Part shown: positions 1 through 64,000 of the stretch, one piece after another
How the letters are laid out: each line of letters begins with the position of its first letter
Numbering within the stretch: the stretch's first letter is position 1
Assembly (NCBI GenBank): GCA_963774265.1
Contig: CAVZDU010000003.1
Location: 352,001 to 416,000, forward strand
Source of the DNA: an uncultured Chloroflexia bacterium
GTDB taxonomy: Bacteria > Chloroflexota > Anaerolineae > CG2-30-64-16
Length of the DNA stretch: 64,000 bases
Reading direction: 5' to 3'
The notes under the pieces: generated by a model
Databases searched by the model: none
What the model saw: only the letters and a program-made list of their open reading frames with translations
What the model was told of the DNA's origin: nothing
Translations under genes and position numbers: made by a program

Positions 1-1376
1 GCCCCATTCTCGTCCACAACGGTGAGGGGTTGGAAAGCGATGGTCAGCTTGTTGCCGTCCATCGGGTTGGGATAGAGGCAGCGGATGACCGGCGCGCGGT
101 CGCGCAACATGCGAGGGAAACCGGGCAGGTCGAGGATGCCAGACGTCGTCCCGACGATGGCCAGGACGGTTGCGATTATTCCGGTGATCACCTGCCAGGT
201 ACGCGGCAGCAGGGGGGCGCGCTCCAGCGACGGCAGCGCCAGGCCGCCCGTGTGCCCCATGTAGAGCGCAGGGAGCTCCGGTGCGACCTCCGCGCCATGC
301 AGCCGGCGAACGAGCTTGCGGCCGTAGGCCAGGCTGATCTCAATGGGTTCGCCTGCGGCCAGGGCGCGATAGAACTCACGCGAGAAGTCAACCACCGTGC
401 GATCGAATTGGGGTGCGTGCATGCCGACGACCGCAGGAACGCCTCGCCGTGTCGCTTCCTCCGCCACATGACGGATCGCGTCGGGCGCCGCGTCCGGCTG
501 GCACAGGGTGACGGCCAGAACGGTGACCGAATCCGTGATGGTGAGTTCGGCCAGCTCAGCGGCGGGCAGGGTATCCCAGGCGCCGGACGCACCGGGCAGC
601 AGAAAGTGGCCATCATCCGCGGCTTGACCGAAGAAGTGCACGACATGGTAGCCGCACCCGGCCGACTCCGCTGCTGCCAGGTGTTCGTGGAGCGCGTAAG
701 GTGTTGTATTTTCGAGCAGCGTGACGTGATAGCGCCGTCCCTTGAACACTCGCCGCCAGGCTTCGCCCACCGCGACCGCTTCCACATCACCCGTCAGCAG
801 GCGCAGCGTGTCGTGCGCGGACAACGGCCGGGTGAGGTCCGCCGCGGGGTGGTCGGGCGTCGGTACGGTCGGGCGTCGGTAGGGGCCGACCTGCGTGTCG
901 GCCCCCCGACCTGCGTGTCGGCCCCCCGGCGCGAACGCGGTGACAGCCAGCACGCGCAGAGTTCCCTTGCCCGGTGGACGGTGCGGTGTGGCAGATGATG
1001 GCGTGTGGCGAACCAGGGGCGCGTTGGATGCGGCGGTCAGGGAACGCGACTCGCCCGGCGCGTCGAAGATCAGCTCCCAGGGCAGGCTATCGAGCGGCTC
1101 GGGAAGCGGCTGTGCCAGGACAATGCGCAGCCGCTCGTCTGCGCCGAGCCATTCGATGGCTGTCTTGTGGAGACGCAGCACATCGCCGGTAAAGAGGGCC
1201 GAGAAAAGATGAGCGCCGATATGACGGGGATCCGTCTGCCGGTCGACGAGGCACCGGCGCAACACGTCACCGGGGATGGAGGAGTGTGCCTGCAGCCCCT
1301 GGAACTCAGCCGTGAGAGGGTACGCGCCATCCACCGGCTGATCGATCCGGATAAGGAATGGGCGATAGGTGGCCAT
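1..1376 (-). CDS. CHAT-domain protein (degenerate catalytic His) with TM helix; 3' end runs off the window
   Basis: Not in the ORF track; manual translation from ATG 1376 is open to the edge: MATYRPFLIRID...LPWELIFD...LRVLAV...YHVVHFFGQ...LAVTLCQ...GVPAVVGM...FSREFYRALAAGEPIEISL...PALY, then hydrophobic WQVITGIIATVLAIVG. Confidence 0.75.
   Translation of the reverse strand, partial: MATYRPFLIRIDQPVDGAYPLTAEFQGLQAHSSIPGDVLRRCLVDRQTDPRHIGAHLFSALFTGDVLRLHKTAIEWLGADERLRIVLAQPLPEPLDSLPWELIFDAPGESRSLTAASNAPLVRHTPSSATPHRPPGKGTLRVLAVTAFAPGGRHAGRGADTQVGPYRRPTVPTPDHPAADLTRPLSAHDTLRLLTGDVEAVAVGEAWRRVFKGRRYHVTLLENTTPYALHEHLAAAESAGCGYHVVHFFGQAADDGHFLLPGASGAWDTLPAAELAELTITDSVTVLAVTLCQPDAAPDAIRHVAEEATRRGVPAVVGMHAPQFDRTVVDFSREFYRALAAGEPIEISLAYGRKLVRRLHGAEVAPELPALYMGHTGGLALPSLERAPLLPRTWQVITGIIATVLAIVGTTSGILDLPGFPRMLRDRAPVIRCLYPNPMDGNKLTIAFQPLTVVDENG
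851..927. repeat. GTAG-type REP-like palindrome plus two short tandem duplications inside the CHAT ORF
   Basis: gtaggggccgac-ctgcgt-gtcggcccc at 879-905; ccgacctgcgtgtcggcccc repeated with 20-bp period; ggtcgggcgtcggta repeated with 16-bp period. Confidence 0.65.
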
Positions 1377-1379
1377 GAG

Positions 1380-2827
1380 TCAATCGCTGACGAACACTGC
1401 GGCGGTATTGCCGGGCAGCTCCAGGTGTCGCATCGTTCCCCTGGAGACGCGTCCCTGCACGCCGGACCAGACGTCCGTATGCAGGCCATCGGGAAGCATA
1501 TCCTCCACGTCAAGCGTCACAGCACGCACATCCGGACCTGCGTTGAACAGCATCAGCGCCTTCTCTTCCACGGATTGTCGCGGCGAACGCGAGGATCTCT
1601 TCATGCGCGTACATGGCGACATAAACACCGCGGCGCAACGCCGGATGATCGCGGCGAAGTTTGATGGCCCGTTTGGTGAAGTCGAGCACGTCCGGTTTCC
1701 ATGATGCGGGATCGTGCCAGGGGAACGCGCGGCGGCAGTCAGGGTCCGGTCCGCCGGTCATGCCGATCTCGGTGCCGTAGTAGAGGCACGGCGCGCCCGG
1801 GATGGTCATCAGGAAGAGGATGGACTGCTGGAGGGCATTCCAGTCGCCCTTGGCCTGATTGATGAAGCGTGCGGTGTCGTGGCTGTCCAGCAGGTTGAAT
1901 TGGGCCTGCACCACCTCCCATGGATAGAGCTCCATCAGACGTTGAACTTCGCGCGCGAAGGCGCGGGCGCCGAGGGGGACGAGTTTGAATCCACCGGGCC
2001 GGTATTCACGGTCGAACGACTCACGGGCGAACAGGCCCAGAGCCGCGCGGGAGACGCCATAGTTCATGACCGCGTCGTATTGGTCGCCCATTAGCCAGCG
2101 CCGTGCATCGCCCCAGATCTCGCCCACGATGTAGGCTTCGGGGTTCGCCCCCTTGACCACACGGCGGAACTCCTGCCAGAAGCTGTCGTCGTCAATCTCG
2201 GTGGGCACATCCAGCCGCCAGCCGTCGATGCCGAATTCGACCCAGTGGCGCGCGACATCGAAAATGAACTCGCGAACCGCGGGCGTGTTCGTGTTGAGCT
2301 TCGGCAACGCTGCGTTGTTCCACCAGGCCGCGTAGTTGGGTGTCTTGCTGCCGTAGGGACGCAGGGGCCACTCTATCACGGTGAACCAGTCGAGGTAGGC
2401 CGACTCAGCGCCGTTTTCCAGGAGATCGTGGAACTGGAAGAAGCCGCGGCCGGCGTGGTTGAACACACCATCTAGAACGACCCGAATCCCGCGGCGAATG
2501 GGCTGCATCGAGCAGCTCGCGCAGCGCGGCATTGCCACCCAGCATCGGATCGACCTGGTAGTAGTCGTGGGTGTGGTAGCGATGGTTCGAGCCGGACTGG
2601 AAGATGGGGTTGAAGTAGATGGCGTTGATGCCGAGCTCGACCAGATGATCGAGATGCTCGACCACGCCCAGCAGGTCGCCGCCCTGGTAGGCGTGGCTGG
2701 TTGGCGGCGCGCCCCAGGGCTGAAGGTTCGAGGACTTTTTGACGCGGCTGGATTGGGCGAAGCGGTCCGGGAAAATCTGATAGAAGATGGCGTCTTTGAC
2801 CCAGGCGGGCGTCTGTACAGTTGGCAT
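1380..2827 (-). CDS. GH13 neopullulanase/cyclomaltodextrinase-type alpha-amylase (2 frameshifts)
   Basis: [50 protein letters not shown] split over ORFs 2405-2986, 1510-2538 and 1380-1628. Confidence 0.9.
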
Positions 2828-2847
2828 CTTGTGGTCCCTCTGCAAGC

Positions 2848-3225
2848 TTAGCGCGCGCCCTGGTCGATGTGTTTCGAGGTCGGGATGCCGCAGAGGAAGC
2901 GGAACGGCGTCTCGCCCGTATTCTCGTAGCAATGCAGCACGTCGGCAGGGACGAACACCACGCTGCCTGGCCCAACGGCGTGCCACTCGTCCTCAAGCAG
3001 CACCCGGCCCTGTCCGTCAACGACGAAGTTTTCATGCTCGTAAGGATGGGTATGTTTCGGTGTGTGCCCATGGGATTGGACTTCAATCATGCGCAGCGCG
3101 TAGTTCGGCGCACCATCGATCTTCTCGTCAATGACCCAGCGGATGGTCACTCCTGGCGCTTCGTCGCCGAAAGTTCGCGCCGGGACGTCGGTATAATGGA
3201 TGGCTTTCGCCTTGGGTTCAGTCAC
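2848..3225 (-). CDS. cupin domain protein
   Basis: [14 protein letters not shown] and [10 protein letters not shown] cupin motifs; GGAG RBS. Confidence 0.9.
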
Positions 3226-3306
3226 AAGGAATCTCCTTCACTTGAGGTGCAATCACAAAGCGGGAGGTATTATAGCGCCGGGCAACCGCGCATCCAAGAA
3301 CGGGCG

Positions 3307-4200
3307 TCATGTTTCCGTCGGCCAAACCGGATGATACATCAGCCACTGATCCGGCGTCTCGAGGATCCATCCTTCAATGATTGACATCATGCGGCGAGTA
3401 TTGTGCCGGATGTCCTGCTTCCGATCGCCGGTTCGCTCGAGCTCAAGGTGTGGACAGGTCATGGCATAGTACCCGCGGTCGGGGGTCCATCGGCAGGCCA
3501 GCGGCACGAGCACGGCGTTGGCGGCCAGCGCCAGGCGGACATAGCCGGATGAGAGAAGAGATGGAGCATCAAAGAACGGAACGCCGTCGTCCGTATCTGG
3601 CACGGGCCAGTCCACTCCGATCAGCGCCACGCCGCCCTCTCGAAGTCGCACGATCGCCTGCTTGAGGGACCCGGAATCGATGGGGGTGTCCTCGATCATC
3701 CCACGAGATCGCAAGTCACGGACAACCTTGAACCCGCCTGCGTCCTCCGCTGCCGATAAGGCCTGGATCGGGAAGCCGCCCTGGCTCGCAAAGGCAAGGA
3801 AGCCAAGGTTGAAGTTGCTGAGGTGTGCGGCGCAAACCATGACGCCCTGGCTCGTGGCTCGCGCCGTCTCCAGATTCGGCCAGAAATCGGCGCCCAAGTC
3901 GATGCTGTTGTTGACGGCCTGCTCGCCGCGAGATAAGGTACGCACCAGGTCATAGTTAGCGATTCCGGCGTGACGTAGTACGGCCGCAACAGCCGCGTCA
4001 ACTTGTTCGTCCGTCGCTCCCGGGCCAATGATGTGCTTCTGATTGTCGTAGAGGACGCGGTAGACGAAGCCTTGCTTGTGGCGGTAGAGGCGCCGTGTCA
4101 ACCAGCGCGCGAAGGCGTAACCGGCGCGCGGGGGCAGCGCTCCCAACGCCAGCCACGCGCGTGTCCCAAATTCGGTGGTCACCAGTTGCTGGAAGTTCAC
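3307..4200 (-). CDS. lipid acyltransferase, LpxL/PatA-like family
   Basis: AHLSNFN, LREGGVALIGVD, VPFF, ILETPDQWLMYHPVW. Confidence 0.8.
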   Translation of the reverse strand: MNFQQLVTTEFGTRAWLALGALPPRAGYAFARWLTRRLYRHKQGFVYRVLYDNQKHIIGPGATDEQVDAAVAAVLRHAGIANYDLVRTLSRGEQAVNNSIDLGADFWPNLETARATSQGVMVCAAHLSNFNLGFLAFASQGGFPIQALSAAEDAGGFKVVRDLRSRGMIEDTPIDSGSLKQAIVRLREGGVALIGVDWPVPDTDDGVPFFDAPSLLSSGYVRLALAANAVLVPLACRWTPDRGYYAMTCPHLELERTGDRKQDIRHNTRRMMSIIEGWILETPDQWLMYHPVWPTET

Positions 4201-4230
4201 CAGGGGGCCTCTCTGCTGCGAGGCGGCCGG

Positions 4231-4449
4231 CTATTGGCCATACTCCCACCAAAAATCCTCAAGCGCTTCTTCCTCTTCCGGGGTGGGCAGCCAAAGATCG
4301 CGCTCTTTCAGCGCACTCATCAAGCGGAACGCGCGCGGCAGTTCGAGTGCGGCCAGCGCCACTTCGATATCGCGTAGCTGGGTGGGGAAACGGCTGCCCT
4401 GCCGGCGCAGGCTGGCCAGCAGCGTCTCGGTGATGTTGGATTCGGGCAT
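4231..4449 (-). CDS. small hypothetical protein
   Basis: 72 aa co-oriented ORF that fills the gap between neighbouring genes. Confidence 0.6.
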   Translation of the reverse strand: MPESNITETLLASLRRQGSRFPTQLRDIEVALAALELPRAFRLMSALKERDLWLPTPEEEEALEDFWWEYGQ

Positions 4450-4464
4450 AGCGGCGAACGGACC

Positions 4465-4788
4465 TTACTCGTTGGATTTGGAAACCTTAATGGTCGCATC
4501 TTTGGGCAGGGCTAGCCCGGCTTCGACCTCGATGGCCTTGATAATGCCGGCCGGCACCGGACATGCCGGATGCGACAAACACCCAGGTGCGAGTTCGAGA
4601 GTGCGCGGCATCGAACGACGCCAGAAGACTTCCTTCATCGGGTCAACATCCTGGAGTTGTTCCGCCAATTTCATAACGGCCTTACAGCCGCTCTCGAGCG
4701 TGAGATGTACCGTGCCATCGTCGTTTTGGGTAGCGATGCAAGTGGTCTGGAACCCACAGATACCCGCGTCAATCTCAGCTTTTGCCAC
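4465..4788 (-). CDS. conserved small Cys-motif protein (DUF6951-like)
   Basis: GICGF...SGC...HPACPVPAGIIKAIEVEAGLALPKD; GAGGAG RBS before GTG. Confidence 0.75.
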   Translation of the reverse strand: MAKAEIDAGICGFQTTCIATQNDDGTVHLTLESGCKAVMKLAEQLQDVDPMKEVFWRRSMPRTLELAPGCLSHPACPVPAGIIKAIEVEAGLALPKDATIKVSKSNE

Positions 4789-5073
4789 TGAGTGTCTCCT
4801 CGTTTACGGCCTTCATAACGTCACTGGCAGGACACGGCAATGATACCGGGCAGTGCAAACGTTGTCAACCGGCCAGCAAATCGTCCTCGTAGATGCGCCG
4901 CACGATCTCTTCAATCTCCTGCTCCTGCACGGACAAATCCAGGATGAAGTGATCGCGAAACAGGTCGGCAACGACCGCGGCCAGACCGGCCCCATCTCCG
5001 TTCGAGTGGGCTCTCACCCGCAGCCAGGCGCGGTTAGCCTCGGTGCGGATCAACTCAGCGCCCGGCAGGTCTA

Positions 5074-6193
5074 AGTATGTCACAAAAAGTACGGGTCACT
5101 TTTCAGTCGAGACTGGCCTAGGTCAACGCCATCGCTGGCGTCATATGGTCGAAGAAGCGTGTGACGGCGTCCAGCAGACCATGCAGCGAACCGTACAAGC
5201 GGTCAGCGGCGGTCTGGCCTTTGAGACGCAGCCAGATGTTCTCAACCGGATTCAGATGCGAGCAGTACTTCGGCAGGTAGTGCAACTGGAGTCGCGGGTG
5301 CTCAGTCAGCCAGGCATCGATGGCCTTAGCCGTATGGCTGGAGTAGTTATCGACGATCAGAATGATCGGACCGCTGGCATACACCGTCAACAGGTGTTCC
5401 AGGAAAGTGATGAAGTCTTCTTTGTGCATATGCTCGCGGATCAACCACGTCCACTGGCCCGTGCGAATGTTGAGCGCTCCAAATAGGCTGCGCGTCTGAT
5501 TGCTGCCGGGCGTCGGGACACGGATCTGCTGGCCCAGCCGATGCCACATTGCTCGAATCAACGGTAGCATCTGGATGCGCGATTCGTCGGCGTACAGCAC
5601 GACTGCAGCTGGGCCAGCCCCAATCACGGCCTGCACTATTGCCCACTGCTTGGCCGCCTTCTGCGGATCAGTCTTGCGGGGCATGGCGAGTCGTGGGCGG
5701 CTCCAGGCCAGGCCGGCCGCATGCAGCGTCTGACGCAGGGTGCTATGGCTCAGATACACGCCGATCTTCTCGGCCAAGGCTAAGGCCAGCATCGCAACCG
5801 TCCACAAGGTCGCGGGATAGTCCGACTGCTCGGGATCCTGCTCGCTCATGTCGACCAAAGTGTCACGGACACGGTCGGTCAGCGTCCGCGGCCGCCCACT
5901 GCGCGGCTCATCATACAGTCCGGCCGGCCCGGCCGCATTGAAGCGGCGGAGCCATTTGCGCACGGTCTTGTACTTGACGCCAAAGATGACGGCGATCTCA
6001 GGCACCGTGCGCTGCTGCGCTGAGAGCAGAACCATCTGCGCTCGTTGGCTAACCCGCCCGATCTCATGGCGGGTCATTCGCTTGAGCTCTTGCAGTTCAG
6101 CATCCGTTGGTGTTCGTACATAGATCATGGCACCCTCCGTAACCCCAGTATATCAGGCAACGAAGAAGTGCCCCGAATTTTCTGTTACCTACT
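5074..6193 (-). mobile_element. IS630-family insertion sequence (~1120 bp) with TA duplication at a CTAG site
   Basis: Left end ctaagtatgtcacaaaaagtacgggtcactt vs reverse complement of right end ctaagtaggtaacagaaaattcggggcactt (25/31 identical); TA at 5072-5073 and 6194-6195. Confidence 0.93.
5118..6128 (-). CDS. IS630 DDE transposase
   Basis: HTH (TVRKWLRRF...PRSGRP), YADES, IVDNYSSH, LPKYCSHLNPVENIW. Confidence 0.95.
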   Translation of the reverse strand: MIYVRTPTDAELQELKRMTRHEIGRVSQRAQMVLLSAQQRTVPEIAVIFGVKYKTVRKWLRRFNAAGPAGLYDEPRSGRPRTLTDRVRDTLVDMSEQDPEQSDYPATLWTVAMLALALAEKIGVYLSHSTLRQTLHAAGLAWSRPRLAMPRKTDPQKAAKQWAIVQAVIGAGPAAVVLYADESRIQMLPLIRAMWHRLGQQIRVPTPGSNQTRSLFGALNIRTGQWTWLIREHMHKEDFITFLEHLLTVYASGPIILIVDNYSSHTAKAIDAWLTEHPRLQLHYLPKYCSHLNPVENIWLRLKGQTAADRLYGSLHGLLDAVTRFFDHMTPAMALT

Positions 6194-6993
6194 TAGTGTC
6201 GGGGGCAGGTTCTCAAAGTCCACGACCAGCACACGGCCTTCGCCGAACTGCCGGCGCAAGGTCGCAAGTGCACCGTCGAACATCAGCTTGCCGCGATCGA
6301 TCATGATCACGCGCTCGCAGAGCTTTTCGACATCGCCGAGATCGTGCGTGGTCAGGATGACCGTCGTACCGCGCTCTCGGTTCATGGAGCGGATGAACTC
6401 GCGAATGCGTTCCTTGGCGACCACGTCGAGGCCGATGGTCGGCTCGTCGAGGAAGAGCAGGCGCGGGTCGTGGAGCAGCGCGGCGGCTAGGTCCGCGCGC
6501 ATGCGCTGGCCCAGGGAGAGGCTGCGCACGGGCGTGTCGAGAAATTCGGCAAGCCCGAGCAGGTCACCGAAGAGGGCCATATTCTGCCGGTAACGCGGCT
6601 CGGGCACGCGATAGATGTGTCGCAGCAGGTCGAGCGACTCAATCACGGGCAAGTCCCACCACAGCGATGTGCGCTGCCCGAACACTGCACCGATGGCGCG
6701 TACGTGCTGTCGCCGTTGCTGCCAGGGAACGCGGCCATCGATCTGCACCTCGCCAGAGGTGGGGACCAGAATTCCCGTCAGCATCTTCAGGGTGGTTGAC
6801 TTTCCCGCGCCGTTGGGCCCCAGGTAGCCCACCAGTTCGCCATCGTTGATGTGAAATGAGATGCCGTCTACGGCGCGCACGGTGGTGTGTTCGCGCGTGA
6901 CGAGATTGCGTATCGCGCCGAGCCCGCCGCGGTGATGCTTATAGACGTGGAACTCCTTGCGAAGATCACGGACTTCGATCATGGTCGCCTCGA

Positions 6994-7806
6994 TCAGCTC
7001 CCAGTGCTCTGATAATGGCGCACGCCCATGCGCCACACGGCAAGCGCGCCTCCGAAGGCCGCCAGGGCCACCGCCGGCGAGAGGAAAGATGTCCATGCCG
7101 GAAGGCCCAGGGGGTCGCGTCTGTCAAGCAGATACAGGGACGGGTAGTAGTTGATGAAGGCCAGTGGGATGATGAACGTGAACAAGGACACCAGCCATTG
7201 CTGATAAATATGCATGGGATAGCTCGTCATGAACTGGCCGCCGTAGGTGAAGATGTTGGCCGCTTCGTGGGATTGCGGCGACCAGAACGAGGCGGTCGCG
7301 CCGACGATCAGAACCGCCGAGAAGAGCAGCGTGGCCGCGCCGATCATCACGAGCAGAAAGCCCCACTTGGCAGGGGGCCAAGCCGGCTGAAGCAGGTAGA
7401 ACGCGACAACGAGCGCGATGAGCCCCTGGGCAAGGCGGCCGAAGCGCCGTGTGGGGAAGCGGTTGCTGATCATTTGGAAGACGATTGGCAGCGGCTTGAG
7501 CAAGATCCGGTCGAAATCCCCGTTAACCACTTGCTTATCGAAGTCGTCGAACGCGCCGACGAACATTTCGGCCAGGCTGAACGACACTGACGATGCGCCG
7601 TACAGAAACATGACCTCCGCCAGGGTCCAGCCGCCGATAGCTCGAAAGCGCGTCATCAGGATGGCGACCATCAGCAGATCGAGCCCGCTCACGAACAGCG
7701 TGCCGATGCTTTCTGCGAAGAAAGAGAAGCGGTACTGCATCTGCGATCTGAGTTGCACGCCGATCAGGCGGCGGTACAGATCCAGGTAGTAGGCGAGAGT
7801 CTGCAC
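6994..7806 (-). CDS. ABC-2 family permease (DUF990 type)
   Basis: SQMQYRFSF, GDFDRILLKP, YPMHIY, RHYQSTGS C-terminus; multiple TM segments. Confidence 0.9.
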   Translation of the reverse strand: MQTLAYYLDLYRRLIGVQLRSQMQYRFSFFAESIGTLFVSGLDLLMVAILMTRFRAIGGWTLAEVMFLYGASSVSFSLAEMFVGAFDDFDKQVVNGDFDRILLKPLPIVFQMISNRFPTRRFGRLAQGLIALVVAFYLLQPAWPPAKWGFLLVMIGAATLLFSAVLIVGATASFWSPQSHEAANIFTYGGQFMTSYPMHIYQQWLVSLFTFIIPLAFINYYPSLYLLDRRDPLGLPAWTSFLSPAVALAAFGGALAVWRMGVRHYQSTGS

Positions 7807-7811
7807 AGGGA

Positions 7812-8603
7812 TTATCCTCCAGCGAGTACAACCCGGCGCACCATGCGTGACAGTGTCCAGCGCCCAGCCACGACGAGAACGACCAACCAGACCAGTTGTC
7901 GTGCGAGCACCGTCCCGAGCTCAGAGGGCGTCAGTTTGCCGAGGTAGACGTCGACGGGCAGTTGGGCCAGGCCGCCGAACGGGAGCGCATTGGCGACCGC
8001 CCGCAGGGCCGGCGGAAAGAAGCGCAGCGGTACGATGAAGCCGGCGAAGAAGAGGATCAGGGTGTTGGCCAGGTACAGGGCGCCCCTGGCATCGCTGGTC
8101 CAAAAGGCGAGGCTGTTGGTGATGAAGCGAAACGCGAAGCTGATCACGATACCGAACGCGACCGTGATGACGAAAAGCAGCCACTGCTCCGGGCTGGCAG
8201 GGGTGATAATGCCGAAGAATAGGGCGCCCAGGGCGAAAACGGGGATGCCGCGGAAAATCATGTAGTAGACCGCACGGCCGAAGTCAATGGCGGCCCAGTA
8301 CAGATAGAAATCCACCGGACGGCTCAGGTCTGTCATGATCGTGCCCTTGATGACGGCGTCGGATAGCTCAGTGTTGCCGAAGGCGGACATCGTGTTGAGC
8401 AGTGACTGTGCGATGATGGCATAGGTGATGGTTTCGGGCAGCGTGAACCCGCCCACCTGGTCGCGGCCAACGTAGAGCGCCTGATAGATGAGGATGTAGA
8501 TCGCGCCGAAGAACGTATTGGTCGCGATGCCGGCCAGGTTTGCGGCGCGATACGCCAGGTTCTTCTGGAACGATTTGACGGCTAGATGCCAGTAGACGGA
8601 CAC
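7812..8603 (-). CDS. ABC-2 family permease (DUF990 type)
   Basis: LAYRAA, GTIMTDLSRPVD, PLRFFP, VVLAGG C-terminus; GTG start at 8603 after GGAG. Confidence 0.88.
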   Translation of the reverse strand: MSVYWHLAVKSFQKNLAYRAANLAGIATNTFFGAIYILIYQALYVGRDQVGGFTLPETITYAIIAQSLLNTMSAFGNTELSDAVIKGTIMTDLSRPVDFYLYWAAIDFGRAVYYMIFRGIPVFALGALFFGIITPASPEQWLLFVITVAFGIVISFAFRFITNSLAFWTSDARGALYLANTLILFFAGFIVPLRFFPPALRAVANALPFGGLAQLPVDVYLGKLTPSELGTVLARQLVWLVVLVVAGRWTLSRMVRRVVLAGG

Positions 8604-8649
8604 GAGGCTCCTACAGACGAGGAAGTGGTGAGTGGCCGGCAGCGTCTGC

Positions 8650-9537
8650 CTAGACCTTACCTTGTCGCAGCTGCCGGATGAATGGCTCATACGCTGAAAC
8701 ATCGGCGCGCACCTTGCTGCGCACGATGTAATCCTGGACGATTTGCGCCTGCTGTTCGCGGTTGAAGTTCCTTATTTGCTTCCCTTTGTGCAGCGCATCC
8801 ATGAGTCCTTCGACGCCACCATAGCCGTACCCTTCCTCCTCTTGGGCGAGGAGGGCCTCCGCAAAGTAGCGGCTTCCAGCGCGCTCGTATTGGTAGACGT
8901 GGACGATCTCATGGACAACGATTTCGACGTTGCTGCGTTGGTGTTCCCCCCGTTCGGGCAGATTGATGGTGTGAAAGGTGGCGAAGGCGCGGTGTCCGTT
9001 CTTCGCAAAGATCCATCGCAACACGCCGCCCTGCGCCACGCGAATATCCTGATAGCGCATCGCGCGCGGTCCCAGCACGGCGGCGGCCGCAGCGATCTCC
9101 TCGCCCGTCAGAGGGCTCGTGCGCGTGACGATGCGCCAGGCAAACGCGAAGATTTCAGGCGCGCCGAGGAGGTCCAGGGCTTCCAGCACGAATTGAATGG
9201 TGCGGGCCAGGCCGCGACGGCCGGCAGCCCGCAGGAAGGGGCGCACATGTTGGCGGCCGCCGCGTTGCGCGATCCGCACCCCCGAGGGGAGCAGCGTGAC
9301 GATGCCGACCAGGGCGGTGATCAGCGTCGTCGCGAGCCTGGCAACGCGCGTGGGCAAGTAACGCACGACGTTCGCGACCCATCCCCCTGCATCTTCGATC
9401 CGATCGCCCAACCAGTCCGCACCTATCTCCACCGTGCGGCCCGCGCGCCGGAATGCGGAGGGACGATCACCCTCCGCCGGTTCCGGGCCGGTGATCTCCA
9501 AGACACTGAAATCGGGTCGCAGGTCGTCGCCGGCCAT
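8650..9537 (-). CDS. HExxH metallopeptidase-like protein (DUF4157-like)
   Basis: PLTGEE, AFATFHTI, VVHEIVHVYQYE, FNREQQAQIVQDY. Confidence 0.7.
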   Translation of the reverse strand: MAGDDLRPDFSVLEITGPEPAEGDRPSAFRRAGRTVEIGADWLGDRIEDAGGWVANVVRYLPTRVARLATTLITALVGIVTLLPSGVRIAQRGGRQHVRPFLRAAGRRGLARTIQFVLEALDLLGAPEIFAFAWRIVTRTSPLTGEEIAAAAAVLGPRAMRYQDIRVAQGGVLRWIFAKNGHRAFATFHTINLPERGEHQRSNVEIVVHEIVHVYQYERAGSRYFAEALLAQEEEGYGYGGVEGLMDALHKGKQIRNFNREQQAQIVQDYIVRSKVRADVSAYEPFIRQLRQGKV

Positions 9538-9776
9538 GACAGCTTTCCTCACACAAAGAAGAGATGTGGCTCATTGTAGCGCATCCCTTGGCGGGCCGGA
9601 AGTGCGGGCATGTGGCTCTTCAAGCAGTATCGTCCGGCCGGATCGATGTGGCCAGTTGCCCCTTTTGGGCTTGTCTACCGGGTCCATACTATGGTATTAT
9701 TTATTTGTAAGTCAATTCCTGCTATCGATCGGTGGAAGAAGGTCAACGGCGGGCTGCATCAGCAAAGGATGGTCGA

Positions 9777-11834
9777 ATGAGCACTATAGCTGTTCGTTTG
9801 CAGGCGACCCCAGAGGGGTCCACGGGCGTCGTCGTCTTCGCAGCTCTGTTCGCTGCGCCTGAGGACGATGCATCGGCTGCCCTCGAGTGCGCGGCGGCCG
9901 AGGTCGTGACGGGAGATGGTCACCGGTGTGACGCTGGATTGATCTGCCCCCCAACCACGGTGACGTGGCGTGAGCAGCGGCAATGGGTGCTCTGCTCGCA
10001 CACCTATCGCGGATCAGGTCCCTATACGGCCGAGTTGGTTCTCGACGGGATCGTGGCAGCCAGTGTCGTTGTCCAGCCGGCGCAGGCTCAGGCGCGTGGC
10101 CTGGAAGAGGCAGGTGTATCCGAGGCGGTTCCGCTCTTCGTAATCGCGCCTGTGCGGAATGAACCGGCGCAGCGAATGATGACTTTGCACGCGCCGGCGT
10201 TGCTGCCTGGACAGCGGCTGCGCGTGGATGCGGGCGCGGGGCAGGTGCGCGAGCTGGCTGGAGAGCAAGGGCAGGTGGTCACCGCCGAGATGGTCCTGGT
10301 GTACCCCAAGCCTGGGTCTTACCTGGTGACCGTGGACTTGCTCGACGGCGAGGGTTTTTGGCTCGAGACACTGGCTCAAACACCGCTCGACATTTCTGCG
10401 CCTGAGGCAGATGTCGCCGTGGGCTCACCATCATCCGTCACCGAAACGTCCGCGAGAGATGTCGGGATGGCGCAGGCGTCGCAGCCCTGGCTGCCTTACC
10501 GCAATTTCAAACCGAAGACCGGCGGTGCGCGCACCTACAGCCGGCCCGGGGGCGGCACAGTCCGTCGCGTCGCGGGCACGGGTGTGTGGATGACTGCGCG
10601 CCGAGAGACCACGGTCGGCGGCGCAACCTGGTATCAGACGGCCGGCGGCGACTGGATCAGAGCGGATGCGGTTACCTTCTTCACGCCATCCGACCTGCGC
10701 GGCGTGTTGCTCGACGAAGCGGCGCCGCCGCCCCCTCCGCCGGAGCCCCCGCCCCCTTCCGAACAACGCCAGGGAGTCGTCACGGCGAGCAGCCTGAATG
10801 TGCGAGCACGGCCTGGCGTGGGGGCAGGCAGTTCTGTGGTGGGAATGCTGCGCGCAGGTGAAAAAGTCACGATCTACGAGGAGCAGCGCGTGGGTTCCGA
10901 GACGTGGTATCGGATCGGTGTTGACCGCTGGGTCAGCGGCGCCTACATCCGGCTTACCGCAGACACTCAACCCACACCACAGCCCTCCGGCCGTAAGGGC
11001 ATCGTGACGGCAATGACCCTTAACGTGAGGGCTCGGCCCGGTGTCAGCGCGACGAATCCACCGGTGGCCGCACTGCGCGCGGGCGCAGAAGTGACCATCT
11101 ATGAAGAGCGGGCGGTGGCCGGTGAGGTGTGGTACCGGATCGGCACAGATCGCTGGGTTTTGGCCCAATGGGTGCGGGTTGTCGAGGCACTCAACCAGTC
11201 GATAGCCCAGATCCGGCTGGTGGATCAAAAACTCAGCCTGCCTCTCGGTTGGGTTGTGCCCGACAAGCTGGATGTCCGTGCACAACCGGGGGTTGGTGCA
11301 GGCAATCCGGTGATTGCACAGTTGACCCACAACCAGGTGCTGCCCATCCTGGGGGAGACGACTGTGGGCGGTGCGCGTTGGTATCGCGTCGCAGAACAAC
11401 AGTGGGTGGAGGCGCGGCAGGTGGGGGTGGCGCGCAAGCGGCCGCGTCCGTCGAGCATCGGTCCGAGCACGTTGTGGGTGGCGGTCAATTTGTCCCAACA
11501 AACCGTGGTGGCCTACGAGGGCGACCGGCCGGTGTTTGCTGGGCTGGCTGCGACGGGAGTGGCGGGTGCACCGACTGTGCAAGGGATCTTCCGCACGTGG
11601 AGGCGGCTGGAAACAGGCAAGATGTCCGGCCCCGGCTATGACATCGAGGATGTCACGTGGACCTGCTATTTCTACGGCGGGTACGCCTTGCACACCGCCT
11701 ACTGGCACGACAAATTCGGACGCCCGCGCAGCCACGGGTGCGTCAACCTGAGCCCATACGACGCCTGGTGGCTCTATCAGTGGAGTGCGAAGGGCGGGGC
11801 GAATAGCCCGACGGTCTATGTTTATTGGGCATAA
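9777..11834 (+). CDS. L,D-transpeptidase (YkuD) with SH3-like repeats and N-terminal PKD/Ig-like domains
   Basis: LNVRARPG...WYRIG..RWV repeats; VAVNLSQQ, LHTAYWH, RSHGCVNL catalytic motif. Confidence 0.9.
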   Translation: MSTIAVRLQATPEGSTGVVVFAALFAAPEDDASAALECAAAEVVTGDGHRCDAGLICPPTTVTWREQRQWVLCSHTYRGSGPYTAELVLDGIVAASVVVQPAQAQARGLEEAGVSEAVPLFVIAPVRNEPAQRMMTLHAPALLPGQRLRVDAGAGQVRELAGEQGQVVTAEMVLVYPKPGSYLVTVDLLDGEGFWLETLAQTPLDISAPEADVAVGSPSSVTETSARDVGMAQASQPWLPYRNFKPKTGGARTYSRPGGGTVRRVAGTGVWMTARRETTVGGATWYQTAGGDWIRADAVTFFTPSDLRGVLLDEAAPPPPPPEPPPPSEQRQGVVTASSLNVRARPGVGAGSSVVGMLRAGEKVTIYEEQRVGSETWYRIGVDRWVSGAYIRLTADTQPTPQPSGRKGIVTAMTLNVRARPGVSATNPPVAALRAGAEVTIYEERAVAGEVWYRIGTDRWVLAQWVRVVEALNQSIAQIRLVDQKLSLPLGWVVPDKLDVRAQPGVGAGNPVIAQLTHNQVLPILGETTVGGARWYRVAEQQWVEARQVGVARKRPRPSSIGPSTLWVAVNLSQQTVVAYEGDRPVFAGLAATGVAGAPTVQGIFRTWRRLETGKMSGPGYDIEDVTWTCYFYGGYALHTAYWHDKFGRPRSHGCVNLSPYDAWWLYQWSAKGGANSPTVYVYWA

Positions 11835-11854
11835 ACCGAAGTGACGCCTGTTTT

Positions 11855-11883
11855 TTGACAGGAAAGCCAGGACTACGTATAAT
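11855..11883 (+). promoter_or_regulatory. sigma70 promoter of the rplU operon
   Basis: TTGACA-17 bp-TATAAT, perfect consensus. Confidence 0.85.
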
Positions 11884-12011
11884 CAGAGTTCGGTGCGGCC
11901 CTGGTCGGGCCGTTCCATCGCGTTTATTAGCCCTAAATTGTGTGTGGACCGCCAAGTCCAAGTCTCGTCTGCCCCAGGCATGATGAGCGCGGCCCGCCAG
12001 GAGCAAAGAGC

Positions 12012-12329
12012 ATGTTCGTAGTGGTCGAAACCGGCGGAAAGCAATACAAAGCAACGCCGGGGGGGTTCATCGAGGTCGAGAAGCTGCCGGGTGACAAAGG
12101 CGAGCAGATCACGTTGGACCGGGTTCTTCTGGTTGCCGATGGCGAAAACGTGACTATCGGACAGCCGTTCATCAAGGGTGCGACCGTGGTGACGACGGTG
12201 GCGCTGCAAGCGCGGCGCCGCAAGGTGCTGCACTTCCTGTACGCGCCTAAGAAGCGCGAACGCAAAAAGACGGGTCACCGCCAGCCCTTCACGCGGTTGC
12301 GGATCGAGTCGGTCCAGGGTCTGGTTTAA
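12012..12329 (+). CDS. rplU: 50S ribosomal protein L21
   Basis: MFVVVETGGKQYK...GHRQPFT. Confidence 0.97.
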   Translation: MFVVVETGGKQYKATPGGFIEVEKLPGDKGEQITLDRVLLVADGENVTIGQPFIKGATVVTTVALQARRRKVLHFLYAPKKRERKKTGHRQPFTRLRIESVQGLV

Positions 12330-12341
12330 GGGAGATTTGAA

Positions 12342-12596
12342 ATGGCTCACAAAAAAGGTGGCGGTTCCAGCCGCAACGGTCGTGATAGCGTCGGCCAACG
12401 CCTCGGCGTGAAAAAATACGGCGGAGAGCACGTGCTCTCCGGCAATATCATCATTCGCCAGCACGGCACCAAGTTCCATGCCGGCCTCAACACAGACCTT
12501 GGTAGGGATTTCACCCTCTTCGCAACGGCTGAAGGTTTCGTTAAGTTCGAGCTGAAGAACGGGCGCAAGGTCGTGAGCGTTTATCCAGAGGCATAA
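12342..12596 (+). CDS. rpmA: 50S ribosomal protein L27
   Basis: [16 protein letters not shown]. Confidence 0.98.
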
Positions 12597-12598
12597 CT

Positions 12599-12892
12599 AT
12601 GAAGGCAAAAATTCACCCCAAGTACTATCCCGAAGCGCGGATCATCTGTGCATGCGGTAATACCTATACGACCGGCTCGACAGCGCCGGAGCTGAAGGTA
12701 GACATCTGTTCGCAGTGCCACCCATTCTACACGGGTGAGCAGCGCATCGTTGACACCGCCGGCCAGGTCGATCGCTTCATGAAGCGGCTTGAGCGCACTG
12801 CGGACACGGTCGACACGATCCGCTCGCAGCAAGACATCCAGAAGCGCACTGTCCAGGAGCAGCGGCTGGCCAGGCGCCGCGGCGACGCATAG
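12599..12892 (+). CDS. rpmE: 50S ribosomal protein L31 (zinc-binding type)
   Basis: [25 protein letters not shown]. Confidence 0.97.
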
Positions 12893-12936
12893 TCGATTAC
12901 CGCTAACCCTCCAAAGCCAGTAGATTGACTGCAGAG

Positions 12937-12972
12937 AGCTGGATGCCGTTGACCCGGCGTCCAGCTTTTTTT
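12937..12972 (+). terminator. intrinsic terminator after rpmE
   Basis: agctggatgccg-loop-cggcgtccagct followed by a T-run. Confidence 0.85.
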
Positions 12973-13009
12973 CACCTCAAGAAGGCTCTACCAGCAAAGG
13001 ACGTGACGC

Positions 13010-13615
13010 ATGCCTCCCTACTTCCAGCCGAGAGGCGGGTGGATCGAGATCATCTGCGGAAGTATGTTCAGTGGCAAGACCGAGGAATTGATCCGCCGGG
13101 TGCGCCGGGCGGAAATCGCCCGCCAGCGCGTTCAGGTATTCAAGCCGCGGATCGACAATCGATATGACCTCATGCGCGTTGCCTCGCATGACGGCGGGCA
13201 TTACACGGCCGAGGTGATCGAGCGCGCGAGCGAGGTTTTGGAGAAGCTTAACCCCGAGACGACTGTGGTCGCGATCGATGAGGCGCAGTTCTTTGATTGG
13301 AGCGTGGCGGATGTCGCGCGACTGCTGGCCGACCGGGGGCTGCGGGTGATCATCACCGGGCTCGATCTGGACTTTCGCGGCGAGCCGTTCGGGCCGATGC
13401 CGTTGCTGATGGCCGAGGCCGAGATGGTGGATAAGCTACATGCGATCTGCATCCAGTGTGGAGCGGCCGCGAGCCGCACCCAGCGGCTGATCAACGGCCA
13501 GCCGGCACGTTACACGGACCCGATTATCCTGGTCGGCGCGAGCGAGGTATACGAAGCGCGGTGCCGCGAGCACCACGAGGTGCCGGGCAGGCCGGACCGG
13601 CTGTCAGAAGCATAA
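13010..13615 (+). CDS. tdk: thymidine kinase
   Basis: [38 protein letters not shown]. Confidence 0.97.
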
Positions 13616-13619
13616 CAGC

Positions 13620-14642
13620 TTATCCGGCCACGATGCGGTCAAGGATGGCTTGCAGTTCCGGCGGCAGCGGCGCGCTGAACCCGACGAATTCGCCGGTCGC
13701 AGGCAGCCTGAACCGCAACCGATGCGCGTGGAGAAACTGGCGGGGGCAGGCAAACGGCAGCTTGCGCCGTGGGCCGTAAACCTCATCGCCCACGATGGGG
13801 TGATTGACATGCGCCAGGTGGACGCGAATCTGGTGCGTCCGTCCTGTCAGCGGGCGGCAGGCCAGCAGACTCAGCCGTTCGCCGGTCGAGGGCATGCGGT
13901 AGGTGGCCAGGGTTTCATAGCGGGTGGTTGCGGGCCGTCCCTGGCTGGCTGCCATGACGCCCATCCGTTTCCGCTCCCGCGGGTCGCGGCCGATGGCCGC
14001 GCTGATCTCGCCTCGCTCCGGATTCATCCCTCCGTACACCAGCGCAAGATATTCCTTTTCGACTTCACGCGCCTTGAACTGGGACTGGAGGTTGCGATTT
14101 GTCGCATCGTTCTTGGCGACGACGATCACGCCCGACGTGTCTTTGTCCAGACGATGGACGATGCCGGGCCGGTGCACGCCGCCGATCCCTTCCAGGTCAG
14201 GCACATGGTATAGCACAGCATTCACCAGCGTGCCGTGCCAGTTGCCGGCCGCAGGATGCACGACCATGCCCGCCGGTTTGTTGATGACGAGCAGGTCGCT
14301 GTCCTCGTACAGCACGTCGAGTGGAATGTCCTCAGGCTTGACATCGTAGATCTCGGGCGGCGGGACGACCACATCGATGGCATCTCCTTCGCTCACCCGG
14401 TGGCTTGCCTTCAACGCCCGGCCCGCCAAAGTGACTTGCCCTGCTTCCATCCACCGCTGCACTTCGGCGCGTGAGCGGTCGGGCAGTTGACCCGCCAGCC
14501 ATTTGTCCAGACGGTCGCCGCTGGATGCCGCGACCAGCGTGAGAGGCTCGCCCTCGCCTTCCAGGTCGGCAGGGTCCTCAAACAAAACTTCGGAAGCCCC
14601 GCGGGCTTCCGAAGCATCTTTCTCCCCTTTCGAAGGCGTCAT
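13620..14642 (-). CDS. rluD: RluA/RluD family 23S rRNA pseudouridine synthase
   Basis: S4 domain, INKPAGMVVHP, HRLDKDTSG, TGRTHQIRVH, LHA. Confidence 0.92.
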   Translation of the reverse strand: MTPSKGEKDASEARGASEVLFEDPADLEGEGEPLTLVAASSGDRLDKWLAGQLPDRSRAEVQRWMEAGQVTLAGRALKASHRVSEGDAIDVVVPPPEIYDVKPEDIPLDVLYEDSDLLVINKPAGMVVHPAAGNWHGTLVNAVLYHVPDLEGIGGVHRPGIVHRLDKDTSGVIVVAKNDATNRNLQSQFKAREVEKEYLALVYGGMNPERGEISAAIGRDPRERKRMGVMAASQGRPATTRYETLATYRMPSTGERLSLLACRPLTGRTHQIRVHLAHVNHPIVGDEVYGPRRKLPFACPRQFLHAHRLRFRLPATGEFVGFSAPLPPELQAILDRIVAG

Positions 14643-15190
14643 TCTGCGTGCCCTGGCGCCTGGACCTCAGCGCGCTGTGACTCGCTTCGCAACAGCAGAA
14701 TGGCCAGCAGGATGGTGCCGACCACGATCGAGCCGTCTGCGATATTCCACGCCGGCCACTGATAGACGCGTCCGCCTACCGGCAGGGTAAAGAGGAGAAA
14801 ATCAGTAACGAGGCCGCCCTGGGTCAGGCGGTCGACAAGATTGCCAAACGCGCCGCCGAGCTGGAGCCCGAGAGCGATGCGCGTCGCCCAGTTATCGTCC
14901 ACAATGTGACGGGAGTAAACGAGCACCACGATGATGACCACTACGGCCACCACGATGAACAGACCCGCCTGCCCGCGCAGCAGCCCGAACGCCGCGCCGG
15001 AGTTCTGGAAGTGCACCAGGTTGAAGTATTGGCTGAGGTTGGGGAAGGGGGCTAACTGGCCATAGAGCGGGATGTTGGCTTCGATGAGATTCTTGGTCCA
15101 CTGGTCAAGGCAGACGATGACGACCGCGATGGCCAGAATCCAGAGCCAGCGTAAGTTACGCATATATACGACGGTTCTCCTGCGCACCAC
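14639..15190 (-). CDS. lspA: lipoprotein signal peptidase II
   Basis: DQWTK, NSGAAFG, GAFGNLVDR, WNIAD; start may be ATG 15163. Confidence 0.95.
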   Translation of the reverse strand: MVRRRTVVYMRNLRWLWILAIAVVIVCLDQWTKNLIEANIPLYGQLAPFPNLSQYFNLVHFQNSGAAFGLLRGQAGLFIVVAVVVIIVVLVYSRHIVDDNWATRIALGLQLGGAFGNLVDRLTQGGLVTDFLLFTLPVGGRVYQWPAWNIADGSIVVGTILLAILLLRSESQRAEVQAPGHAE

Positions 15191-15268
15191 GTTCGCGGCG
15201 CGCGTTTGCTGATGAGCACCTGCCCACGATGGACGGGCTCAGTCGGATTCGGGCAAGAGTCCAGGAAT

Positions 15269-15616
15269 TCACAACTCGATCAGGCGTTGGCAGTTCATGC
15301 ACAGGTTGGCTTCGGGAACGGCCTTGAGACGCGCGAAATCAATCTCGTCGTTGCACCGTTCGCACCTGCCATAGCTGTTTTCGGCAATTCGTTGGAGCGC
15401 GCTTTCCACATCCGCCAGGGAGCGCTCGTGTACCCGTCGCAATGAGATGGTGGTCGCCTGATCAAACGCCGCGGTAGCATCTTCCGCCATGTGATTTCCG
15501 AGTCCTACCGAGGCTTCCTGGGCCGCGTCTTCCAATCCGATAAGTTGTTGCTTGAGAGAGGCCTGCTGTTCCAGGAGATAACCGCGCAGGCGCTCAATTC
15601 TTTCCGTTGACAACAT
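15269..15616 (-). CDS. TraR/DksA C4 zinc-finger protein
   Basis: NHMAEDAT, YGRCERC...RLKAVP...LCMNC. Confidence 0.9.
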   Translation of the reverse strand: MLSTERIERLRGYLLEQQASLKQQLIGLEDAAQEASVGLGNHMAEDATAAFDQATTISLRRVHERSLADVESALQRIAENSYGRCERCNDEIDFARLKAVPEANLCMNCQRLIEL

Positions 15617-15709
15617 GGGCTGTCCTTGCAGGAGTATCGTGCTACTCCATGATAGACGGCAATTCGGCTGGCATTACTGCCCGAGCGCGTATTCTAGCTT
15701 GAAGCGGGC

Positions 15710-15754
15710 GAAAGAGCAAAGACGCGAATGTCTCTGCGTCCGGGCATTCGCGTC
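15710..15754 (-). terminator. probable terminator after ileS
   Basis: gacgcgaatg/cattcgcgtc inverted repeat followed on the minus strand by tttgctcttt. Confidence 0.6.
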
Positions 15755-15769
15755 CCGATGGACCGAAGC

Positions 15770-18700
15770 TTAAGCCTTTCGCACTCCTATCATCACGTCC
15801 TCGCCATCAAGTTTCAGGCTCACAGTGAACGCCCCTGCCGCCGGCGCGCCCTGGGTGAGGCGCGCCGAGAGCGTCTCACGCGCGATCTCTTCGCCGAATT
15901 CGGCCCACATGGGCGAGAGGGCGGGACCCGATTGCACTGTCGTGTGGATCCGGTCGCTGATCTCGAAGCCCGACTTCTTGCGTAGCTCCTGGATGTTGCG
16001 GACGACCTCGCGAGCGATGCCTTCCCAGCGCAACATGTCGGTCAGCTCCGTGGTCACTGCGACCAGGCAGCCGGCATCCTCGGCAACTGCCAGGCCGGGC
16101 TTCGGCTGCTTGCGCACCTGTACCTCGTCCGGCAGCACCTGGATCGTCTCCCCATCGACCCTTACCGCCACGGGTTGCCCCCCCTCCAAGGCGTGGGCAA
16201 CGGTCAGCGGATCAAGTTCCAGCAGGGCAGCCTTGATCGCCGGGAATTTGCGGCCATGCTTCTGACCGAGCTGTTTGGGCAAGGGGTGGATCTGGACGTC
16301 GACCAGCTCGCTGCCCGCGGCGACCGTGTGCAGCGCCTTCACGTTTAGTTCCTCTTTGATGACTTCGTCGGCCAGCCGCATCACTGCCTCGGCATCGCCC
16401 TTGGCCGGCACGCCGACGAAAGCCTCGGCCAGGGGTTGGCGAAGCTTGAGAGACGCACTCTCGCGCGCCGCTCGACCCAGGCCTACGACCTTCTGCGCGA
16501 GCGCCATGTCGGCGAGGAGCTGCCCGTCCTCATGCAGCGGGTTCGGCTCGGGCCACCGGCTCAGATGCACGCTGATGGCCGCTTGACGCTCCTGAAGGCA
16601 CATGCCGCCGCCCACCAGGTTGCAGTACATCTCATCCGCCAGGAACGGCGTGGAAGGCGCAAGCAGGTGCGAAAGGGTGACCAATACTTCGTACATGGTC
16701 TGGTGCGCGGCCAGGCTCAGGCGCTGGCTACGGGCATCCGCCTCCACGTTCCAGAAGCGCCGCCGGCTGAGGCGCACGTACCAGGTGCTCAGCTCATCGA
16801 CGAAGTCCTGGATCGGCCGCGTGGCCCCCGTGACATCATACGTCTCCAGCGCCTGTGTCACGGTTGTGACCAGGTCGTGCAGCTTGGCGAGCACCCAACG
16901 ATCGAGCACTGACCGCTCGGCCAGCGGCAGGGGCTTTGTGGCCGGGTCGAAGTTGTTCAGATTGGCATAGGTTACGAAGAAGCTGTAGCTGTTCCACAGC
17001 GGGAGAATGAATCGGCCAACCACCTCTTTGACCAGGTTCGCGCTGAAGCGGCGGGTGTTGCCGGCGGGGCTGGCAGTGTACATGTACCAGCGCGTGGCGT
17101 CTGCGCCGTGCAGGTCGAACACGGTCCACGGGTTGATCACGTTGCCGCGGCTCTTCGACATCTTGCTGCCATCTTCGGCGACGATATGCCCCAGGCAGAT
17201 GACGTTCTTGAACGAAGGCGTGCCGAACAGCAGCGTGCTCACGGCATGAAGAGTATAGAACCAACCGCGCGTCTGGTCGATGGCCTCGCAGATGTAATCC
17301 GCGGGGAATTGCTCGGCAAAGACTTCGCGGTTCTCGAAGGGGTAGTGCCACTGGGCGACAGGCATGGAGCCGGAGTCGAACCAGGCGTCGGCCACCTCGC
17401 GCACGCGGCGCAGCGTGCCTTCACCGCATTTCTCGCATTTCCAGGTCAGTTCATCCACCGCAGGCCGGTGCAGATCCAGCGGCTCCACGTCTTCCTGGGC
17501 CGGGTCGGGCCAGCGGTCAAGTTGTTGGGCCAGGTAGCGCGGGCTCATGAAGCGGCGCCCGGTCTTCAGGCTGAGTTCCGCGACCGACCCGATGCACTCC
17601 TGATGACCGCATTGCGGGTTGTCGCAGATCCAGAACGGCAGCGGGGTGCCCCAGTAGCGCTCGCGCGCGAGTCCCCAGTCGATGTTGTTTTCCAGCCACT
17701 CGCCGAAACGGCCGTCCCGGATGTGCTCAGGAACCCAGTTGATCAGTTGGTTGTTCGCCACCAACTGGTCCTTGAGCGCGGTGGTCTTGATGTACCAGGT
17801 GCTGCGCGCGTAGTAGAGCAGCGGCGTGTCGCAGCGCCAACAGAACGGGTAGGTGTGCTCGTAGATGCCTTGCTTGAACATGAGGCCGCGTTCGGTCAGC
17901 TCGCGCTGGATATACGTGTCGGCCTCCTTGACGAACACCCCGCGCCACGGATCCACTTCATCGATGAAACGGCCGCTGGCATCGATGGTCATCAGGGTCG
18001 GCAGGCCGAACTTGCGGCCCACTTCCATGTCATCCGCGCCGAACGCCGGCGCGATATGGACGAGGCCCGTGCCGTCTTCAGTGCTCACGAAGTCGCCGGG
18101 GATCACGTAGCAGTAATCCTGCGTCACAGGCAGGAAGGTGTAAAGCGGCTTGTAGTGCAGACCCAGCAGTTCTTTGCCCTTGGCTTTGCGCAGGACCTGT
18201 ACATGGTCCGCGTGCGCTTCGAACACCTTGCCCATGAGCGCCTCGGCCAGCCACAGCTTATCATCCCCGTGCTGCACCAGGACATAGTCGATCTTCTCGC
18301 CCACGGCCACCGCGACGTTGCCCGGCAGGGTCCAGGGCGTCGTGGTCCAGACGAGGAGGTAGACACCGGGCTGATCCTTGAGCGGGAACTTGACGAAGAT
18401 GCTCGGGTCTTTCGTTCCTTCCTGGTAACCCAGCGCCAGCTCGTGGCTGCTCAGGGGCGTGCCGCAGCGCGGGCAATAGGGGACGACTTTGTATCCCTGG
18501 TAGATCAGGCCGCGATCCCAGTACTGCTTGAGGATCCACCACAATGACTCGACATAATCATTGGTGAGCGTGCGATAGGCGGTGGGCAGATCGACCCAGT
18601 AACCCATGCGCTCCGTGAGCTTCTCCCAGTCATCCACATAGTCGAAGACACTCTGACGGCATAGCCGGTTGAACTCGGTGACCCCATAGTCTTCAATGGA

Positions 18701-19024
18701 CTTCTTGCCCGTGAAGCCCAGCTTTTTCTCAACCTCAAGCTCGACAGGAAGGCCATGGGTGTCCCAGCCGCCCTTACGCGAGACGTAGTAGCCGCGCATG
18801 GTCCGGTAGCGCGGGAAGATATCCTTGAAGGCACGCGCAAGGACGTGGTGGATGCCTGGGCGGCCATTTGCCGTTGGCGGTCCCTCGTAAAATACATAGC
18901 GCGGCCCATCGCGAGTCTGTTCGATCGTTTGCTTGAAGACGTCTGCCTGCTTCCAGAATGTCAGCACACCTTGCTCCATTTCGGGCAGGTTCACCTGGGG
19001 AGAGACGTCCTTGAATCTGGGCAT
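15770..19024 (-). CDS. ileS: isoleucine--tRNA ligase (type II)
   Basis: GPPTANGRPGIHH, GWDTHGLPVE, WTTTPWTLP, GTGLVH, RERYWGTPLP, DQTRGWF, KMSKS. Confidence 0.97.
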   Translation of the reverse strand: MPRFKDVSPQVNLPEMEQGVLTFWKQADVFKQTIEQTRDGPRYVFYEGPPTANGRPGIHHVLARAFKDIFPRYRTMRGYYVSRKGGWDTHGLPVELEVEKKLGFTGKKSIEDYGVTEFNRLCRQSVFDYVDDWEKLTERMGYWVDLPTAYRTLTNDYVESLWWILKQYWDRGLIYQGYKVVPYCPRCGTPLSSHELALGYQEGTKDPSIFVKFPLKDQPGVYLLVWTTTPWTLPGNVAVAVGEKIDYVLVQHGDDKLWLAEALMGKVFEAHADHVQVLRKAKGKELLGLHYKPLYTFLPVTQDYCYVIPGDFVSTEDGTGLVHIAPAFGADDMEVGRKFGLPTLMTIDASGRFIDEVDPWRGVFVKEADTYIQRELTERGLMFKQGIYEHTYPFCWRCDTPLLYYARSTWYIKTTALKDQLVANNQLINWVPEHIRDGRFGEWLENNIDWGLARERYWGTPLPFWICDNPQCGHQECIGSVAELSLKTGRRFMSPRYLAQQLDRWPDPAQEDVEPLDLHRPAVDELTWKCEKCGEGTLRRVREVADAWFDSGSMPVAQWHYPFENREVFAEQFPADYICEAIDQTRGWFYTLHAVSTLLFGTPSFKNVICLGHIVAEDGSKMSKSRGNVINPWTVFDLHGADATRWYMYTASPAGNTRRFSANLVKEVVGRFILPLWNSYSFFVTYANLNNFDPATKPLPLAERSVLDRWVLAKLHDLVTTVTQALETYDVTGATRPIQDFVDELSTWYVRLSRRRFWNVEADARSQRLSLAAHQTMYEVLVTLSHLLAPSTPFLADEMYCNLVGGGMCLQERQAAISVHLSRWPEPNPLHEDGQLLADMALAQKVVGLGRAARESASLKLRQPLAEAFVGVPAKGDAEAVMRLADEVIKEELNVKALHTVAAGSELVDVQIHPLPKQLGQKHGRKFPAIKAALLELDPLTVAHALEGGQPVAVRVDGETIQVLPDEVQVRKQPKPGLAVAEDAGCLVAVTTELTDMLRWEGIAREVVRNIQELRKKSGFEISDRIHTTVQSGPALSPMWAEFGEEIARETLSARLTQGAPAAGAFTVSLKLDGEDVMIGVRKA

Positions 19025-19038
19025 AATTCCTCCAACCC

Positions 19039-20070
19039 TCAATTTGCACTCGCCAGCGTCACCATGACAGCCCGATGATCAGATCCCGTAGATGACCTGA
19101 GGGTCTGCGCTTCAACGGTGCGCCAGTGGCGCGAATGAAATATGTAGTCGATGCGAGTTTGGAACAGCAGACCAGCGACTCTGCCCATTCCCCACTCGTC
19201 CGCGGGCCAGGTGAATCCGTAGCCGCGGCCAACGCTCTTGAATGCGTCAACCATGCGCGTGCCCATGCACCGGTACGCGTCGCTGAACTCACCCATGTTA
19301 AAATCGCCGGCAACGATGACCGGGATACTGCCCGAGCCTTGCCCGGACGCCAGCCACTGGTCGATGTACCCGCAGATGGACTCGATCTGCGCCTCGCGCC
19401 CCCTGAAGCCCTCAGTGAGCTGCTCGACCGGCTCGTTATGCGAACGAGTTCCCCCGACGACAGATCTCAGATGGACGCCCACGAACCGCACGACCCCGTG
19501 TGGCGTCGTCACATCTGCCACCGCCGACCGGAGATTTAGTCCGGTTTCCAGGCTTCCCAGTTCTTGCATGGGCCAGCGGCTGTAGATGCTCACGCCGTCT
19601 TTCGCACGCGCCCCCTGCTCCAGGGTGCGATACGGGTAGGCGTCACCGATGGCCGCGGCCAGCGCGGCGTCCTGCCTGGTGGTGAGCTCGGCCAGCGCGA
19701 TGATGTCGGGCTGTTCGGCGGTGATGGCCGCGGCCATCGCACCGACGTCGCGGTTGCTGACCAGCACGTTCAGGGCCATCACCCGCACGGACGGTTGATC
19801 CGGCTCGACCTTGGCGCCTCTCGGAATGAACCGCCACCCGAAGAAGGCCAGCCACAGGACCGCGGGGATCAACGCAGTGACGATCGATACGGGCCGGCGG
19901 TCGATCGCGGCCAACAGCAGCGCGACCGGCGTCAACACGAACGGCGCGGTCGGCAAGCTGTTGAGCAGCGCGAGCACCAGCAGTTGGTCGCCCCACACGG
20001 CGCGGGCCAGCAACCAGACGACGATGGCGGCCGCGTAGAGAACCAGGAGCGCAGGGATCAATCGCTTCAC
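19039..20070 (-). CDS. membrane-anchored endonuclease/exonuclease/phosphatase family protein
   Basis: 3 N-terminal TMs, MALNV, PDIIALAE, VAGDFN, RIDYIF, SDHR. Confidence 0.9.
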   Translation of the reverse strand: MKRLIPALLVLYAAAIVVWLLARAVWGDQLLVLALLNSLPTAPFVLTPVALLLAAIDRRPVSIVTALIPAVLWLAFFGWRFIPRGAKVEPDQPSVRVMALNVLVSNRDVGAMAAAITAEQPDIIALAELTTRQDAALAAAIGDAYPYRTLEQGARAKDGVSIYSRWPMQELGSLETGLNLRSAVADVTTPHGVVRFVGVHLRSVVGGTRSHNEPVEQLTEGFRGREAQIESICGYIDQWLASGQGSGSIPVIVAGDFNMGEFSDAYRCMGTRMVDAFKSVGRGYGFTWPADEWGMGRVAGLLFQTRIDYIFHSRHWRTVEAQTLRSSTGSDHRAVMVTLASAN

Positions 20071-20804
20071 CCGACCTCGATGTATATGCGTTTGTTAATG
20101 GCGCCCTTGGACTTATAGTCTGTGACGTGAATCTTCCCGATCTCACGCGTGTTCGCCACATGCGTGCCGCCATCAGCCTGGAGATCCAGTCCGACGAGCT
20201 CGACGGTGCGCACTTCCTTAATGCCCTCGGGCAGGAGGTTGATCTTCGTGCGGATCAGGTCCGGGATTTGAAAGGCCTCCTCGCGAGGCAGGATGCGGAC
20301 GCGCACATCGCGGGCGGCCCGGATCTCCTCATTGCAGCGCGCCTGGATTTCGGCCACGAGCTCGCCGTGCATGGTGGCGAACTCGAAATCCATCCGGCCC
20401 TGGCCGGGGTCCATATTGCCGCCCGTGACCAGCGCGCCGAAGTCCCGGTAGACGACGCCGCACAGGACATGAAGCGCGCTATGCGTCTGCATGAGCTTAT
20501 AACGGCGCTCCCAGTCAATGACGCCGGTCACGGCCGCACCCACTTGCGGCACGACGCCGCTAAGGGTGTGCCAGACCAGGTCACCCTCCTTTTTGACGGC
20601 CGTAACCGGCACGGTGACTTCCGGGGTTTCGGTCCCCGAAAAGACGTGCAAGCGGAGCGCGCCGAGATCGTTGGGCTGGCCGCCGCCACCGGGATAGAAC
20701 GCAGTGCGGTCCAGCGCGACACGGCTGCCCGCCGGATCAACTGCAACGACCTGGGCCTCGAATTCACGGACATAGCTATCGGTTTGGTAGAGAAGATCGG
20801 TCAT
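20067..20804 (-). CDS. AlaX-type trans-editing protein
   Basis: TAFYPGGGGQPND, MQTHSALH, ADGGTHV (Asp at the usual CGGTH Cys position). Confidence 0.9.
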   Translation of the reverse strand: MTDLLYQTDSYVREFEAQVVAVDPAGSRVALDRTAFYPGGGGQPNDLGALRLHVFSGTETPEVTVPVTAVKKEGDLVWHTLSGVVPQVGAAVTGVIDWERRYKLMQTHSALHVLCGVVYRDFGALVTGGNMDPGQGRMDFEFATMHGELVAEIQARCNEEIRAARDVRVRILPREEAFQIPDLIRTKINLLPEGIKEVRTVELVGLDLQADGGTHVANTREIGKIHVTDYKSKGAINKRIYIEVG

Positions 20805-20819
20805 GCCTGCAATCCTTTA

Positions 20820-21161
20820 AACAAAAACGCCCCCGTCCCTTCCTGGGGACGAGAGCACGGCTCCCGCGATACCACCCCGGTTTAACGATGGAAGATTGAA
20901 AATTGAAGATTGAAGATTGGCCGGTAGGTGCACAATCTTCAATCTTGAATCTCTAATCTGCAATCGTTCTCTCTGTGAGGCGCCAACACGCCTCCGCGCT
21001 GGCTAACGGTGCGCAGGGCCGGCGACGTCTACTTCGCCCACGCCGGGTGAGTGTTTCGGGTCGCAGCTCCGGAAGGATTTTCGGCGCTCTTGTGCGTCCG
21101 GCTCGCATCAACCCGGACTCGCTGGGCCACAAGATGGCCGCCTACTCGTTTCCATCATCGC
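20820..21161 (-). promoter_or_regulatory. T-box riboswitch with probable Ile (AUC) specifier, including terminator
   Basis: Minus strand: GCGATGA...GAGTA, AGCGAG/GGTTGATGCGAG distal loops, GAAAATCCTTCCGGAG, AGTA..CCGTTA stem II/IIA-B, T-box AACCGGGGTGGTATCGCG, hairpin cgtccc/gggacg plus TTTTTG. Confidence 0.92.
20886..20966. repeat. heptamer-repeat inverted hairpin inside the T-box leader
   Basis: Four gaagatt/gaaaatt units, 12-nt loop, then complementary aatcttc/aatcttg/aatctct/aatctgc units. Confidence 0.8.
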
Positions 21162-21173
21162 CTGTGAGACACT

Positions 21174-21202
21174 AGTCTAGCACAGCGGTGCGGTGGTGTC
21201 AA
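21174..21202 (-). promoter_or_regulatory. sigma70 promoter of the T-box operon
   Basis: Minus strand TTGACA-17 bp-TAGACT with extended TG, just upstream of stem I. Confidence 0.75.
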
Positions 21203-21232
21203 ATGAATTTCGGGCTTTTCAGTCACTCCCAT

Positions 21233-22309
21233 TCACGACACTGCGCCCAGATCCATCCCCCGTGCCGCCGCGCGTTCCGCGCGCCAATCCGCCTCGGTCA
21301 CGGGCGGGGCCAGGATCTCGTCCTCAGGCCGTCGAACCAGGGCGAGCGCGCCCTCCGGGCATGCCAGCACACAAAGGCCGCAGCCGACGCAGCGGAACGC
21401 GTTCACGATGGCTTTGTCCTCGACCTCCAGCGCCTCGAACTGGCACGCGTCCTCGCATAGCCCGCAACCCTGGCACAGCTCCGCATCGACTGCAGTGACG
21501 AAGGCCGAGCGAGCCACGGCGTTGGCGATGCCAAGCTCTGAGAGGCCGCGCAGCACACCGCACGAGCATGTGCAGCAATTGCATATGTAGGTGAGGCCTT
21601 CTTGGTTGTTGCTAACGCTGTGGACAAGGCCGGCCTCGGCCGCCCGCCGCAGCGTGGCGAAGGCTTCGTCCCTGGTGAGCACCGTCATGCCCGGAACCGT
21701 GTCAAATGCGCCGGGGGTGGTGCTGAACGACAGGCAGACGTCGATCGGATGGTCGCAGGGATCGCCGATCAGCGCCTTCTGCTTGCGGCAAATGCAGTCG
21801 ACCACCGCCCACGCCTGGTTCTCCTCCACGATTTCAGTCGCGCTCTCGTAGGGCCGGATCTCCATGTCGACGCGCACCGCGCGGTCCACCGGAATGACGC
21901 GGTGCACGGACGGGGCGGTGACCATGACCTTGGCGAATGCCGCCTGGTAGTAATCCTCAAAGAGCTGTGCCAGCTCCGAATCGATGGTGGGTCCCTGCAT
22001 CTCGTAGATGCCGACGACGAAGGGCAGCAGTCCGAAGCCCCAGCCGGTGGGGATGCGGCCGGCTTTGATCAGGCCGCGCTTGGCCATGCCGATGAGCTGC
22101 CCCATCAGCTCGCGGCGATCCCGGCCGGTGCGCGCGGCAATTTCGTCCCGCGTCTCGAGAGTCAGCCGCAGCTCCGATGCGAGCGCGGCCTCTTCCGGGG
22201 TGAAGAGCCTGGCCAGCAGGCGCAGCTCAATGCCATCGGGTGTGGGGGGATAGCCGTTGGGGAGCGCGTTGAGGCGCTCGGCGAGGGCGCGGTAGACGGG
22301 GTCAGTCAT
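21233..22309 (-). CDS. 4Fe-4S dicluster (ferredoxin-domain) protein with N-terminal helical/HTH-like region
   Basis: CICR, ICNCCTCSC, CQGCGLCEDAC, CVGCGLCVLACP. Confidence 0.88.
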   Translation of the reverse strand: MTDPVYRALAERLNALPNGYPPTPDGIELRLLARLFTPEEAALASELRLTLETRDEIAARTGRDRRELMGQLIGMAKRGLIKAGRIPTGWGFGLLPFVVGIYEMQGPTIDSELAQLFEDYYQAAFAKVMVTAPSVHRVIPVDRAVRVDMEIRPYESATEIVEENQAWAVVDCICRKQKALIGDPCDHPIDVCLSFSTTPGAFDTVPGMTVLTRDEAFATLRRAAEAGLVHSVSNNQEGLTYICNCCTCSCGVLRGLSELGIANAVARSAFVTAVDAELCQGCGLCEDACQFEALEVEDKAIVNAFRCVGCGLCVLACPEGALALVRRPEDEILAPPVTEADWRAERAAARGMDLGAVS

Positions 22310-22426
22310 TGTGGTGCTCCTCCTTGCGGATGCATCGAGGATACAACATGAAGCCCGTTTTGGGAAACCGGGCGCGAGCATGCCTCCGTGCACTGGTGAT
22401 TCAAAGCCTCTGCCTTTCAAACCAGC

Positions 22427-24703
22427 TCACTGCGCACTGAGGTCGAGCCGGCGCAGCAACTGTGCGTTCAGGGCGACCACGATCGTGCTGAGCGACATGA
22501 GCACCGCGCCCACGGCCGGCGACAGCACGATTCCCACCGGAGCGAGGACCCCGGCCGCGAGGGGCAGGGCGATCACATTGTATCCGGTGGCCCACAGAAG
22601 GTTTTGAACCATCTTGCGGTGGCTGGACCGGCTGAGGCCGATGACGCGCACGACATCAAGTGGATTGCTCTGGACCAGGATAATCCCCGCCGATTGCACG
22701 GCCACATCCGTGCCGCTGCCGATGGCGATGCCGACGTCCGCGCGGGTGAGTGCAGGCGCATCGTTGACGCCGTCACCGACCATCGCGACCCGCCGCCCCT
22801 GGCGCTGCAACTCGATGACCTTCTGGTCCTTGTGTTCTGGCAGCACCTCGGCAAAGTAGGTGTCGATGCCCAGATCCTCGGCCACACTGCGGGCAACAGC
22901 TTCAGCATCGCCCGTCAACATGGCCACCTGCACGCCCATGTCGTGCAGCTTGCGCACGGCTGCGCGACTTTCGTCGCGTATCACGTCAGCCAGCGCGAAC
23001 GCGGCGCGCACTTCGGCGCTGCCGTTGGCTTGCTCACCCACGAGGAAAACCGTGGTTTGGCCGCGCGCGTTGGCCATCTCCTCGAATTTGGCGAGCTCGG
23101 GAGGCAGATCCGCAGCCAGGGCTTCCAGCAGACGCGGACCGCCGATCTGCCAGGTCGAGCCGTCGACGATGGCGCGCGCCCCACGTCCTTTGATGGCTTC
23201 GAAGCCGCTCACCGCGGGAAGTGAAAGACCTCGCTCAGACGCGGCCGCGCGGATGCCGCGGGCGATCGTGTGCTCGGAGTCGCCTTCAATAGCGGCAGCC
23301 AGCGCCAATGCCTGGTCTGCGGTCCAGGCGTCGTGCGGTCGTGGCAGCAGCGCCGTTGACTGAGCCGCTTCGTGACTCTGCTCAGAATGCCCCGGCACCG
23401 CGACGCCGACCACGCCAAACTCGCCCTTGGTCAGCGTGCCCGTCTTGTCGAAGATCACGGTGTCGATCTCGCGCGCCCGCTCCAGCGCGAGCCGGTCGGC
23501 CACGAGGATGCCGTTACGCGCACCGAGCGCGGTGGTGATGGATACGACCAGCGGGATCGCTAGCCCCAGCGCATGTGGACATGCGATCACCAGAACGGTC
23601 GCCACGCGAGCAATGACATCCACGTCGAAGCCCTGCGCCACGGTCCAGGCGATAGCGGTAATCATGGCGACACCGATCGCCACGTAGAAGAGCCAGCCGG
23701 CTGCCTTGTCTGCCAGCACCTGCGTGTGCGATTTGCTCGTCTGCGCCTCTTGCACCAGCCGCATGATCCCGGCAAGCGCGGTTTTGTCGCCCGTGGCCGT
23801 CACGCGTACGCGCAGGCTGCCGTCGCCGTTAATAGCGCCTGCGATCACCCGGTCACCGACGGTCTTGCCAACAGGCCGAGACTCGCCGGTGAGCATGGCC
23901 TCGTTCACGTCCGACTCGCCCTCGACCACCTCGCCGTCAGCAGGGATGTTGGCGCCGGGTCGCACGAGCACAATGTCGCCGCCGAGCAGCTCCTCGGCGC
24001 GCACGATTTCCACTGCGCCATGCGGGTTCACCCGCTCCGCGGTGTCCGGCATGAGCCTGGCCAGTGCGTCGAGTGCACCTGACGCCTGGCGCACACTGCG
24101 CATCTCCACCCAGTGGCCCAGGAGCATGATGTCGATGAGGGTCACCAGCTCCCAGAAGAAAGATTCCCGGCCGGGCAGAAACAGGGTGGCCAGCGAGTAG
24201 ACGAACGCGACAGAAATGGCCAGCGAGATGAGCAGCATCATGCCGGGCTGGCGGTTGCGGACCTCAGGCCGGGCCATTTGCAGAAACGGCAGCCCCCCAT
24301 AGAGAAAGATCACCACCGACAGCACAGGCGTGAGCCATGGGCTGCCTGGGAATGCCGGCATGGTGAAGCCGAGCCAGTGCTGGATCATGGGGCTGTAGAG
24401 CAGAACCGGGACGCTCAGCGCCAGGGAGACCCAAAAGCGGCGCCGGAACATCGTTTCGTGGCCGCTGTGGTCGACATGTGTCCTGTGCGCACTGGCAGCC
24501 GTTGGCATCGCATGGTCCGCATGCGCATCGGGGGGAGAGGACACGCTGTGGACCGCGTGCCCGGCTGGGGCTGCCGGCACGGAGTGTGCGGCGGGTCCGG
24601 CCGCGTTCGATGCAATGTGGCTCGCGTGTTGATTCGTCGCCGGCGCGTTATGGCCGGCGTGTCCGGTCTCGGACATTCCTTCATGGCCTTCTTCTGTCAT
24701 CAA
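22427..24703 (-). CDS. copB: P1B-3 copper-translocating P-type ATPase
   Basis: His-rich N-terminus, [31 protein letters not shown] and MSLS motifs. Confidence 0.9.
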
Positions 24704-25821
24704 ATCCCTCCCACATCACCCCATATCCGGGCCATTTGGCCGCTCATGCGCTTCATTCGTTGGCGCGGGGCGATCAGAGGGCTGATTTCGCGCGTGCCAA
24801 GCCCGATCTTCACGAACAACCAGGGCCATATGAAAATGGCCCAGAACATCGCCAGGCCATAGCGCACGCTTCGCAGGGCCATCCCGAGCGCCGGTGGCTC
24901 CTGTGGGAAGATCAGGCGCAGGCCCATCCAGATCGCGGCCAGGCCAATCACGCCGATCACGTAGCGCAACGCGCGCTGCCACAACGGTCCGGTTACGGCG
25001 AAGCGCACGTAGCGGCTTTCCAACGCCAGGCCGATCCACAGCCCGAATCCCAAGCCTGCAATGATCGCGGCCTCGTCGAGCGTCGTGCGCCATGCCCCGG
25101 GGTAGAGGACGCGATACAACTGCCCCGTGCCGAAGGGGATTTCCAGCAGCAGCACCTCCAGCCCCAGGATGACCGCAGCGGCAACCAGCGCCAGCAGCAG
25201 ATGAAGTCCCAAGGAGAGCTTTTTGAGCCGCTGCACCAGAGACGGCTTGAACCTGGCATAGAGCGCGGCCAGAGCCAGGCCCACTGCTGCGCCCCACAGG
25301 ACGTCACCGGGGAAGTGCACGCCAAGGTAGACCCGCGAAAGCGCTACCAGGAGAATCAGCAAGCCCAGGACCACGATCCACAGCACCCCGCGCCGTCTGT
25401 TCGCCTGAAACCATGCCAGGTAGCCGAACAACGCCCCGCTGCTCTGCGCGTGGCCGCTCGGGGTCGAGAAGCTGCTGGCGTCGCTCAATTGCAGCCTGGC
25501 ATCTTCCCAAAACGGACGGTTGTGTTTGATAAACGACTTGAGCAGGCCATTGGTAAGACTCGACAGCATCAGCAGCACGGCAAAATCGACGCCCAGGCTC
25601 TTGTGGATGCACCAGTAAACCAGCGGGATTGCGATGAGATAGAACTGCTCGTCGCCCAGAAATGTGATGATCCGCATGGGCGCCGTGAGCCAGCCGCCAA
25701 GCGCCTGGAGGCCGATCACGCCGCTCAAGCTCCACAGCCATCCTGCAGCAAGGACCGTGGCGATCAGTGCCACTGGGAGCGCCGCCACGGCGCTGGATTT
25801 CAGGACCAACGTCTTCTTCAT
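24700..25821 (-). CDS. PAP2 family membrane phosphatase
   Basis: [26 protein letters not shown]. Confidence 0.92.
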
Positions 25822-25838
25822 GGGGCCTCCTTCTATTC

Positions 25839-26802
25839 TCACTGGCGCAGCGTCTCACTGAAGAAACCCACCAACCGCCGCTCGAACTCCTCCGGGTATA
25901 GTGCCGGCGTCTGGAGATGCTCGCTCCGCTCCGGAAACCAGGCCTGCACCTTCACCCCGGCTGCCAAGGCGGCGCCGGCGAGCTCTTGGCTCTGGCTGAT
26001 GCTGATTCGGCGATCGCCGTGGCTGTGCACGATGTAGACCGGGCGATCCCCGACATCGCTGATGGCCTCGATCGGCGTGTGCGCCATGACATCCTCGCCG
26101 CTCACGAGTCGAAAAACTACAGCGGCCGGCTGCGCCATGAACCCCGGCAAACCATAGCCAGACAGCTCGTCGGCGACGACCGCCAGCAGGCTGGCGAAGG
26201 TGCCCTCCAGAAAGAGGGCGGCCATGCGCGATTCATCGTGAAAGGCATATAGCGCGGTCGCCCCGCCCATGGAGACGCCCAGGAGCCCGACCCGCCCCGG
26301 CGCGTAGCCCTTGGCTGTCACCAGCCAGTCCCAAGCCCCTAACACGTCCAGCGATTCCTTGTTGCCCACCGATGTCCAGCCATCCTCGGGGTCGGAGTCA
26401 CCCACATCCCGCACATCGATGAGCAGTACGTTGAAGCCGTTGCGCCAAAGCATGCCCGCCGGAACCAGCACGTCGATAGCGTTCTTGCAGCCGCCCAGGC
26501 CGTGCACCAGGATTACGGCGGGCGCGTCCGGCTTCGCCTCGGCCCAGAAGCCCGCGATGTTGATCCCGGACTGCCGGCTGGGGAAGCGCACCGTCTCGTA
26601 GGGTGAGATGGCATAGGCCGACAGGTCGATGGGTGGCCAATGATCGTCGAATAGAATCTTGTCAGGCCGGTTGGCCACATGCTCGCCGCACGAGCCGCGG
26701 ACATTGCCGATGACAAGGTAGCACGAGAGGCCGATCCCGAAGTAGGCTACGATCAGGAAACGCGGCGACGCCGATCAGGATGTTGCGGGTTCTGCGCTTC
26801 AT
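25839..26802 (-). CDS. exported alpha/beta hydrolase (frameshift in the N-terminal signal/TM region)
   Basis: MKRRTRNILIG start at 26802; LVHG, GVSMGG nucleophile elbow, HSHGD, SEH. Confidence 0.82.
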
Positions 26803-26816
26803 GAGCCTCTTCCCTT

Positions 26817-27593
26817 TTACTCACCTTGCGCTGACCTGAGTATCTTGCAGCCTTCAGCGACCGTGATAACCCGGACGTCGTTCGACTTCAGCCACTGCAG
26901 AACCTGCTCGAAGAACGCCTCGGTGATCGCGTTCCCCTTCTCTGCAGGGTTCGCGCCGGGAGCCGGCTCACCAACATCATGGAACGTCAGAATGGTCCAA
27001 GCGCCCGGTGCAATCATCCTGGCTACATCGTCGAGGGAGTTTGTAGCCCGGACGGTGAAATCCTTGAGCAGATACGGGTCGGTCTTGCCGGTGTTGGCGC
27101 CGATGTCCTGGGTCGAAGCGCAGGCATAGTACTTCTTGATGACGTCAATCGCCACCCGGCTGTAGTTGCCATAGGGATAGACGAAGGTCGTGACTGTGAA
27201 ACCGCGATCGGTCAAAGCGCGGTAGTTCGCGGCGATCTCCTCCTCGTATTCCTGCATTGAGGCGAGGTCACGAAGATCTGAGTGAGACAGGGTGTGCCCG
27301 CCGATTTCCATCAACTGGCTGACGCCGCGGACGTCGTCCCAGGTCATGTAGCCCTCCTGTTCCATGGATTCGCTGATGATGTAGATCGAGCCGGGGACGT
27401 CGTACTGGGCCAGCAGCCTGGCGGCATTCAACTGAGACTTCCAGCCGTCATCGAATCTCAGGCTCACGTAGGTGCTGCCATCACCGAAGGTGCCGCCTGG
27501 AGGAGGCGTGCCCAGCCAGCCATACTGGAACATGGCGAGCAGTGCAGCAACCGCGACGAGTGCCAGGATCACGAAGATCGTCCGTCTCTTCAT
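26817..27593 (-). CDS. exported polysaccharide deacetylase (CE4)
   Basis: Signal peptide, RFDDG, GGHTLSH, YPYG, LTFH. Confidence 0.9.
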   Translation of the reverse strand: MKRRTIFVILALVAVAALLAMFQYGWLGTPPPGGTFGDGSTYVSLRFDDGWKSQLNAARLLAQYDVPGSIYIISESMEQEGYMTWDDVRGVSQLMEIGGHTLSHSDLRDLASMQEYEEEIAANYRALTDRGFTVTTFVYPYGNYSRVAIDVIKKYYACASTQDIGANTGKTDPYLLKDFTVRATNSLDDVARMIAPGAWTILTFHDVGEPAPGANPAEKGNAITEAFFEQVLQWLKSNDVRVITVAEGCKILRSAQGE

Positions 27594-28165
27594 TCTGATC
27601 TCAATGCGCTGATCATGTAGAGGATCAATGCCGCGAAGATGTAGGCGAAGAGCAGGCCGAATACGGATGTGTCGATCACCAGGTTGACGATGCTCTGCAG
27701 GGGGTCTCCCCACGGCGGCGCCACCACCAGGATGGCGTAACGCAGACCAAGGAAGAGGGCCAGAATGCCGAAAGCGATCAGGAACCCTCTCGGTGGCGGG
27801 TACTTTCGATCCTTCTGCGCGGTGTAGCGGAGGATCGTGACCAGGAAGGTGCCGAACGCGACAACCGATAGGATGATGGAGTAGAAGGTCGATGGCATCG
27901 GCGGCAGGCGCTCAGCGGTGTGCACGACGGCGATGTTACCTCCGAAGAAGACGTAGTAGACAAAAGCCACGGCGGTGAGGCACCAGATGAAGAGGTGGAA
28001 AAAAGTCTCGACGAACGTGTTCTTGGCCCAGAAGGAGACCTTCAGCCGCCTGGCCGTATCGTGCCGTCGCAGCAGCAGAAACAGCATCGAGAACGAAACG
28101 GTCCACATGATGATGCCGTTTAGGTCGCGCGGCAAGATGCGCGAGGTCCAGTCCGGTGTGCCCAT
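27590..28165 (-). CDS. hypothetical integral membrane protein (~5 TM)
   Basis: Hydrophobic ORF with GAGGGAGG RBS, overlapping the next gene by ATGA. Confidence 0.75.
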   Translation of the reverse strand: MGTPDWTSRILPRDLNGIIMWTVSFSMLFLLLRRHDTARRLKVSFWAKNTFVETFFHLFIWCLTAVAFVYYVFFGGNIAVVHTAERLPPMPSTFYSIILSVVAFGTFLVTILRYTAQKDRKYPPPRGFLIAFGILALFLGLRYAILVVAPPWGDPLQSIVNLVIDTSVFGLLFAYIFAALILYMISALRSE

Positions 28166-28341
28166 TGCCCCTCCCTCGCGAGCCTACTCACGGGAAATCG
28201 ACCGTTGCATTATATCATAACGGCGCAAGCCCTATGCGGGCCGCCTGGCTCGAATCTCCAATCGGGAATGTTGTTATTCCTCTGAAATGGACCTAAAATA
28301 GACAGCCGTTGCGCTTTTTCGGGGGAATTGCGGCTACTCTC

Positions 28342-29049
28342 ATGACAACCTCACTCAACCGGGCGCCATCACGCAGGCGCGAGTTTTTGGGCGGGATCCG
28401 GGACGAGGCGCCCATCCTTCTGGGCGTCGCACCCTTTGGCGTCATCTTCGGCGCGCTCGCGATGTCCGCGCACCTCTCAGCCGTCGTAGCGCAGGCCATG
28501 TCCTCGGTGATCTTCGCCGGCTCCGCGCAATTCATCGCTGCGCAGCTCTTCGCGGGGTCCGCATCGGGGTTGGTGATCGTGGCGGTCGTGTTCGTGGTCA
28601 ACCTGCGCCACGCACTTTACAGCGCATCCGTGGCGCCGCATGTGAAGCACCTGGGGCCCGCGTGGAAGGCGGTCCTGGCGTATCTGCTCACGGATGAGGC
28701 CTATGTGGTCGTCATCACGCATTACAACCAGCCTGGGGACGCCAGCCGGAGGCACTGGTATTTCCTTGGCGCCGGCTTGACCCTGTGGTCGTGCTGGCAG
28801 GTCAGCACCGCGGTGGGCATCCTGGTCGGGTCTCGCATCCCCGATGACTGGCCGTTGGGATTCGTGCTGCCCCTCACGTTCATCGCACTGGTGGTCCCCA
28901 CGCTCCGGGAGCGCTCCACGATTATCGCTGCGCTCGTGGCGGGCCTGGTCGGCGCGCTGACGATGGGTTTCCCACTGAAGACCGGCCTGTTGGTTGCCGC
29001 GCTGGTTGGGATCGTCACCGGCCTGCTTGTCGAGAGGGCGCGCCAATGA
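28342..29049 (+). CDS. azlC: AzlC family branched-chain amino acid exporter
   Basis: MSSVIFAGSAQF, VNLRHALYS, LTDEAY. Confidence 0.92.
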   Translation: MTTSLNRAPSRRREFLGGIRDEAPILLGVAPFGVIFGALAMSAHLSAVVAQAMSSVIFAGSAQFIAAQLFAGSASGLVIVAVVFVVNLRHALYSASVAPHVKHLGPAWKAVLAYLLTDEAYVVVITHYNQPGDASRRHWYFLGAGLTLWSCWQVSTAVGILVGSRIPDDWPLGFVLPLTFIALVVPTLRERSTIIAALVAGLVGALTMGFPLKTGLLVAALVGIVTGLLVERARQ

Positions 29050-29369
29050 ACACCTGGCTCACCATCTTCGCTGCGGGTTTTCTGACCTTCGCCATCCGCC
29101 TGTCATTCATCTATCTGCTGGGCCGGATGACCGCGCCCGCGTGGTTTATGCGGGCGCTGCGCTACGTGCCGGCGGCGGTCCTGTCCGCGATCATCGTCCC
29201 GGAAACCATCACCTGGCAGGGCGCGGTGACCCTCTCCTGGCGCAACCCGCAGATATGGGCGGCCGCGGTGGCGATCCTCGTCGCGCTGCGCGTGAAGAAT
29301 GTCCTCCTCATCATCGGCTCAGGCATGGCCGCGCTGCTCCTGTTCCGGTGGCTGCTCGGCGCGATCTAG
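29046..29369 (+). CDS. azlD: AzlD family protein
   Basis: TFAIRLSF, LRYVPAAVLSAII; ATGA overlap with azlC. Confidence 0.9.
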   Translation: MNTWLTIFAAGFLTFAIRLSFIYLLGRMTAPAWFMRALRYVPAAVLSAIIVPETITWQGAVTLSWRNPQIWAAAVAILVALRVKNVLLIIGSGMAALLLFRWLLGAI

Positions 29370-29479
29370 ACGCTTGATGCATATTGACACCGTCCGGGTG
29401 GTTCAAATGATGAGAGTGGCCAAGGCCAAGGCCGGACGGCCGAGGCGCCGATCGAGCAGCAAGCCGCCGGTGTGAGTGG

Positions 29480-29938
29480 CTATCTTGGCTCCAGTGCGTG
29501 TTCGATATCCTTTGCGCGATGGTAGCTGGAGTGACCGTCAAGATCAAAGGGCCATTCCGGTCGGCGCTCCCTGTCACTGAACCATGCTTCAGGTGCATCT
29601 TGAAGCGCAGCCAGTACATCCTCCTGAACTTGCCTGTGCCAAGCTAAAACCTCCTGTGGGGAGCGATCTCGCCAACGCTCGTAGATGAGGTGGTTCCCAT
29701 CCGTCCAACTGAGACCTTTCTCCTCTACCGGTATAGGTTGGTTCTTGATTTTTCTGACCACGTCAGCCTTCCAATGGGTAATATGCGCTAGTGCATCTTT
29801 CACTGTCCAAGGGTCTTTGGTCTCGGGTCTGGTTAGCAATCTATTCCAATCCTCATCGGTAAGGTTGTTAACCAGACGATCCAGACGTTCGAACTCCCGA
29901 ATAGTGCGCTTGATTACTTCCTCGCGAGTATGACGCAT
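29480..29938 (-). CDS. DinB/ClbS-DfsB four-helix-bundle protein
   Basis: WTVKDALAHITHW, GHSSYH; GGAGG RBS; visibly AT-richer than its flanks. Confidence 0.8.
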   Translation of the reverse strand: MRHTREEVIKRTIREFERLDRLVNNLTDEDWNRLLTRPETKDPWTVKDALAHITHWKADVVRKIKNQPIPVEEKGLSWTDGNHLIYERWRDRSPQEVLAWHRQVQEDVLAALQDAPEAWFSDRERRPEWPFDLDGHSSYHRAKDIEHALEPR

Positions 29939-30067
29939 AAAAACGAACCTCCTGCATATTTCAACCCTACTTGAGCTCCGGCGGTCGGCCTGCAAGCCCA
30001 GGTTAGGCACCGCCCTGGCCCCGCGCTCGGAACGAGACCTGCCGCCCATGATGGCGAACCGTGTGCC

Positions 30068-31435
30068 GTGGTCGCGCTCTTCCGGCGCTTGGCGCACCCA
30101 AACGGCTCGCGCTGCTGGTCGAAGGGGAGAGCCTCTTCAACGATGGCACGGCCATCGTGGTGTTCAACCTGGTGGTGGCCGCGGCCTCACCGGCGCCTTC
30201 CATCCGGTCGCTGGGATGCCTGGACTTCCTGCGCGTCGCGGCCGGCGGGCTGGCGGTCGGTTTCGTCCTGGGCTGGCTGATCGCGCAACTGATCGCCCGA
30301 ATCGATGACTACCTCATCGAGACCACCCTGACCACGGTGCTGCCTTCGGGGCGTACCTGATCGCCGAGCGCCTGCACTTCAGCGGCGTGCTGGCCGTGGT
30401 GGCGGCCGGACTGATCAACGGCAACATCGGTCCCCAGGGGATGAGCCCCACCACCCGCATCGTACTCTTCAACTTCTGGGAGTATGTGGCGTTCCTGGCG
30501 AACTCGTTGGTCTTTCTGCTGATCGGTCTGCAGGTGAATATCCCTTCGCTGGTCGCCAACTGGCAGCCGGTGCTTTGGGCAATCCTGGCGGTGCTCGTCG
30601 CACGCGCGATTGTCACTCTATGGGCTGGGCTGGCTGGGCAACCGGTGACGGAGCCGATCCCCTGGCGGTGGTTGCACGTTCTGAACTGGGGCGGGCTGCG
30701 CGGCGCCATCGCCCTCGCGCTGGCGTTGAGCCTGCCGGCGGCCCTGGGTCCGGATCGCGATCTCAGCTTCGCGTGCTGGCTTTGGGGTCGTGCTCTTCAC
30801 CCTGGTGGTTCAAAGCATGACCATGAAGCCGCTGCTGCGCTGGCTGCGGCATCGCAGTCCGTGATCCGATCCAGATCGAATACGAGACACGCCACGCGCG
30901 GATGCTGGCTTTCCGCGCAGCCGCGATGCACCTGGACCGCATGCAGCGCGAGGGATTCCTATCGGAGCATGCCTGGGAAGTGCTCCGGCCTGAGTTACTG
31001 GAGCGGGTGGACCGGCTGGCGTTGGATGTGCGGGCGCTGCAACGCGTACACCCGGAGCTCGCCGTCAAGGAGCTGGACACCGCGCGCCGCGAGCTGTTGC
31101 GTGCCCAGCGAAGCGCGTTGCGCGGCCTGCAGCGCGACGGGGCTATTTCCGAGGAGGTTTTCGAGGCCCTCGTCACCGAGATTGATGCCGGACTGGACGA
31201 TCAGGACACATCGGCGCCCGCGCGGCCCACAGAGCAGGAGCACACGACGATCTCGCCAGATAGAAACACCGCCACCAGGCGCCTGATCGACCCATCGAAT
31301 CGACGCCAGCACAGTAGGCTTCCCCACGGACTACGAAGCTTTAGCTGCAGTATAATACTTCACGAATTATACACGATCGAACAACAAATTTTAAGATTAA
31401 TGTTATCGGCCGCCGACATTTCGATACTCGCGTGA
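30068..31435 (+). pseudogene. CPA1 Na+/H+ antiporter, 5'-truncated and frameshifted
   Basis: Begins mid-protein at VVALFRR...LVEGESLFNDG; SGVLAVV, FWEYVAFLANS, WGGLRGAI in different frames; 3' end uncertain. Confidence 0.8.
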
Positions 31436-31493
31436 TGTGGTGGCTTTTTACTTTGGAGCACGGTCGTGGGGAACGTCAGATGAGGGCCAACCA

Positions 31494-32896
31494 ATGAACC
31501 AATACCTTCCGGGTCGGATCAGGCAAGCTGCGATGCTGGCACTCTCCGTTTCGATGCTCGTGGGTTGTACGGCGACCTTCGTTCCTTTGCAGCCCACTGA
31601 CTCTCCCATCCAGGCGACCCTCACCGCGCTGGTGCTCCCTGTGCAGGTGTCAAGGCCGAACACAGGGGAAACGAGCCTGAAGCAGGATGATACGGTGGTC
31701 GTGGGAATCGATGACCGGGTCGGGGTGCCGGAGAGTGGGCATGCGGTAGTGCAGGTCGGCGACCGTTTGGTGGTCGATGTTCTCGCGGGGCGGACTTCAG
31801 CATACCGGAGGTCAGACGTGAGCCAGGCGATGCCATCTTCGCGAGACTGAAGCAGATCAAAGGTCACTCCCACGTCGTGTTGAACGGAAATGCGAACGCG
31901 CGGGTGCGGCTGGAGACCGACTTTGCATCTATCACGACCCTGGAACCCGGGAACGGAATACCTGGTGTGCCACGATCCAACCCTGCTGACCTGCCTCGTC
32001 GTCTTAAAGGGGGAGGTGGAGGTCGTCGGACAGGGCAAGGTGGTCAGAGTCCAGGCTGGTGAGGGCACATATGTCCTTAAGGATAAACCTCCGTTTCCGC
32101 CGATTTGTGCGCATTTGGGGGACGTGAATGGATGGCTGGACAAACAACTGGGCACAGGATCGATCAAAGCCTTGGGTGAGCTTGTCGCAGGATGGAAGCA
32201 GGAATCCTGTGCTGCCGCAACTGCAGCGGCGCCGGTTGCGGTGTACACCAGCCAGCCTCAGGCCCTTCCTTTGTCCGAGGGCATGATCAAGGTTGAAGCT
32301 GGCGCCTATACGGTCGGCAGCACGCATCGGACGAGTTTCATATTCCTCCAATACAGAAGAAGCTGCCGACCTTCTGGATCGACATTCACGAAGTGACAAA
32401 TGCGCAATATGAAGCGTTCTCAACCAGACCGGCCATCCGAAACCCGCTTCTTGGCCGGCAGGATAATCACCCGGTCAAGGGTGTCACCTGGGACGATGCG
32501 GTTGCCTATTGCGCTTGGGCCAACAAGCGCTTGCCGTCTGAGGCCGAATGGGAAGTGGCCGCCCGGGGACCCAGCGCGGATCCGCCGTTGTATCCCTGGG
32601 GTAGCGATCCGGAGGACGGTGGGAAGGTTGACTATCTCCCCCGCACCGAAACCTATGAAGTCGGCAGCGTTGCCTTTAACATGAGCCCCTTCGGTGTCTA
32701 TGACATGGCCGGCAATGTCTGGGAGTGGGTGGGTGACCCATACTACCCCGTATCGGAAGGCATGAAGATCGTGCGAGGCGGCCGCTACGGGCGGATCAGG
32801 GATATGGCTTACCGCCAGCAAGCAGAACCCAAGAGCGGACGTTTCGTCCCCTATGCCGGTTTTCGCTGTGCGGCCGATCAGGTGGAAGGAGAGTGA
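31494..32896 (+). CDS. lipoprotein with FecR-like beta domain and C-terminal FGE-sulfatase (SUMF1) domain (frameshifted)
   Basis: Lipobox LVGC; EVTNAQY, HPVKGVTW, RLPSEAEWE, YPWG, DMAGNVWEW, RGG, GFRC across ORFs 31437, 31890 and 32393. Confidence 0.75.
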
Positions 32897-32899
32897 GGG

Positions 32900-34585
32900 A
32901 TGAAAAGGTCTTTTCGACTCTGGAGAGAGCATGGGTGCTGTTTCTCGTCTTAGCAGTCAGCAGTTGCACCGGTATGCAGTTCAACCGGCGCCAACCGGGG
33001 CTAAAGCTGTTGTAAGTCCTGCGCCGACAGGCAGATCCGGTCCGGCAGCTTCGGCGACAGCCCCGGCTGCAGCATCGGGTCCGAGGGCTTCCGCAACGCC
33101 GGCTTCGGCGCCGGCATGGGCGCTACTCCTGCCGCGATGGGTGAATCCGCATCCGCCGTGGCAGCCGCGCCTGTCAAGCAGGCAGTCGCCCAGAAGGGCG
33201 TGCTGTATCAGGATGATTTCACGGATCCGAAGAGTGGTTGGCCGAACAGTCTGGAGTATGGCAACTACTACATTGGCTATCATGAGCCGAATCACTACCA
33301 CGTGGAAGTCCATGTGCCGAACGATCGGGCGGTGGTGCCGTGCCGAAGCAGACCTTCGGCGACTTCACGATGGAGACGAAGGTCTGGGCCGATCCGAACA
33401 ACACAGCCAAGACCGGCGATTTCCGTTACGGTCTGGTCTTCCGGCGGTCGGGCAACCAGTACTATGCGTTCGTGGTCTCGCCGCGCACCAAGACCTGGTA
33501 TGTGCTGAAGAGTTCTCCGGGCGGTCTGGTGGACTCTGAAGAAAGGCAGCAATGATTCGATCCAGGGTCTGACGGCCGACGACACCTTGCGCGTGGATGC
33601 CAAGGGGTCGACCTTCTTCTTCCACATCAACGATCAGGAGCGTCGGCCAGGTCAGCGATGCCGACTACGCCAGCGGCGAGGCGGGCTTCCTGGTCGAGAC
33701 GCAGGACAGCCCCCGCGCCCACATCCATTACGGCACAACCACGATCCGCGAGGTCGAGACTGCTCAGCCTTCAGCGAGCATCCTGTATCGGGATGATTTC
33801 ACGGATCCTGAAGAGTGGTTGGCCGAACAGTGTGGAGTATGACAACTACTACATTGGCTATCATGAGCCGAACCACTACCACGTGGAAGTCCATGTGCCG
33901 AACGACCGGGCGGTGGTGCCGTGCCGAAGCAGACCTTCGCCGACTTCACGATGGAGACGAAGGTCAGGACCGATCCGAACAACACAGCCAAGACCGGCGA
34001 TTTCCGTTACGGTCTGGTCTTTCGTCGTTCGGGCAACCAGTACTATGCGTTCGTGGTCTCGCCGCGCACCAAGAGCTGGTATGTGCTGAAGAGTTCTCCG
34101 AGCGGTCTGGTGACCCTGAAGCAAGGCACGCAATGATTCGATCCAGGGTCTGACGGCTGACGACACCTTGCGCGTGGATGCCAAGGGGTCGACCTTCTTC
34201 TTCCACATCAACGATCAGGAGCGTCGGCCAGGTCAGCGATGCCGACTACGCCAGCGGCGAGGCAGGGTTCCTGGTCGAGACGCAGGACAGCCCGCGCGCC
34301 CACATCCATTACGGCACAACCACGATCCGCGAGGTCGAAACCCCACAGCTTGTGTGCACGGTAACCGCGTACGCGCTCAATGTTCGGAGCGGGCCAGGCA
34401 TGACGTACCCTTCGCTGGTCGTCATGCGAAGCGGCGCTCAATTCGAGCCGCTTGCCCGCGACGCTGTTGGATCATGGATCAATGTGCGTGTCATAAGTGG
34501 CGATATGAAGGGTTGGATTTCAAGCGCGCCAGCGTTCGTGACCTGTAACATGGCGGTTAACGACCTGGCGGTGCGCCAACCATGA
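32900..34585 (+). CDS. lipoprotein with two tandem DUF1080/LamG-like beta-sandwich domains and C-terminal SH3 (frameshifted)
   Basis: MKRSFRLW...VLFLVLAVSSC, Pro/Ala linker, 2x LYxDDFTDP.SGW...FxDFTME...YGLVFR...FHIN...SGEAG, ALNVRSGPG...GWIS. Confidence 0.7.
33203..34338 (+). repeat. intragenic direct tandem duplication, ~580-bp period
   Basis: 33203-33757 and 33783-34338 are near-identical by eye. Confidence 0.95.
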
Positions 34586-36631
34586 CTGAGTTCGCCGACC
34601 TGGAGATTGGGCTGCACCGTCGAGATGCCAGCGTCTACGTCATCGAGTTTCGTTTCAGCCAGCCCAACAGCGAAGCCGATGTGCGTCTTGATCAGGGCCA
34701 ATCGGCTCAGGCGGCTTTTGACCTCGGCTGAACTCATCAGCCTGGTCTACGACCCTGCGGCTTACGGACAAAACCTGACACAGTCCTTCTTCGCGGAGCC
34801 CGCCGTCCAGACCGCGTTCGTGCAGGCGCGTGCCAGCGCCCAATCGCTTGGCGCGCCTCTGCGCGTCCGGCTGCTGATCGGCGCCAGTGCCGGCGAGCTG
34901 CAGGCTCTGCATTGGGAGTTGCTGGCTGATCCGCAAGGGAACAGCCCGCTCTCTACCAGCGAGAACCTGCTTTTTTCTCGCTATCTGAGCAGCCTGGATT
35001 GGCGCCCCGTTCGACTGCGCGCCAAAGGTGAGCTGCGGGCTCTCGTCGTGGTTGCGAACCCATCCAACCTCTCCGACTATGGCCTGACGCCGATCGACGT
35101 GGCCGGGGAGCTGGTCCGGGCACGCGATGGGCTCGGCGAGATTCCCATCACCCCCTTGCCCGACTCGGATGGCGTCCGGCGGGCCACTTTGAACAATCTG
35201 GTCGCGCTGCTGCGCGAGACCGAGTACGATATTCTCTACCTGGTGTGCCACGGCGCCCTGGTCAAGTCGGAACCCTGGCTTTGGCTGGAAGACGATCAGG
35301 GTAAAGTGGCGCGCGCTTCGGGCGTCGAATTGGTTACTCGTCTTGGCGAATTGACGACGCGTCCTCGCTTGCTCGTGCTGGCCTCTTGCGAGAGCGCGGG
35401 CGACGGCTCCGGAGATGCGCTTGCTGCCCTCGGACCTCGATTCGCCGAGGCCGGCATCCCGGCGGTGCTGGCGATGCAGGGCAAGATCAGCGTGCAGACG
35501 TTGTCGCAGTTCATGCCGGTGTTTTTCCATGAGCTGCAACGTGACGGTCAGATCGACCGGGCAGTGGCGGTGGCGCGGGGCGCGGTTCGCCAGCGGCCCG
35601 ATCATTGGATGCCGGCTTTGTTCATGCGCCTCAAAAGCGGGCGCATCTGGTATGTTCCCGGTTTCGCCGACGAGCAGGAAGACTTTGAAAAATGGTCCAG
35701 CCTGTCCGGTTTCGTCCACGACCGGACCTGTACGCCGATCCTGGGACCCGGGCTAATCGACAGTATCATCGGCTCCCGGCGCGACATCGCGGTTCGCTGG
35801 GCCGAGCGACACGGCTTCCCCCTGGCCAGCCAGGACAGGGACAATCTCCAGCAGGTGGCCCAGTATCTTCTGACCCGTCAATCGCCGGCCTATGTGCCGG
35901 TTATCTATCGAGAGGCACTGCGCGAGGCAGTGCTGTGCCGCTTTAGCGCCGCACTACCCGCAGAGCTGCAGCAGGTCGCCACCTGGTCAACTCCTCAGTT
36001 GCAGCAGGCGCTCGGGTTGGTGTCTGACCGTTATTCGATGGACAACCCATCCGAGCCTTATGACTTGCTGGCGCGGTTGCGCTTGCCGATTTACGTCACC
36101 ACCTCGACACTCGATTTCATGACCCAGGCCCTGGTCGGGGCCGGCGCTGAGCCGGTCGTGCGGATCTGCCCATGGAACAAGTGGATCCCAAAGGAAAAGG
36201 CCATCTACGAAGACGAACCCACTCCGGAAAGGCCGCTGGTATATCATCTGTTCGGCCACTTGAGCGTGCCGAGCTCGCTCGTGCTCGCCGAGGACACGTT
36301 CTTCGATTATCTGATCGGAGTGACACAGAACAAGAGCCTGATCCCCAGCGCAGTGCGGGCAGCCCTAAGCAACACCTCCCTCTTGTTTCTCGGCTTCCAG
36401 ATGGACGACTGGGAGTTCCGGGTCTTTTTCCGTTTTCTCATAGGGCAGGAAGGGAAGGAAATGCTCAAGCTGTACAGCCATGCTGCGGCGCAGATCGAGC
36501 CGGAAGAGACCCGCATCCTGGATCTCAAGCGCGCCCGCAAGTACCTGGAAGAGTACTTCGAAAGCGAGCACATCGCTATCTACTGGGGCAGCACCGAGGA
36601 ATTCCTGAAAGCGCTATGGCAACATCTGTAG
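34582..36631 (+). CDS. CHAT (caspase-like) protease fused to a SIR2-like (SIR2_2) domain
   Basis: Start MTEFADLEIG at 34582 (frameshift near 34720); LHWELL, YLVCHG, VLASCES, PAVLAMQ; then PILGPG, YVTTS, VYHLFG, SLLFLGFQMDDWEFR. Confidence 0.85.
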
Positions 36632-39600
36632 GTGAGCCCAATCCATATATCGGCCCGCGCGCCTTCCAATTGGGCGAGCGCATCTATGGCCGGGAGCACG
36701 AAGCCAGCCAGTTGGTCAACCTGATCATCGCTGAACGGGTCGTGCTGCTTCATTCCCCTTCCGGCGCGGGCAAGACCTCCCTGATCCAGGCCGCCCTGAT
36801 CCCAAGATTGCTGAAGAGCAGGTTCCAGGTGTTGCCTGTGGTGCGCGTCAATCTGGCTTCGCCGATTCGAAGGACCGGGACCCTGAATCCAACCGCTATG
36901 TCTACAGCGCTCTGCTGTCTCTGGAAGAAGGGCTGTCCCCCGGCCAGCAAGTTGGGTCAGCCGATCTGGCCCGGATGAGTCTCTCGGACTATCTGGCACA
37001 GCGGCCAGGCCGGAAGGCGCACTCGACATCCAGGTGCTCATCTTCGACCAGTTCGAGGAAATCCTCACCCTGGATCCCACGGACCTGGCTGCCAAGCAGG
37101 AGTTTTTCAGGCAGCTGGGCGATGCGCTGGCCGCGCCCAAGCGCTGGGCGCTGTTTTCCATGCGCGAGGATCATGTTGCGGCCCTCGATCCGTACAAGCT
37201 GCCTATCCCGAGCCTCTTGGCGAACACATTCCGACTCGACCTGCTGGGCCTGGAGGCGGCTCGCCAGGCGATCCAGCGACCGGCCCTGCAAGCCGGGGTC
37301 GAGTTCGAGGACGCGGCGGTTGAAAAACTGGTGGATGATCTGCGCCGGGTGCGCGTGCAGCAGCCGGATGGTTCGGTGGCGCCACAGCTGGGCCCACACG
37401 TCGAGCCGGTGCAGCTCCAAGTGGTTTGCCATCGACTGTGGGAAACCCCGCGTCCCGCCATGGGACGGATCACCGAGCAGGACCTCGCGGCGTTCGGGCA
37501 GGTGGACCAATCGTTGGTCGACCAGTCCCTGGCAGAGTACTATGCCGAGCGGGTGGCGGCTGTCGCGGCCGAAACCGGGACAAGCGAGCGCAGCATCCGG
37601 GAATGGTTCAATCGCCGGCTGATCACCGAGCAGGGCGTGCGCGGCACGGTGCTGATGGGAAAGGAACGAAGCGGCAGCTTGGACAACCGTGCTATCCGGT
37701 CCTGGTCGATGCCTATCTGGTGCGAGGCGAGAAACGCGGCGGGGCCACCTGGTTCGAGCTGTCCCACGATCGACTGATCGGACCGGTTCGCGGTGGATAA
37801 TGCTGCATGGTTCAAGGCCAACCTGAGCCTGGTCCAGCAGCGCGCCGACGTGTGGGAACAACAGGACCGGCCAGAGAGCCTGCTGCTGCGCGGGCAGGAG
37901 CTAGCGCAGGCCAGGTTGTGGGCGGAGGACCATCAGGCGGAGTTGCTGCCCTCCGAGGTGGATTACCTGGCCGGCAGCCAGGAGCAGGCTATCCGTGCCT
38001 TACGCCTGAGGCGACGCAACCAGGTCATTTTGGTGCTGGGAATAGCGTCGATGCTGCTTGCCTTCGTGGCTTCGCTAGCCTTCAGGACGGCAGCCCGTGA
38101 GCGGGACTTGGCCCGACGCCAGGAACGGCTGGCGCGTGCGGGCCAGTTGGCGGCGCAGTCGCAGGCCGCCCTGCAAGCGTTTCCGCCTCGCAGCATGTTA
38201 TTGGCCGTCGAGGCCCTGAGCGTTACGCTCAAGGCCGGTGAGCCGCGCCTGGCGAATGCCGAAAATGCTCTGCGCGGTGCTCTCAGCGATCCCCATGGGA
38301 TACCCTTGCCCGGTCACACGGGTGAAATCAAGGCCCTGGCCTTCAGCCCGGAGTGCGGCGGCTCACTCAGTGCGCCCGGCGGAGCTGTCCCTGGGACAGC
38401 GGCGCGGTGTGGACACTGGTTGGCCACCGGCAGCGATGACAATACCGTCCGGTTGTGGTCCATCGACGCCACGGATGGGGCCGCGAGTCCACTCATCCTG
38501 TCAGGCCACGAGAACCGCGTCACCGCCCTGGCCTTCAGCCCGGAGGGCCGTTGGCTGGCCTCAGGGAGCGCGGATCAGACCCTCCGGCTCTGGGACCTGC
38601 CGCGCCGCGGATCCCGCTGCGAATCCCCTGGTTCTGAACAGCCAGGGTGGTGACGTGTATGCATTGGCCTTCAGCCCGGAGGGCCGTTGGTTGGCCGCCG
38701 GCGGCCTCGACGGAAGGGTGCAGTTGTGGGACATGGCCGCGCCTGTAGCGGGAGCCACGCCGGTCATCCTATCCGGCCACCAGGGCTCGATCCTCATACT
38801 CGCCTTCAGCCCTGGCGGTCACTGGCTGGCAGCAGGCAGCGATGACAGGACCGTCCGGCTCTGGGACATGACCGCCGGGAATGTCGATGCGTCCCTGAGA
38901 GTTCTGCGCGGGCATGAGGGCGTGATCACCAGCCTGGCCTTCAGCGCAGACGGACGGTGGCTGGCCACCGGCAGTCGAGACAAGACGGCCAGGCTGTGGG
39001 ACCTGGCCGCGGCCGATCCGGAGGCTCAGCCGCGCGTTTTGCGCGGGCACAGCGATTGGGTCAACGCCCTCGCATTCAGCCCGGAGTGCGACCGCCTGCG
39101 CGAAGGGTCAGCGGATTCGTGTGTGCAATGGCTCGCGACCGGGAGCGGCGACAAAACCGTCATGCTGTGGGACCTGAGTGCTCCGGAGGCGGTCGCCTCT
39201 CCACGGGTTCTCACGGGTCACGAGGGGGCTATCAACACCCTCGCCTTCAGCCCCGAGGGTCGTTGGTTGGCGACCGGCAGTACGGACAAGACTGCTCGAC
39301 TGTGGGACCTGCGTGCGGGAGACCCCGGCCCGGCCCCAGTTGTTTTGCGCGGACATGAAGATTGGGTCAATACCCTCGCCTTCAGTCCGTGGTGCTACAA
39401 CCCGCCTGGGGCCTCCGGCGAAGCAGTCCTGGGGACAGGGGACGGGTGCCCGCGTCTGTTGGCCACCGGCAGCAAGGACATGACCACGCGGTTGTGGGTC
39501 GTGGGCGCCGTCGACCCGACCGCGGATCCCATCGTTTTGAACAGTCACAAGGACCAGGTCAACACCCTGGCATTTGACCCGGACGGACGTTGGCTGGCGA

Positions 39601-40874
39601 CCGGTGGGGGCGATCCGGCCGGATCGCCGGGCGGCGACAATACCGACAATGCCGTTCGGCTGTGGGATGTGGGAGCCGCTGGCCCGGCCGCGGCTCCCAT
39701 CCTCCTGAGCGGCCATGATAAGTGGATCAGCACGCTCGCCTTTAGCCCGAGGTGCGGCGCCCCATTCGGAGGGTCAGCGGCGCGGTGTGTGCAATGGCTT
39801 GCAACCGGCAGCGGAGACAGTACCGTCAGGTTGTGGGACCTAAGCGCCGGGGATGGTGTCGCCTCGCCCCGCGTCCTGACCGGCCATGCAGGGCCTATCA
39901 CTGCTCTCGCCTTCAGCCCACAGTGCGCCAACTCAACCGGAGCGACAAGCGTGCCAGCCCAGGGGTCAGCGGAGCAGTGCGCCCGCTGGCTGGCGACCGG
40001 CAGCCAGGACAAGACCGCGCGGCTCTGGAACCTGTCAGCCGCGGGCCCGGTCGGAGACGCACGCGTCTTGGCTGGCCACGAATCGATCGTCAGGGCGTTG
40101 GCGATCAGCCCGGATGGACGCTGGCTGGCCACCAACAGCGACTACACCACTTATTTGTGGGACCTCACCGCGCTGGGCGCGGATCCAATCAGGCCGGCGC
40201 ACACCCTGCACGAACACAGCGATTTCGTCACCAGTCTCGCCTTCAGTCCCGACAGCCGCTGGCTGGCCACCGGAGGTGGGAGCAGCGACAAGACGATCCG
40301 GGTATGGGACATGCGCGCTGCCAACCCCGCGGCCAATCCCAAAATCCTAACCGGTCCCCAGGCTGAGGTTAGCGTGCTGGCCTTCAGCCCGGGGTGCCCT
40401 GGCTCATCCCAAGCGCCGGCGGGGGGGTGCGGGCGCTGGCTGGCCGCTGGCAGCAAGGATAAGATAGTCCTGGTGTGGCCTGTTGGCGAGGACGGTCCGG
40501 GCGGGGAGCCGCTCGTCCTGCGCGGCCACTCGGGGTCGATCACCGCCCTGGCCTTTAGCACAGACGGCAATTGGCTTGCCACCGGCAGCGATGATGAGAC
40601 GGCCAGGCTGTGGGATCTGCATTCCCCGAACACTTCGGCCCAGTCTGCCGTGTTAGGGGGCCACGCGGCAGGGGTCCTCACCCTGGCTTTTGACCCGGAG
40701 GGCCGCTGGCTGGCCACAGGCAGCCAGGACCACACCGTTCGATTGTGGTCCTTGTCCCTGGACAACCTGATCAGCCTGGCCTGTTCTGGTGCGGGGCGGA
40801 ATCTCACCCAGGAGGAATGGGTGGAGTTCTTCCCCGGCGAGACCTACCGCAAGACCTGCACCCAGTGGCCCTGA
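36616..40874 (+). CDS. nSTAND1-type NTPase, TM helix, 16 WD40 repeats (several frameshifts)
   Basis: NPYIGPRAF, YGRE, SPSGAGKTSL, IFDQFEE, MRED, LQVVC, ELSHDRL, LLLRG, TM VILVLGIASMLLAFVASLAF, GH...AFSP...WLATGS...LWD repeats, ACSGAGRNLTQEEW...TC tail. Confidence 0.85.
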
Positions 40875-40900
40875 CTTTGCCCGGCACCCGCCATCGGCCG

Positions 40901-42334
40901 TCAGGCGCGGTTCTCCACGTTCTGCCCTGTCGATAGGCGCACGGCCGGATCACCGATAATGGCGTAGCCGCGCGCATCATTGTTGGCCATCCACATGTGG
41001 GCCAACTCGTAGGGGTCGACCTTCAACCCCGCTTCGATCTCTTCCAGCTCATCGGTCAGCACCGTCGACAGCTCGGCCCAGCGTTGATTGAAGTATTCGA
41101 GCGCTGAGCCGATGGGGTGGCCGTCGAGCAGGCGCTGGAGCGTACTCTCGAAGACGGTTGTCTGCGCTCCCGCATCCGGCCAATCGAAGGAAAAGGACCA
41201 GGCGCGTTCGATGTGGCCGACCACTGCGAGCGCGCCGCCGCGGGGGTGGGATAGCATTTTCTTCGGCAGCTCCGCGGTAAAGGAGAATGGCGCGATGGGC
41301 CTCGGCTGCGCGAAGGCCTGTTTCGAATACTCGTCCACCCTGGGCGTGCCCGCCCCATAACATGCGAAGAAGAAGGCCACCATGCCCAGAAGGTTGGCGC
41401 TTTCAGCCAGGTCTTCGCCGGCAAAATAGTGGTCGCGTGAGATCGGCCGCCTGCCCCAGGCCTCTGGCCCAGGCCAATCCTGGCAAAGCAGAGCGCCCTG
41501 GTGCTGCATCTGACGCGGGTCGTCGAACGGAAACTCCATCCCGTGGCTCCCGGTCATGAGCAGGGCGGGCGCTTCGGGTCCCCCCAGAAGTGCCTGTAGT
41601 CGCGCCTTGGTCGCGCCATCCCGCAGGACCGACCGGATGTCCCAACCGGAACTCTTCGCACTGAAGGCCTTGTAGAGAGGTTCGATGAGGTTGCCGGTGG
41701 AGAGCGTCGTTGCACGGTCGCCGGGGTTGGCGACTCCGAAAAATGTGGCGGTGCGGGGCGGCGTGGTGTCAAGTTTTTCCGCGGCGACCACGCTGCCCGC
41801 ATAGCTGGCATACTCCTGTAATGTGTCAAAATCGAGACGGCCGACGGCATGTTGGACATCCAGCTCGTATTGAAACCGATAGGGGATCTCTTCAGGATGA
41901 CCGACAATCAAGAGGTAATAGGGAACCTTGTCAGGGTCGACCGGTCCCGGGCCAGCCCCGTAACGGCCGAGAAACCTCGATTTGGTGTCCGCGCCGCGGC
42001 GATAACCCTCCGCGCCGCTGAAGAGGCGAAAGTGGGGGCCGGCTTGCGTTTTGCGGAGCGCGAGGAGGTCTGTCAACGCCTCCTCGATGGCCGGGTCGGC
42101 GTCATCCGCGAAGATGATCCCCCAACCGGCCTCATCCAGCTTCTTGGGGTCGATCCCTTCCTTGAGGCCACGGTTCTCTTCGCTTTCGGTCAAGTGATAG
42201 CGAAGCTCCTTTGAATTCTCAGGTGTCCCAAGGCGCAGGATGACCGCCGCAAGTTCTTCGCCCGTCATGGGCGGTATTCCGTAGTCGCCGGTGGCGCCAT
42301 TGACGCCATTGAAGACGAGCTGCTTCTCGGACAT
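40901..42334 (-). CDS. peptidase C25 / caspase-hemoglobinase fold protein
   Basis: PYYLLIVG, AVGRL, LMTGSHG (His), FFFACYG (Cys), GGALAVVGH, IIGDPA. Confidence 0.78.
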   Translation of the reverse strand: MSEKQLVFNGVNGATGDYGIPPMTGEELAAVILRLGTPENSKELRYHLTESEENRGLKEGIDPKKLDEAGWGIIFADDADPAIEEALTDLLALRKTQAGPHFRLFSGAEGYRRGADTKSRFLGRYGAGPGPVDPDKVPYYLLIVGHPEEIPYRFQYELDVQHAVGRLDFDTLQEYASYAGSVVAAEKLDTTPPRTATFFGVANPGDRATTLSTGNLIEPLYKAFSAKSSGWDIRSVLRDGATKARLQALLGGPEAPALLMTGSHGMEFPFDDPRQMQHQGALLCQDWPGPEAWGRRPISRDHYFAGEDLAESANLLGMVAFFFACYGAGTPRVDEYSKQAFAQPRPIAPFSFTAELPKKMLSHPRGGALAVVGHIERAWSFSFDWPDAGAQTTVFESTLQRLLDGHPIGSALEYFNQRWAELSTVLTDELEEIEAGLKVDPYELAHMWMANNDARGYAIIGDPAVRLSTGQNVENRA

Positions 42335-42499
42335 GGGGCCTCCCCATCCACTCCCCAGAACCGCCCTGTGCGCTTTGCCGATTCCGTCACGCTGTCAACG
42401 TGAATTATACGTCCAGCCAGTCTTCCTGACAAGACAAATCAGGCACAAACATTGGATAACCACCGGTCGGGTATCGTTTTGAGTGCGCAGGTAAGGGCA

Positions 42500-42546
42500 G
42501 CCGCGTAGGTAGGGGCAGCCGCAGGTGCTGCCCCTACCTACGCGGC
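42500..42546. repeat. perfect 20-bp inverted repeat (GTAG REP-like or terminator) overlapping the metY stop
   Basis: gccgcgtaggtaggggcagc-cgcaggt-gctgcccctacctacgcggc. Confidence 0.8.
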
Positions 42547-43834
42547 GCTGGCCTCCAGCGCCTGATCCAGGTCCCACAGGATGTCGTCGATATCCTCGAG
42601 GCCGACGCTCAGGCGGATGAAGTCGGGCGTGACGCCGGCCGTCGCCAGCTCGTCCTCGCTGAGCTGGCTGTGCGTGGTGCGTGGCCGGATGGATGGCCAG
42701 GCTCTTGGCGTCGCCGACGTTGGCCAGGTGGCTGAAGAGCTTGCAGGCTCTCGATGAACCTGCTGGCCGGCCGCCACGCCGCCCTTGATGCCGAAGCCCA
42801 GGATCGCGCCCGGCGCCCTTGGGCAGATACTTCTTGGCCCGCTCGTGATCGGGATGGCTGGCCAGGCCCGGGATAGCTGACCCAGCTCACCCGCGGATGC
42901 GCCGTCCAGGAACTCGGCCACCGCCTGGGCGTTGGCCACGTGGCGATCCATGCGCAGGCTGAGGGTCTCGATGCCCTGGATGGTCTGCCAGCTATTGAAC
43001 GGCGCCTGGCAGGCGCCGATGTCGCGCAGGATCTGCACGCGCGCCTTGAGGATGAACGCCGGCGCGCCCAGGTCGGCGTAGACCAGCCCGTGGTACGATG
43101 GGTCGGGCGTGGTGAAGTTGGCGAAGCGGCCGCTGGTCCAGTCGAAGTTGCCGCCGTCGACGATCACGCCGCCGATGGTGGTGCCGTGGCCGCCGAGGAA
43201 CTTGGTGGTGCTGTGGACGACGATGTTGGCGCCCCACTCGAACGGCCGGCACAGGTAGGGCGTGGCGAAGGTGTTGTCGATCATGAGCGGGATGCGCGTG
43301 CTGCCTGGCCAGCGCCGCCACCTCCTCGAACGGGAAGACGCTGATGTCGGGATTGCCCAGCGTCTCGCCGTAGAGGATCTTGGTGTTGGGCCGGATCGCC
43401 TTCTCGAAGTCGCCCGGGTCGGTCGGATCGACGAAGGTCACGTCGATGCCGATGCGCGGGAAGGTGTAGGCGAACTGGTTGTAGGTGCCGCCGTAGAGCC
43501 GGCTGCTGGTGACGATGTGGTCGCCCGCGCCGCACAGGGTGAGGATCGCCATGGGCCTGCGCGGCGTGGCCGCTGACTGGCCGCCAGCGCGCCGACGCCG
43601 CCTTCCAGGTCTGGCCAGGCGCTGCTCGAGCACGTCGGTGGTCGGGTTCATGATGCGGGTGTAGATGTTGCCGAACTCCTTCAGGGCGAACAGATTGGCG
43701 GCGTGCTCGGTGTCGCGGAACTGGTAGCTGGTGGTCTGGTAGATCGGCACGGCGCGGCTGCCGGTGGTCGGGTCGGGCTGCTGGCCGGCGTGCAGTTGGC
43801 GGGTGGTGAAGCCGAGCTTGCGTTCGGTGATCAT
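42538..43834 (-). CDS. metY: O-acetylhomoserine aminocarboxypropyltransferase (multiple frameshifts)
   Basis: RAVPIYQTTSY, GNIYTRIMNPT, LYGGT, IDNTFATPYL, HSTTKFLGGHG, IRLSVGLE. Confidence 0.92.
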
Positions 43835-43897
43835 GGCTTGTTCCTCTCTTCATTCGGATGCGGCCTCCGCCGGCCGGGACTGTTGTTCACGCATCGC

Positions 43898-43937
43898 AAC
43901 AAAAACGCCCTCTCAGGCTGGCGTTCTGAGAGGGCGT
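43898..43937 (-). terminator. second terminator-like hairpin in the metY leader
   Basis: acgccctctcag/ctgagagggcgt followed on the minus strand by ttttgtt. Confidence 0.7.
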
Positions 43938-43973
43938 CCAAGATTCCTTCCGCTGTCAACGGATGCGCCTGCT

Positions 43974-44003
43974 AAAAAACAAATCCCCGCGGTCGGGGAT
44001 GAG
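43974..44003 (-). terminator. SAM riboswitch expression-platform terminator
   Basis: Minus strand ctcatccccg-accg-cggggat-ttgtttttt; ctcatc is complementary to the P1 gatgag. Confidence 0.75.
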
Positions 44004-44028
44004 CAGGAAGCAACGGGTGACGGATGTT

Positions 44029-44167
44029 CCTCTCATCTTCCAGATCCTGTCTGTTCCAGATACTGTCTGCCGGAATTGGCACCCGGACGTGTGACGTGCA
44101 TCACTGCCGCCCTCACCGGGTTGTCGAGGCTTCATCGGGCCGGTCCCTCCGCCTCTCTGGATAAGAA
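44029..44167 (-). promoter_or_regulatory. SAM-I (S-box) riboswitch
   Basis: Minus strand TTCTTATCCAGAGAGGCGGAGGGACCGGCCCGATGAAGCCTCGACAACC...GGTGCCAATTCC...GAAGATGAGAG upstream of metY. Confidence 0.96.
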
Positions 44168-44192
44168 ATGGGCATATTCGGTTGTGGGCGGG

Positions 44193-44222
44193 ACTATAGC
44201 AGAAGTTGCGGGAGGGTGTCAA
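44193..44222 (-). promoter_or_regulatory. sigma70 promoter of the metY leader
   Basis: Minus strand TTGACA-18 bp-TATAGT with extended TG. Confidence 0.75.
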
Positions 44223-44246
44223 ATCGCGGCTACGCCCCGCAGCCTT

Positions 44247-44951
44247 CTATTCACCCAATAGCAAGCGTCCGCAGTTGCCGCAATACACCAGCTCATCGCC
44301 GAACCGTGCGGCCTCCAGCTTGCTGGGCGGCACCGCGACCAGGCACGCGCTGCACTCATCGCCGTCCAACTCAGCCACTGCGCGGCCGCCGCGACGTGGT
44401 CGGAGAGTGTCGTATGTCCTCAGGATCTCCGCCGGGATGCCCCTGCGCGCCGCAGCCTGCCTGTCCTGCTCTCCGGGCAGCCGCGCTTTAAGCCTGGCCT
44501 GTTCGGTGCGAAGCGTTGCCTGCCGCGCGTCCCACTCAGCCGCCAGCCTGGCAACCTCGGCCCGCGCGTTGTCCAGCGTCACGGTCGCGGTCTCCAATGC
44601 CATCATGATTCCGAGCAGCTGATCCTCCACTGCGGCCTTCTGGTGTTGGTGTTGCGCAACATCGCGCTCCCCATCCTTCAACTCCCGCGGGCTCGTCACC
44701 TCGCCGCTGTAAAGCCGCTGCTCCGTCTTTTTGACCTTCTGCTCCAGCTCGGCCTCGTCCCGTTCGAGGCTCTGCTGCTCCGTGCGCAGGCGATCGACCT
44801 CCTTTTCGGCATCGCCGGCGCTGCGCCGCGTGGCAGTGAGCGCCGGTGGCTCGCGGAGAGCCTCTGCGATCTCGGTCAAACGCGTCTTTGTGGCGTCAAC
44901 GGCCAGGTCAATATCATTCAAATGCGCCAAGAGGAGAATGGATCGAGTCAT
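44247..44951 (-). CDS. coiled-coil protein with C4-type zinc ribbon (DUF164 family)
   Basis: RLYSG...SPREL, CSAC...CGNCGRLL. Confidence 0.9.
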   Translation of the reverse strand: MTRSILLLAHLNDIDLAVDATKTRLTEIAEALREPPALTATRRSAGDAEKEVDRLRTEQQSLERDEAELEQKVKKTEQRLYSGEVTSPRELKDGERDVAQHQHQKAAVEDQLLGIMMALETATVTLDNARAEVARLAAEWDARQATLRTEQARLKARLPGEQDRQAAARRGIPAEILRTYDTLRPRRGGRAVAELDGDECSACLVAVPPSKLEAARFGDELVYCGNCGRLLLGE

Positions 44952-45118
44952 CAGGCCTCCGAGGACGAAGTTGTCGGGGCAATTATACTTCATGCGGCGA
45001 CCTGTGCTACAATTTCCTGACTAATCCGGCGCCGCATCTCCTGCCGCGCCGCCACAGCGAACGCAGACCGATTGGGGATACGCCTCGGACTGCGGCGGCT
45101 GAAAGGGAGAATCACGCG

Positions 45119-45274
45119 ATGCGTAACCAGGGATCCAGCGCCAGCTTGATCGAGCTGGCCCTCATCATCGTTCTGATCGCCATCATCATCATGGCGATCC
45201 TGCTTATCATGGGCGATGATCTTCGGCTGTGGGTCGTCAACACCCTGCAGGGGCTTTTCGCAGGTCGCAGTTGA
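45119..45274 (+). CDS. Flp/pilin-like small membrane protein (51 aa)
   Basis: GGAG RBS; MRNQGSSASLIELALIIVLIAIIIMAILLIMG. Confidence 0.65.
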   Translation: MRNQGSSASLIELALIIVLIAIIIMAILLIMGDDLRLWVVNTLQGLFAGRS

Positions 45275-45281
45275 TTGGGCC

Positions 45282-46058
45282 ATGAGCCGGCAACAAGAAC
45301 GTCCGATGGCGGGCGTGCTCGACCGGCTGCAAGCTGCTGGCGGCCGTCTGTTGGACCTCATCTATCCGCCCCGGTGTCCCGGCTGCGGCCGCGTGGGCCG
45401 GCTTTTTTGTGCAGATTGCCGGGGGTCGGTCCAGGCGTATCCTCAATCGGTCTGCGTTCGCTGCGGCGGCGCGTTAGCGCATCGCGGCCTATGCGCGTCT
45501 TGCGCTGCCTCTCCCTCATGCCTCGAGGGCATCCACGCGGCCACGATATTCACCGATCCTATGCGGCAGGCAATCCACGAATTCAAGTATGAAGGTGTGG
45601 CTGACCTGGCCCTTCCGCTTGCTGAATGGCTGGTGGCCGCCTGGCACTTGCACCGCCTGGATGCCGACCTGATCGTCCCCGTCCCCTTGCACCCGAAGCG
45701 CGAGGCTGAGCGCGGCTATAACCAGTCCGCGCTGCTGGCGCGTGCGCTGGCCCGCGCGGTGGACGCGCCGGTGGCGCCTGCGGAGTTGGTCCGAACCGTG
45801 AGCACGCGGCCGCAGGTGGGGCTGACGGCCGAAGAGCGCAAGCGGAACATCGCGGGCGCGTTTCGCTGTGCGGGCGATGTCACCGGCCAACGCATCGTGC
45901 TGGTGGATGATGTGTGCACGACCGGCGCGACGCTGGAGGCGTGCGGCCAGGCGCTGCGCGACGCGGGTGCAGCCGGTGTGTGGGGTCTGACCCTGGCGCG
46001 GCCGGGTCCGGGTCTCAGTCGGGACGAAGCTGTTCGGGAATCCAACGATTCGCCGTGA
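45282..46058 (+). CDS. comF: ComF family protein (zinc ribbons plus PRTase domain)
   Basis: YPPRCPGC, FKY, VPVPLH, RGYNQ, LVDDVCTTGATL. Confidence 0.93.
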   Translation: MSRQQERPMAGVLDRLQAAGGRLLDLIYPPRCPGCGRVGRLFCADCRGSVQAYPQSVCVRCGGALAHRGLCASCAASPSCLEGIHAATIFTDPMRQAIHEFKYEGVADLALPLAEWLVAAWHLHRLDADLIVPVPLHPKREAERGYNQSALLARALARAVDAPVAPAELVRTVSTRPQVGLTAEERKRNIAGAFRCAGDVTGQRIVLVDDVCTTGATLEACGQALRDAGAAGVWGLTLARPGPGLSRDEAVRESNDSP

Positions 46059-46092
46059 TCCAGGCGCGCAGCTGATCCAGCCATGCGCGACC

Positions 46093-46124
46093 TTGACACG
46101 GGGCGGGCGCGGCCGTGATATAAT
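46093..46124 (+). promoter_or_regulatory. extended -10 promoter, probably leaderless
   Basis: TGaTATAAT ends at 46124, 6 nt before ATG 46131; TTGACA at 46093 has a 20-bp spacer. Confidence 0.65.
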
Positions 46125-46130
46125 GCGTTT

Positions 46131-46448
46131 ATGAATGATGAGGTTGCGTTTCATGTTCGGTCTGCGTTGCGCGAGGCTCACCCGACCTGGTCCATCCGCG
46201 CGGATCCGCCTGCGCTGACGCCTGAACGAATCGCCGCGGATGTGGCCGCGGCCTTCGCCGATCTGGATTGGCGACAGATCGAGCTCTCGCGCCAGTTCAC
46301 TCCCGCACAGAGGCTGCGACAGGTGGCCTCATTAAATGACTTCCTGCGCCACGCGGTGCTGGCCGCGATCCGGAGGGAAGAGCCGGACATCAGCACGGAG
46401 GCGCTGCAGCGCAGATATCTGGAGCGCATTGGGATACTGATCCCATGA
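46131..46448 (+). CDS. small helical protein, putative antitoxin partner of the nucleotidyltransferase
   Basis: FTPAQRL...AIRREEPDIS; ATGA overlap with the next gene. Confidence 0.65.
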   Translation: MNDEVAFHVRSALREAHPTWSIRADPPALTPERIAADVAAAFADLDWRQIELSRQFTPAQRLRQVASLNDFLRHAVLAAIRREEPDISTEALQRRYLERIGILIP

Positions 46449-47041
46449 GCGCGCCGGATTTCTCCGCGTTTTTGCATTCGGTCATCAACACACTCGAACG
46501 GCTTGGACTGACATACGCCATTGGCGGTTCGGTGGCCAGTTCCATCTACGGGGATCCCCGGTCAACACGCGATGTTGACATCAGCGTTGTGCTGCCTGCT
46601 GATGAGTCGTATCGCTTTGCGTCCGTGTTTCAGCAGCTTGGCTACTATTGCCCGTTCGACGTCGTCCTCGATGCGCTCATCGCCAATCAACCCTTCAACA
46701 TCATCGATGCCATGAGTGGGTTCAAGGCAGACATCTTCTTGATACCGCCAGACAATCCCTCTGACCACGAACGCGCGATCATACAGCGCAGGCGACGTCA
46801 GGTCTACGACGACAGAACACAAGCGGACGCCGTGCTCTACTCCCCGGAAGACGTCGTGGTGTACAAGCTCAAGTACTATGTGATGGGCCAGATACCGAAA
46901 CACCTGCGTGACATCGCGGGCATCCTGGCAGCGCAGGGTGATCGGCTCGACCTGGATTACATCGCCTACTGGGCCGAAAGGTTCGGAGGTGGGGATGTGT
47001 GGAAGCAGATCCTGCTGGAGTACCGCAACACACGCCCCTGA
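46445..47041 (+). CDS. nucleotidyltransferase family protein (DUF6036-like)
   Basis: YAIGGSVAS..YG.PRSTRDVD, KADIF, SPEDVVVYKL, KHLRDI. Confidence 0.8.
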   Translation: MSAPDFSAFLHSVINTLERLGLTYAIGGSVASSIYGDPRSTRDVDISVVLPADESYRFASVFQQLGYYCPFDVVLDALIANQPFNIIDAMSGFKADIFLIPPDNPSDHERAIIQRRRRQVYDDRTQADAVLYSPEDVVVYKLKYYVMGQIPKHLRDIAGILAAQGDRLDLDYIAYWAERFGGGDVWKQILLEYRNTRP

Positions 47042-47146
47042 AGATCACGAATTTCAACACCATGATCATAATTACTAACTGGGACCGCCGTTACGTTGGC
47101 CCCATCTGGGGCGCCAGCCGGACCTCTTCGTTGTCCGAAGTTGCTG

Positions 47147-47175
47147 TTGACATTTCCCCACACCCCGCGTACAAT
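47147..47175 (+). promoter_or_regulatory. sigma70 promoter of hpf
   Basis: TTGACA-17 bp-TACAAT. Confidence 0.78.
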
Positions 47176-47286
47176 CGAGCCATCCACAGTCCGGCGGCCC
47201 TACGGCTTCGAGGCCATCAGTGCTTACCTTTCGCCGTTGGCAGCTCGGAGCAACGCTCCGCCACGATTACGGAAAGGAGACGGCGT

Positions 47287-47850
47287 ATGCAACTCACCAT
47301 TACCGGCAAGAACATCGAGATCAACGACACGGTGCGCAAGTACGTGGAGAAGAAAATCGGCCGGTTAGATCGCTATTTGGCCAACATTATTGATGGGCGA
47401 GTGGAACTCGAAAAGGATGAAGGGGCTCGCGCGGCCGATGACCGCCAGATCGCCCAGGTGACGCTCCGCACCAAGAACGTGGTGCTCCGCGCGGAGGAAG
47501 CATCAGGCGACATCTTCACTTCCATTGACGCGGTTGTCGATAAGATGCAGCGCCAGGCTGACCGGTACAAGGGCAAACGCTGGGCGAAGCGGATCGAGGA
47601 TGCACAGGAAGCAGCCACCGCGGCCGTGTTGCAGACCACCGAGGAGGAAGAGGCGGCGGAGGAAGAGCCGACAGTCTCACGCGTCAAGCACTTCCGCATG
47701 GTCCCCATGGATGAAACCGAAGCCATCGCGCAGATGGAGCTCCTGGGCCATGACTTCTATGTGTTCTATAATGCCAACCAGAGCCAGATCAACGTGCTCT
47801 ACCGCCGGCGGAACGGCCAATATGGCTTGATCCAGCCTGAGCTCGCCTGA
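47287..47850 (+). CDS. hpf: long ribosome hibernation promoting factor (RaiA/HPF)
   Basis: ITGKNIE, YVEKKI, SIDAVVDK, PMDETEAIAQMELLGHDF, YRRRNGQYGLI. Confidence 0.95.
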   Translation: MQLTITGKNIEINDTVRKYVEKKIGRLDRYLANIIDGRVELEKDEGARAADDRQIAQVTLRTKNVVLRAEEASGDIFTSIDAVVDKMQRQADRYKGKRWAKRIEDAQEAATAAVLQTTEEEEAAEEEPTVSRVKHFRMVPMDETEAIAQMELLGHDFYVFYNANQSQINVLYRRRNGQYGLIQPELA

Positions 47851-47872
47851 TCCTGTTGTTCGGATAGTCGCT

Positions 47873-47907
47873 GCCCCCGGGGATCATTGTCTCCGGGGGC
47901 CTTTATT
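47873..47907 (+). terminator. probable terminator after hpf
   Basis: gcccccgggga/tctccgggggc followed by ctttatt. Confidence 0.65.
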
Positions 47908-48415
47908 GGAGCCCTTGTTGAAGACGATTCTCTTCGTTTGTACGGCCAATATTTGCCGTTCGCCGATGGCGGCGGCCATCATGCGAGACCGGATCACTAC
48001 GGCTGGCCTGGCGGCAGAGGTCCAGGTGATCTCGGCGGGCGTGTGGGCCGAGTCGGGCGCCAGGGCCAGCGCTAACGCGGCAGTCGTATTGCGCGGCAGC
48101 GACATCGATCTCACAAGCCATCGCTCCCAACCCCTCACCCCGGCCCTGCTGCGAGAGGCGGACATCATCCTGGTGATGGAAGAGTCGCACCGCCGGTCCA
48201 TTTTCTACATGGCGCCCGAACACCTGGCGAAGGTGTTCCTGGTGACCGAGATGGTAGGCGGGTATGATGACATCTCCGACCCGTACGGCGGCCCCTTCGA
48301 AGAGTATGTGCAGACGGCCAGCCTTCTTGCCGCGCTCATCGACAATGGCATGCCCAGGATTCTGAAACGAATCGGCGTCACTTCGGGGGACGCACCAGGT
48401 ACCAGTGGGGCATGA
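47906..48415 (+). CDS. low-molecular-weight protein tyrosine/arginine phosphatase
   Basis: FVCTANICRSPMA, ADIILVM, DISDPYG; start may be TTG 47918. Confidence 0.92.
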   Translation: MEPLLKTILFVCTANICRSPMAAAIMRDRITTAGLAAEVQVISAGVWAESGARASANAAVVLRGSDIDLTSHRSQPLTPALLREADIILVMEESHRRSIFYMAPEHLAKVFLVTEMVGGYDDISDPYGGPFEEYVQTASLLAALIDNGMPRILKRIGVTSGDAPGTSGA

Positions 48416-49146
48416 AACCGTAATAGAATCCGAGCAGCGCGCTCAACTTGAACCCGATCCACCCATCGCGCCAGCCCTGTAAGGTGACATAACGCCGCCA
48501 GAATTCGCGAAGCGGCTGGCGCACGAACTTGTGGGGCCACGGCTTGATCCCGCGCTCCACCAGGATGCGGGCCTCCAGGGCCGCGTAGCGCCGCTGCTTG
48601 GCGTGGAACTGTGCCCAATCGTCATAGTTGTAGTGCAGCATCGGCTCTTGCAGGTGGCCTGATGCGCCCTCCAGTATGACCACCTCATGCACGGGTCGAT
48701 CGGGGTCGTATCGGGCACGATCCCGACGCAGCAGCCGGAGCTGATAGTCCGGGTAGAACCCCCCGTAGTGGACCTGTTTCCCAACGATGAAATTATGCCG
48801 CGGCACCCACCAGCCGTTCTCCTCGCGGACCAGCATCTGACGCACTTCGGTCGCCAGCAGCAGGGTGATGCGTTCGTCGGCATCGACAAAGAAGTATCCA
48901 CTCGGCATCCACGGCGTCCAACGCTGCGTTGCGTTGACCGGCGAAGTTATCGAAAGGCCGCTGGATCACCTCTGCGCCGGCGGCCTGCGCCAGCTCTGCG
49001 GTCCCATCCGTGCTGAACGAGTCGGAAACTACGATCCTGTCCGCGAAGCGCACCGTTTCGATGCAGTCGACGATATGCTTTGCGGCGTTCTTGGTCAATA
49101 TCACAACCGTCAATTCGACACGGTCCGGCTCACGATTCGGGATCAT
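48378..49146 (-). CDS. glycosyltransferase family 2 (frameshift near 48895)
   Basis: VVILTKN, DSFSTDGT, QRNAAL, VDADE, YPDYQLRL, VHE. Confidence 0.88.
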
Positions 49147-50127
49147 GGCGCACCCCTTTGGGAGAACATCTCAGATACGGCAGCGGCAGCCTGCCTGCGA
49201 TCGGCCAGCTCGGCCGCGGTGATTTCCCCGCGCCGAGCGGCCGCCTGCGCCCTGCGCTGCTCCGCAGCCATGCCGAGCCGCACGATCCGCGCGGCCAGAC
49301 GTTGTCGCGACGGGCTATAGAATCTACGGTACAACCGCTGCCGGCTGCGCCAGAGGTTGAGCGTGGACTGGCTGCGAAATTGCCGGGTGCTGGCGCCGCC
49401 GTGATGAATCACCCGGGCACGCGGCACACAGAAGAACGACCAGCCCGCGCGTTGCATGCGCCAACACCAGTCGACTTCTTCCGCGTACATGAAATAGCCT
49501 TCGTCCAGCAGCCCGGCGGCCTCGATCGCCTCGCGGCGCACCATCAGGCTGGCGCCCAGGGCAAAGTCGATGGGGAAGGGTTGGCCCGTGTCATAGAGTG
49601 ATCGGGAATACCGGCCATTGAGTTGGGTGTCGAGCAGCCGGCGGGGTCGCGGTGGGAACAGGTCGAACCAGAGTTGGAGCAGCCCGGGAAACGCGAAATG
49701 CGCCGTGCTGGAACCTGCCGTCGGGGTATTGGAGCTGCGCACCAACGCCGCCCGCCTGGGGATGCGCCAGCAGGTGCGCCGCCATCTGCCCGATCGCGTC
49801 GGCCAGCGGCTCCGCGTCCGGGTTGAGCAGCAACACGAGGTCCGGCCGCGGCCCATCCCCGTCGCCGAACCCACATGCGCGTAGTGCGAGGTTGTTCCCC
49901 CCGGCAAAGCCAGGGTTGTCCTGCCGTGCGATCAGGGTCGCCTGGGGGAACTCGGCTGCAACCAGCTCCGCGCTGCCGTCACCCGATGCGTTATCGACGA
50001 CCCACACCGCCGCATCCAGCTCGGGACTGCGCGCCAGGCTCGCGTAGGTCGCAGCCAGGCACGCCCGGAGGAGGTCCCGCACTTTATAGCTGACGAGGAT
50101 GATCGCCAGGGTGGTTCGCCGCGTCAT
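49143..50127 (-). CDS. glycosyltransferase family 2, WbbL-like (frameshift near 49700)
   Basis: VVDNASGDGS, GFAGGNN, LLNPD, DEGYFMYAEEVDWC, HHGGAS. Confidence 0.88.
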
Positions 50128-51443
50128 GGAACTCCGACGTTGACGCTGATCCGATCCACCGAGTCGTTGGCCACCTGGACGAACTCGTGAATCAGCCCGC
50201 CCCACCAAAACTGGGTGCCCACGGGCGGCACGGCATCCATCTCGATGCATCCGTGTACCTGTCCGCGTTTGCCCGGCAGCAGGTAGTACTGCGGCTCACC
50301 GTCGATGATGCGTTCCTCCAGGTCCTCTTTGCGCCCGATGGACCATCGGAACGGGAAATCCACACCGGTCGAATCGAAGTTCACGCCAAATCGCCACGAG
50401 CCAGCCTGCTGAAGCCATGACTCCTCGTCCTCGCGCACGGCCAGGGTGTTGTAGTTCTCACTGAATTTGTACGTCTGCCCTGCCCACGGCCCTGCCGTCC
50501 TGATCGGCACGGGTCCGTCGTTTTCGACGGTTGCGGTGAAACAGAACGAGTGTCCCAGGAGGACGCTCACGTCGCGGCTGACCTCGTCCGACCAGTCTAT
50601 CTCGCCGCCGAGGATGTTCGCGCGCGGTTTGCCACCCTCGCGGATGGTCAGGGTCGACGAGACCACGACGCGGTTCCCGACTTTGTCTGCCGCCTCAGCG
50701 AAGATGGCATAGTCGCCATCCGGCGGCGGCTCCGCGGACTGGTCCACGCCGCCATCGTAGTCGTAGCCGTGATAGCCCGCCATGCCGGTCTCGGAGATCG
50801 AGGCTGTGGGATTTTCAGCGATGGGATAGTGCAGGAGGGAGGGGCCCTTGTCAGTCTCCAGGGGCTGCAAGTACACCTCGATGCGCTCGGCATCCTTCAG
50901 CAGAAAATAGGAGATCGAGACGCGGTCGTGAATGCCGTCCTGGTTGGGCGTGAACTCCTGGGGCACGACGACGAAGTTGTGGAGTTCCGGCAGAGTCGTG
51001 TCGCCGTCCGACAGCGTGATCCGCCCTTCCCGCTTGTACGTCTGCCCGGAGAGATCCACGGCCTCGATCACCCAGGTGTATTCCCCATCGGGCAGGACGT
51101 GGCTGGACACGAGCATGGCGCCGCCCTCAACCTGTCGCACTTCGGGATCGACGGTCACGCCGCTCCAGTAGACCTGGTATTCCCCGCGCGAGCGTCGCTC
51201 GCCATTTCGGAAATAGTAGCGGACACCTTGGGCATCGATCACGTAAATCGACACGTGGGCCGTGCGTCCAACCGTATAGCGCATCAGGGTCACATCGTCC
51301 TGACCGTCTGCGTTGGGCGAGATCGCCTCGGGCTGCACGCTTACACCAGACAGCAACGGGCTCAACTCACACGCACTGAGCCCGAATGCGGCCGCAACCA
51401 GGATCAGGACCAGGGGAAACCATTGACGGGTGGAAACCCGCAT
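50124..51443 (-). CDS. lipoprotein with repeated FlgD-Ig-like domains
   Basis: Lipobox LSAC; ISPNADGQDD and FTPNQDGIHD repeats, LPDGEY and PPDGDY. Confidence 0.8.
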   Translation of the reverse strand: MRVSTRQWFPLVLILVAAAFGLSACELSPLLSGVSVQPEAISPNADGQDDVTLMRYTVGRTAHVSIYVIDAQGVRYYFRNGERRSRGEYQVYWSGVTVDPEVRQVEGGAMLVSSHVLPDGEYTWVIEAVDLSGQTYKREGRITLSDGDTTLPELHNFVVVPQEFTPNQDGIHDRVSISYFLLKDAERIEVYLQPLETDKGPSLLHYPIAENPTASISETGMAGYHGYDYDGGVDQSAEPPPDGDYAIFAEAADKVGNRVVVSSTLTIREGGKPRANILGGEIDWSDEVSRDVSVLLGHSFCFTATVENDGPVPIRTAGPWAGQTYKFSENYNTLAVREDEESWLQQAGSWRFGVNFDSTGVDFPFRWSIGRKEDLEERIIDGEPQYYLLPGKRGQVHGCIEMDAVPPVGTQFWWGGLIHEFVQVANDSVDRISVNVGVP

Positions 51444-51499
51444 TGAAGAACCTCCATTGATATGGTGGGCATTCAGTCTAGCAGATGGTCGATGGACCG

Positions 51500-53506
51500 T
51501 CAAAAGCGCAGCGGCCCCAGCCGGATGCGTTTCCCGGCGGGGTTGTCGGCCACATCGCGAATATCCAGTCCTTCAGGCGCGCCGGGCGCATAGACGGCCA
51601 GCGAGACATAGAGGTCGCCGTTGGCCCCCGCAGGCGCCGGCAGCGGGTACCGGCCAAACACTGCCTTGTCCACGGACCAGCGAGTGGTCGGGTAGCCGTA
51701 GCCCGCAGGCCGGCCATCCCATCGTCCCAGGATGGCGCCCGCGGCATCCTCCAGGATCAACGACACCTGGTAGTCCTCGGTCAGCGTGTTCAGCGCGCGC
51801 CAGTAGACGGTCAGCTCGCCATCCTCCGGATCGTCCCACCCGAGCAGGGCCAGCTTGTGGTCGAAGTTCGCCGCATCCGCGTGCTGCGGCTCGGGCGAAG
51901 CCACATACCGGGCATCGGCCCGCAGGGTCCAATGCCGCAGGCCCAGGTGCCAGAACCGGGCAACGGGATTTGTTTCGACGCCGGCACGGTCGAGGAAATA
52001 GGGGACGAACCCCACCGGATCGACGACCTCATCCTGCCACGTCACCAGCCACGCGCCGTTCCCGCCCCTCAGGCCCTGTTCGAGCGCCGGCGCGTCCTCG
52101 AACCCGAGCACCGCATTCACGTCCAGGATGTCGATCTGGGGCAGCCGGATCGGCGCGATGTCTGCGGCGTAGACCTCCCACGCGGGCGCGGCATGGCCTG
52201 ACACCAGCACCACCCGTTCGCCTGGCCCTATTTGGCCTCGCACGTAAGCCGCCAGCTCGCGCCACTGCGCCTTGGTGAACGCCGGATCGCTGAACCAGTT
52301 GCGCAGGCCGATCACCGACGTGGCCAGCACCAGCGTGGCGATCGCGGCGGCCCCCGCGCGGCCCGCAAGCGTGCGGGCCTCCGAACCGCGAGCCGCCAGC
52401 CGGCCGCGGCCGGGCGCGGTCCACAATCCTGCCATCCCGCCGGCCAGGATAAGGAAGTACGCGGGCGACGCCAGCATCAGGTAACGCGGGTTGAACTTCG
52501 GATTCCTCGCTGCCAGCGCCAACACCATCGCCAACGGCAGCAGCAGGGCCACCAGGGGAACCCAGGCCTCCTGCCACCCGGCCTTCCCTCGGCGGCGTGC
52601 GCCTGCCCAGAGCCCTGCGAGTGCGACCGCCATTGCGACGGCAAACCAGGGCAACCATCGCTCGGCGTCGCTTTCCAGCATCGTTTCGGGCGCACCCGTG
52701 GTGAAGCTGACGAAGACATGCCGCAGCGCCTCGCCCAGCTTGAGATCACCCTGCCAGTACGACGCGTCAACCCGGTACCGATTCAGCATGGCCGGCAACC
52801 ACGGCAGATAGCCCAGGACGACCAGCGCGGCGGCGACGATGGCTTCACGAACCCGAGGTCCTGAATGCCGACCGTGTGCTGCTGCCAGGGCGACGATCGC
52901 ACAGGCGGCGTAAGCCGCGAGCAAGAAGAGCGCAAAGTAGTGCGTGTACAGGGCGGCCAGGGACGCCACGACAGCCGTTCCCCACCACATGGAGACGCGC
53001 CGGCCCCCTGCCGCGGCCTCCGCCGCGGAGACGGCGCGGAGCAGTGCATAGCCCGCCAACGCGCCGAAGAAGGTCAGCTGCGTGTACATGCGGGCTTCCT
53101 GCGCATAGTAAACGTAAAGCGGTGCGATCGCGGTCATGCCTGCGGCAAGCATCGCTGCCAGGAGACCGCGGCGTCGGCGGCCGAACAGTCTGCGCGCCAG
53201 GCTCCACAGGAGCGCTATAGTCGCGGTTCCAAACAGCGCGGAGGGAAACCTGAGCGCCCATTCGCCGTGCCCCGCGGCGCGCGTCCACCCTGCCAGGAGA
53301 TAGTAGTAGAGCGGCGGCTGGATATCGTCTGCGGTCCACCGCGTCAGCTCGGCCAGCCCTTTCGCGGCCACCTGCGCGCTGACCGCCTCGTCATACCACA
53401 GGCTCTGGCTGTCGAGCCGCACGACGCGCAGGGCCAGGGCCAGCAGCAGGATGGCCAACAGCAGCACGCCGTTCAACCCACGGGAACGGCCCACCGTGGA
53501 CTGCAC
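51500..53506 (-). CDS. GT-C fold glycosyltransferase family 39 (PMT_2-like)
   Basis: LWYDEA, DIQPPLYY, LRFPSA, YAQEARMY, YTHY, PRYL; start uncertain. Confidence 0.88.
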   Translation of the reverse strand: MQSTVGRSRGLNGVLLLAILLLALALRVVRLDSQSLWYDEAVSAQVAAKGLAELTRWTADDIQPPLYYYLLAGWTRAAGHGEWALRFPSALFGTATIALLWSLARRLFGRRRRGLLAAMLAAGMTAIAPLYVYYAQEARMYTQLTFFGALAGYALLRAVSAAEAAAGGRRVSMWWGTAVVASLAALYTHYFALFLLAAYAACAIVALAAAHGRHSGPRVREAIVAAALVVLGYLPWLPAMLNRYRVDASYWQGDLKLGEALRHVFVSFTTGAPETMLESDAERWLPWFAVAMAVALAGLWAGARRRGKAGWQEAWVPLVALLLPLAMVLALAARNPKFNPRYLMLASPAYFLILAGGMAGLWTAPGRGRLAARGSEARTLAGRAGAAAIATLVLATSVIGLRNWFSDPAFTKAQWRELAAYVRGQIGPGERVVLVSGHAAPAWEVYAADIAPIRLPQIDILDVNAVLGFEDAPALEQGLRGGNGAWLVTWQDEVVDPVGFVPYFLDRAGVETNPVARFWHLGLRHWTLRADARYVASPEPQHADAANFDHKLALLGWDDPEDGELTVYWRALNTLTEDYQVSLILEDAAGAILGRWDGRPAGYGYPTTRWSVDKAVFGRYPLPAPAGANGDLYVSLAVYAPGAPEGLDIRDVADNPAGKRIRLGPLRF

Positions 53507-53565
53507 GTGCGACCCCTCCCGCCCCGGGACGGGATCGTCAACACCTGGGCGAGGTCTCATCGCCC

Positions 53566-56112
53566 CTACTCCATCGACGTGCAACATGCCTCCGCAGCCA
53601 AACAGCACGCATCCGGCCGGGGTCCGGCCATCGGATCGATCGTCACTGGTCCCAGGACGGCTTCTTCCCCTGCTGAGTTCCCCAGGCCCGACACGTGCGA
53701 GAGACGCTCTCCATTTCGCCCGTCGATCCACCCGACCACCAGCTCATAGCGCCCGGGTTGGACGTCCCCGGGCACGGCGATCGTATGGGCGTCGATAACG
53801 CCCGCTGCGCCATCGCTGCCCACCTGCCAGGTCGTCGCAGGACGCGGGGTGAACCAGGTTGGCTCCCCTTCGACCGCGGCGACGATTTTGCCAGTGACAT
53901 CAGCCAGGTGGAGGAACACGCTGTACGCCTGCGGCGCGGCGCCTGCAGCCTGCCAGTACAAGAGGATCGGGAGCTCGCCACCGGGCGCTGCGCTCATCGG
54001 CGCGCTCCACTCGGCAAGCCTCACCGTCCAGTCCGCCCCCGCGAAGGCCGCGCCGGACGTCTCGATGGAGGTCAACGGTCCTTCGTATAGCCGAAGCCTG
54101 CCTTCGCGGCGCGCGAAGCCGGGGAGCCGCAGCGTCCCGTCGCCCGCGACCTCCGCGGGGGTTGCGCTAGCGGCCGCATCAGGCCCCGACAGCTCAGGGC
54201 GTATGACCTGCCCCCCATCAGTGACCTGCAACGCCGGCGCGAACGCGCGCGGCAGGAACCACGGCGCCGTTTCCGTCACGACGACCTCGCCCGCCCCCCA
54301 CTGTCCTGGATCGCGCCAGAGCAGCGCGGGCAGGGGGCGCTGTTCGCTGCTATCCACCACCGCACCCGCCGGGGTCCTGGCCTCGTACCTGATCGCCAGG
54401 TTGGGGGGCAGTGTGGCGCCTGCCACCTGCCAGTAAAAGCGGAAACGGGTGAGCCGCGAGCGCACATCGTCGAGGACATCGAAGCCGAGCAGGCGCAGCC
54501 CGGGCCCGATTTGCGCGCCGACCGGAATCTCCGGCCGCTGCTCGCCCGCACGGGTAAACGAGTAAAAATCGTCGGGCAGCGCCCGGGCCGCTGCACCCCG
54601 GGCCAGCAACAGATAACCGTCCGCAGCGTCCACGACCCCGTAGCCTCCATCTTCGATCAGCCGGTCAACCGACGATTTGACGTCCCCAGGGGGCATGCCG
54701 GTGAACCCTGCGACGTCGATTAGCAGGTGGGTGGCATCGGACACGTCAGGGTAGACATAAATCTTATGCCGGTGGCTGAGGTGGGGATGCACGGCAGGCG
54801 TCGCGGAGACGGTCGCGCTGGGGGGAATCTGGCCGGTCAGCCGCGCCAGGGTGCGGTGGTGATCTGTCAGGGCCGGCCACTGGTACGGCCGCGCCAGGGG
54901 CGTCCATCCGCGCTCGATCTGCGCACTCCCAGCCCAGGCCAGCAGCCAGATCGCGCCGAGCACGCTGATGACGGTCGCGTTGGTGGCCAGCGGTGTCAGC
55001 CGGAAGGGCGCCTGGCGCTCGATGAATCGCTGCAGCCGCCGCGCACCGTATATCGACGCGATGATGAACACGGGCGCCAGGGGTGCGGCCAGCTCCCACA
55101 GCTCCCCGGCCGGTCCGGTCGGGGTCGTCAACGCGTGGGTGACGAGGAACGGCAGCCCCAGCAGCAGGATTTCGGGCGCGAGCAGCGCCAGCCAGCCGAC
55201 CGAACGGAGCAAGCCGCCCAGGGCGTCCAGCCAGGCTGGCTCCCGCAGGGCGGCCAGGTCTGCCAGCCTGCCCCAGGACCACGCGTTCTGTGCTGCGCCG
55301 CCGGCGGCTTGGCGCGCGGCCGGCGCCACGATGAGGAACGACACCGCGGCGCACCACCCGATGCTGACCAGCAGCAAGGCGAGCCCCTGCTTCGTGCGCT
55401 CGGGCCGGCGTTCGCTGAGGATCAGCAGCAGCCCCAGCATGGCGGTCAGCAGGGCATAATCCTCCCTTGCCGCCATGACCACCAGGGCCCAGCCCCACAT
55501 CGGTCGCCAACGCCCCTCGGTGCCGTACCAGAAAGCGAAGAGCAGCGGCGCGACCACCCACGTTGCGGTGTGGAATCCCGCGACGTTCGCCGCCTGTATC
55601 GCTGGCATGAGCAGGTAGGCCAGGGCAAAGGCCAACGCCAGCCACTCTGCGCGCCGGCGGTCGCCCGCACCTGGGGCGCCCCTGACGCCGGAGAATGTGG
55701 TCGGCGCATCCATGCGCGGCGCATAGGCGCGCCGCGCGATCCAGAACACGGGCAGCGCGCCGGCGGCCAGCGCCAGGGATTGGATGATCAGCATCGCGGC
55801 CACGTCGTCCCACAGGACATAGACGAGTGACAGCGGCAGGAGGATCAGCTCGAGGTGTCCGGTGGTGCGCGAGACCTGCTGCGTCCCAACGGTGCGTTCG
55901 AGGAACCGCCCGTGCACGGTGTTCCACATGGCCTGGTCGATGGAGGACAGGCCGCTCGCGGTGGTGTTCAGTGTGGCGTGTCGTTGCAGGGTGTAGACGC
56001 TGAAGAAGGACGCGTAGGCGACGATCAGCACCCAAAGAAGGGCGGTTGGCGCGAGGGAACGTCCTTCGACTACGCCGCTCCCGCGGCTCCGCTCACCGTG
56101 CGCTGCGTCCAA
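53566..56112 (-). CDS. DUF2079 membrane protein (GT-C like) with C-terminal beta domains
   Basis: DQAMWNTVHG, GH, GFH, ARED, IPPSATVSA, PHLSHR, FLHL; start uncertain. Confidence 0.8.
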   Translation of the reverse strand: MDAAHGERSRGSGVVEGRSLAPTALLWVLIVAYASFFSVYTLQRHATLNTTASGLSSIDQAMWNTVHGRFLERTVGTQQVSRTTGHLELILLPLSLVYVLWDDVAAMLIIQSLALAAGALPVFWIARRAYAPRMDAPTTFSGVRGAPGAGDRRRAEWLALAFALAYLLMPAIQAANVAGFHTATWVVAPLLFAFWYGTEGRWRPMWGWALVVMAAREDYALLTAMLGLLLILSERRPERTKQGLALLLVSIGWCAAVSFLIVAPAARQAAGGAAQNAWSWGRLADLAALREPAWLDALGGLLRSVGWLALLAPEILLLGLPFLVTHALTTPTGPAGELWELAAPLAPVFIIASIYGARRLQRFIERQAPFRLTPLATNATVISVLGAIWLLAWAGSAQIERGWTPLARPYQWPALTDHHRTLARLTGQIPPSATVSATPAVHPHLSHRHKIYVYPDVSDATHLLIDVAGFTGMPPGDVKSSVDRLIEDGGYGVVDAADGYLLLARGAAARALPDDFYSFTRAGEQRPEIPVGAQIGPGLRLLGFDVLDDVRSRLTRFRFYWQVAGATLPPNLAIRYEARTPAGAVVDSSEQRPLPALLWRDPGQWGAGEVVVTETAPWFLPRAFAPALQVTDGGQVIRPELSGPDAAASATPAEVAGDGTLRLPGFARREGRLRLYEGPLTSIETSGAAFAGADWTVRLAEWSAPMSAAPGGELPILLYWQAAGAAPQAYSVFLHLADVTGKIVAAVEGEPTWFTPRPATTWQVGSDGAAGVIDAHTIAVPGDVQPGRYELVVGWIDGRNGERLSHVSGLGNSAGEEAVLGPVTIDPMAGPRPDACCLAAEACCTSME

Positions 56113-56128
56113 TTGAGATGCGCCATTT

Positions 56129-57415
56129 CTAGACCCCGCGGCGCTGCAACAACCCGCGCAGGTCTGCGATTTCCGATTCCAGTTGCCCGATCTCGGTGAG
56201 CACCTGCGGCGAGGCAGACAGCAATTCCTGGCCTCGCACCTTCTCGAGCTCGACCAGCCGCTCGCGTCGCAGATTGAGCTGCATGACGAGCGAACTGACA
56301 TCGTGCTCGCGCTGCCTGGCAAACACAGCCCGCATGGCGTCCTTCGACGTCTGCAGCGGGGGGACGCCGGCCAGCGTCGCGGCCTGAGTCTCGAGCCAGC
56401 CCCGCAGGAACTGGTTGCCGATGGCGTAACGCGTGCCGAGCCTGCGCAGGTAGCCCAGGTTGATGAGATTGGTCACGCGCTGCTTCAACTCGGCCGGCTG
56501 CTCGAAGTCCATCCGCTCCAGCTCGCGCGGATCTGCCCTGTGGATGCGATAGATGCTCAGGAACAGCTCACGGTCGGTTTCGGTCAACTGGCGGAAATCA
56601 TACACCAAAAAGCTCGCAACCATCGAATCGACGTACAGGTCAGCGTCGTCAGGCATGCGGAGCTCCCCATCCTCGCCTAACAGACGGGAGCAGAGGAGTT
56701 GCAGGAGCAGGGGGTGGTTGTTTGTGGCATCTTTGATGGCCGCCACGACTGCGGCTGCGGCCTTGACTCTTCCACCGCGCGGGGCGTGCGATTGAATGAT
56801 AAGGCTGCGCGCGTCCGGCGCGGACAGGCTGCCCAGCATGTAGGACATATCGAACCCGCTGAGGAAGGGGGAGGTGGTCCAGTCGCGACACACATCGTAG
56901 AGGCGGTAGATTCTGCGGGTCGACACCATGACCGACCGCACGCCCGCGCCTGCGGTGAGCAGGCAGTGCAGCCGCTGCATGGCCGCCGGCTCGTTGGCCG
57001 CGATGTCCAACAAAGCCTCGGTTTCGTCGCACAGCAGGAGCAGCTCTCGACCCGACCGCGCGGCCAGCCGCCGCAACTGCGCGAGCAAGGTCAGTGCATC
57101 CTCCTCGTCTGCGAGCGAGGGCGGCATCCCAAGCGGCGAGAACCGGTCGGGATGATCGCGGACCACTTCCGCTAGGCAGCAACCCAGGTCTGCGTAGGAG
57201 TGGCAGCCCTGCATGTCCAGGTACAGCGGGACGAGCCGGCCCCGGCGCGAGGTCAGCAGCTCGAGCTGGCGCAGCAGCGAAGTCTTGCCGATACATCGAT
57301 TGCCGACCACCCAGTGCGCGCGTGCGCCACTCTCCAGGAGCGTGGCAAGGAGCTCCTCCCGGCCATAGTATTCCCGGCCGGTGACGAAGGCTCCGATGAC
57401 ATACGGGTTGCGCAC
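56129..57415 (-). CDS. STAND/AAA-type ATP-binding protein with wHTH and C-terminal helical hairpin
   Basis: GAGGT RBS plus GTG; RNPYVIG, YYGRE, GNRCIGKTSLL, LLLCDE, SPF, NHPLLLQLLC. Confidence 0.8.
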   Translation of the reverse strand: MRNPYVIGAFVTGREYYGREELLATLLESGARAHWVVGNRCIGKTSLLRQLELLTSRRGRLVPLYLDMQGCHSYADLGCCLAEVVRDHPDRFSPLGMPPSLADEEDALTLLAQLRRLAARSGRELLLLCDETEALLDIAANEPAAMQRLHCLLTAGAGVRSVMVSTRRIYRLYDVCRDWTTSPFLSGFDMSYMLGSLSAPDARSLIIQSHAPRGGRVKAAAAVVAAIKDATNNHPLLLQLLCSRLLGEDGELRMPDDADLYVDSMVASFLVYDFRQLTETDRELFLSIYRIHRADPRELERMDFEQPAELKQRVTNLINLGYLRRLGTRYAIGNQFLRGWLETQAATLAGVPPLQTSKDAMRAVFARQREHDVSSLVMQLNLRRERLVELEKVRGQELLSASPQVLTEIGQLESEIADLRGLLQRRGV

Positions 57416-57432
57416 GGCGACCTCGCGGTCTG

Positions 57433-59772
57433 TTAACGACCGGGCGACGATGTGGCCGCGGCGGCCGCGTCGTCCGCGGTGATGGCGATGCGCCCCGCGG
57501 CCAGGGCGCGCAGCACGGAGGTCGCCGCGACCTCCAGCAGCCGTTCGGGCCGGCCCGCAGCCTCTTCGACGACCCGGTCGACGGCGCCCGGCGCCCATGT
57601 ATAGACATCGCGCACCGGTTCGACCAACAGTTCTCGCGCTGCCGCGTCGCTCAACGGCTGGAGGTCCACCTGGCGGAACAGATCGCCCAGATCACCCAAA
57701 GACCGCGGGGCACGCTCGCCGGCCAGCACTGCGCGCAGTTGGCCTCCCATCGTCCCGACCAGGAGGCCACGGATGTTCTCCCGTGCGCGGGGCGGGTAGC
57801 TTTCGAGCGCCTGGGCTTCATCCAGCAGCAGCACGACACGAACCCGGCGCGGGGCAACCACCGGCTGCAGGGAGGCGAGGAGGAGTTTCAGGTCGGCGTG
57901 AAATTCGCGCGCGGCGTAGGCGGTTGACGAGGTTTCGTGCCACCCTAACCGCGGCTGCTCGCCCACCATCAGCGGTTCCATCCCCGCAATGACGCGATCC
58001 ATCAGGAGGTGGAGAATCACCTCCGGCCGCGTGGACGAGAGATCGAGAGTCGCCGGGATGGAGATCAGCTCGCCGCCTTGTTGGGACCTCAGCGCTGCAG
58101 CCACTCGCCGTAAGGCCGGCGTCTTCCCCATCCCTCTGGCCCCCACCAGCAGCACGTTCCCGCCCTGCAGCGCCGCTACCACCTCATGCGCGGGCCCGTC
58201 AGGCAGCCGCGCGTCGATGGCCCTGCCCGCCGCTGCGTCGTGCGCGTAGGGGTTGAATCCCTGCGCCACCACCGTCTGCACCCGGGCCAGCTCGGCCGCG
58301 GCAGCCCGCTCGGCAGCCCGGCGTCGCGCCGTGATCGCCGCGTTCGCGGTTACGCCGGCAACCAGCAACAGCACAATAGCGCCCATGATGGGATAGGCCA
58401 CTTCGCTTCGCAGGGCAACGCCACCCGGGAGGTACACCAGGCGAGGCGTGACCACCGTCACATCCGCCGGCACGGACCGGTTGAAGGCTTCGTCCTGCAC
58501 CCACACATGCAGGACCGTATTCCCTGCTGCAAGCCGCCGACCGCTGTACGCGGTGATCGCCTGGGCACGGTGCACCAGCGGCGCGTCATCCACCCCGTCC
58601 AGCCGCGTGAGGATGATCAGCCGGTCAGAGGGCGTAGTGCCGTCAGATGCGCGCACCTCCACGCGTTCGATGCGGTCCCGCGCCAGCTCAACTGCCCCCT
58701 TCTCAGGTCGCATACCGTTGACCGCGATAATCTCGACCCTGGGCGAGGACCGCTCGGGCCGGTATTCGACCAGCCCGACCCCTGTGCCAATCCAGAGCGT
58801 TCCATCCAGGGCAGGTGCGAAGGCAGTCGCCGAGGGGTCCGGCAAAAGCCTGGCGTCATAGTGCTGCCAGACCGTCGATTCGCTGGCCAACACACCCTCG
58901 CGCGTCCCCAACCAGAGCCGGCCGTTGCTAAAGCCAAGCGCCGTGACACCCGTCGAGACGGCCGCAGGCAGTTCCATGCGCTCCCAAACCACCCCGCGCG
59001 TCCGCCACAACTCGTCCTCTTCAGCCCAGACGTAAAGCATCCTCTCGGGGCTTTCGACAATGCCGCGGATGCGAGCTGCGCCGGGGCTTTCCTCAGCCGT
59101 TATGGCGGTCCACTTCCCCCCGGAGAGCTGCCACAGCCCGCGCTCCGTGCCGGCCCACAGCGTCCCATCGCGGCGAGCCTGGAGTGCGGTCACCCGCTGC
59201 CCCGCGAGCTCGTCCACAGATTGGAGGGCGCCGTCTTCGTGCCACCGGCTCAGGCCGGCGGCCGTGCCCATGTAGACCGCACCGTCCGGACCCTGCGCAA
59301 AAGCCAGGACGGGCAGGCTGGCCAGCCCCGCGACATCGAGCCGCCGGAACGCCATCGCATCAGGCGGTGCATCCGCGGGTGCGTAGCCCAGTCCGCCGCC
59401 GGTGGCAACCCACACCCGGCCCTGCTCATCCTCGTACAAGTTCAGGACGCGATTATCGGGCAGTCCATCGCGCGTGGTCAGCGATTTCCAGACCCCGCCA
59501 TCCCAAACAGCCGCGCCCCGCTCTTCTATGCCCGCCCAGAGGCGGCCCGTGCGATCCACGAGGAGCGCGTTGATCCGCTGACCGGCCACAGGTGCGGTTG
59601 GCACAATCCGCCACTCGCCGCCGGCGACCGGGGGTGTACGATGACTCAACGTATCGAGCGAGGAGCCAGCCTGGCTGGAGAGGATTCCGGCCCCGGACAG
59701 CATCAGTGCGCCCAACAGCGCACTGGCGGCCAGGCCGGTCTTGAATAGAAGGGGACGATCAATGAGTCGCAT
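57433..59772 (-). CDS. signal peptide, two-component-regulator beta-propeller, Ig-like domain, TM, cytoplasmic AAA/STAND ATPase
   Basis: DRTGRLWAG, DGLPDNRV, DGTLWAGT repeats; TM IMGAIVLLLVAGV; FNPY, GARGMGKT, LLLDEA, AGRP. Confidence 0.8.
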   Translation of the reverse strand: MRLIDRPLLFKTGLAASALLGALMLSGAGILSSQAGSSLDTLSHRTPPVAGGEWRIVPTAPVAGQRINALLVDRTGRLWAGIEERGAAVWDGGVWKSLTTRDGLPDNRVLNLYEDEQGRVWVATGGGLGYAPADAPPDAMAFRRLDVAGLASLPVLAFAQGPDGAVYMGTAAGLSRWHEDGALQSVDELAGQRVTALQARRDGTLWAGTERGLWQLSGGKWTAITAEESPGAARIRGIVESPERMLYVWAEEDELWRTRGVVWERMELPAAVSTGVTALGFSNGRLWLGTREGVLASESTVWQHYDARLLPDPSATAFAPALDGTLWIGTGVGLVEYRPERSSPRVEIIAVNGMRPEKGAVELARDRIERVEVRASDGTTPSDRLIILTRLDGVDDAPLVHRAQAITAYSGRRLAAGNTVLHVWVQDEAFNRSVPADVTVVTPRLVYLPGGVALRSEVAYPIMGAIVLLLVAGVTANAAITARRRAAERAAAAELARVQTVVAQGFNPYAHDAAAGRAIDARLPDGPAHEVVAALQGGNVLLVGARGMGKTPALRRVAAALRSQQGGELISIPATLDLSSTRPEVILHLLMDRVIAGMEPLMVGEQPRLGWHETSSTAYAAREFHADLKLLLASLQPVVAPRRVRVVLLLDEAQALESYPPRARENIRGLLVGTMGGQLRAVLAGERAPRSLGDLGDLFRQVDLQPLSDAAARELLVEPVRDVYTWAPGAVDRVVEEAAGRPERLLEVAATSVLRALAAGRIAITADDAAAAATSSPGR

Positions 59773-59845
59773 GGCATTGCTTCCGATCGTGGACGCGGTC
59801 CGATGGAGCGATCATAGCACAAGCCACGACAAAAAGCAACTATAT

Positions 59846-62674
59846 TTATTTGTCGACCAGGTGTACTTCATAGAATTGCGCGGCCATGCGCGGCTCGCTC
59901 AATGGCAGCCCCCAGGACACCTGCACCGGCCGCACGGCATCCGAGCCTTCCTGGGGCGTGACCCAGGAGGTGCTTGTGGCGCCGCCTGACACGCCGACCA
60001 CTGCGATGAACGCGTGGCCCCAGCGGAAATGCCCGCTCAGATCGGCGGTCAGCCCCAGCGAGCGCAGCGCGTCCAGCGCCGGACCTTCCAGGTGCAGCGA
60101 CGCCTCATCGCGCACCGCACCGGCCACCACCATTCCCGGTGGCTGCGCGGCCACCCATTTGGCCAGGTGTGCGCTTGCCACGGGGTCCGCGTGCGTATCG
60201 AAATTCGCAGCTGCCAGCAGGTTGCCTGCGGCATCGAGGCTGACCAGGTTGTAGCCCCGCTGGTTCGGTGAAACATCGCGGCCGTTCAGATAGATGTGGC
60301 CGAAGTCGCCGGCTTCCTGGCCCGCGCTGCGCACCAGGAGGCCCACCGGCCCCGCGCGGCTCAGCCGAGGCGCGAGCTCGTCGACGCTGAGCGTCCGGCT
60401 GAACCGTAGCCGCACCTCGCTGAGCGCGCCGCGCCGGGCATTGGCGGGCACGTCGAAGCTCACCCAGCCGGGAGCCATCGATAGAGGCTGTTCGCCGAGC
60501 ACTTCTCCATCGACCAGGACGCGCAGCCGCTGATCGGGGACCAGCGCGGCCGCGCGGAACCGGAGCACCGTCGCGCCGAGACCGACCGGCAGCAGCAGCC
60601 GCACCTCTTTCCGCTGTGCGATCACTCCCTCGTCCTCCGGGTTCTCCGTGTCCCCGGTGGCGCCTTCGTTCCCCGGCGGGCTCCAGCCCTCGCCGAGCGC
60701 GATGCGCCCCCCATCTGTGGCCAGGCGATAGGTCGTGGGCGCCGGCAGGTCCTGGGCCACCCGGTACAGCGCCAGGTCGCCCTCTTCGGCCACCAAGCTG
60801 AGGGGCAGCAGGTCCCGCGCCGCGGCCTCTGTCTCCGGCATCAATTTGTCCCGGTGCACCATCACATACCGGATGTTGTTGAAGGCCGCCCAGGCTGCGG
60901 CCTGGTCGCGGTCCGCCGCGGTCACCGGGGAGGCCGCCAGCGCGGCACGCAGGGCAGCATGCTGGGGCACGTCCGCCGCGTTCGTCATGGCGATCAGCCG
61001 CGCCAGCGACGGCTGCTCGCTGAAATACTGGAATTTGAACTCCGGATTGCGTGACGTGTTGCCTCCCAACACCCGCTTCCCGTGCGTCGTCTGATACCAC
61101 AGCTGCTGCATGATCAGCACATCTTGCTTGCCCGCCACCCGCGCGCCGTTCCGCCACCCCAGGGGCAGCTCCAGCAGTGCGAAATCTCCCGCCTCCTGGG
61201 CCACCCGCTCGTAAAGCGCGGGCACGCGCAGATCGGAGATGGGCAGCGGCGCGGACAGGTGCTCGAACAGCATCAGCGCCAATAATGCGGATGCGAGCAC
61301 GGGCAGGCCACGCAGCGACGCCCCGTGAACGGGGCCCTCCCGACGCGGTTGCCCGACGCCTCCCAGGGCAGCCAGCGCGCCGCCTGCCACCAGCGGGGCC
61401 AGGCACAGCAGCAGCATCACGGCGTACCGGCTGGGATACCGGTTGCCCTTGAAGAACGGGAGTTGTTCGATGATCCGGAAGGGCAGCGGGATGCCCGTAT
61501 CGGCTCCCGCCACGCGCAGGTTCGGCCCCAGGGTCAGCAGGAAGAAAAGCGCGGCCGCGCCGGCCCAGAGCCAGGTCGCGCGCCTGCGGCGTCCCCGCCA
61601 CACGCCTGCAACGGCCAGCCCCACGGCCACATAGCCCACGTAAATGTGCTGCCCCTTGTCGATCGCAAACTGGCGCCCATCGGCCTGCAGGCTGATCTCA
61701 TCCGACCAGCCCCGCACGATCCCCCCGAGCAGCGGGTGCAGCTGCGTCGGGACCGCATATCCGGCCAGGTCCGCGGAGAAGATATCCGCGAATCCCCCGC
61801 CCGAGGTGAAGAAATCGCCTTCCGCGGCGAGGTCCGGCAGCATGTTCGCCAGGACAGGCGCAAGGCCCACGGCAAACAGTGCGGCCATCACCGCAAACCG
61901 ACCCAAGAGCGGCAGGAACCTGGACCGCATCCCCCACAGGAAGGCCAGGACCGCGAAGATCACCAGGAACGACGCATAGGTCAGCTCGGCATATGCCTGC
62001 AGGACCAGGAAGAGCGCGGCCAGCGCGGCGTCCCGGGCGGTTCCAGCCGGCCGCGCCGCGCGCCAGATGTAGAGCGCTGCGAACGGCGCCCACTGGGAGC
62101 TGGCAATGTTGCCCTGTCCGAGGGCCGCATAGAACAGCTTGGCGGACGCGAAGGCGTACAGCGCACCGCCTACGAAGGCGGCGGCCTCGACCCCGCGTCG
62201 ACCTGGCCCAGCCAGCCGGTCCGGCCCGGTCCCCCCCAGGAACTCACGGGCCAGCAGGTATCCGCCCAACCCGCTCAGGACGAACGACGACAGCAGCAGC
62301 ACGTTGTAGGCGGGGATCAGCCCGAAGACCGCCTGGAGGGGGACGCTCAGCATGCCGTTGAGGACCGTCAGCGTGTAGAACGCCAGGTTGATGCCCACGG
62401 GCCAAAACTGCCACGCGCAGGAGAAAGGGTTCTGCGGCTGGTCGACAAGCGCGTGCTTCACCCACCACAGGTTCCAGGCCAGCGACGGGTCGTCGATGCC
62501 GTCGCCGGGCACGTGGGTCAGGAAACGCGCGGCGAGGGGCCAGGTCAGGGCCAGGCCGAGCACGGTGTAGGCGAGCACGACGGCCGCGACCCGGACTGCC
62601 GGGCGCCCAGGAGCGCGGTCTGCGTGGATGGATGACACGCCGGTGGATATCACCGCGCCATTATGCCACAGCAT
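59846..62674 (-). CDS. polytopic membrane protein (GT-C/YfhO-like) with C-terminal ILEI-like domain
   Basis: LTWPLA, WNLWW, SADL, RYPSRY, YQTTHGK, RGYNLV...FDTH...VRDEAS...FRWGHAFI; start uncertain. Confidence 0.78.
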   Translation of the reverse strand: MLWHNGAVISTGVSSIHADRAPGRPAVRVAAVVLAYTVLGLALTWPLAARFLTHVPGDGIDDPSLAWNLWWVKHALVDQPQNPFSCAWQFWPVGINLAFYTLTVLNGMLSVPLQAVFGLIPAYNVLLLSSFVLSGLGGYLLAREFLGGTGPDRLAGPGRRGVEAAAFVGGALYAFASAKLFYAALGQGNIASSQWAPFAALYIWRAARPAGTARDAALAALFLVLQAYAELTYASFLVIFAVLAFLWGMRSRFLPLLGRFAVMAALFAVGLAPVLANMLPDLAAEGDFFTSGGGFADIFSADLAGYAVPTQLHPLLGGIVRGWSDEISLQADGRQFAIDKGQHIYVGYVAVGLAVAGVWRGRRRRATWLWAGAAALFFLLTLGPNLRVAGADTGIPLPFRIIEQLPFFKGNRYPSRYAVMLLLCLAPLVAGGALAALGGVGQPRREGPVHGASLRGLPVLASALLALMLFEHLSAPLPISDLRVPALYERVAQEAGDFALLELPLGWRNGARVAGKQDVLIMQQLWYQTTHGKRVLGGNTSRNPEFKFQYFSEQPSLARLIAMTNAADVPQHAALRAALAASPVTAADRDQAAAWAAFNNIRYVMVHRDKLMPETEAAARDLLPLSLVAEEGDLALYRVAQDLPAPTTYRLATDGGRIALGEGWSPPGNEGATGDTENPEDEGVIAQRKEVRLLLPVGLGATVLRFRAAALVPDQRLRVLVDGEVLGEQPLSMAPGWVSFDVPANARRGALSEVRLRFSRTLSVDELAPRLSRAGPVGLLVRSAGQEAGDFGHIYLNGRDVSPNQRGYNLVSLDAAGNLLAAANFDTHADPVASAHLAKWVAAQPPGMVVAGAVRDEASLHLEGPALDALRSLGLTADLSGHFRWGHAFIAVVGVSGGATSTSWVTPQEGSDAVRPVQVSWGLPLSEPRMAAQFYEVHLVDK

Positions 62675-62945
62675 GGCACGGGGTTCCAGAGAACGTCCCG
62701 GTGGAGCTTCTCAAGCAGGCACCCGGCACTGGGAACCGTCCCCGTAGGGGACCTCAAAAGGGCCGGGCGTCTTCTTGTGCACTGGAGCACTGGATTTCGG
62801 AGGGATATACCGCACGTCCTCACAAAGCGGTCAGGAGCGGGCAGCAGCGGCTGGTCAGCGGGGATACTGGGCGCGGGGCCAGTCCCCGGGTGTGATACGG
62901 ACGTCCTTGCGCCTAACACACCCGGGGTGCCCTGCCTGGTCGGCC

Positions 62946-64000
62946 CTACTTGGCTTTCAGAGGGATGTTGTCCATTGGGGTGAGGGTGCCATCGATGACG
63001 GTTAGCTCATGGCCACAGGCGGTCGTGAATGCATTGTTGTACGAGTCACCGCTGTAGGCCGCCTGCCAGTAGAACTTGCCCGGGATCAAGGTCCCGTAGC
63101 CGGTGAGCGTCGCAGCTGCACGGGTGGCGCCCGCGTATGTGATCGGGACGATCTCGCTGTAGGGCGAGTTGGGCGAGCCGGGCATGAGCCAGGGATCCTG
63201 GCAGTTCTCATCCTTGAATAGCGTGAAGGTGACCTTGGCCGGGCTGTCGGCCAGGGGGCGGATGCCGGTGATGTGCAAGGTGTCGTGCAGCACCCAGGAC
63301 ATCGCCGTGGTGCCCGAGGCCTTGATTTCGATGCCGCCGCGGTTGATGATGCGGTCCAGCAGCCTGCCGAGGTTGAGCCCCGCTTTGGACTTCGTGACGG
63401 TCGTGGTCCCGCCGATTGCGGTGATCTCGTGGCCACAGCCGGTCTTGAATCCGGGGTTGTTCGGGTCACCGGTGTAGGTCGCCTGCCAGTAGAAGGTGCC
63501 CGAGTAGGGCGCACCCTCGACCGGGGCCGGTATGGGGTAGCCGGTGAGCGTCCGGGCCTTGCCGGTGGAACCCTCATACGTGATCGGGACTGTTTCGGCA
63601 TAGGGCGAGCCCTCCAAGAGCCAGGGCGCCTCGCAGTTCTTATCCTTGAACAGCGTGAAGGTGACCTTGGCCGGGCTGCCGGCCAGTGGGCGGATGTCCT
63701 CGATGGTCAACTCATCATGCAGCACCCAGGACATCGCCGTGGCGCCGCTGGGCGTGGCCGGGCTGTCGGAGTTGGTGATAGTGCAGGTCTTCTCGTCGCC
63801 GGGCAGGAGGGCGACCGCGCCGTCCGGTGTGCAGTCGCCGGACCAGGCGGAGGCCGTGTAACCCGCGGGGCCGGTCTCGCTGACGTCGTACGTGCCGACA
63901 TCGAAGCCGGTGAAGGCATTCCAGGCGACGTCCGTGCTGACCGCGCCATCCGTCACCGCAGCCTGGAAATCACCCGCGGTGGCCGTGCCGCCGTACTTTA
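62946..64000 (-). CDS. surface protein, 3' part: prealbumin/SpaA-like domain plus two repeated Ig-like domains
   Basis: Frame open to the window edge (KYGGTATAGDF...YDVSETGPAGY..WSGDC...CTITN); 2x SGxTAMSWVLHD...VTFTLFKDxNC...YWQAxYxGD. Confidence 0.78.
   Translation of the reverse strand, partial: KYGGTATAGDFQAAVTDGAVSTDVAWNAFTGFDVGTYDVSETGPAGYTASAWSGDCTPDGAVALLPGDEKTCTITNSDSPATPSGATAMSWVLHDELTIEDIRPLAGSPAKVTFTLFKDKNCEAPWLLEGSPYAETVPITYEGSTGKARTLTGYPIPAPVEGAPYSGTFYWQATYTGDPNNPGFKTGCGHEITAIGGTTTVTKSKAGLNLGRLLDRIINRGGIEIKASGTTAMSWVLHDTLHITGIRPLADSPAKVTFTLFKDENCQDPWLMPGSPNSPYSEIVPITYAGATRAAATLTGYGTLIPGKFYWQAAYSGDSYNNAFTTACGHELTVIDGTLTPMDNIPLKAK

Follow-up and report, generated by a model that had tools for sequence, protein, structure and literature searches.

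A cluster of five genes from an uncultured Chloroflexia bacterium, found in a stretch of 64,000 nucleotides (the window), looks like an undescribed form of bacterial cell-death or immunity system. We put the probability at roughly 0.55 that this locus is an NLR-like conflict system (cell death or immunity) with a conserved core of two genes, G3 and G4. Established are the domain identities, the conserved adjacency and helix, the integrity of the CHAT, C25 and P-loop motifs, the missing SIR2 catalytic residues and the co-occurrence of a C25-like gene; the topology, the binding, the order of activation and an immune role for the core pair, rather than another one, are what we infer. The locus comprises the following features:

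31494..32896, plus strand: G1, FGE lipoprotein (Pfam), three frameshifts near 31790, 31949 and 32330.
32900..34585, plus strand: G2, jelly-roll/SH3 lipoprotein (Pfam, three-frame reading), at least nine frameshifts.
34582..36631, plus strand: G3, CHAT-SIR2-like protein (Pfam), frame shifted once, near 34725; start codon overlapping the G2 stop codon.
36616..40874, plus strand: G4, nSTAND1-TM-WD40 protein (Pfam nSTAND1 and WD40), five frameshifts; overlaps G3 by 16 bp.
40901..42334, minus strand: G5, C25-like (clan CD) cysteine peptidase (Pfam, AlphaFold2), frame intact; converges on G4.

The preliminary description had placed five genes with these domains at these positions, and Pfam agrees, except for a FecR-like domain in G1, where it yields only a sub-threshold Cupin_2 match (17.1 bits in the window and 26.7 bits in the related locus L002, the cut-off being 27.2). 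All four spacings turned out to be exact: the 3-bp gap between the G1 stop codon (32894-32896) and the G2 ATG (32900), the ATGA overlap of the G3 ATG (34582) with the G2 TGA (34583-34585), the 16-bp overlap of G3 and G4, the ATG of the latter (36616) lying inside G3 (end 36631), and the 26-bp convergent gap between the ends of G4 (40874) and G5 (40901). PADLOC named no system in the locus, in line with the claim that the layout is not a named one. As for the proposed five-part system, the CHAT/STAND core pair and the association with C25 stood, but the lipoproteins proved to be an independent module and the unit is smaller.

The CHAT-SIR2-like and nSTAND1-TM-WD40 genes adjoin in 35 of the 36 related loci that have enough flank to be assessed, and the core-pair loci span two classes of Chloroflexota. 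CHAT-SIR2 is immediately followed by the nSTAND1 gene in 34 of the 36 and immediately preceded by it in one (L048). The exception, L054, in which another gene follows CHAT-SIR2 within the 1.4 kb available, counts against the pairing. Two to three STAND paralogs surround one CHAT-SIR2 gene in four loci (L053, L055, L061 and L066). The co-occurrence check thus upholds a STAND gene and a separately encoded CHAT protein as a tightly packed, conserved pair.

In G3, Pfam detects CHAT (E 3.3e-29) and SIR2_2 (E 3.2e-17), both within 34607-36628. The His (35249-35251) and Cys (35387-35389) of the CHAT dyad, described earlier as intact, are invariant in 15 of 15 aligned homologs. The SIR2-like profile matches ThsA (7uxt, E 1.5e-14; 6lhx, E 7e-12), covering the GxG, TTN and hhKLHG regions, and the fold is homologous to that of Thoeris ThsA and other SIR2 NADases (7uxt, 6lhx, 8bto, KomC 8zsf, DSR2 8k98). 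Unlike in ThsA, however, 35 of 38 aligned SIR2-like sequences have Phe in the column of the catalytic His; the Asn column keeps Asn in 24 of the 38 and has Ser in the window. Among database representatives in which a pattern search located the motif, 114 of 150 have Phe, Leu or Tyr at the His position, and His occurs in none. With these residues lost, the SIR2-like domain is unlikely to deplete NAD as an effector, which weakens the earlier view of SIR2 as an immune effector, and it is more likely an adaptor. A docking role is favoured by a SIR2_2-nSTAND1-HEAT fusion encoded in L081, by a database representative with the SIR2-like module at the N-terminus of a 1116-aa protein, and by L071 and L075, in which CHAT is split off, yet the SIR2-like gene is still directly upstream of the STAND gene.

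The nSTAND1 domain of G4 is recovered in two frame pieces (Pfam E 1e-10 and 2.3e-16). It carries the Walker A motif GAGKTS and the Walker B motif DQFEE, and both motifs are invariant in the ATPase module of the STAND, termed NOD, across 37 sequences. The WD40 array described earlier is present, although Pfam gives 2 + 13 matched stretches, about 15 repeats, rather than 16. A single transmembrane helix lies at about 38024-38083 and is rich in Arg/Lys on its NOD side. One strong hydrophobic segment about 400-480 residues past Walker A appears in all 37 locus STANDs, and the helix is kept in 118 of the 120 best database homologs, which supports the placement of the WD40 part beyond a membrane helix. 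Sequence features indicate that this sensor probably faces the outside of the cell. In the window the part after the helix has 14 Cys in 7 close pairs, whereas the NOD has 1 Cys in 348 residues, and 29 of 37 homologs have an even number of Cys past the helix. Across homologs Cys density is the same on either side of the helix (0.52 before vs. 0.50 after per 100 residues), so the case for disulfides is one of pairing rather than enrichment. An outside sensor is also favoured by L078, which encodes CHAT-nSTAND1-TM-propeller-FGE in a single chain. STAND paralogs of the same locus share 57-69% identity in the NOD vs. 26-36% in the sensor; for close orthologs the values are 84-96% and 68-92%, respectively. 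An adaptor domain is missing from the N-terminus of G4, and a shared effector-associated domain was not seen either, which counts against the NLR-like reading.

In the PknD-type topology, a membrane Ser/Thr kinase bears an extracellular beta-propeller sensor. Architectures combining a kinase with FGE were also observed. With its predicted topology, G4 resembles membrane Ser/Thr kinases with an outer propeller or FGE sensor in linking an enzyme module in the cytoplasm through one helix to a ligand-binding module outside, but its cytoplasmic module is a STAND oligomerisation switch, not a kinase.

G4 would be an nSTAND1-clade ATPase that crosses the membrane once, its NOD being cytoplasmic and its fast-diverging double WD40 propeller presumably outside. 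G3 would be a cytoplasmic CHAT (caspase-fold) protease with a catalytically degenerate SIR2-like domain. A ligand on the outer propeller may free the NOD, which would then oligomerise with ATP. G3 would be docked onto the NOD by its SIR2-like domain, a putative contact suggested by one relative with a SIR2-like domain fused directly before the nSTAND1 NOD. Clustering would turn the CHAT domains active, and these would cleave targets, with the gingipain-like G5 probably among them as a second tier, much in the way that SAVED-CHAT acts on PCaspase. By analogy, STAND assembly may activate the protease in an apoptosome-like manner.

Kaur, Iyer, Burroughs and Aravind (eLife 2021, PMC8195603) and Kaur et al. 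(eLife 2020, PMC7159879) described nSTAND1-centred conflict systems in multicellular bacteria. According to the parts of these two papers considered here, the present locus shares with them the NTPase clade (Pfam nSTAND1), caspase-superfamily and NAD-related effector domains, FGS/FGE lectin-fold domains, repeat sensors, a patchy spread in filamentous bacteria and free module shuffling. In those systems, as the same parts have it, the lectin sensors are intracellular and the effectors are either fused or recruited via effector-associated domains, whereas here the effector is a separate gene lacking such a domain and the STAND crosses the membrane, with the WD40 part past the helix. The present layout is not mentioned in those portions of the two papers.

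Apaf-1 and the bacterial Apaf-1-like WD40 STANDs (bioRxiv 2026, PMC12803255) are, in the sections of that preprint consulted, cytosolic proteins whose own chain includes a CARD or an N-terminal caspase-like domain. The likeness to these and to the Apaf-1 apoptosome consists in a NOD and WD40 propellers paired with a caspase-fold protease, activation by oligomerisation being presumed. Unlike them, G4 has no N-terminal domain, a transmembrane helix precedes its propellers, and the protease is separately encoded. Steens et al. (bioRxiv 10.1101/2023.06.23.546230), in the portion of the preprint used here, report that SAVED-CHAT, once oligomerised, activates another caspase-like protease by cleaving it. 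This type III-B CRISPR-CBASS hybrid (SAVED-CHAT/PCaspase) likewise combines CHAT with a second caspase-like protease and could serve as a model of how CHAT would act on the C25-like enzyme. There, on the same partial view, the trigger is cA3 on the SAVED domain, whereas here it would be the STAND ATPase; the second protease of the present locus, a putative substrate of CHAT, is of the gingipain (C25) fold.

G5 scores 24.7 bits with Pfam Peptidase_C25 (cut-off 23; E 1.7e-5), and its catalytic residues are His264 (41543-41545) and Cys325 (41360-41362). Across 25 C25-like sequences the His-Gly is invariant and the Cys is conserved in at least 90%. The AlphaFold2 model of G5 (pLDDT 88, pTM 0.91) has gingipains K and R as its best PDB folds (E 2e-9 to 2e-8). 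The match to Porphyromonas gingivalis Kgp/RgpB (6i9a, 4rbm, 1cvr) extends over the whole length (TM 0.43-0.50, probability 1.00), and the His-Gly and Ala-Cys catalytic motifs are shared. Unlike gingipains, G5 (13% sequence identity) has no signal peptide, propeptide or secretion domain and is presumably cytoplasmic for this reason; its genomic partners are CHAT and STAND genes. A C25-like gene is present in 10 of 38 fetched core loci, and five further same-contig C25/core pairs lie within 13 kb by coordinates. It occurs in 21 of 21 genomes of the class with full-length CHAT-SIR2 vs. 44 of 401 genomes overall, counts that overstate significance since the genomes are related by descent and not independent. 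Among 12 C25 loci from other places, six adjoin CHAT or STAND genes. These figures support the claim that a second His-Cys peptidase belongs with such systems. Against it counts the family f21, in which none of the 13 loci contains a C25-like gene and the gene is unlinked, 45-190 kb off in complete contigs.

The core pair could also be a transmembrane signalling or quality-control device of filamentous Chloroflexi, in which the propeller reads an outside cue (cell-wall state, a neighbouring cell or a nutrient polymer) and regulated proteolysis is the response, by analogy with membrane anti-sigma factors and with CHAT proteases that act in cell division or differentiation. We regard this as unlikely. 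The fold search with the G5 model does list DdvA, a transmembrane CHAT-type anti-sigma factor (8rot, E 3.7e-5), and NCBIfam yields a very weak match to the cell-division protein HetF (E 0.0046, far below cut-off). The variable partners of the core are extracytoplasmic (FG-GAP giants in 8 of 13 f21 loci, FGE/SH3 lipoproteins), and Ser/Thr kinases, too, occur in fusions with FGE and jelly-roll modules. The locus is surrounded by housekeeping genes, with no recognisable defence island, which favours signalling and counts against immunity. However, the distribution is patchy: the one genome of the same genus gave no match, and one of 14 same-family genomes matches, covering just the SIR2-like half. 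Several loci have multiple diverged sensor paralogs, the sensor diverges fast, and CHAT, SIR2, nSTAND1, FGE and C25 recombine freely in different fusions. Patchiness, fast-diverging sensors and domain shuffling are hallmarks of conflict systems in the parts of Kaur et al. (2020, 2021) considered here, which argues for the conflict-system reading.

G1 and G2 are lipoproteins, as described earlier, with the lipoboxes LVGC and AVSSC, respectively. G1 has a weak cupin-like beta-barrel and ends in an FGE-sulfatase (C-type-lectin fold) domain (Pfam E 3e-39, 32297-32893), and its intact ortholog (L081:1764-3188) carries both lipobox and FGE domain. The genome was checked for a template repeat and a reverse transcriptase, and neither was found. 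In G2 a Pro/Ala-rich linker follows the lipobox; next come two jelly-roll repeats that are near-identical and PF06439/DUF1080-like, and the C-terminal domain is SH3_3 (Pfam E 6.9e-7, 34154-34582). Some homologs carry precomputed PF06439, PF08239 also occurs in homologs, and fusions with FGE exist; the two beta-sandwiches plus SH3 of the preliminary description are thereby substantiated as jelly-roll repeats and SH3_3.

It is doubtful that all five genes form one obligate system in which the two lipoproteins (FGE and SH3) serve as co-receptors and hand a ligand to the outer WD40 propeller. The packing in the window is tight (the 3-bp gap and the ATGA overlap), the order FGE-SH3-CHAT recurs in L082, FGE-SH3 precedes SIR2-nSTAND1 in L081, and the STAND chain of L078 joins propeller and FGE domain past its helix. 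The pair also adjoins the core in L002, but on the opposite strand. Five coincidences in the length of the longest contig between close CHAT-SIR2 and SH3-lipoprotein homologs hint at further shared contigs; the one tested was false. On the other hand, the FGE gene immediately precedes the SH3 gene in all 48 metagenome loci that could be assessed, whereas among 80 metagenome loci of the SH3 lipoprotein a CHAT gene follows in just one and a NOD in just one. Of the 38 core loci, just two have the pair, which is usually flanked by unrelated housekeeping genes, and the FGE domains of L071 and L075 lack a signal peptide. Since the pair occurs mostly without STAND, the claimed co-receptor role is at best a lineage-specific add-on. 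Probably, G1 and G2 are a separate extracytoplasmic two-gene module attached here in one small lineage, and they may or may not feed the sensor.

At least 18 frameshifts within 10.8 kb break four genes (three in G1, at least nine in G2, one in G3 and five in G4, the last near 36870, 37008, 37690, 37790 and 38590), with none in G5. The density is far above that of the long ORFs nearby, which are intact (IleRS with 1102 aa, a P-type ATPase with 762 aa; several intact flanking genes measure 2-3 kb), so the copy in this genome could be dead. Decay would mean that the frameshifts are real and G1-G4 pseudogenes, whatever the family does elsewhere; in-frame stops in two homologs (G263 TAG, G618 TGA) would fit this, but we think it improbable. 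The frameshifts are probably consensus errors of long-read assembly because rpoB and flanking housekeeping genes are shifted too; the shifted genes include a gyrA paralog and those of the NhaP antiporter and of a Cys/Met PLP enzyme. The genome, 84% 'complete', is in only 10 contigs, as expected of an unpolished long-read assembly. All lesions are indels, and reading through needed no in-frame nonsense codon. Three of the G2 frameshifts recur at identical places in both repeats, and amino-acid identity of 41-69% to intact orthologs holds across every frame switch.

Five genes make up the locus in the window: four lie close together and the fifth converges on them. These are G1 (an FGE lipoprotein), G2 (a jelly-roll/SH3 lipoprotein), G3 (a CHAT-SIR2-like protein), G4 (an nSTAND1-TM-WD40 protein) and G5 (a C25-like peptidase). 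The relevant features of the window are as follows:

31494–40874, + strand: G1 to G4, closely packed, followed by the convergent G5
30052–31435: NhaP-type Na+/H+ exchanger, in three frame pieces
42538–43849: Cys/Met-metabolism PLP enzyme, in two pieces matching consecutive halves of the Pfam model

A preliminary description of this locus was borne out as an observation: the 3-bp gap, the ATGA overlap, the 16-bp overlap and the 26-bp convergent gap that it had reported were all found, and the lipoprotein signals were confirmed at the starts of G1 and G2. The Pfam search returned the domains it had named, i.e., FGE-sulfatase in G1 (E 3e-39), SH3_3 in G2 (E 6.9e-7), CHAT (E 3.3e-29, 102.7 bits) and SIR2_2 (E 3.2e-17) in the single chain of G3, nSTAND1 split over two frame pieces of G4 and followed by WD40 (2 + 13 matched stretches), and Peptidase_C25 in G5 (24.7 bits, barely over the cut-off of 23). 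The label "FecR-like" for G1 did not hold, as Pfam gave no FecR match and the sole trace was a sub-threshold Cupin_2. According to precomputed Pfam matches on homologs, the repeat of G2 is a PF06439/DUF1080-type jelly-roll.

A three-frame reading against intact orthologs revealed three frameshifts in G1, at least nine in G2, one in G3 (near 34725, so that G3 is not fully intact), five in G4 and none in G5. It is quite probable that these shifts are an assembly artefact. The identity to intact orthologs (41–69%) persists across every frame switch, read-through requires no nonsense codon, and three shifts are shared at matching positions in both repeats of G2. Frame splits also affect rpoB, the upstream NhaP antiporter, the downstream PLP enzyme and a gyrA paralog, and the assembly reaches 84% completeness with 10 contigs. 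On the other hand, about 18 shifts fall within 7 kb (window 31400–38650), far denser than in nearby long genes, and neighbours 2–3 kb long are open (IleRS at 15773–19078, P-type ATPase at 22430–24715). Such a density could reflect heterogeneity among strains, the sequence context or genuine decay. Many shift sites lie close to CCWGG or GATC; these motifs occur at about 13 per kb everywhere, without enrichment in the shifted stretch. As assembled, the window's copy of the locus may be unreadable. Elsewhere in the window, 6188–9570 (− strand) holds four coding-like frames of about 310 aa each, overlapping by about 100–130 bp on one strand, which together resemble a single gene of about 3.4 kb with three frameshifts.

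Related loci were sought in three sets of genomes. A species-genome scan gave 3 loci (Anaerolineales), a phylum sample has matches in 27 of its 401 genomes, and a class sample has them in 48 of 401 with E 1e-30 or better, 21 of these genomes holding a full-length homolog. Together with fetched flanks, this gave 38 loci including the window, with a flank sufficient for judging in 36. An nSTAND1 gene lies directly 3′ of the CHAT-SIR2 gene in 34 of these 36 and directly 5′ in one (L048), while in the last (L054) another gene follows CHAT-SIR2 within the available 1.4 kb. In four loci, a single CHAT-SIR2 gene is flanked by two or three STAND paralogs. The CHAT-SIR2 proteins form a large family without a name: of 8000 scored, 2709 match with E 1e-10 or better, and the best 120 of them all combine CHAT with SIR2_2 and are labelled hypothetical or "CHAT domain-containing". 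On its own, the SIR2-like half has matches in 1868 representative clusters (E 1e-30 or better); of the best 150 representatives, 110 are 641–780 aa long, which is the size of CHAT-SIR2.

G4 belongs to the nSTAND1 clade, its two pieces scoring 42.2 and 60.8 bits against the curated cut-off of 27.1; intact orthologs reach 119–123 bits. Walker A (SGAGK[ST]S) and Walker B (hhhhDQFEE) do not vary across an alignment of 37 NODs, the STAND ATPase modules, and read GAGKTS and FDQFEE in the window. One strong hydrophobic segment follows Walker A by 400–480 residues in all 37 STAND frames of the loci, and the same helix is present in 118 of the best 120 database NOD homologs; at E 1e-10 or better, the matches number at least 3120 database proteins. 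The flank of the helix on the NOD side is rich in Arg and Lys. The STAND protein is predicted to span the membrane, and with its ATPase necessarily in the cytoplasm, the WD40 propellers should be outside.

Cysteines offer a further view of this topology. In the window, the part after the helix contains 14 Cys arranged as seven close pairs, mostly in loops inserted in WD40 blades, and the NOD has one Cys in the 348 residues read. This pairing argues for an outside sensor, as do an even post-helix Cys count in 29 of 37 homologs and L078, a locus in which CHAT, nSTAND1, helix, propeller and FGE form one chain. Less supportive is the mean Cys density, which is equal on both sides of the helix. The sensor evolves much faster than the NOD: paralogs share 26–36% identity in the sensor vs. 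57–69% in the NOD, and close orthologs 68–92% vs. 84–96%. The window also encodes, at 56132–59811 (− strand), a second membrane-associated STAND of inverted order, with an N-terminal signal-like segment, a Reg_prop beta-propeller, a hydrophobic helix at residue 475 and an AAA/nSTAND1 ATPase. It is spread over two overlapping frames and is probably frameshifted.

The CHAT half of G3 has the features of a peptidase: its catalytic dyad, His in VCHG and Cys in ASCES, is invariant in all 15 aligned sequences. The C-terminal half shares homology with SIR2 NADases of the ThsA type (profile matches to 7uxt with E 1.5e-14 and to 6lhx with E 7e-12). When the profile is aligned to ThsA, Phe stands in place of the catalytic His (KLHG) in 35 of 38 sequences, and His persists only in two stand-alone SIR2-like proteins; none of 114 pattern-matched database representatives has His at this position. 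The Asn column (TTN) retains Asn in 24 of 38 and has Ser in the window. With the catalytic His lost family-wide and Asn replaced by Ser in G3, it is unlikely that this domain acts as an NADase of the known kind. In two loci in which CHAT is separate (L071 and L075), the SIR2-like gene still lies directly 5′ of the STAND gene; in L081 the SIR2-like domain is fused ahead of the nSTAND1 NOD, and in one database protein it is the N-terminal module of a 1116-aa chain. From this placement we infer that the domain may be a docking or oligomerisation module.

The AlphaFold2 model of G5 (pLDDT 88, pTM 0.91) matches gingipains K and R over its full length in Foldseek with E values from 2e-9 to 2e-8 (6i9a, E 2.2e-9; 1cvr, E 1.9e-8), separase and CHAT proteases ranking next. 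Across 25 C25-like sequences, H264 and G265 never vary and at least 90% retain C325, giving the protein both the fold and the dyad of the C25 family. Neither an N-terminal hydrophobic signal nor extra Pfam domains were found in its 477 aa, and thus no sign of a secretion signal or propeptide. A C25-like gene is present in 10 of the 38 fetched loci. The window's class, which supplies 25 of the loci, accounts for all ten; the 13 from a single family, f21, have none. The gene is mostly co-directional and 3′ of the STAND gene. By coordinates, five further pairs of C25 and core genes share a contig within 13 kb. All 21 class genomes with full-length CHAT-SIR2 have a C25-like gene vs. 44 of 401 overall, a figure inflated by kinship. 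In five of five f21 genomes tested the gene is present and unlinked to the core. Of 12 C25 loci from other places, six adjoin CHAT or STAND genes and four adjoin a protein of 254–279 aa. A preprint (bioRxiv 10.1101/2023.06.23.546230) describes how oligomerised SAVED-CHAT cleaves and activates a second caspase-like protease. This precedent gives a model for a putative two-tier cascade involving the C25-like peptidase.

The 254–279-aa protein is encoded 3′ of the C25-like gene in many loci:

L003: 3576–4403
L036: 1558–2319
L063, L065, L073, L075, L076 and L077
L080, a locus in the window's own genome: about 7227–8400 (G000:C7)

Its sequence shows three conserved h-S-F/Y-G motifs and, at the C-terminus, a pair of hydrophobic helices rich in Gly and Ala. 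At E 0.001 or better it matches no Pfam family, and a relaxed threshold of E 0.1 yields a chance-level IL32 match in one member (E 0.015, 16.1 bits, cut-off 27). Its AlphaFold2 model (pLDDT 81) has no fold match in the PDB (best E 0.2) and no usable match in the Atlas. The C25-like protease could have this protein as its substrate or as a membrane effector.

The lipoproteins had been proposed as co-receptors of the system. Indeed, the pair adjoins STAND systems, but only in a small lineage (the window, L002, L082 and L081). In 80 metagenome loci fetched with the SH3 lipoprotein as query, an FGE gene lies immediately 5′ in all 48 with enough flank and in 71 of the 80 overall. Downstream of the pair, a CHAT gene follows only in L082 and a NOD only in L081, the remaining neighbours being ordinary genes. 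Rarely found near CHAT or STAND and with FGE constant upstream of the SH3 gene, the pair is a module of its own. FGE also occurs fused to kinases and to the jelly-roll and SH3 domains. FGE domains recur in STAND systems in other forms, i.e., fused to CHAT (L075), at the end of a STAND protein (L078) or stand-alone (L071), so a functional tie is possible and not required. The gene at L081:5052–8207, which directly follows an FGE/SH3 lipoprotein pair, encodes SIR2_2-nSTAND1-HEAT with four or five Gly-rich hydrophobic helices at the C-terminus; in its SIR2 motifs, too, the canonical Asn and His are missing.

The core has a further extracytoplasmic neighbour, a giant secreted FG-GAP repeat protein, located directly 3′ of STAND on the same strand in eight of the 13 f21 loci (L037, L038 and L041–L046). 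These proteins, 1400–1800 aa long, carry a signal anchor, and some also have a proprotein-convertase P-domain. Two other ideas were considered. The FGE gene G1 as a DGR target was rejected for this genome: blastn of 32300–32960 against the genome returned short matches only, up to 46 bases, and hence no template repeat, and RVT_1 had no matches, i.e., no reverse transcriptase, in the 84%-complete assembly. Equal "longest contig" values hinted that some CHAT-SIR2 and SH3-lipoprotein homologs share contigs; P0144 and P0134, which agree by this measure with L051 and L064, matched neither locus, and the agreement is taken as a hint only.

The preliminary description had interpreted the five genes as an NLR-caspase-like system whose STAND protein activates a separate protease. 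This is partly supported. The boldest reading, held tentatively at a probability of roughly 0.3, is an NLR-like surface receptor that acts as an "outside-in apoptosome" and drives a caspase-like cascade of two tiers. The fast-evolving outer WD40 propellers, bearing paired-Cys loops in the window copy, would detect an external agent, e.g., adsorbing phages or foreign cells. The single helix would relay the signal to the cytosolic STAND ATPase, which on assembly would recruit the CHAT protease via the degenerate SIR2-like adaptor, and CHAT would then fire the gingipain-like executioner. The FGE-lectin and SH3 lipoproteins would have been borrowed as co-receptors in one lineage.

We consider the putative outside-facing NLR-like sensor to be the most interesting point of the locus. 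To our knowledge, STAND/NLR receptors of animals, plants and bacteria are regarded as cytosolic sensors. If the protein spans the membrane with its sensor outside, NLR-type switching would extend to cell-surface surveillance; the whole, if true, would be a bacterial counterpart to a surface receptor combined with an apoptosome. The SIR2-like domain without the canonical catalytic His is a candidate for an enzyme domain turned adaptor. Furthermore, the recurrence of a gingipain-like partner suggests that bacteria may possess a second natural two-protease cascade.

No PADLOC-defined system was matched, in line with the earlier statement that the layout is not a named system. PADLOC gave weak domain-level matches only (SAVED_CHAT, E 7.4e-6; ThsA, E 2.7e-5; HEAT-ARM_XIII on the WD40 part) and no Avs match, and an NCBIfam search added nothing useful. 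Avs proteins carry an effector at the N-terminus of the same chain, whereas G4 has none: its Walker A lies about 45–50 residues from the start, and position 1 of the nSTAND1 profile aligns to residue 10. In the EACC1 two-gene membrane system, as outlined in Kaur 2020, a small EACC1 gene lies 5′ of the caspase-X gene; at the present locus, neither a small TM gene 5′ of G3 nor a Pfam match of this kind was found.

Papers of the Aravind group define nSTAND1 and, in their accessible text, describe STAND systems of multicellular bacteria with caspase, NAD-related and FGS domains (PMC8195603, PMC7159879). As described there, those systems differ in having intracellular lectin sensors and effectors that are fused or recruited via adaptor domains. 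The accessible article text yielded no pair of CHAT-SIR2 and membrane-spanning nSTAND1-WD40, no gingipain-like partner of such a pair and no membrane-spanning bacterial STAND; supplements may hold relevant architectures. The core pair and its gingipain-like partner appear to form an undescribed variant within the known STAND conflict systems. Downstream in the window, a small frame at 46119–46445 (+ strand) weakly matches an Rv0078B-related antitoxin (E 8e-7).

Follow-up and report, generated by a model that had tools for sequence, protein, structure and literature searches.

Cysteine-bracketed loops in the WD40 repeats of a predicted membrane-spanning nSTAND1 sensor from an uncultured Chloroflexota bacterium

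STAND- and NLR-type sensors are usually regarded as cytoplasmic proteins. A clade of nSTAND1 NTPases with C-terminal WD40 repeats (PF20703) was named by Kaur, Iyer, Burroughs, and Aravind in 2021 (PMC8195603), and in the available part of that account its members resemble the sensor described here, with an nSTAND1 P-loop NTPase followed by WD40 repeats and a neighboring effector gene (CHAT, SIR2-like). A further likeness is an internal hydrophobic helix, a frequent feature of the family that 93 of 120 homologs possess, but the accessible text of the study describes neither a membrane helix ahead of the WD40 repeats nor cysteine-bracketed insertions in the blades. Planctomycetota single-span Ser/Thr kinases carry periplasmic WD40 or TPR arrays, the WD40 arrays being periplasmic by prediction (PMC11032199). 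Like the present protein, they combine a cytoplasmic nucleotide-using module, one helix, and a predicted external WD40 array; they differ in having a kinase instead of a STAND NTPase, and cysteine-closed loops are not among the features described in the available text.

WD40 repeats also serve as the sensor of a STAND/NLR-type protein, with variation on one surface, in the fungal HET-E/HET-D NLRs, to judge from the accessible part of the source (PMC12222747). A bacterial highly repetitive propeller, 2ymu, is among the PDB matches of the structural model discussed below. Genes of the HET-E/HET-D and 2ymu types reportedly consist of near-identical, recombining repeats in which variation falls at single positions of the top face, whereas the repeats of the present gene are 46 to 75% identical at the DNA level and its variable parts are loops that occupy A-B turns at fixed positions. 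The DGR-diversified CLec sensors likewise join STAND NTPases, including nSTAND1 proteins, to a fast-changing sensor that is in some cases predicted to be periplasmic, but in those sensors, as described in the available text, a reverse transcriptase rewrites the variable part, which has a C-type lectin fold (PMC10907252). Neither cysteine-bracketed WD40 loops nor a pre-WD40 helix in nSTAND1 proteins was found described in the literature searched, as far as its texts were accessible. Judged by sequence, the locus appears to be a known arrangement, an nSTAND1-WD40 sensor with an effector, on which cysteine-bracketed blade loops are a new variant. The reading that we favor, and consider reasonably probable, is that of a membrane-spanning nSTAND1 sensor with exported propellers, decorated with disulfide-closed nooses derived from a shared 10-residue form and acting with a CHAT-SIR2 effector.

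Gene organization and anatomy of the loops

The window (the whole stretch of 64,000 nucleotides that was analyzed) contains, on the plus strand at 34607 to 36631, an upstream effector gene that encodes a CHAT protease domain (Pfam CHAT, 102.7 bits) and a SIR2-like domain (SIR2_2, 63.4 bits). The ATG of the NTPase gene, at 36617, falls within the final codons of this open reading frame, and the effector stop codon overlaps the NTPase start. A separate effector gene in the operon is the arrangement expected of STAND conflict systems (Kaur et al. 2020/2021), and the CHAT plus SIR2_2 gene has this form. A comparable operon, with SIR2_2, nSTAND1, helix, and WD40 components, occurs in a different family of the same class (L155), where the SIR2_2 gene and the start of the sensor homolog overlap in the way seen here for the CHAT-SIR2 gene.

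The nSTAND1 P-loop NTPase module (36617 to 37792, plus strand) begins right at the start of its gene and includes the P-loop motif GAGKTS in translation. Its match to Pfam nSTAND1, split in two by frameshifts, has pieces that score 41.8 and 58.1 bits, the cutoff being 27.1 bits; membership of PF20703 is shared by P0121 and by the L155 homolog (133.3 bits). A hydrophobic 19-mer at 38024 to 38080 on the plus strand (VILVLGIASMLLAFVASLA, Kyte-Doolittle mean of 2.66) is predicted to be a single membrane-spanning helix, a signal anchor with its N terminus inside, and agrees with the membrane helix that a sequence-only reading had placed ahead of the repeats. It is followed by an Arg/Glu/Ala-rich linker or stalk (38081 to 38293, plus strand), kept in P0121 and P0004 and presumably helical, and by sixteen WD40 repeats (38294 to 40757, plus strand; Pfam WD40, 438.5 bits over 13 stretches and 79.2 bits over 2 stretches). 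Pfam, the table of 16 units, and the four strands per unit in an AF2 model all identify the array as a WD40 beta propeller (PF00400). The nearest PDB matches to the AF2 model of repeats 9 to 16 (pLDDT 85.9, pTM 0.84) are 8-bladed WD40 propellers (TMq 0.67 to 0.68), and the sixteen repeats most likely form two 8-bladed propellers. The protein ends in a conserved C-terminal tail (40758 to 40874, plus strand; LACSGAGRNLTQEEW...YRKTCTQWP) that holds the only non-loop cysteine pair after the helix. These cysteines, C420 and C445, are near-invariant in the homolog alignment, and the tail contains two helices in the AF2 model (model residues 412 to 423 and 429 to 435). The parts are arranged in this order in two intact homologs as well, P0004 (1316 aa) and P0121 (1450 aa). 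On the minus strand, a C25-like (clan CD) peptidase gene (40901 to 42334; Pfam Peptidase_C25, 24.7 bits, cutoff of 23) adjoins the sensor gene convergently and is at most a candidate component of the system.

Six of the 16 repeats (1, 6, 8, 10, 11, and 14) carry C-Xn-C loops, for which the coordinates and sequences given earlier match the translation. All lie on the plus strand. Those with n = 17 are loop 1, in repeat 1 (38354 to 38410, C-GGSLSAPGGAVPGTAAR-C), loop 8 (39393 to 39449, C-YNPPGASGEAVLGTGDG-C), and loop 11 (39924 to 39980, C-ANSTGATSVPAQGSAEQ-C), and those with n = 10 are loop 6 (39087 to 39122, C-DRLREGSADS-C), loop 10 (39753 to 39788, C-GAPFGGSAAR-C), and loop 14 (40395 to 40430, C-PGSSQAPAGG-C). 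Each C-Xn-C interrupts the tight FSP(D/E)-G turn, which connects strand A to strand B, between its D/E and its G, and the unit length is 45 aa in the standard form, 57 aa with a 10-residue loop, and 64 aa with a 17-residue loop. Because the insertion splits this turn between D/E and G, the bracket cysteines would lie side by side at its base, most likely as a disulfide outside the cytoplasm. DSSP assignment of the AF2 model places all modeled loops in the A-B turn, with pLDDT below 50 in parts of loop 10 (model residues 81 to 85), loop 11 (137 to 151), and loop 14 (294 to 301). Since all share this turn, the model agrees with the proposal that the loops lie on one propeller face, which would be the face of the A-B turns.

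The loops share common ancestry. In DNA, loops 1 and 8 agree at 81% of positions in their second unit, against a 99th-percentile null of 52%, and the sequence GGGWCAGCGG, earlier said to be shared by four loops, has five copies in the window (0.74 expected; none of 100 shuffles reached 5), of which four lie within loops 1, 6, 10, and 11. A six-frame regular-expression search of the whole 5.5-Mb genome found no bracketed loops in other genes.

Loops in relatives and their divergence

Among the 240 closest homologs only two, P0011 and P0121, bear loops, and P0004, an intact close homolog, has none. All six loop positions and all 12 bracket cysteines are kept in P0121, a 68%-identical ortholog that has an additional loop in repeat 3. 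The two loop lengths in strict alternation that were noted earlier hold for the present gene (17, 10, 17, 10, 17, 10), an order that by our own arithmetic would arise by chance in 2 of the 20 orders of three 17s and three 10s, but they do not hold in orthologs, the series in P0121 being 24, 17, 10, 17, 17, 24, 10. The position of loop 1 has n = 24 in P0121 and n = 13 in the fragment P0247; in P0121, that of loop 6 has DRPPEKTTEQ (n = 10) and that of loop 8 has YGQPGESSGLAQGAPEQ (n = 17). In both P0011 and P0121, n is 17 at the position of loop 10 and 10 at that of loop 14, and at the position of loop 11 it is 17 in P0011 and 24 in P0121.

A profile search of 1.84 billion cluster representatives recovered the bracketed noose in about nine. 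Four of its 15 matches were rejected as false, P0250 and P0251 being translated short repeats, P0254 showing a lone Cys within a turn of standard form, and P0248 containing 26 Cys; P0245 and P0246 have no bracketed loop. The 32 loops collected from 12 proteins comprise 18 with n = 10, 9 with n = 17, 2 with n = 24, and one each with n = 5, 6, and 13. The existence of lengths 5, 6, and 13 rules out a strict 10 + 7k rule, the 13 coming from the fragment P0247, which belongs to an assembly with a frameshift and whose reading is frameshifted at its end. The 10-residue noose has the consensus DSPPEAPAER (position 7 being P or S), which holds across proteins from different 50%-identity clusters, and at least two of the class's families carry loops.

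At the DNA level, the loop pattern matched only G000, G308, and G281 among 401 genomes of the class; the first two are real, and the third is a chance match that contains a stop codon. A metagenome scan with this pattern matched at least 117 loci; among the matches listed, 21 had an FSPxC...CxxW reading and none of these 21 had it in a WD40 context, the pattern being too loose for the scan to carry information on loop spread. A genome-contig search with repeats 9 to 16 returned 16 loci (best identity, 36%), none of which was a close relative or carried loops, and a search of forty relatives found no ortholog in the 7 same-genus genomes (best E value, 2.2e-36).

Sequence divergence between fixed cysteines, another feature reported from sequence, is well borne out by the comparison with P0121, to which the loops are identical at 29 of 81 residues (36%) and the scaffold at 709 of 938 (76%); 40 of the 45 gapped residues fall within loops. 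G, A, S, P, T, and E make up 75% of loop residues, and aromatic residues make up 2.5%. Low complexity and low pLDDT are equally to be expected of a tolerated, functionless insertion.

Such an origin is the most durable of the alternatives, though we think it improbable: the loops would be tolerated, near-functionless low-complexity insertions in which the brackets alone are selected, for blade folding, and the content drifts by replication slippage. Composition and low model confidence fit this account, as do lengths that mostly shift by 7 residues, as slippage of 21 nt would give, and the fact that close, intact homologs, P0004 among them, work without loops. It sits poorly with the retention of 12/12 bracket cysteines and 6/6 positions in P0121, with a 10-residue form that has a clear consensus over several protein clusters, and with the keeping of loops in two or more families of the class.

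Somewhat less probable still is the proposal of the sequence-only reading, in which hypervariable, CDR-like recognition loops are shuffled by inter-repeat recombination to diversify what the sensor recognizes. Loop divergence is about twice that of the scaffold, with indels concentrated in the loops; lengths in orthologs differ at repeats 1, 10, and 11, and the loop in repeat 3 is present in P0121 only; the second unit of loops 1 and 8 is 81% alike against 60% for the scaffolds of those repeats; and in a contig from sequencing run X1 the three differences within loop 6 (39100, 39106, and 39108) all fall at codon position 1 or 2. The repeat scaffolds, however, are only 46 to 75% identical to one another in DNA, and Tandem Repeats Finder returned no array (0 rows) over 38000 to 41000, unlike the recombining, highly repetitive WD40 genes; the very high DNA identity between adjacent repeats that characterizes HNWD-type genes is absent. 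The six positions are common to the 68%-identical ortholog, and the composition of the loops, their pLDDT below 50, and a consensus that survives across 50%-identity clusters speak against antibody-like recognition. What stands of the CDR comparison, weakly, is divergence faster than that of the scaffold; shuffling by repeat recombination is not supported, the positions being stable and the repeats, by their sequences, apparently old. The loops are better described as a rare inherited decoration than as an antibody-like shuffling system. Under the favored reading of a sensor with nooses of common descent, they would have changed by point substitution and mostly in-place gains and losses of 7 residues (21 nt), giving 10, 17, or 24 residues, and would have become G/A/S/P-rich in the present lineage.

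Topology of the propellers and cysteine pairing

An in-house hydropathy and charge script (Kyte-Doolittle, 19-aa segments) was used for topology calls and classes the helix as a signal anchor, with a hydrophobic span and a positive-inside bias. The N and C flanks in the present protein have net charges of +4 and +2, respectively, so that the C flank is positive too. Across the 93 homologs in which such a hydrophobic 19-mer lies internally, the N flank averages a net charge of +3.7 and the C flank one of +0.7, and the N flank is the more positive in 82, the less positive in 2, and equal in 9, a tally over non-independent kin that therefore overstates significance. All five full-length loop-bearing proteins (the present one, P0121, L155, P0242, and P0252) have a helix with more charge on the N flank than on the C flank.

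Cysteines after the helix are confined to local pairs in these proteins. Every one of them here (14/14) and in P0121 (16/16) is a loop bracket or a member of the conserved tail pair, and the same is true of the 6, 8, and 4 in L155, P0242, and P0252; outside the pairs, cysteine is missing from about 950 residues of the present protein. In 30 of the 93 helix-bearing homologs, the post-helix cysteines are exactly the two of the tail. Over 196 helix-bearing homologs, post-helix counts are even in 132 and odd in 64, a parity tally whose significance is likewise overstated by kinship, and distant helix-bearing homologs have scattered single cysteines within strands; the exclusion of cysteine is therefore not family-wide. 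Four helix-less cyanobacterial homologs have 23 to 27 cysteines each. The genome encodes VKOR (87.6 bits) and has 4 DsbA-like (Thioredoxin_4) matches, so that even, locally paired cysteines occur together with oxidizing machinery.

Two earlier proposals, extracytoplasmic propellers and paired loop cysteines, gain indirectly from these data, the first from the charge bias of the family, the cysteine pairing, and the VKOR/DsbA-like genes and the second from the placement of every post-helix cysteine in a local pair in a genome with oxidizing genes. We infer from these sequence features that the propellers lie outside the cytoplasm. Disulfide closure of the bracket cysteines is likely because of the charge bias, the VKOR/DsbA-like genes, and the exclusive local pairs.

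To our knowledge, the STAND sensors characterized to date act in the cytoplasm, which would suit propellers that are cytoplasmic as well, with a helix that is inverted or does not span the membrane and with cysteine pairs that are reduced thiols and function in redox switching or metal binding. Action of such sensors in the cytoplasm is also discussed in the available part of one source (PMC7159879), and the flanks of the present helix are both positive (+4 and +2). The N-in charge bias of 82 of the 93 homologs argues against this arrangement, as do the need of the NTPase for nucleotide from the cytoplasm, the poor metal site that a pair of thiols would make when neither His nor another ligand is close by, and the roughly 950 residues without cysteine apart from the pairs; we consider it quite unlikely.

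Assembly quality and the proposed sensor

The reading frame of the sensor gene is broken at five sites, near 36879, 37004, 37701, and 37790 and at 38600, of which the last separates repeats 2 and 3 and the others lie upstream. These breaks are absent from the sequence-only reading. Translation in three frames tracks the intact homologs P0004 and P0121 across them. Sequencing-run data came from one run, X1, which has 5% of the words in short contigs 85 to 99% alike, a coverage sufficient for three frameshift sites and loop 6 and not for population variability. X1 contigs have an additional C after 37003 and an additional G after 37701, and an X1 contig is one base short at 38600. A joint in X1 (39086>39795) that could be taken for a loop-less FSPE-GY-WLA repeat was set aside, as its flank is 33 nt with 85% likeness and it may belong to another gene. 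Because secA is also spread over 4 frames and rpoB split in this assembly, the five frameshifts are most likely assembly indel errors, and an assembly so prone to indels may give some loop residues in the window incorrectly. That the six loops themselves are an artifact of this error-prone assembly, with its many frameshifts, its secA in 4 frames and split rpoB, and five breaks in the sensor gene, is hardly credible, as the insertions are in frame (36 and 57 nt) and like loops occur at matching positions in the independent assemblies of P0011, P0121, and L155.

In the favored model, the ATPase would be cytoplasmic, a single helix would span the membrane, and outside it the sensor would consist of two 8-bladed WD40 propellers, with the CHAT-SIR2 protein, translationally coupled to the sensor gene, as the putative effector. 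The disulfide would preserve the blade turn while a flexible cystine noose projects from the A-B-turn face. The loops, homologous among themselves, would also be homologous to the conserved 10-residue noose of a few related helix-anchored WD40 proteins, and they probably form part of the outward interaction surface of the sensor. It is a doubtful further step to see the nooses as the outward recognition or bait module of a surface NLR-like receptor, through which an external factor would act by way of helix and NTPase on CHAT/SIR2. Several stapled flexible loops would then encircle each propeller on one face, with slippage in steps of 7 residues and rapid substitution to tune them, and would bind, or be cut by, an external factor such as a protein or protease secreted by a competitor or predator; the signal, carried by the single helix to the NTPase in the cytoplasm, would free the CHAT protease and SIR2 NADase. 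If true, this would amount to transmembrane variable-loop immune sensing in a bacterium.

The loops amount to a minor structural elaboration in a few uncultured lineages, and their role is putative. The broader meaning of the finding is that the nSTAND1-helix-WD40 family appears to put its WD40 sensor outside the cell, and its loop-bearing members allow this to be tested chemically: bracket cysteines that are oxidized in vivo would indicate exported propellers. A WD40 blade can evidently take an insertion of 12 to 26 residues with its tight turn intact, which may help propeller engineers, and the loops mark the surface of this sensor that changes fastest between relatives.

The sensor gene and its cysteine-bracketed loops

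The sensor gene (ATG at 36617 to 40874, + strand) encodes, by Pfam, an nSTAND1 NTPase recovered in two pieces (41.8 and 58.1 bits) and WD40 repeats (438.5 bits over 13 stretches and 79.2 bits over 2 more). Its start is overlapped by the stop codon of a gene (34607-36631, + strand) for a CHAT (102.7 bits) and SIR2-like (63.4 bits) protein, the putative effector, and a C25-like peptidase gene (24.7 bits) lies downstream in convergent orientation. Just 5' of the CHAT-SIR2 gene, also on the + strand, are open reading frames with an FGE-sulfatase (C-type-lectin-like) domain (32393-32896; 118.1 bits) and, in a small frame, a bacterial SH3 domain (34178-34585; 30 bits). Both domain types are often found in conflict systems, in their sensor parts or in parts that face the envelope.

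The protein contains 16 repeat units, ten near the 45-aa standard (45-56 aa), three of 57 aa, and three of 64 aa. In the six long units (repeats 1, 6, 8, 10, 11, and 14), the FSP(D/E)-G turn is exchanged for FSPx-C-Xn-C-xx(W/L)LA, where n is the number of residues between the cysteines. A sequence-only reading had located these loops exactly (38354-38410, 39087-39122, 39393-39449, 39753-39788, 39924-39980, and 40395-40430; n = 17, 10, 17, 10, 17, and 10) and had also correctly recognized the motif GGGWCAGCGG in four of them (5 matches in the window versus 0.74 expected). The loops are composed 75% of G/A/S/P/T/E, with 2.5% aromatic residues. A whole-genome search found such loops in no other gene. 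The genome (G000) contains two more long WD40 genes (G000:C2:769045-770874 and G000:C5:362668-363888; open frames of 1349 and 1729 aa), and a regular-expression search for the loops in both was negative.

The AlphaFold2 model of repeats 9 to 16 plus the tail (pLDDT 85.9, pTM 0.84) has four strands per unit, and its top PDB matches, e.g., Rsa4/NLE1, ODA16, and Tako8 (TMq 0.67-0.68), are 8-bladed WD40 propellers, suggesting that the 16 repeats most likely form two 8-bladed propellers. In every case, the insertion separates strand A (...LAFSP) from strand B (WLATGS); by WD40 convention, A-B turns are located at the bottom of the propeller, close to the central channel. Because the tight turn is interrupted between its D/E and its G, the two bracket cysteines would be neighbors at the loop base. 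The loops themselves are modeled with low confidence (pLDDT <50 at residues 81-85, 137-151, and 294-301). Repeat 9 carries a different insertion without cysteines (39591-39650, GGGDPAGSPGGDNTDN) between strands B and C, with pLDDT <50 at model residues 34-36; it is kept, 4 residues shorter, in homologs P0011 and P0121.

Distribution and evolution of the loops

Loops were present in only two of the 240 closest homologs, P0011 and P0121. P0121, which is full length and intact, has seven, in repeats 1, 3, 6, 8, 10, 11, and 14 (n = 24, 17, 10, 17, 17, 24, and 10), and the strict 17/10 alternation proposed from the window is therefore not kept in orthologs. P0011, a fragment spanning repeats 9 to 16, has loops of 17, 17, and 10. 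All six positions at which the window gene has a loop are thus conserved, and P0121 alone has one in repeat 3. Scanning 401 genomes of the class with a DNA pattern added one case, in a genome of another family (G308): an nSTAND1-helix-WD40 protein of 1367 aa, with n = 6 and n = 10 in its loops, the start of which is overlapped by a SIR2-like gene. Downstream of that sensor, an AAA-like ATPase gene (L155:1-759, - strand; AAA_22 and AAA_35 at about 24-26 bits, below cut-offs) is cut short by the end of the contig. When 1.84 billion cluster representatives were searched with a profile built from eight loop hairpins, only 15 matched at E <= 0.001, nine with genuine bracketed loops. P0250 and P0251 were rejected as false matches; they contain many RFSPACAGNT/RFSPACAGTT copies about 20-60 residues apart and look like translated DNA repeat arrays rather than real proteins. 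Altogether, 32 loops were collected from 12 proteins (18 of n = 10, nine of 17, two of 24, and one each of 5, 6, and 13), the 10-residue form having the consensus D-S-P-P-E-A-P/S-A-E-R.

Compared with P0121, identity was 29/81 (36%) in loop residues and 709/938 (76%) in the scaffold, and 40 of the 45 gapped residues fell in loops. The loops might be read as functionless, tolerated insertions, which we consider unlikely; the nooses seem to be maintained by selection, since their positions are fixed, their brackets do not vary, and a consensus recurs.

Length differences at shared positions among close orthologs (repeats 1, 10, and 11) are 7 residues each, and the 17-residue loop may be parsed into two 7-residue units followed by a 3-residue tail. 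In DNA, loops 1 and 8 share 81% identity over unit 2, and units 1 and 2 within loop 1 are 57% identical (99th-percentile null, 52% for both); with the 7-residue steps, these values fit a common loop origin with 21-nt units gained or lost in place. An exception is P0247 (n = 13), a fragment that ends in a frameshifted reading. Antibody-like loops diversified by recombination, the earlier interpretation, are a doubtful alternative: there is no sign of ongoing exchange between repeats, the scaffolds being only 46-75% identical in DNA and no tandem array being detected in the repeats of this gene.

Predicted membrane topology and cysteine pairing

A hydrophobic 19-mer at 38024-38080 (Kyte-Doolittle mean, 2.66) is the predicted membrane helix before the repeats. 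An internal hydrophobic segment is found in 93 of the 120 best homologs of similar length, with a mean net charge of +3.7 over the 15 residues before it and +0.7 over the 15 after; the N-terminal flank is the more positive in 82, the less in 2, and equal in 9. This bias fits a predicted orientation with the N terminus inside and the WD40 repeats outside, although the flanks of the window protein (+4 and +2) are less clear than the homolog averages. The WD40 arrays of single-span kinases have likewise been predicted to be periplasmic (PMC11032199).

All post-helix cysteines in the window protein (14), P0121 (16), the L155 protein of G308 (6), P0242 (8), and P0252 (4) are loop brackets or a conserved C-terminal pair, which is the only post-helix cysteine content in 30 of the 93. 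An even number of post-helix cysteines occurs in 132 of 196 helix-bearing homologs and an odd number in 64, and four cyanobacterial homologs lacking the helix have 23-27 cysteines. These homolog tallies lend support but fall short of proof, because the relatives are not independent samples and scattered single cysteines do occur in more distant helix-bearing homologs. A VKOR homolog (87.6 bits) is encoded in the genome, together with four DsbA-like domains. That the brackets are instead cytoplasmic thiol pairs is improbable. The tail motif, LAC..AGRNLT..EW......Y..TC (40758-40874), with its cysteines 24-25 residues apart, is kept far beyond the loop-bearing clade; P0242 and P0249 have a shorter C-X8-C tail in its place.

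Assembly quality and probable nature of the protein

Three-frame translation places frame changes in the sensor gene near 36879, 37004, 37701, 37790, and 38600; these aside, it aligns residue for residue with intact P0004 (1316 aa, 52% identity) and P0121 (1450 aa, 68%). The genome assembly has 10 contigs and is 84% complete; in it, secA is spread over four open frames (G000:C1:715721-718117) and rpoB over at least two (G000:C7:822-4053). Short contigs from one soil run (X1), 85-99% alike, have +C after 37003, +G after 37701, and one base fewer at 38600, and so differ at three of the five breaks. With secA and rpoB also split, the breaks are most likely assembly errors, although the gene may be a strain-specific pseudogene. 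An O-acetylhomoserine sulfhydrylase-like gene (42538-43834) also reads as broken by eye. The assembly is indel-prone, and its gene calls and short-range protein sequence need caution; that the loops themselves are an assembly artefact is scarcely credible, given their recurrence in other proteins.

No description of cysteine-bracketed WD40 loops was found in the literature searched, and the gene family and its helix-plus-external-WD40 layout are already known or expected. The gene probably encodes a STAND sensor that spans the membrane and bears, on one face of its exported propellers, flexible nooses closed by disulfides and built on an inherited, conserved 10-residue module that has here been relaxed and expanded.
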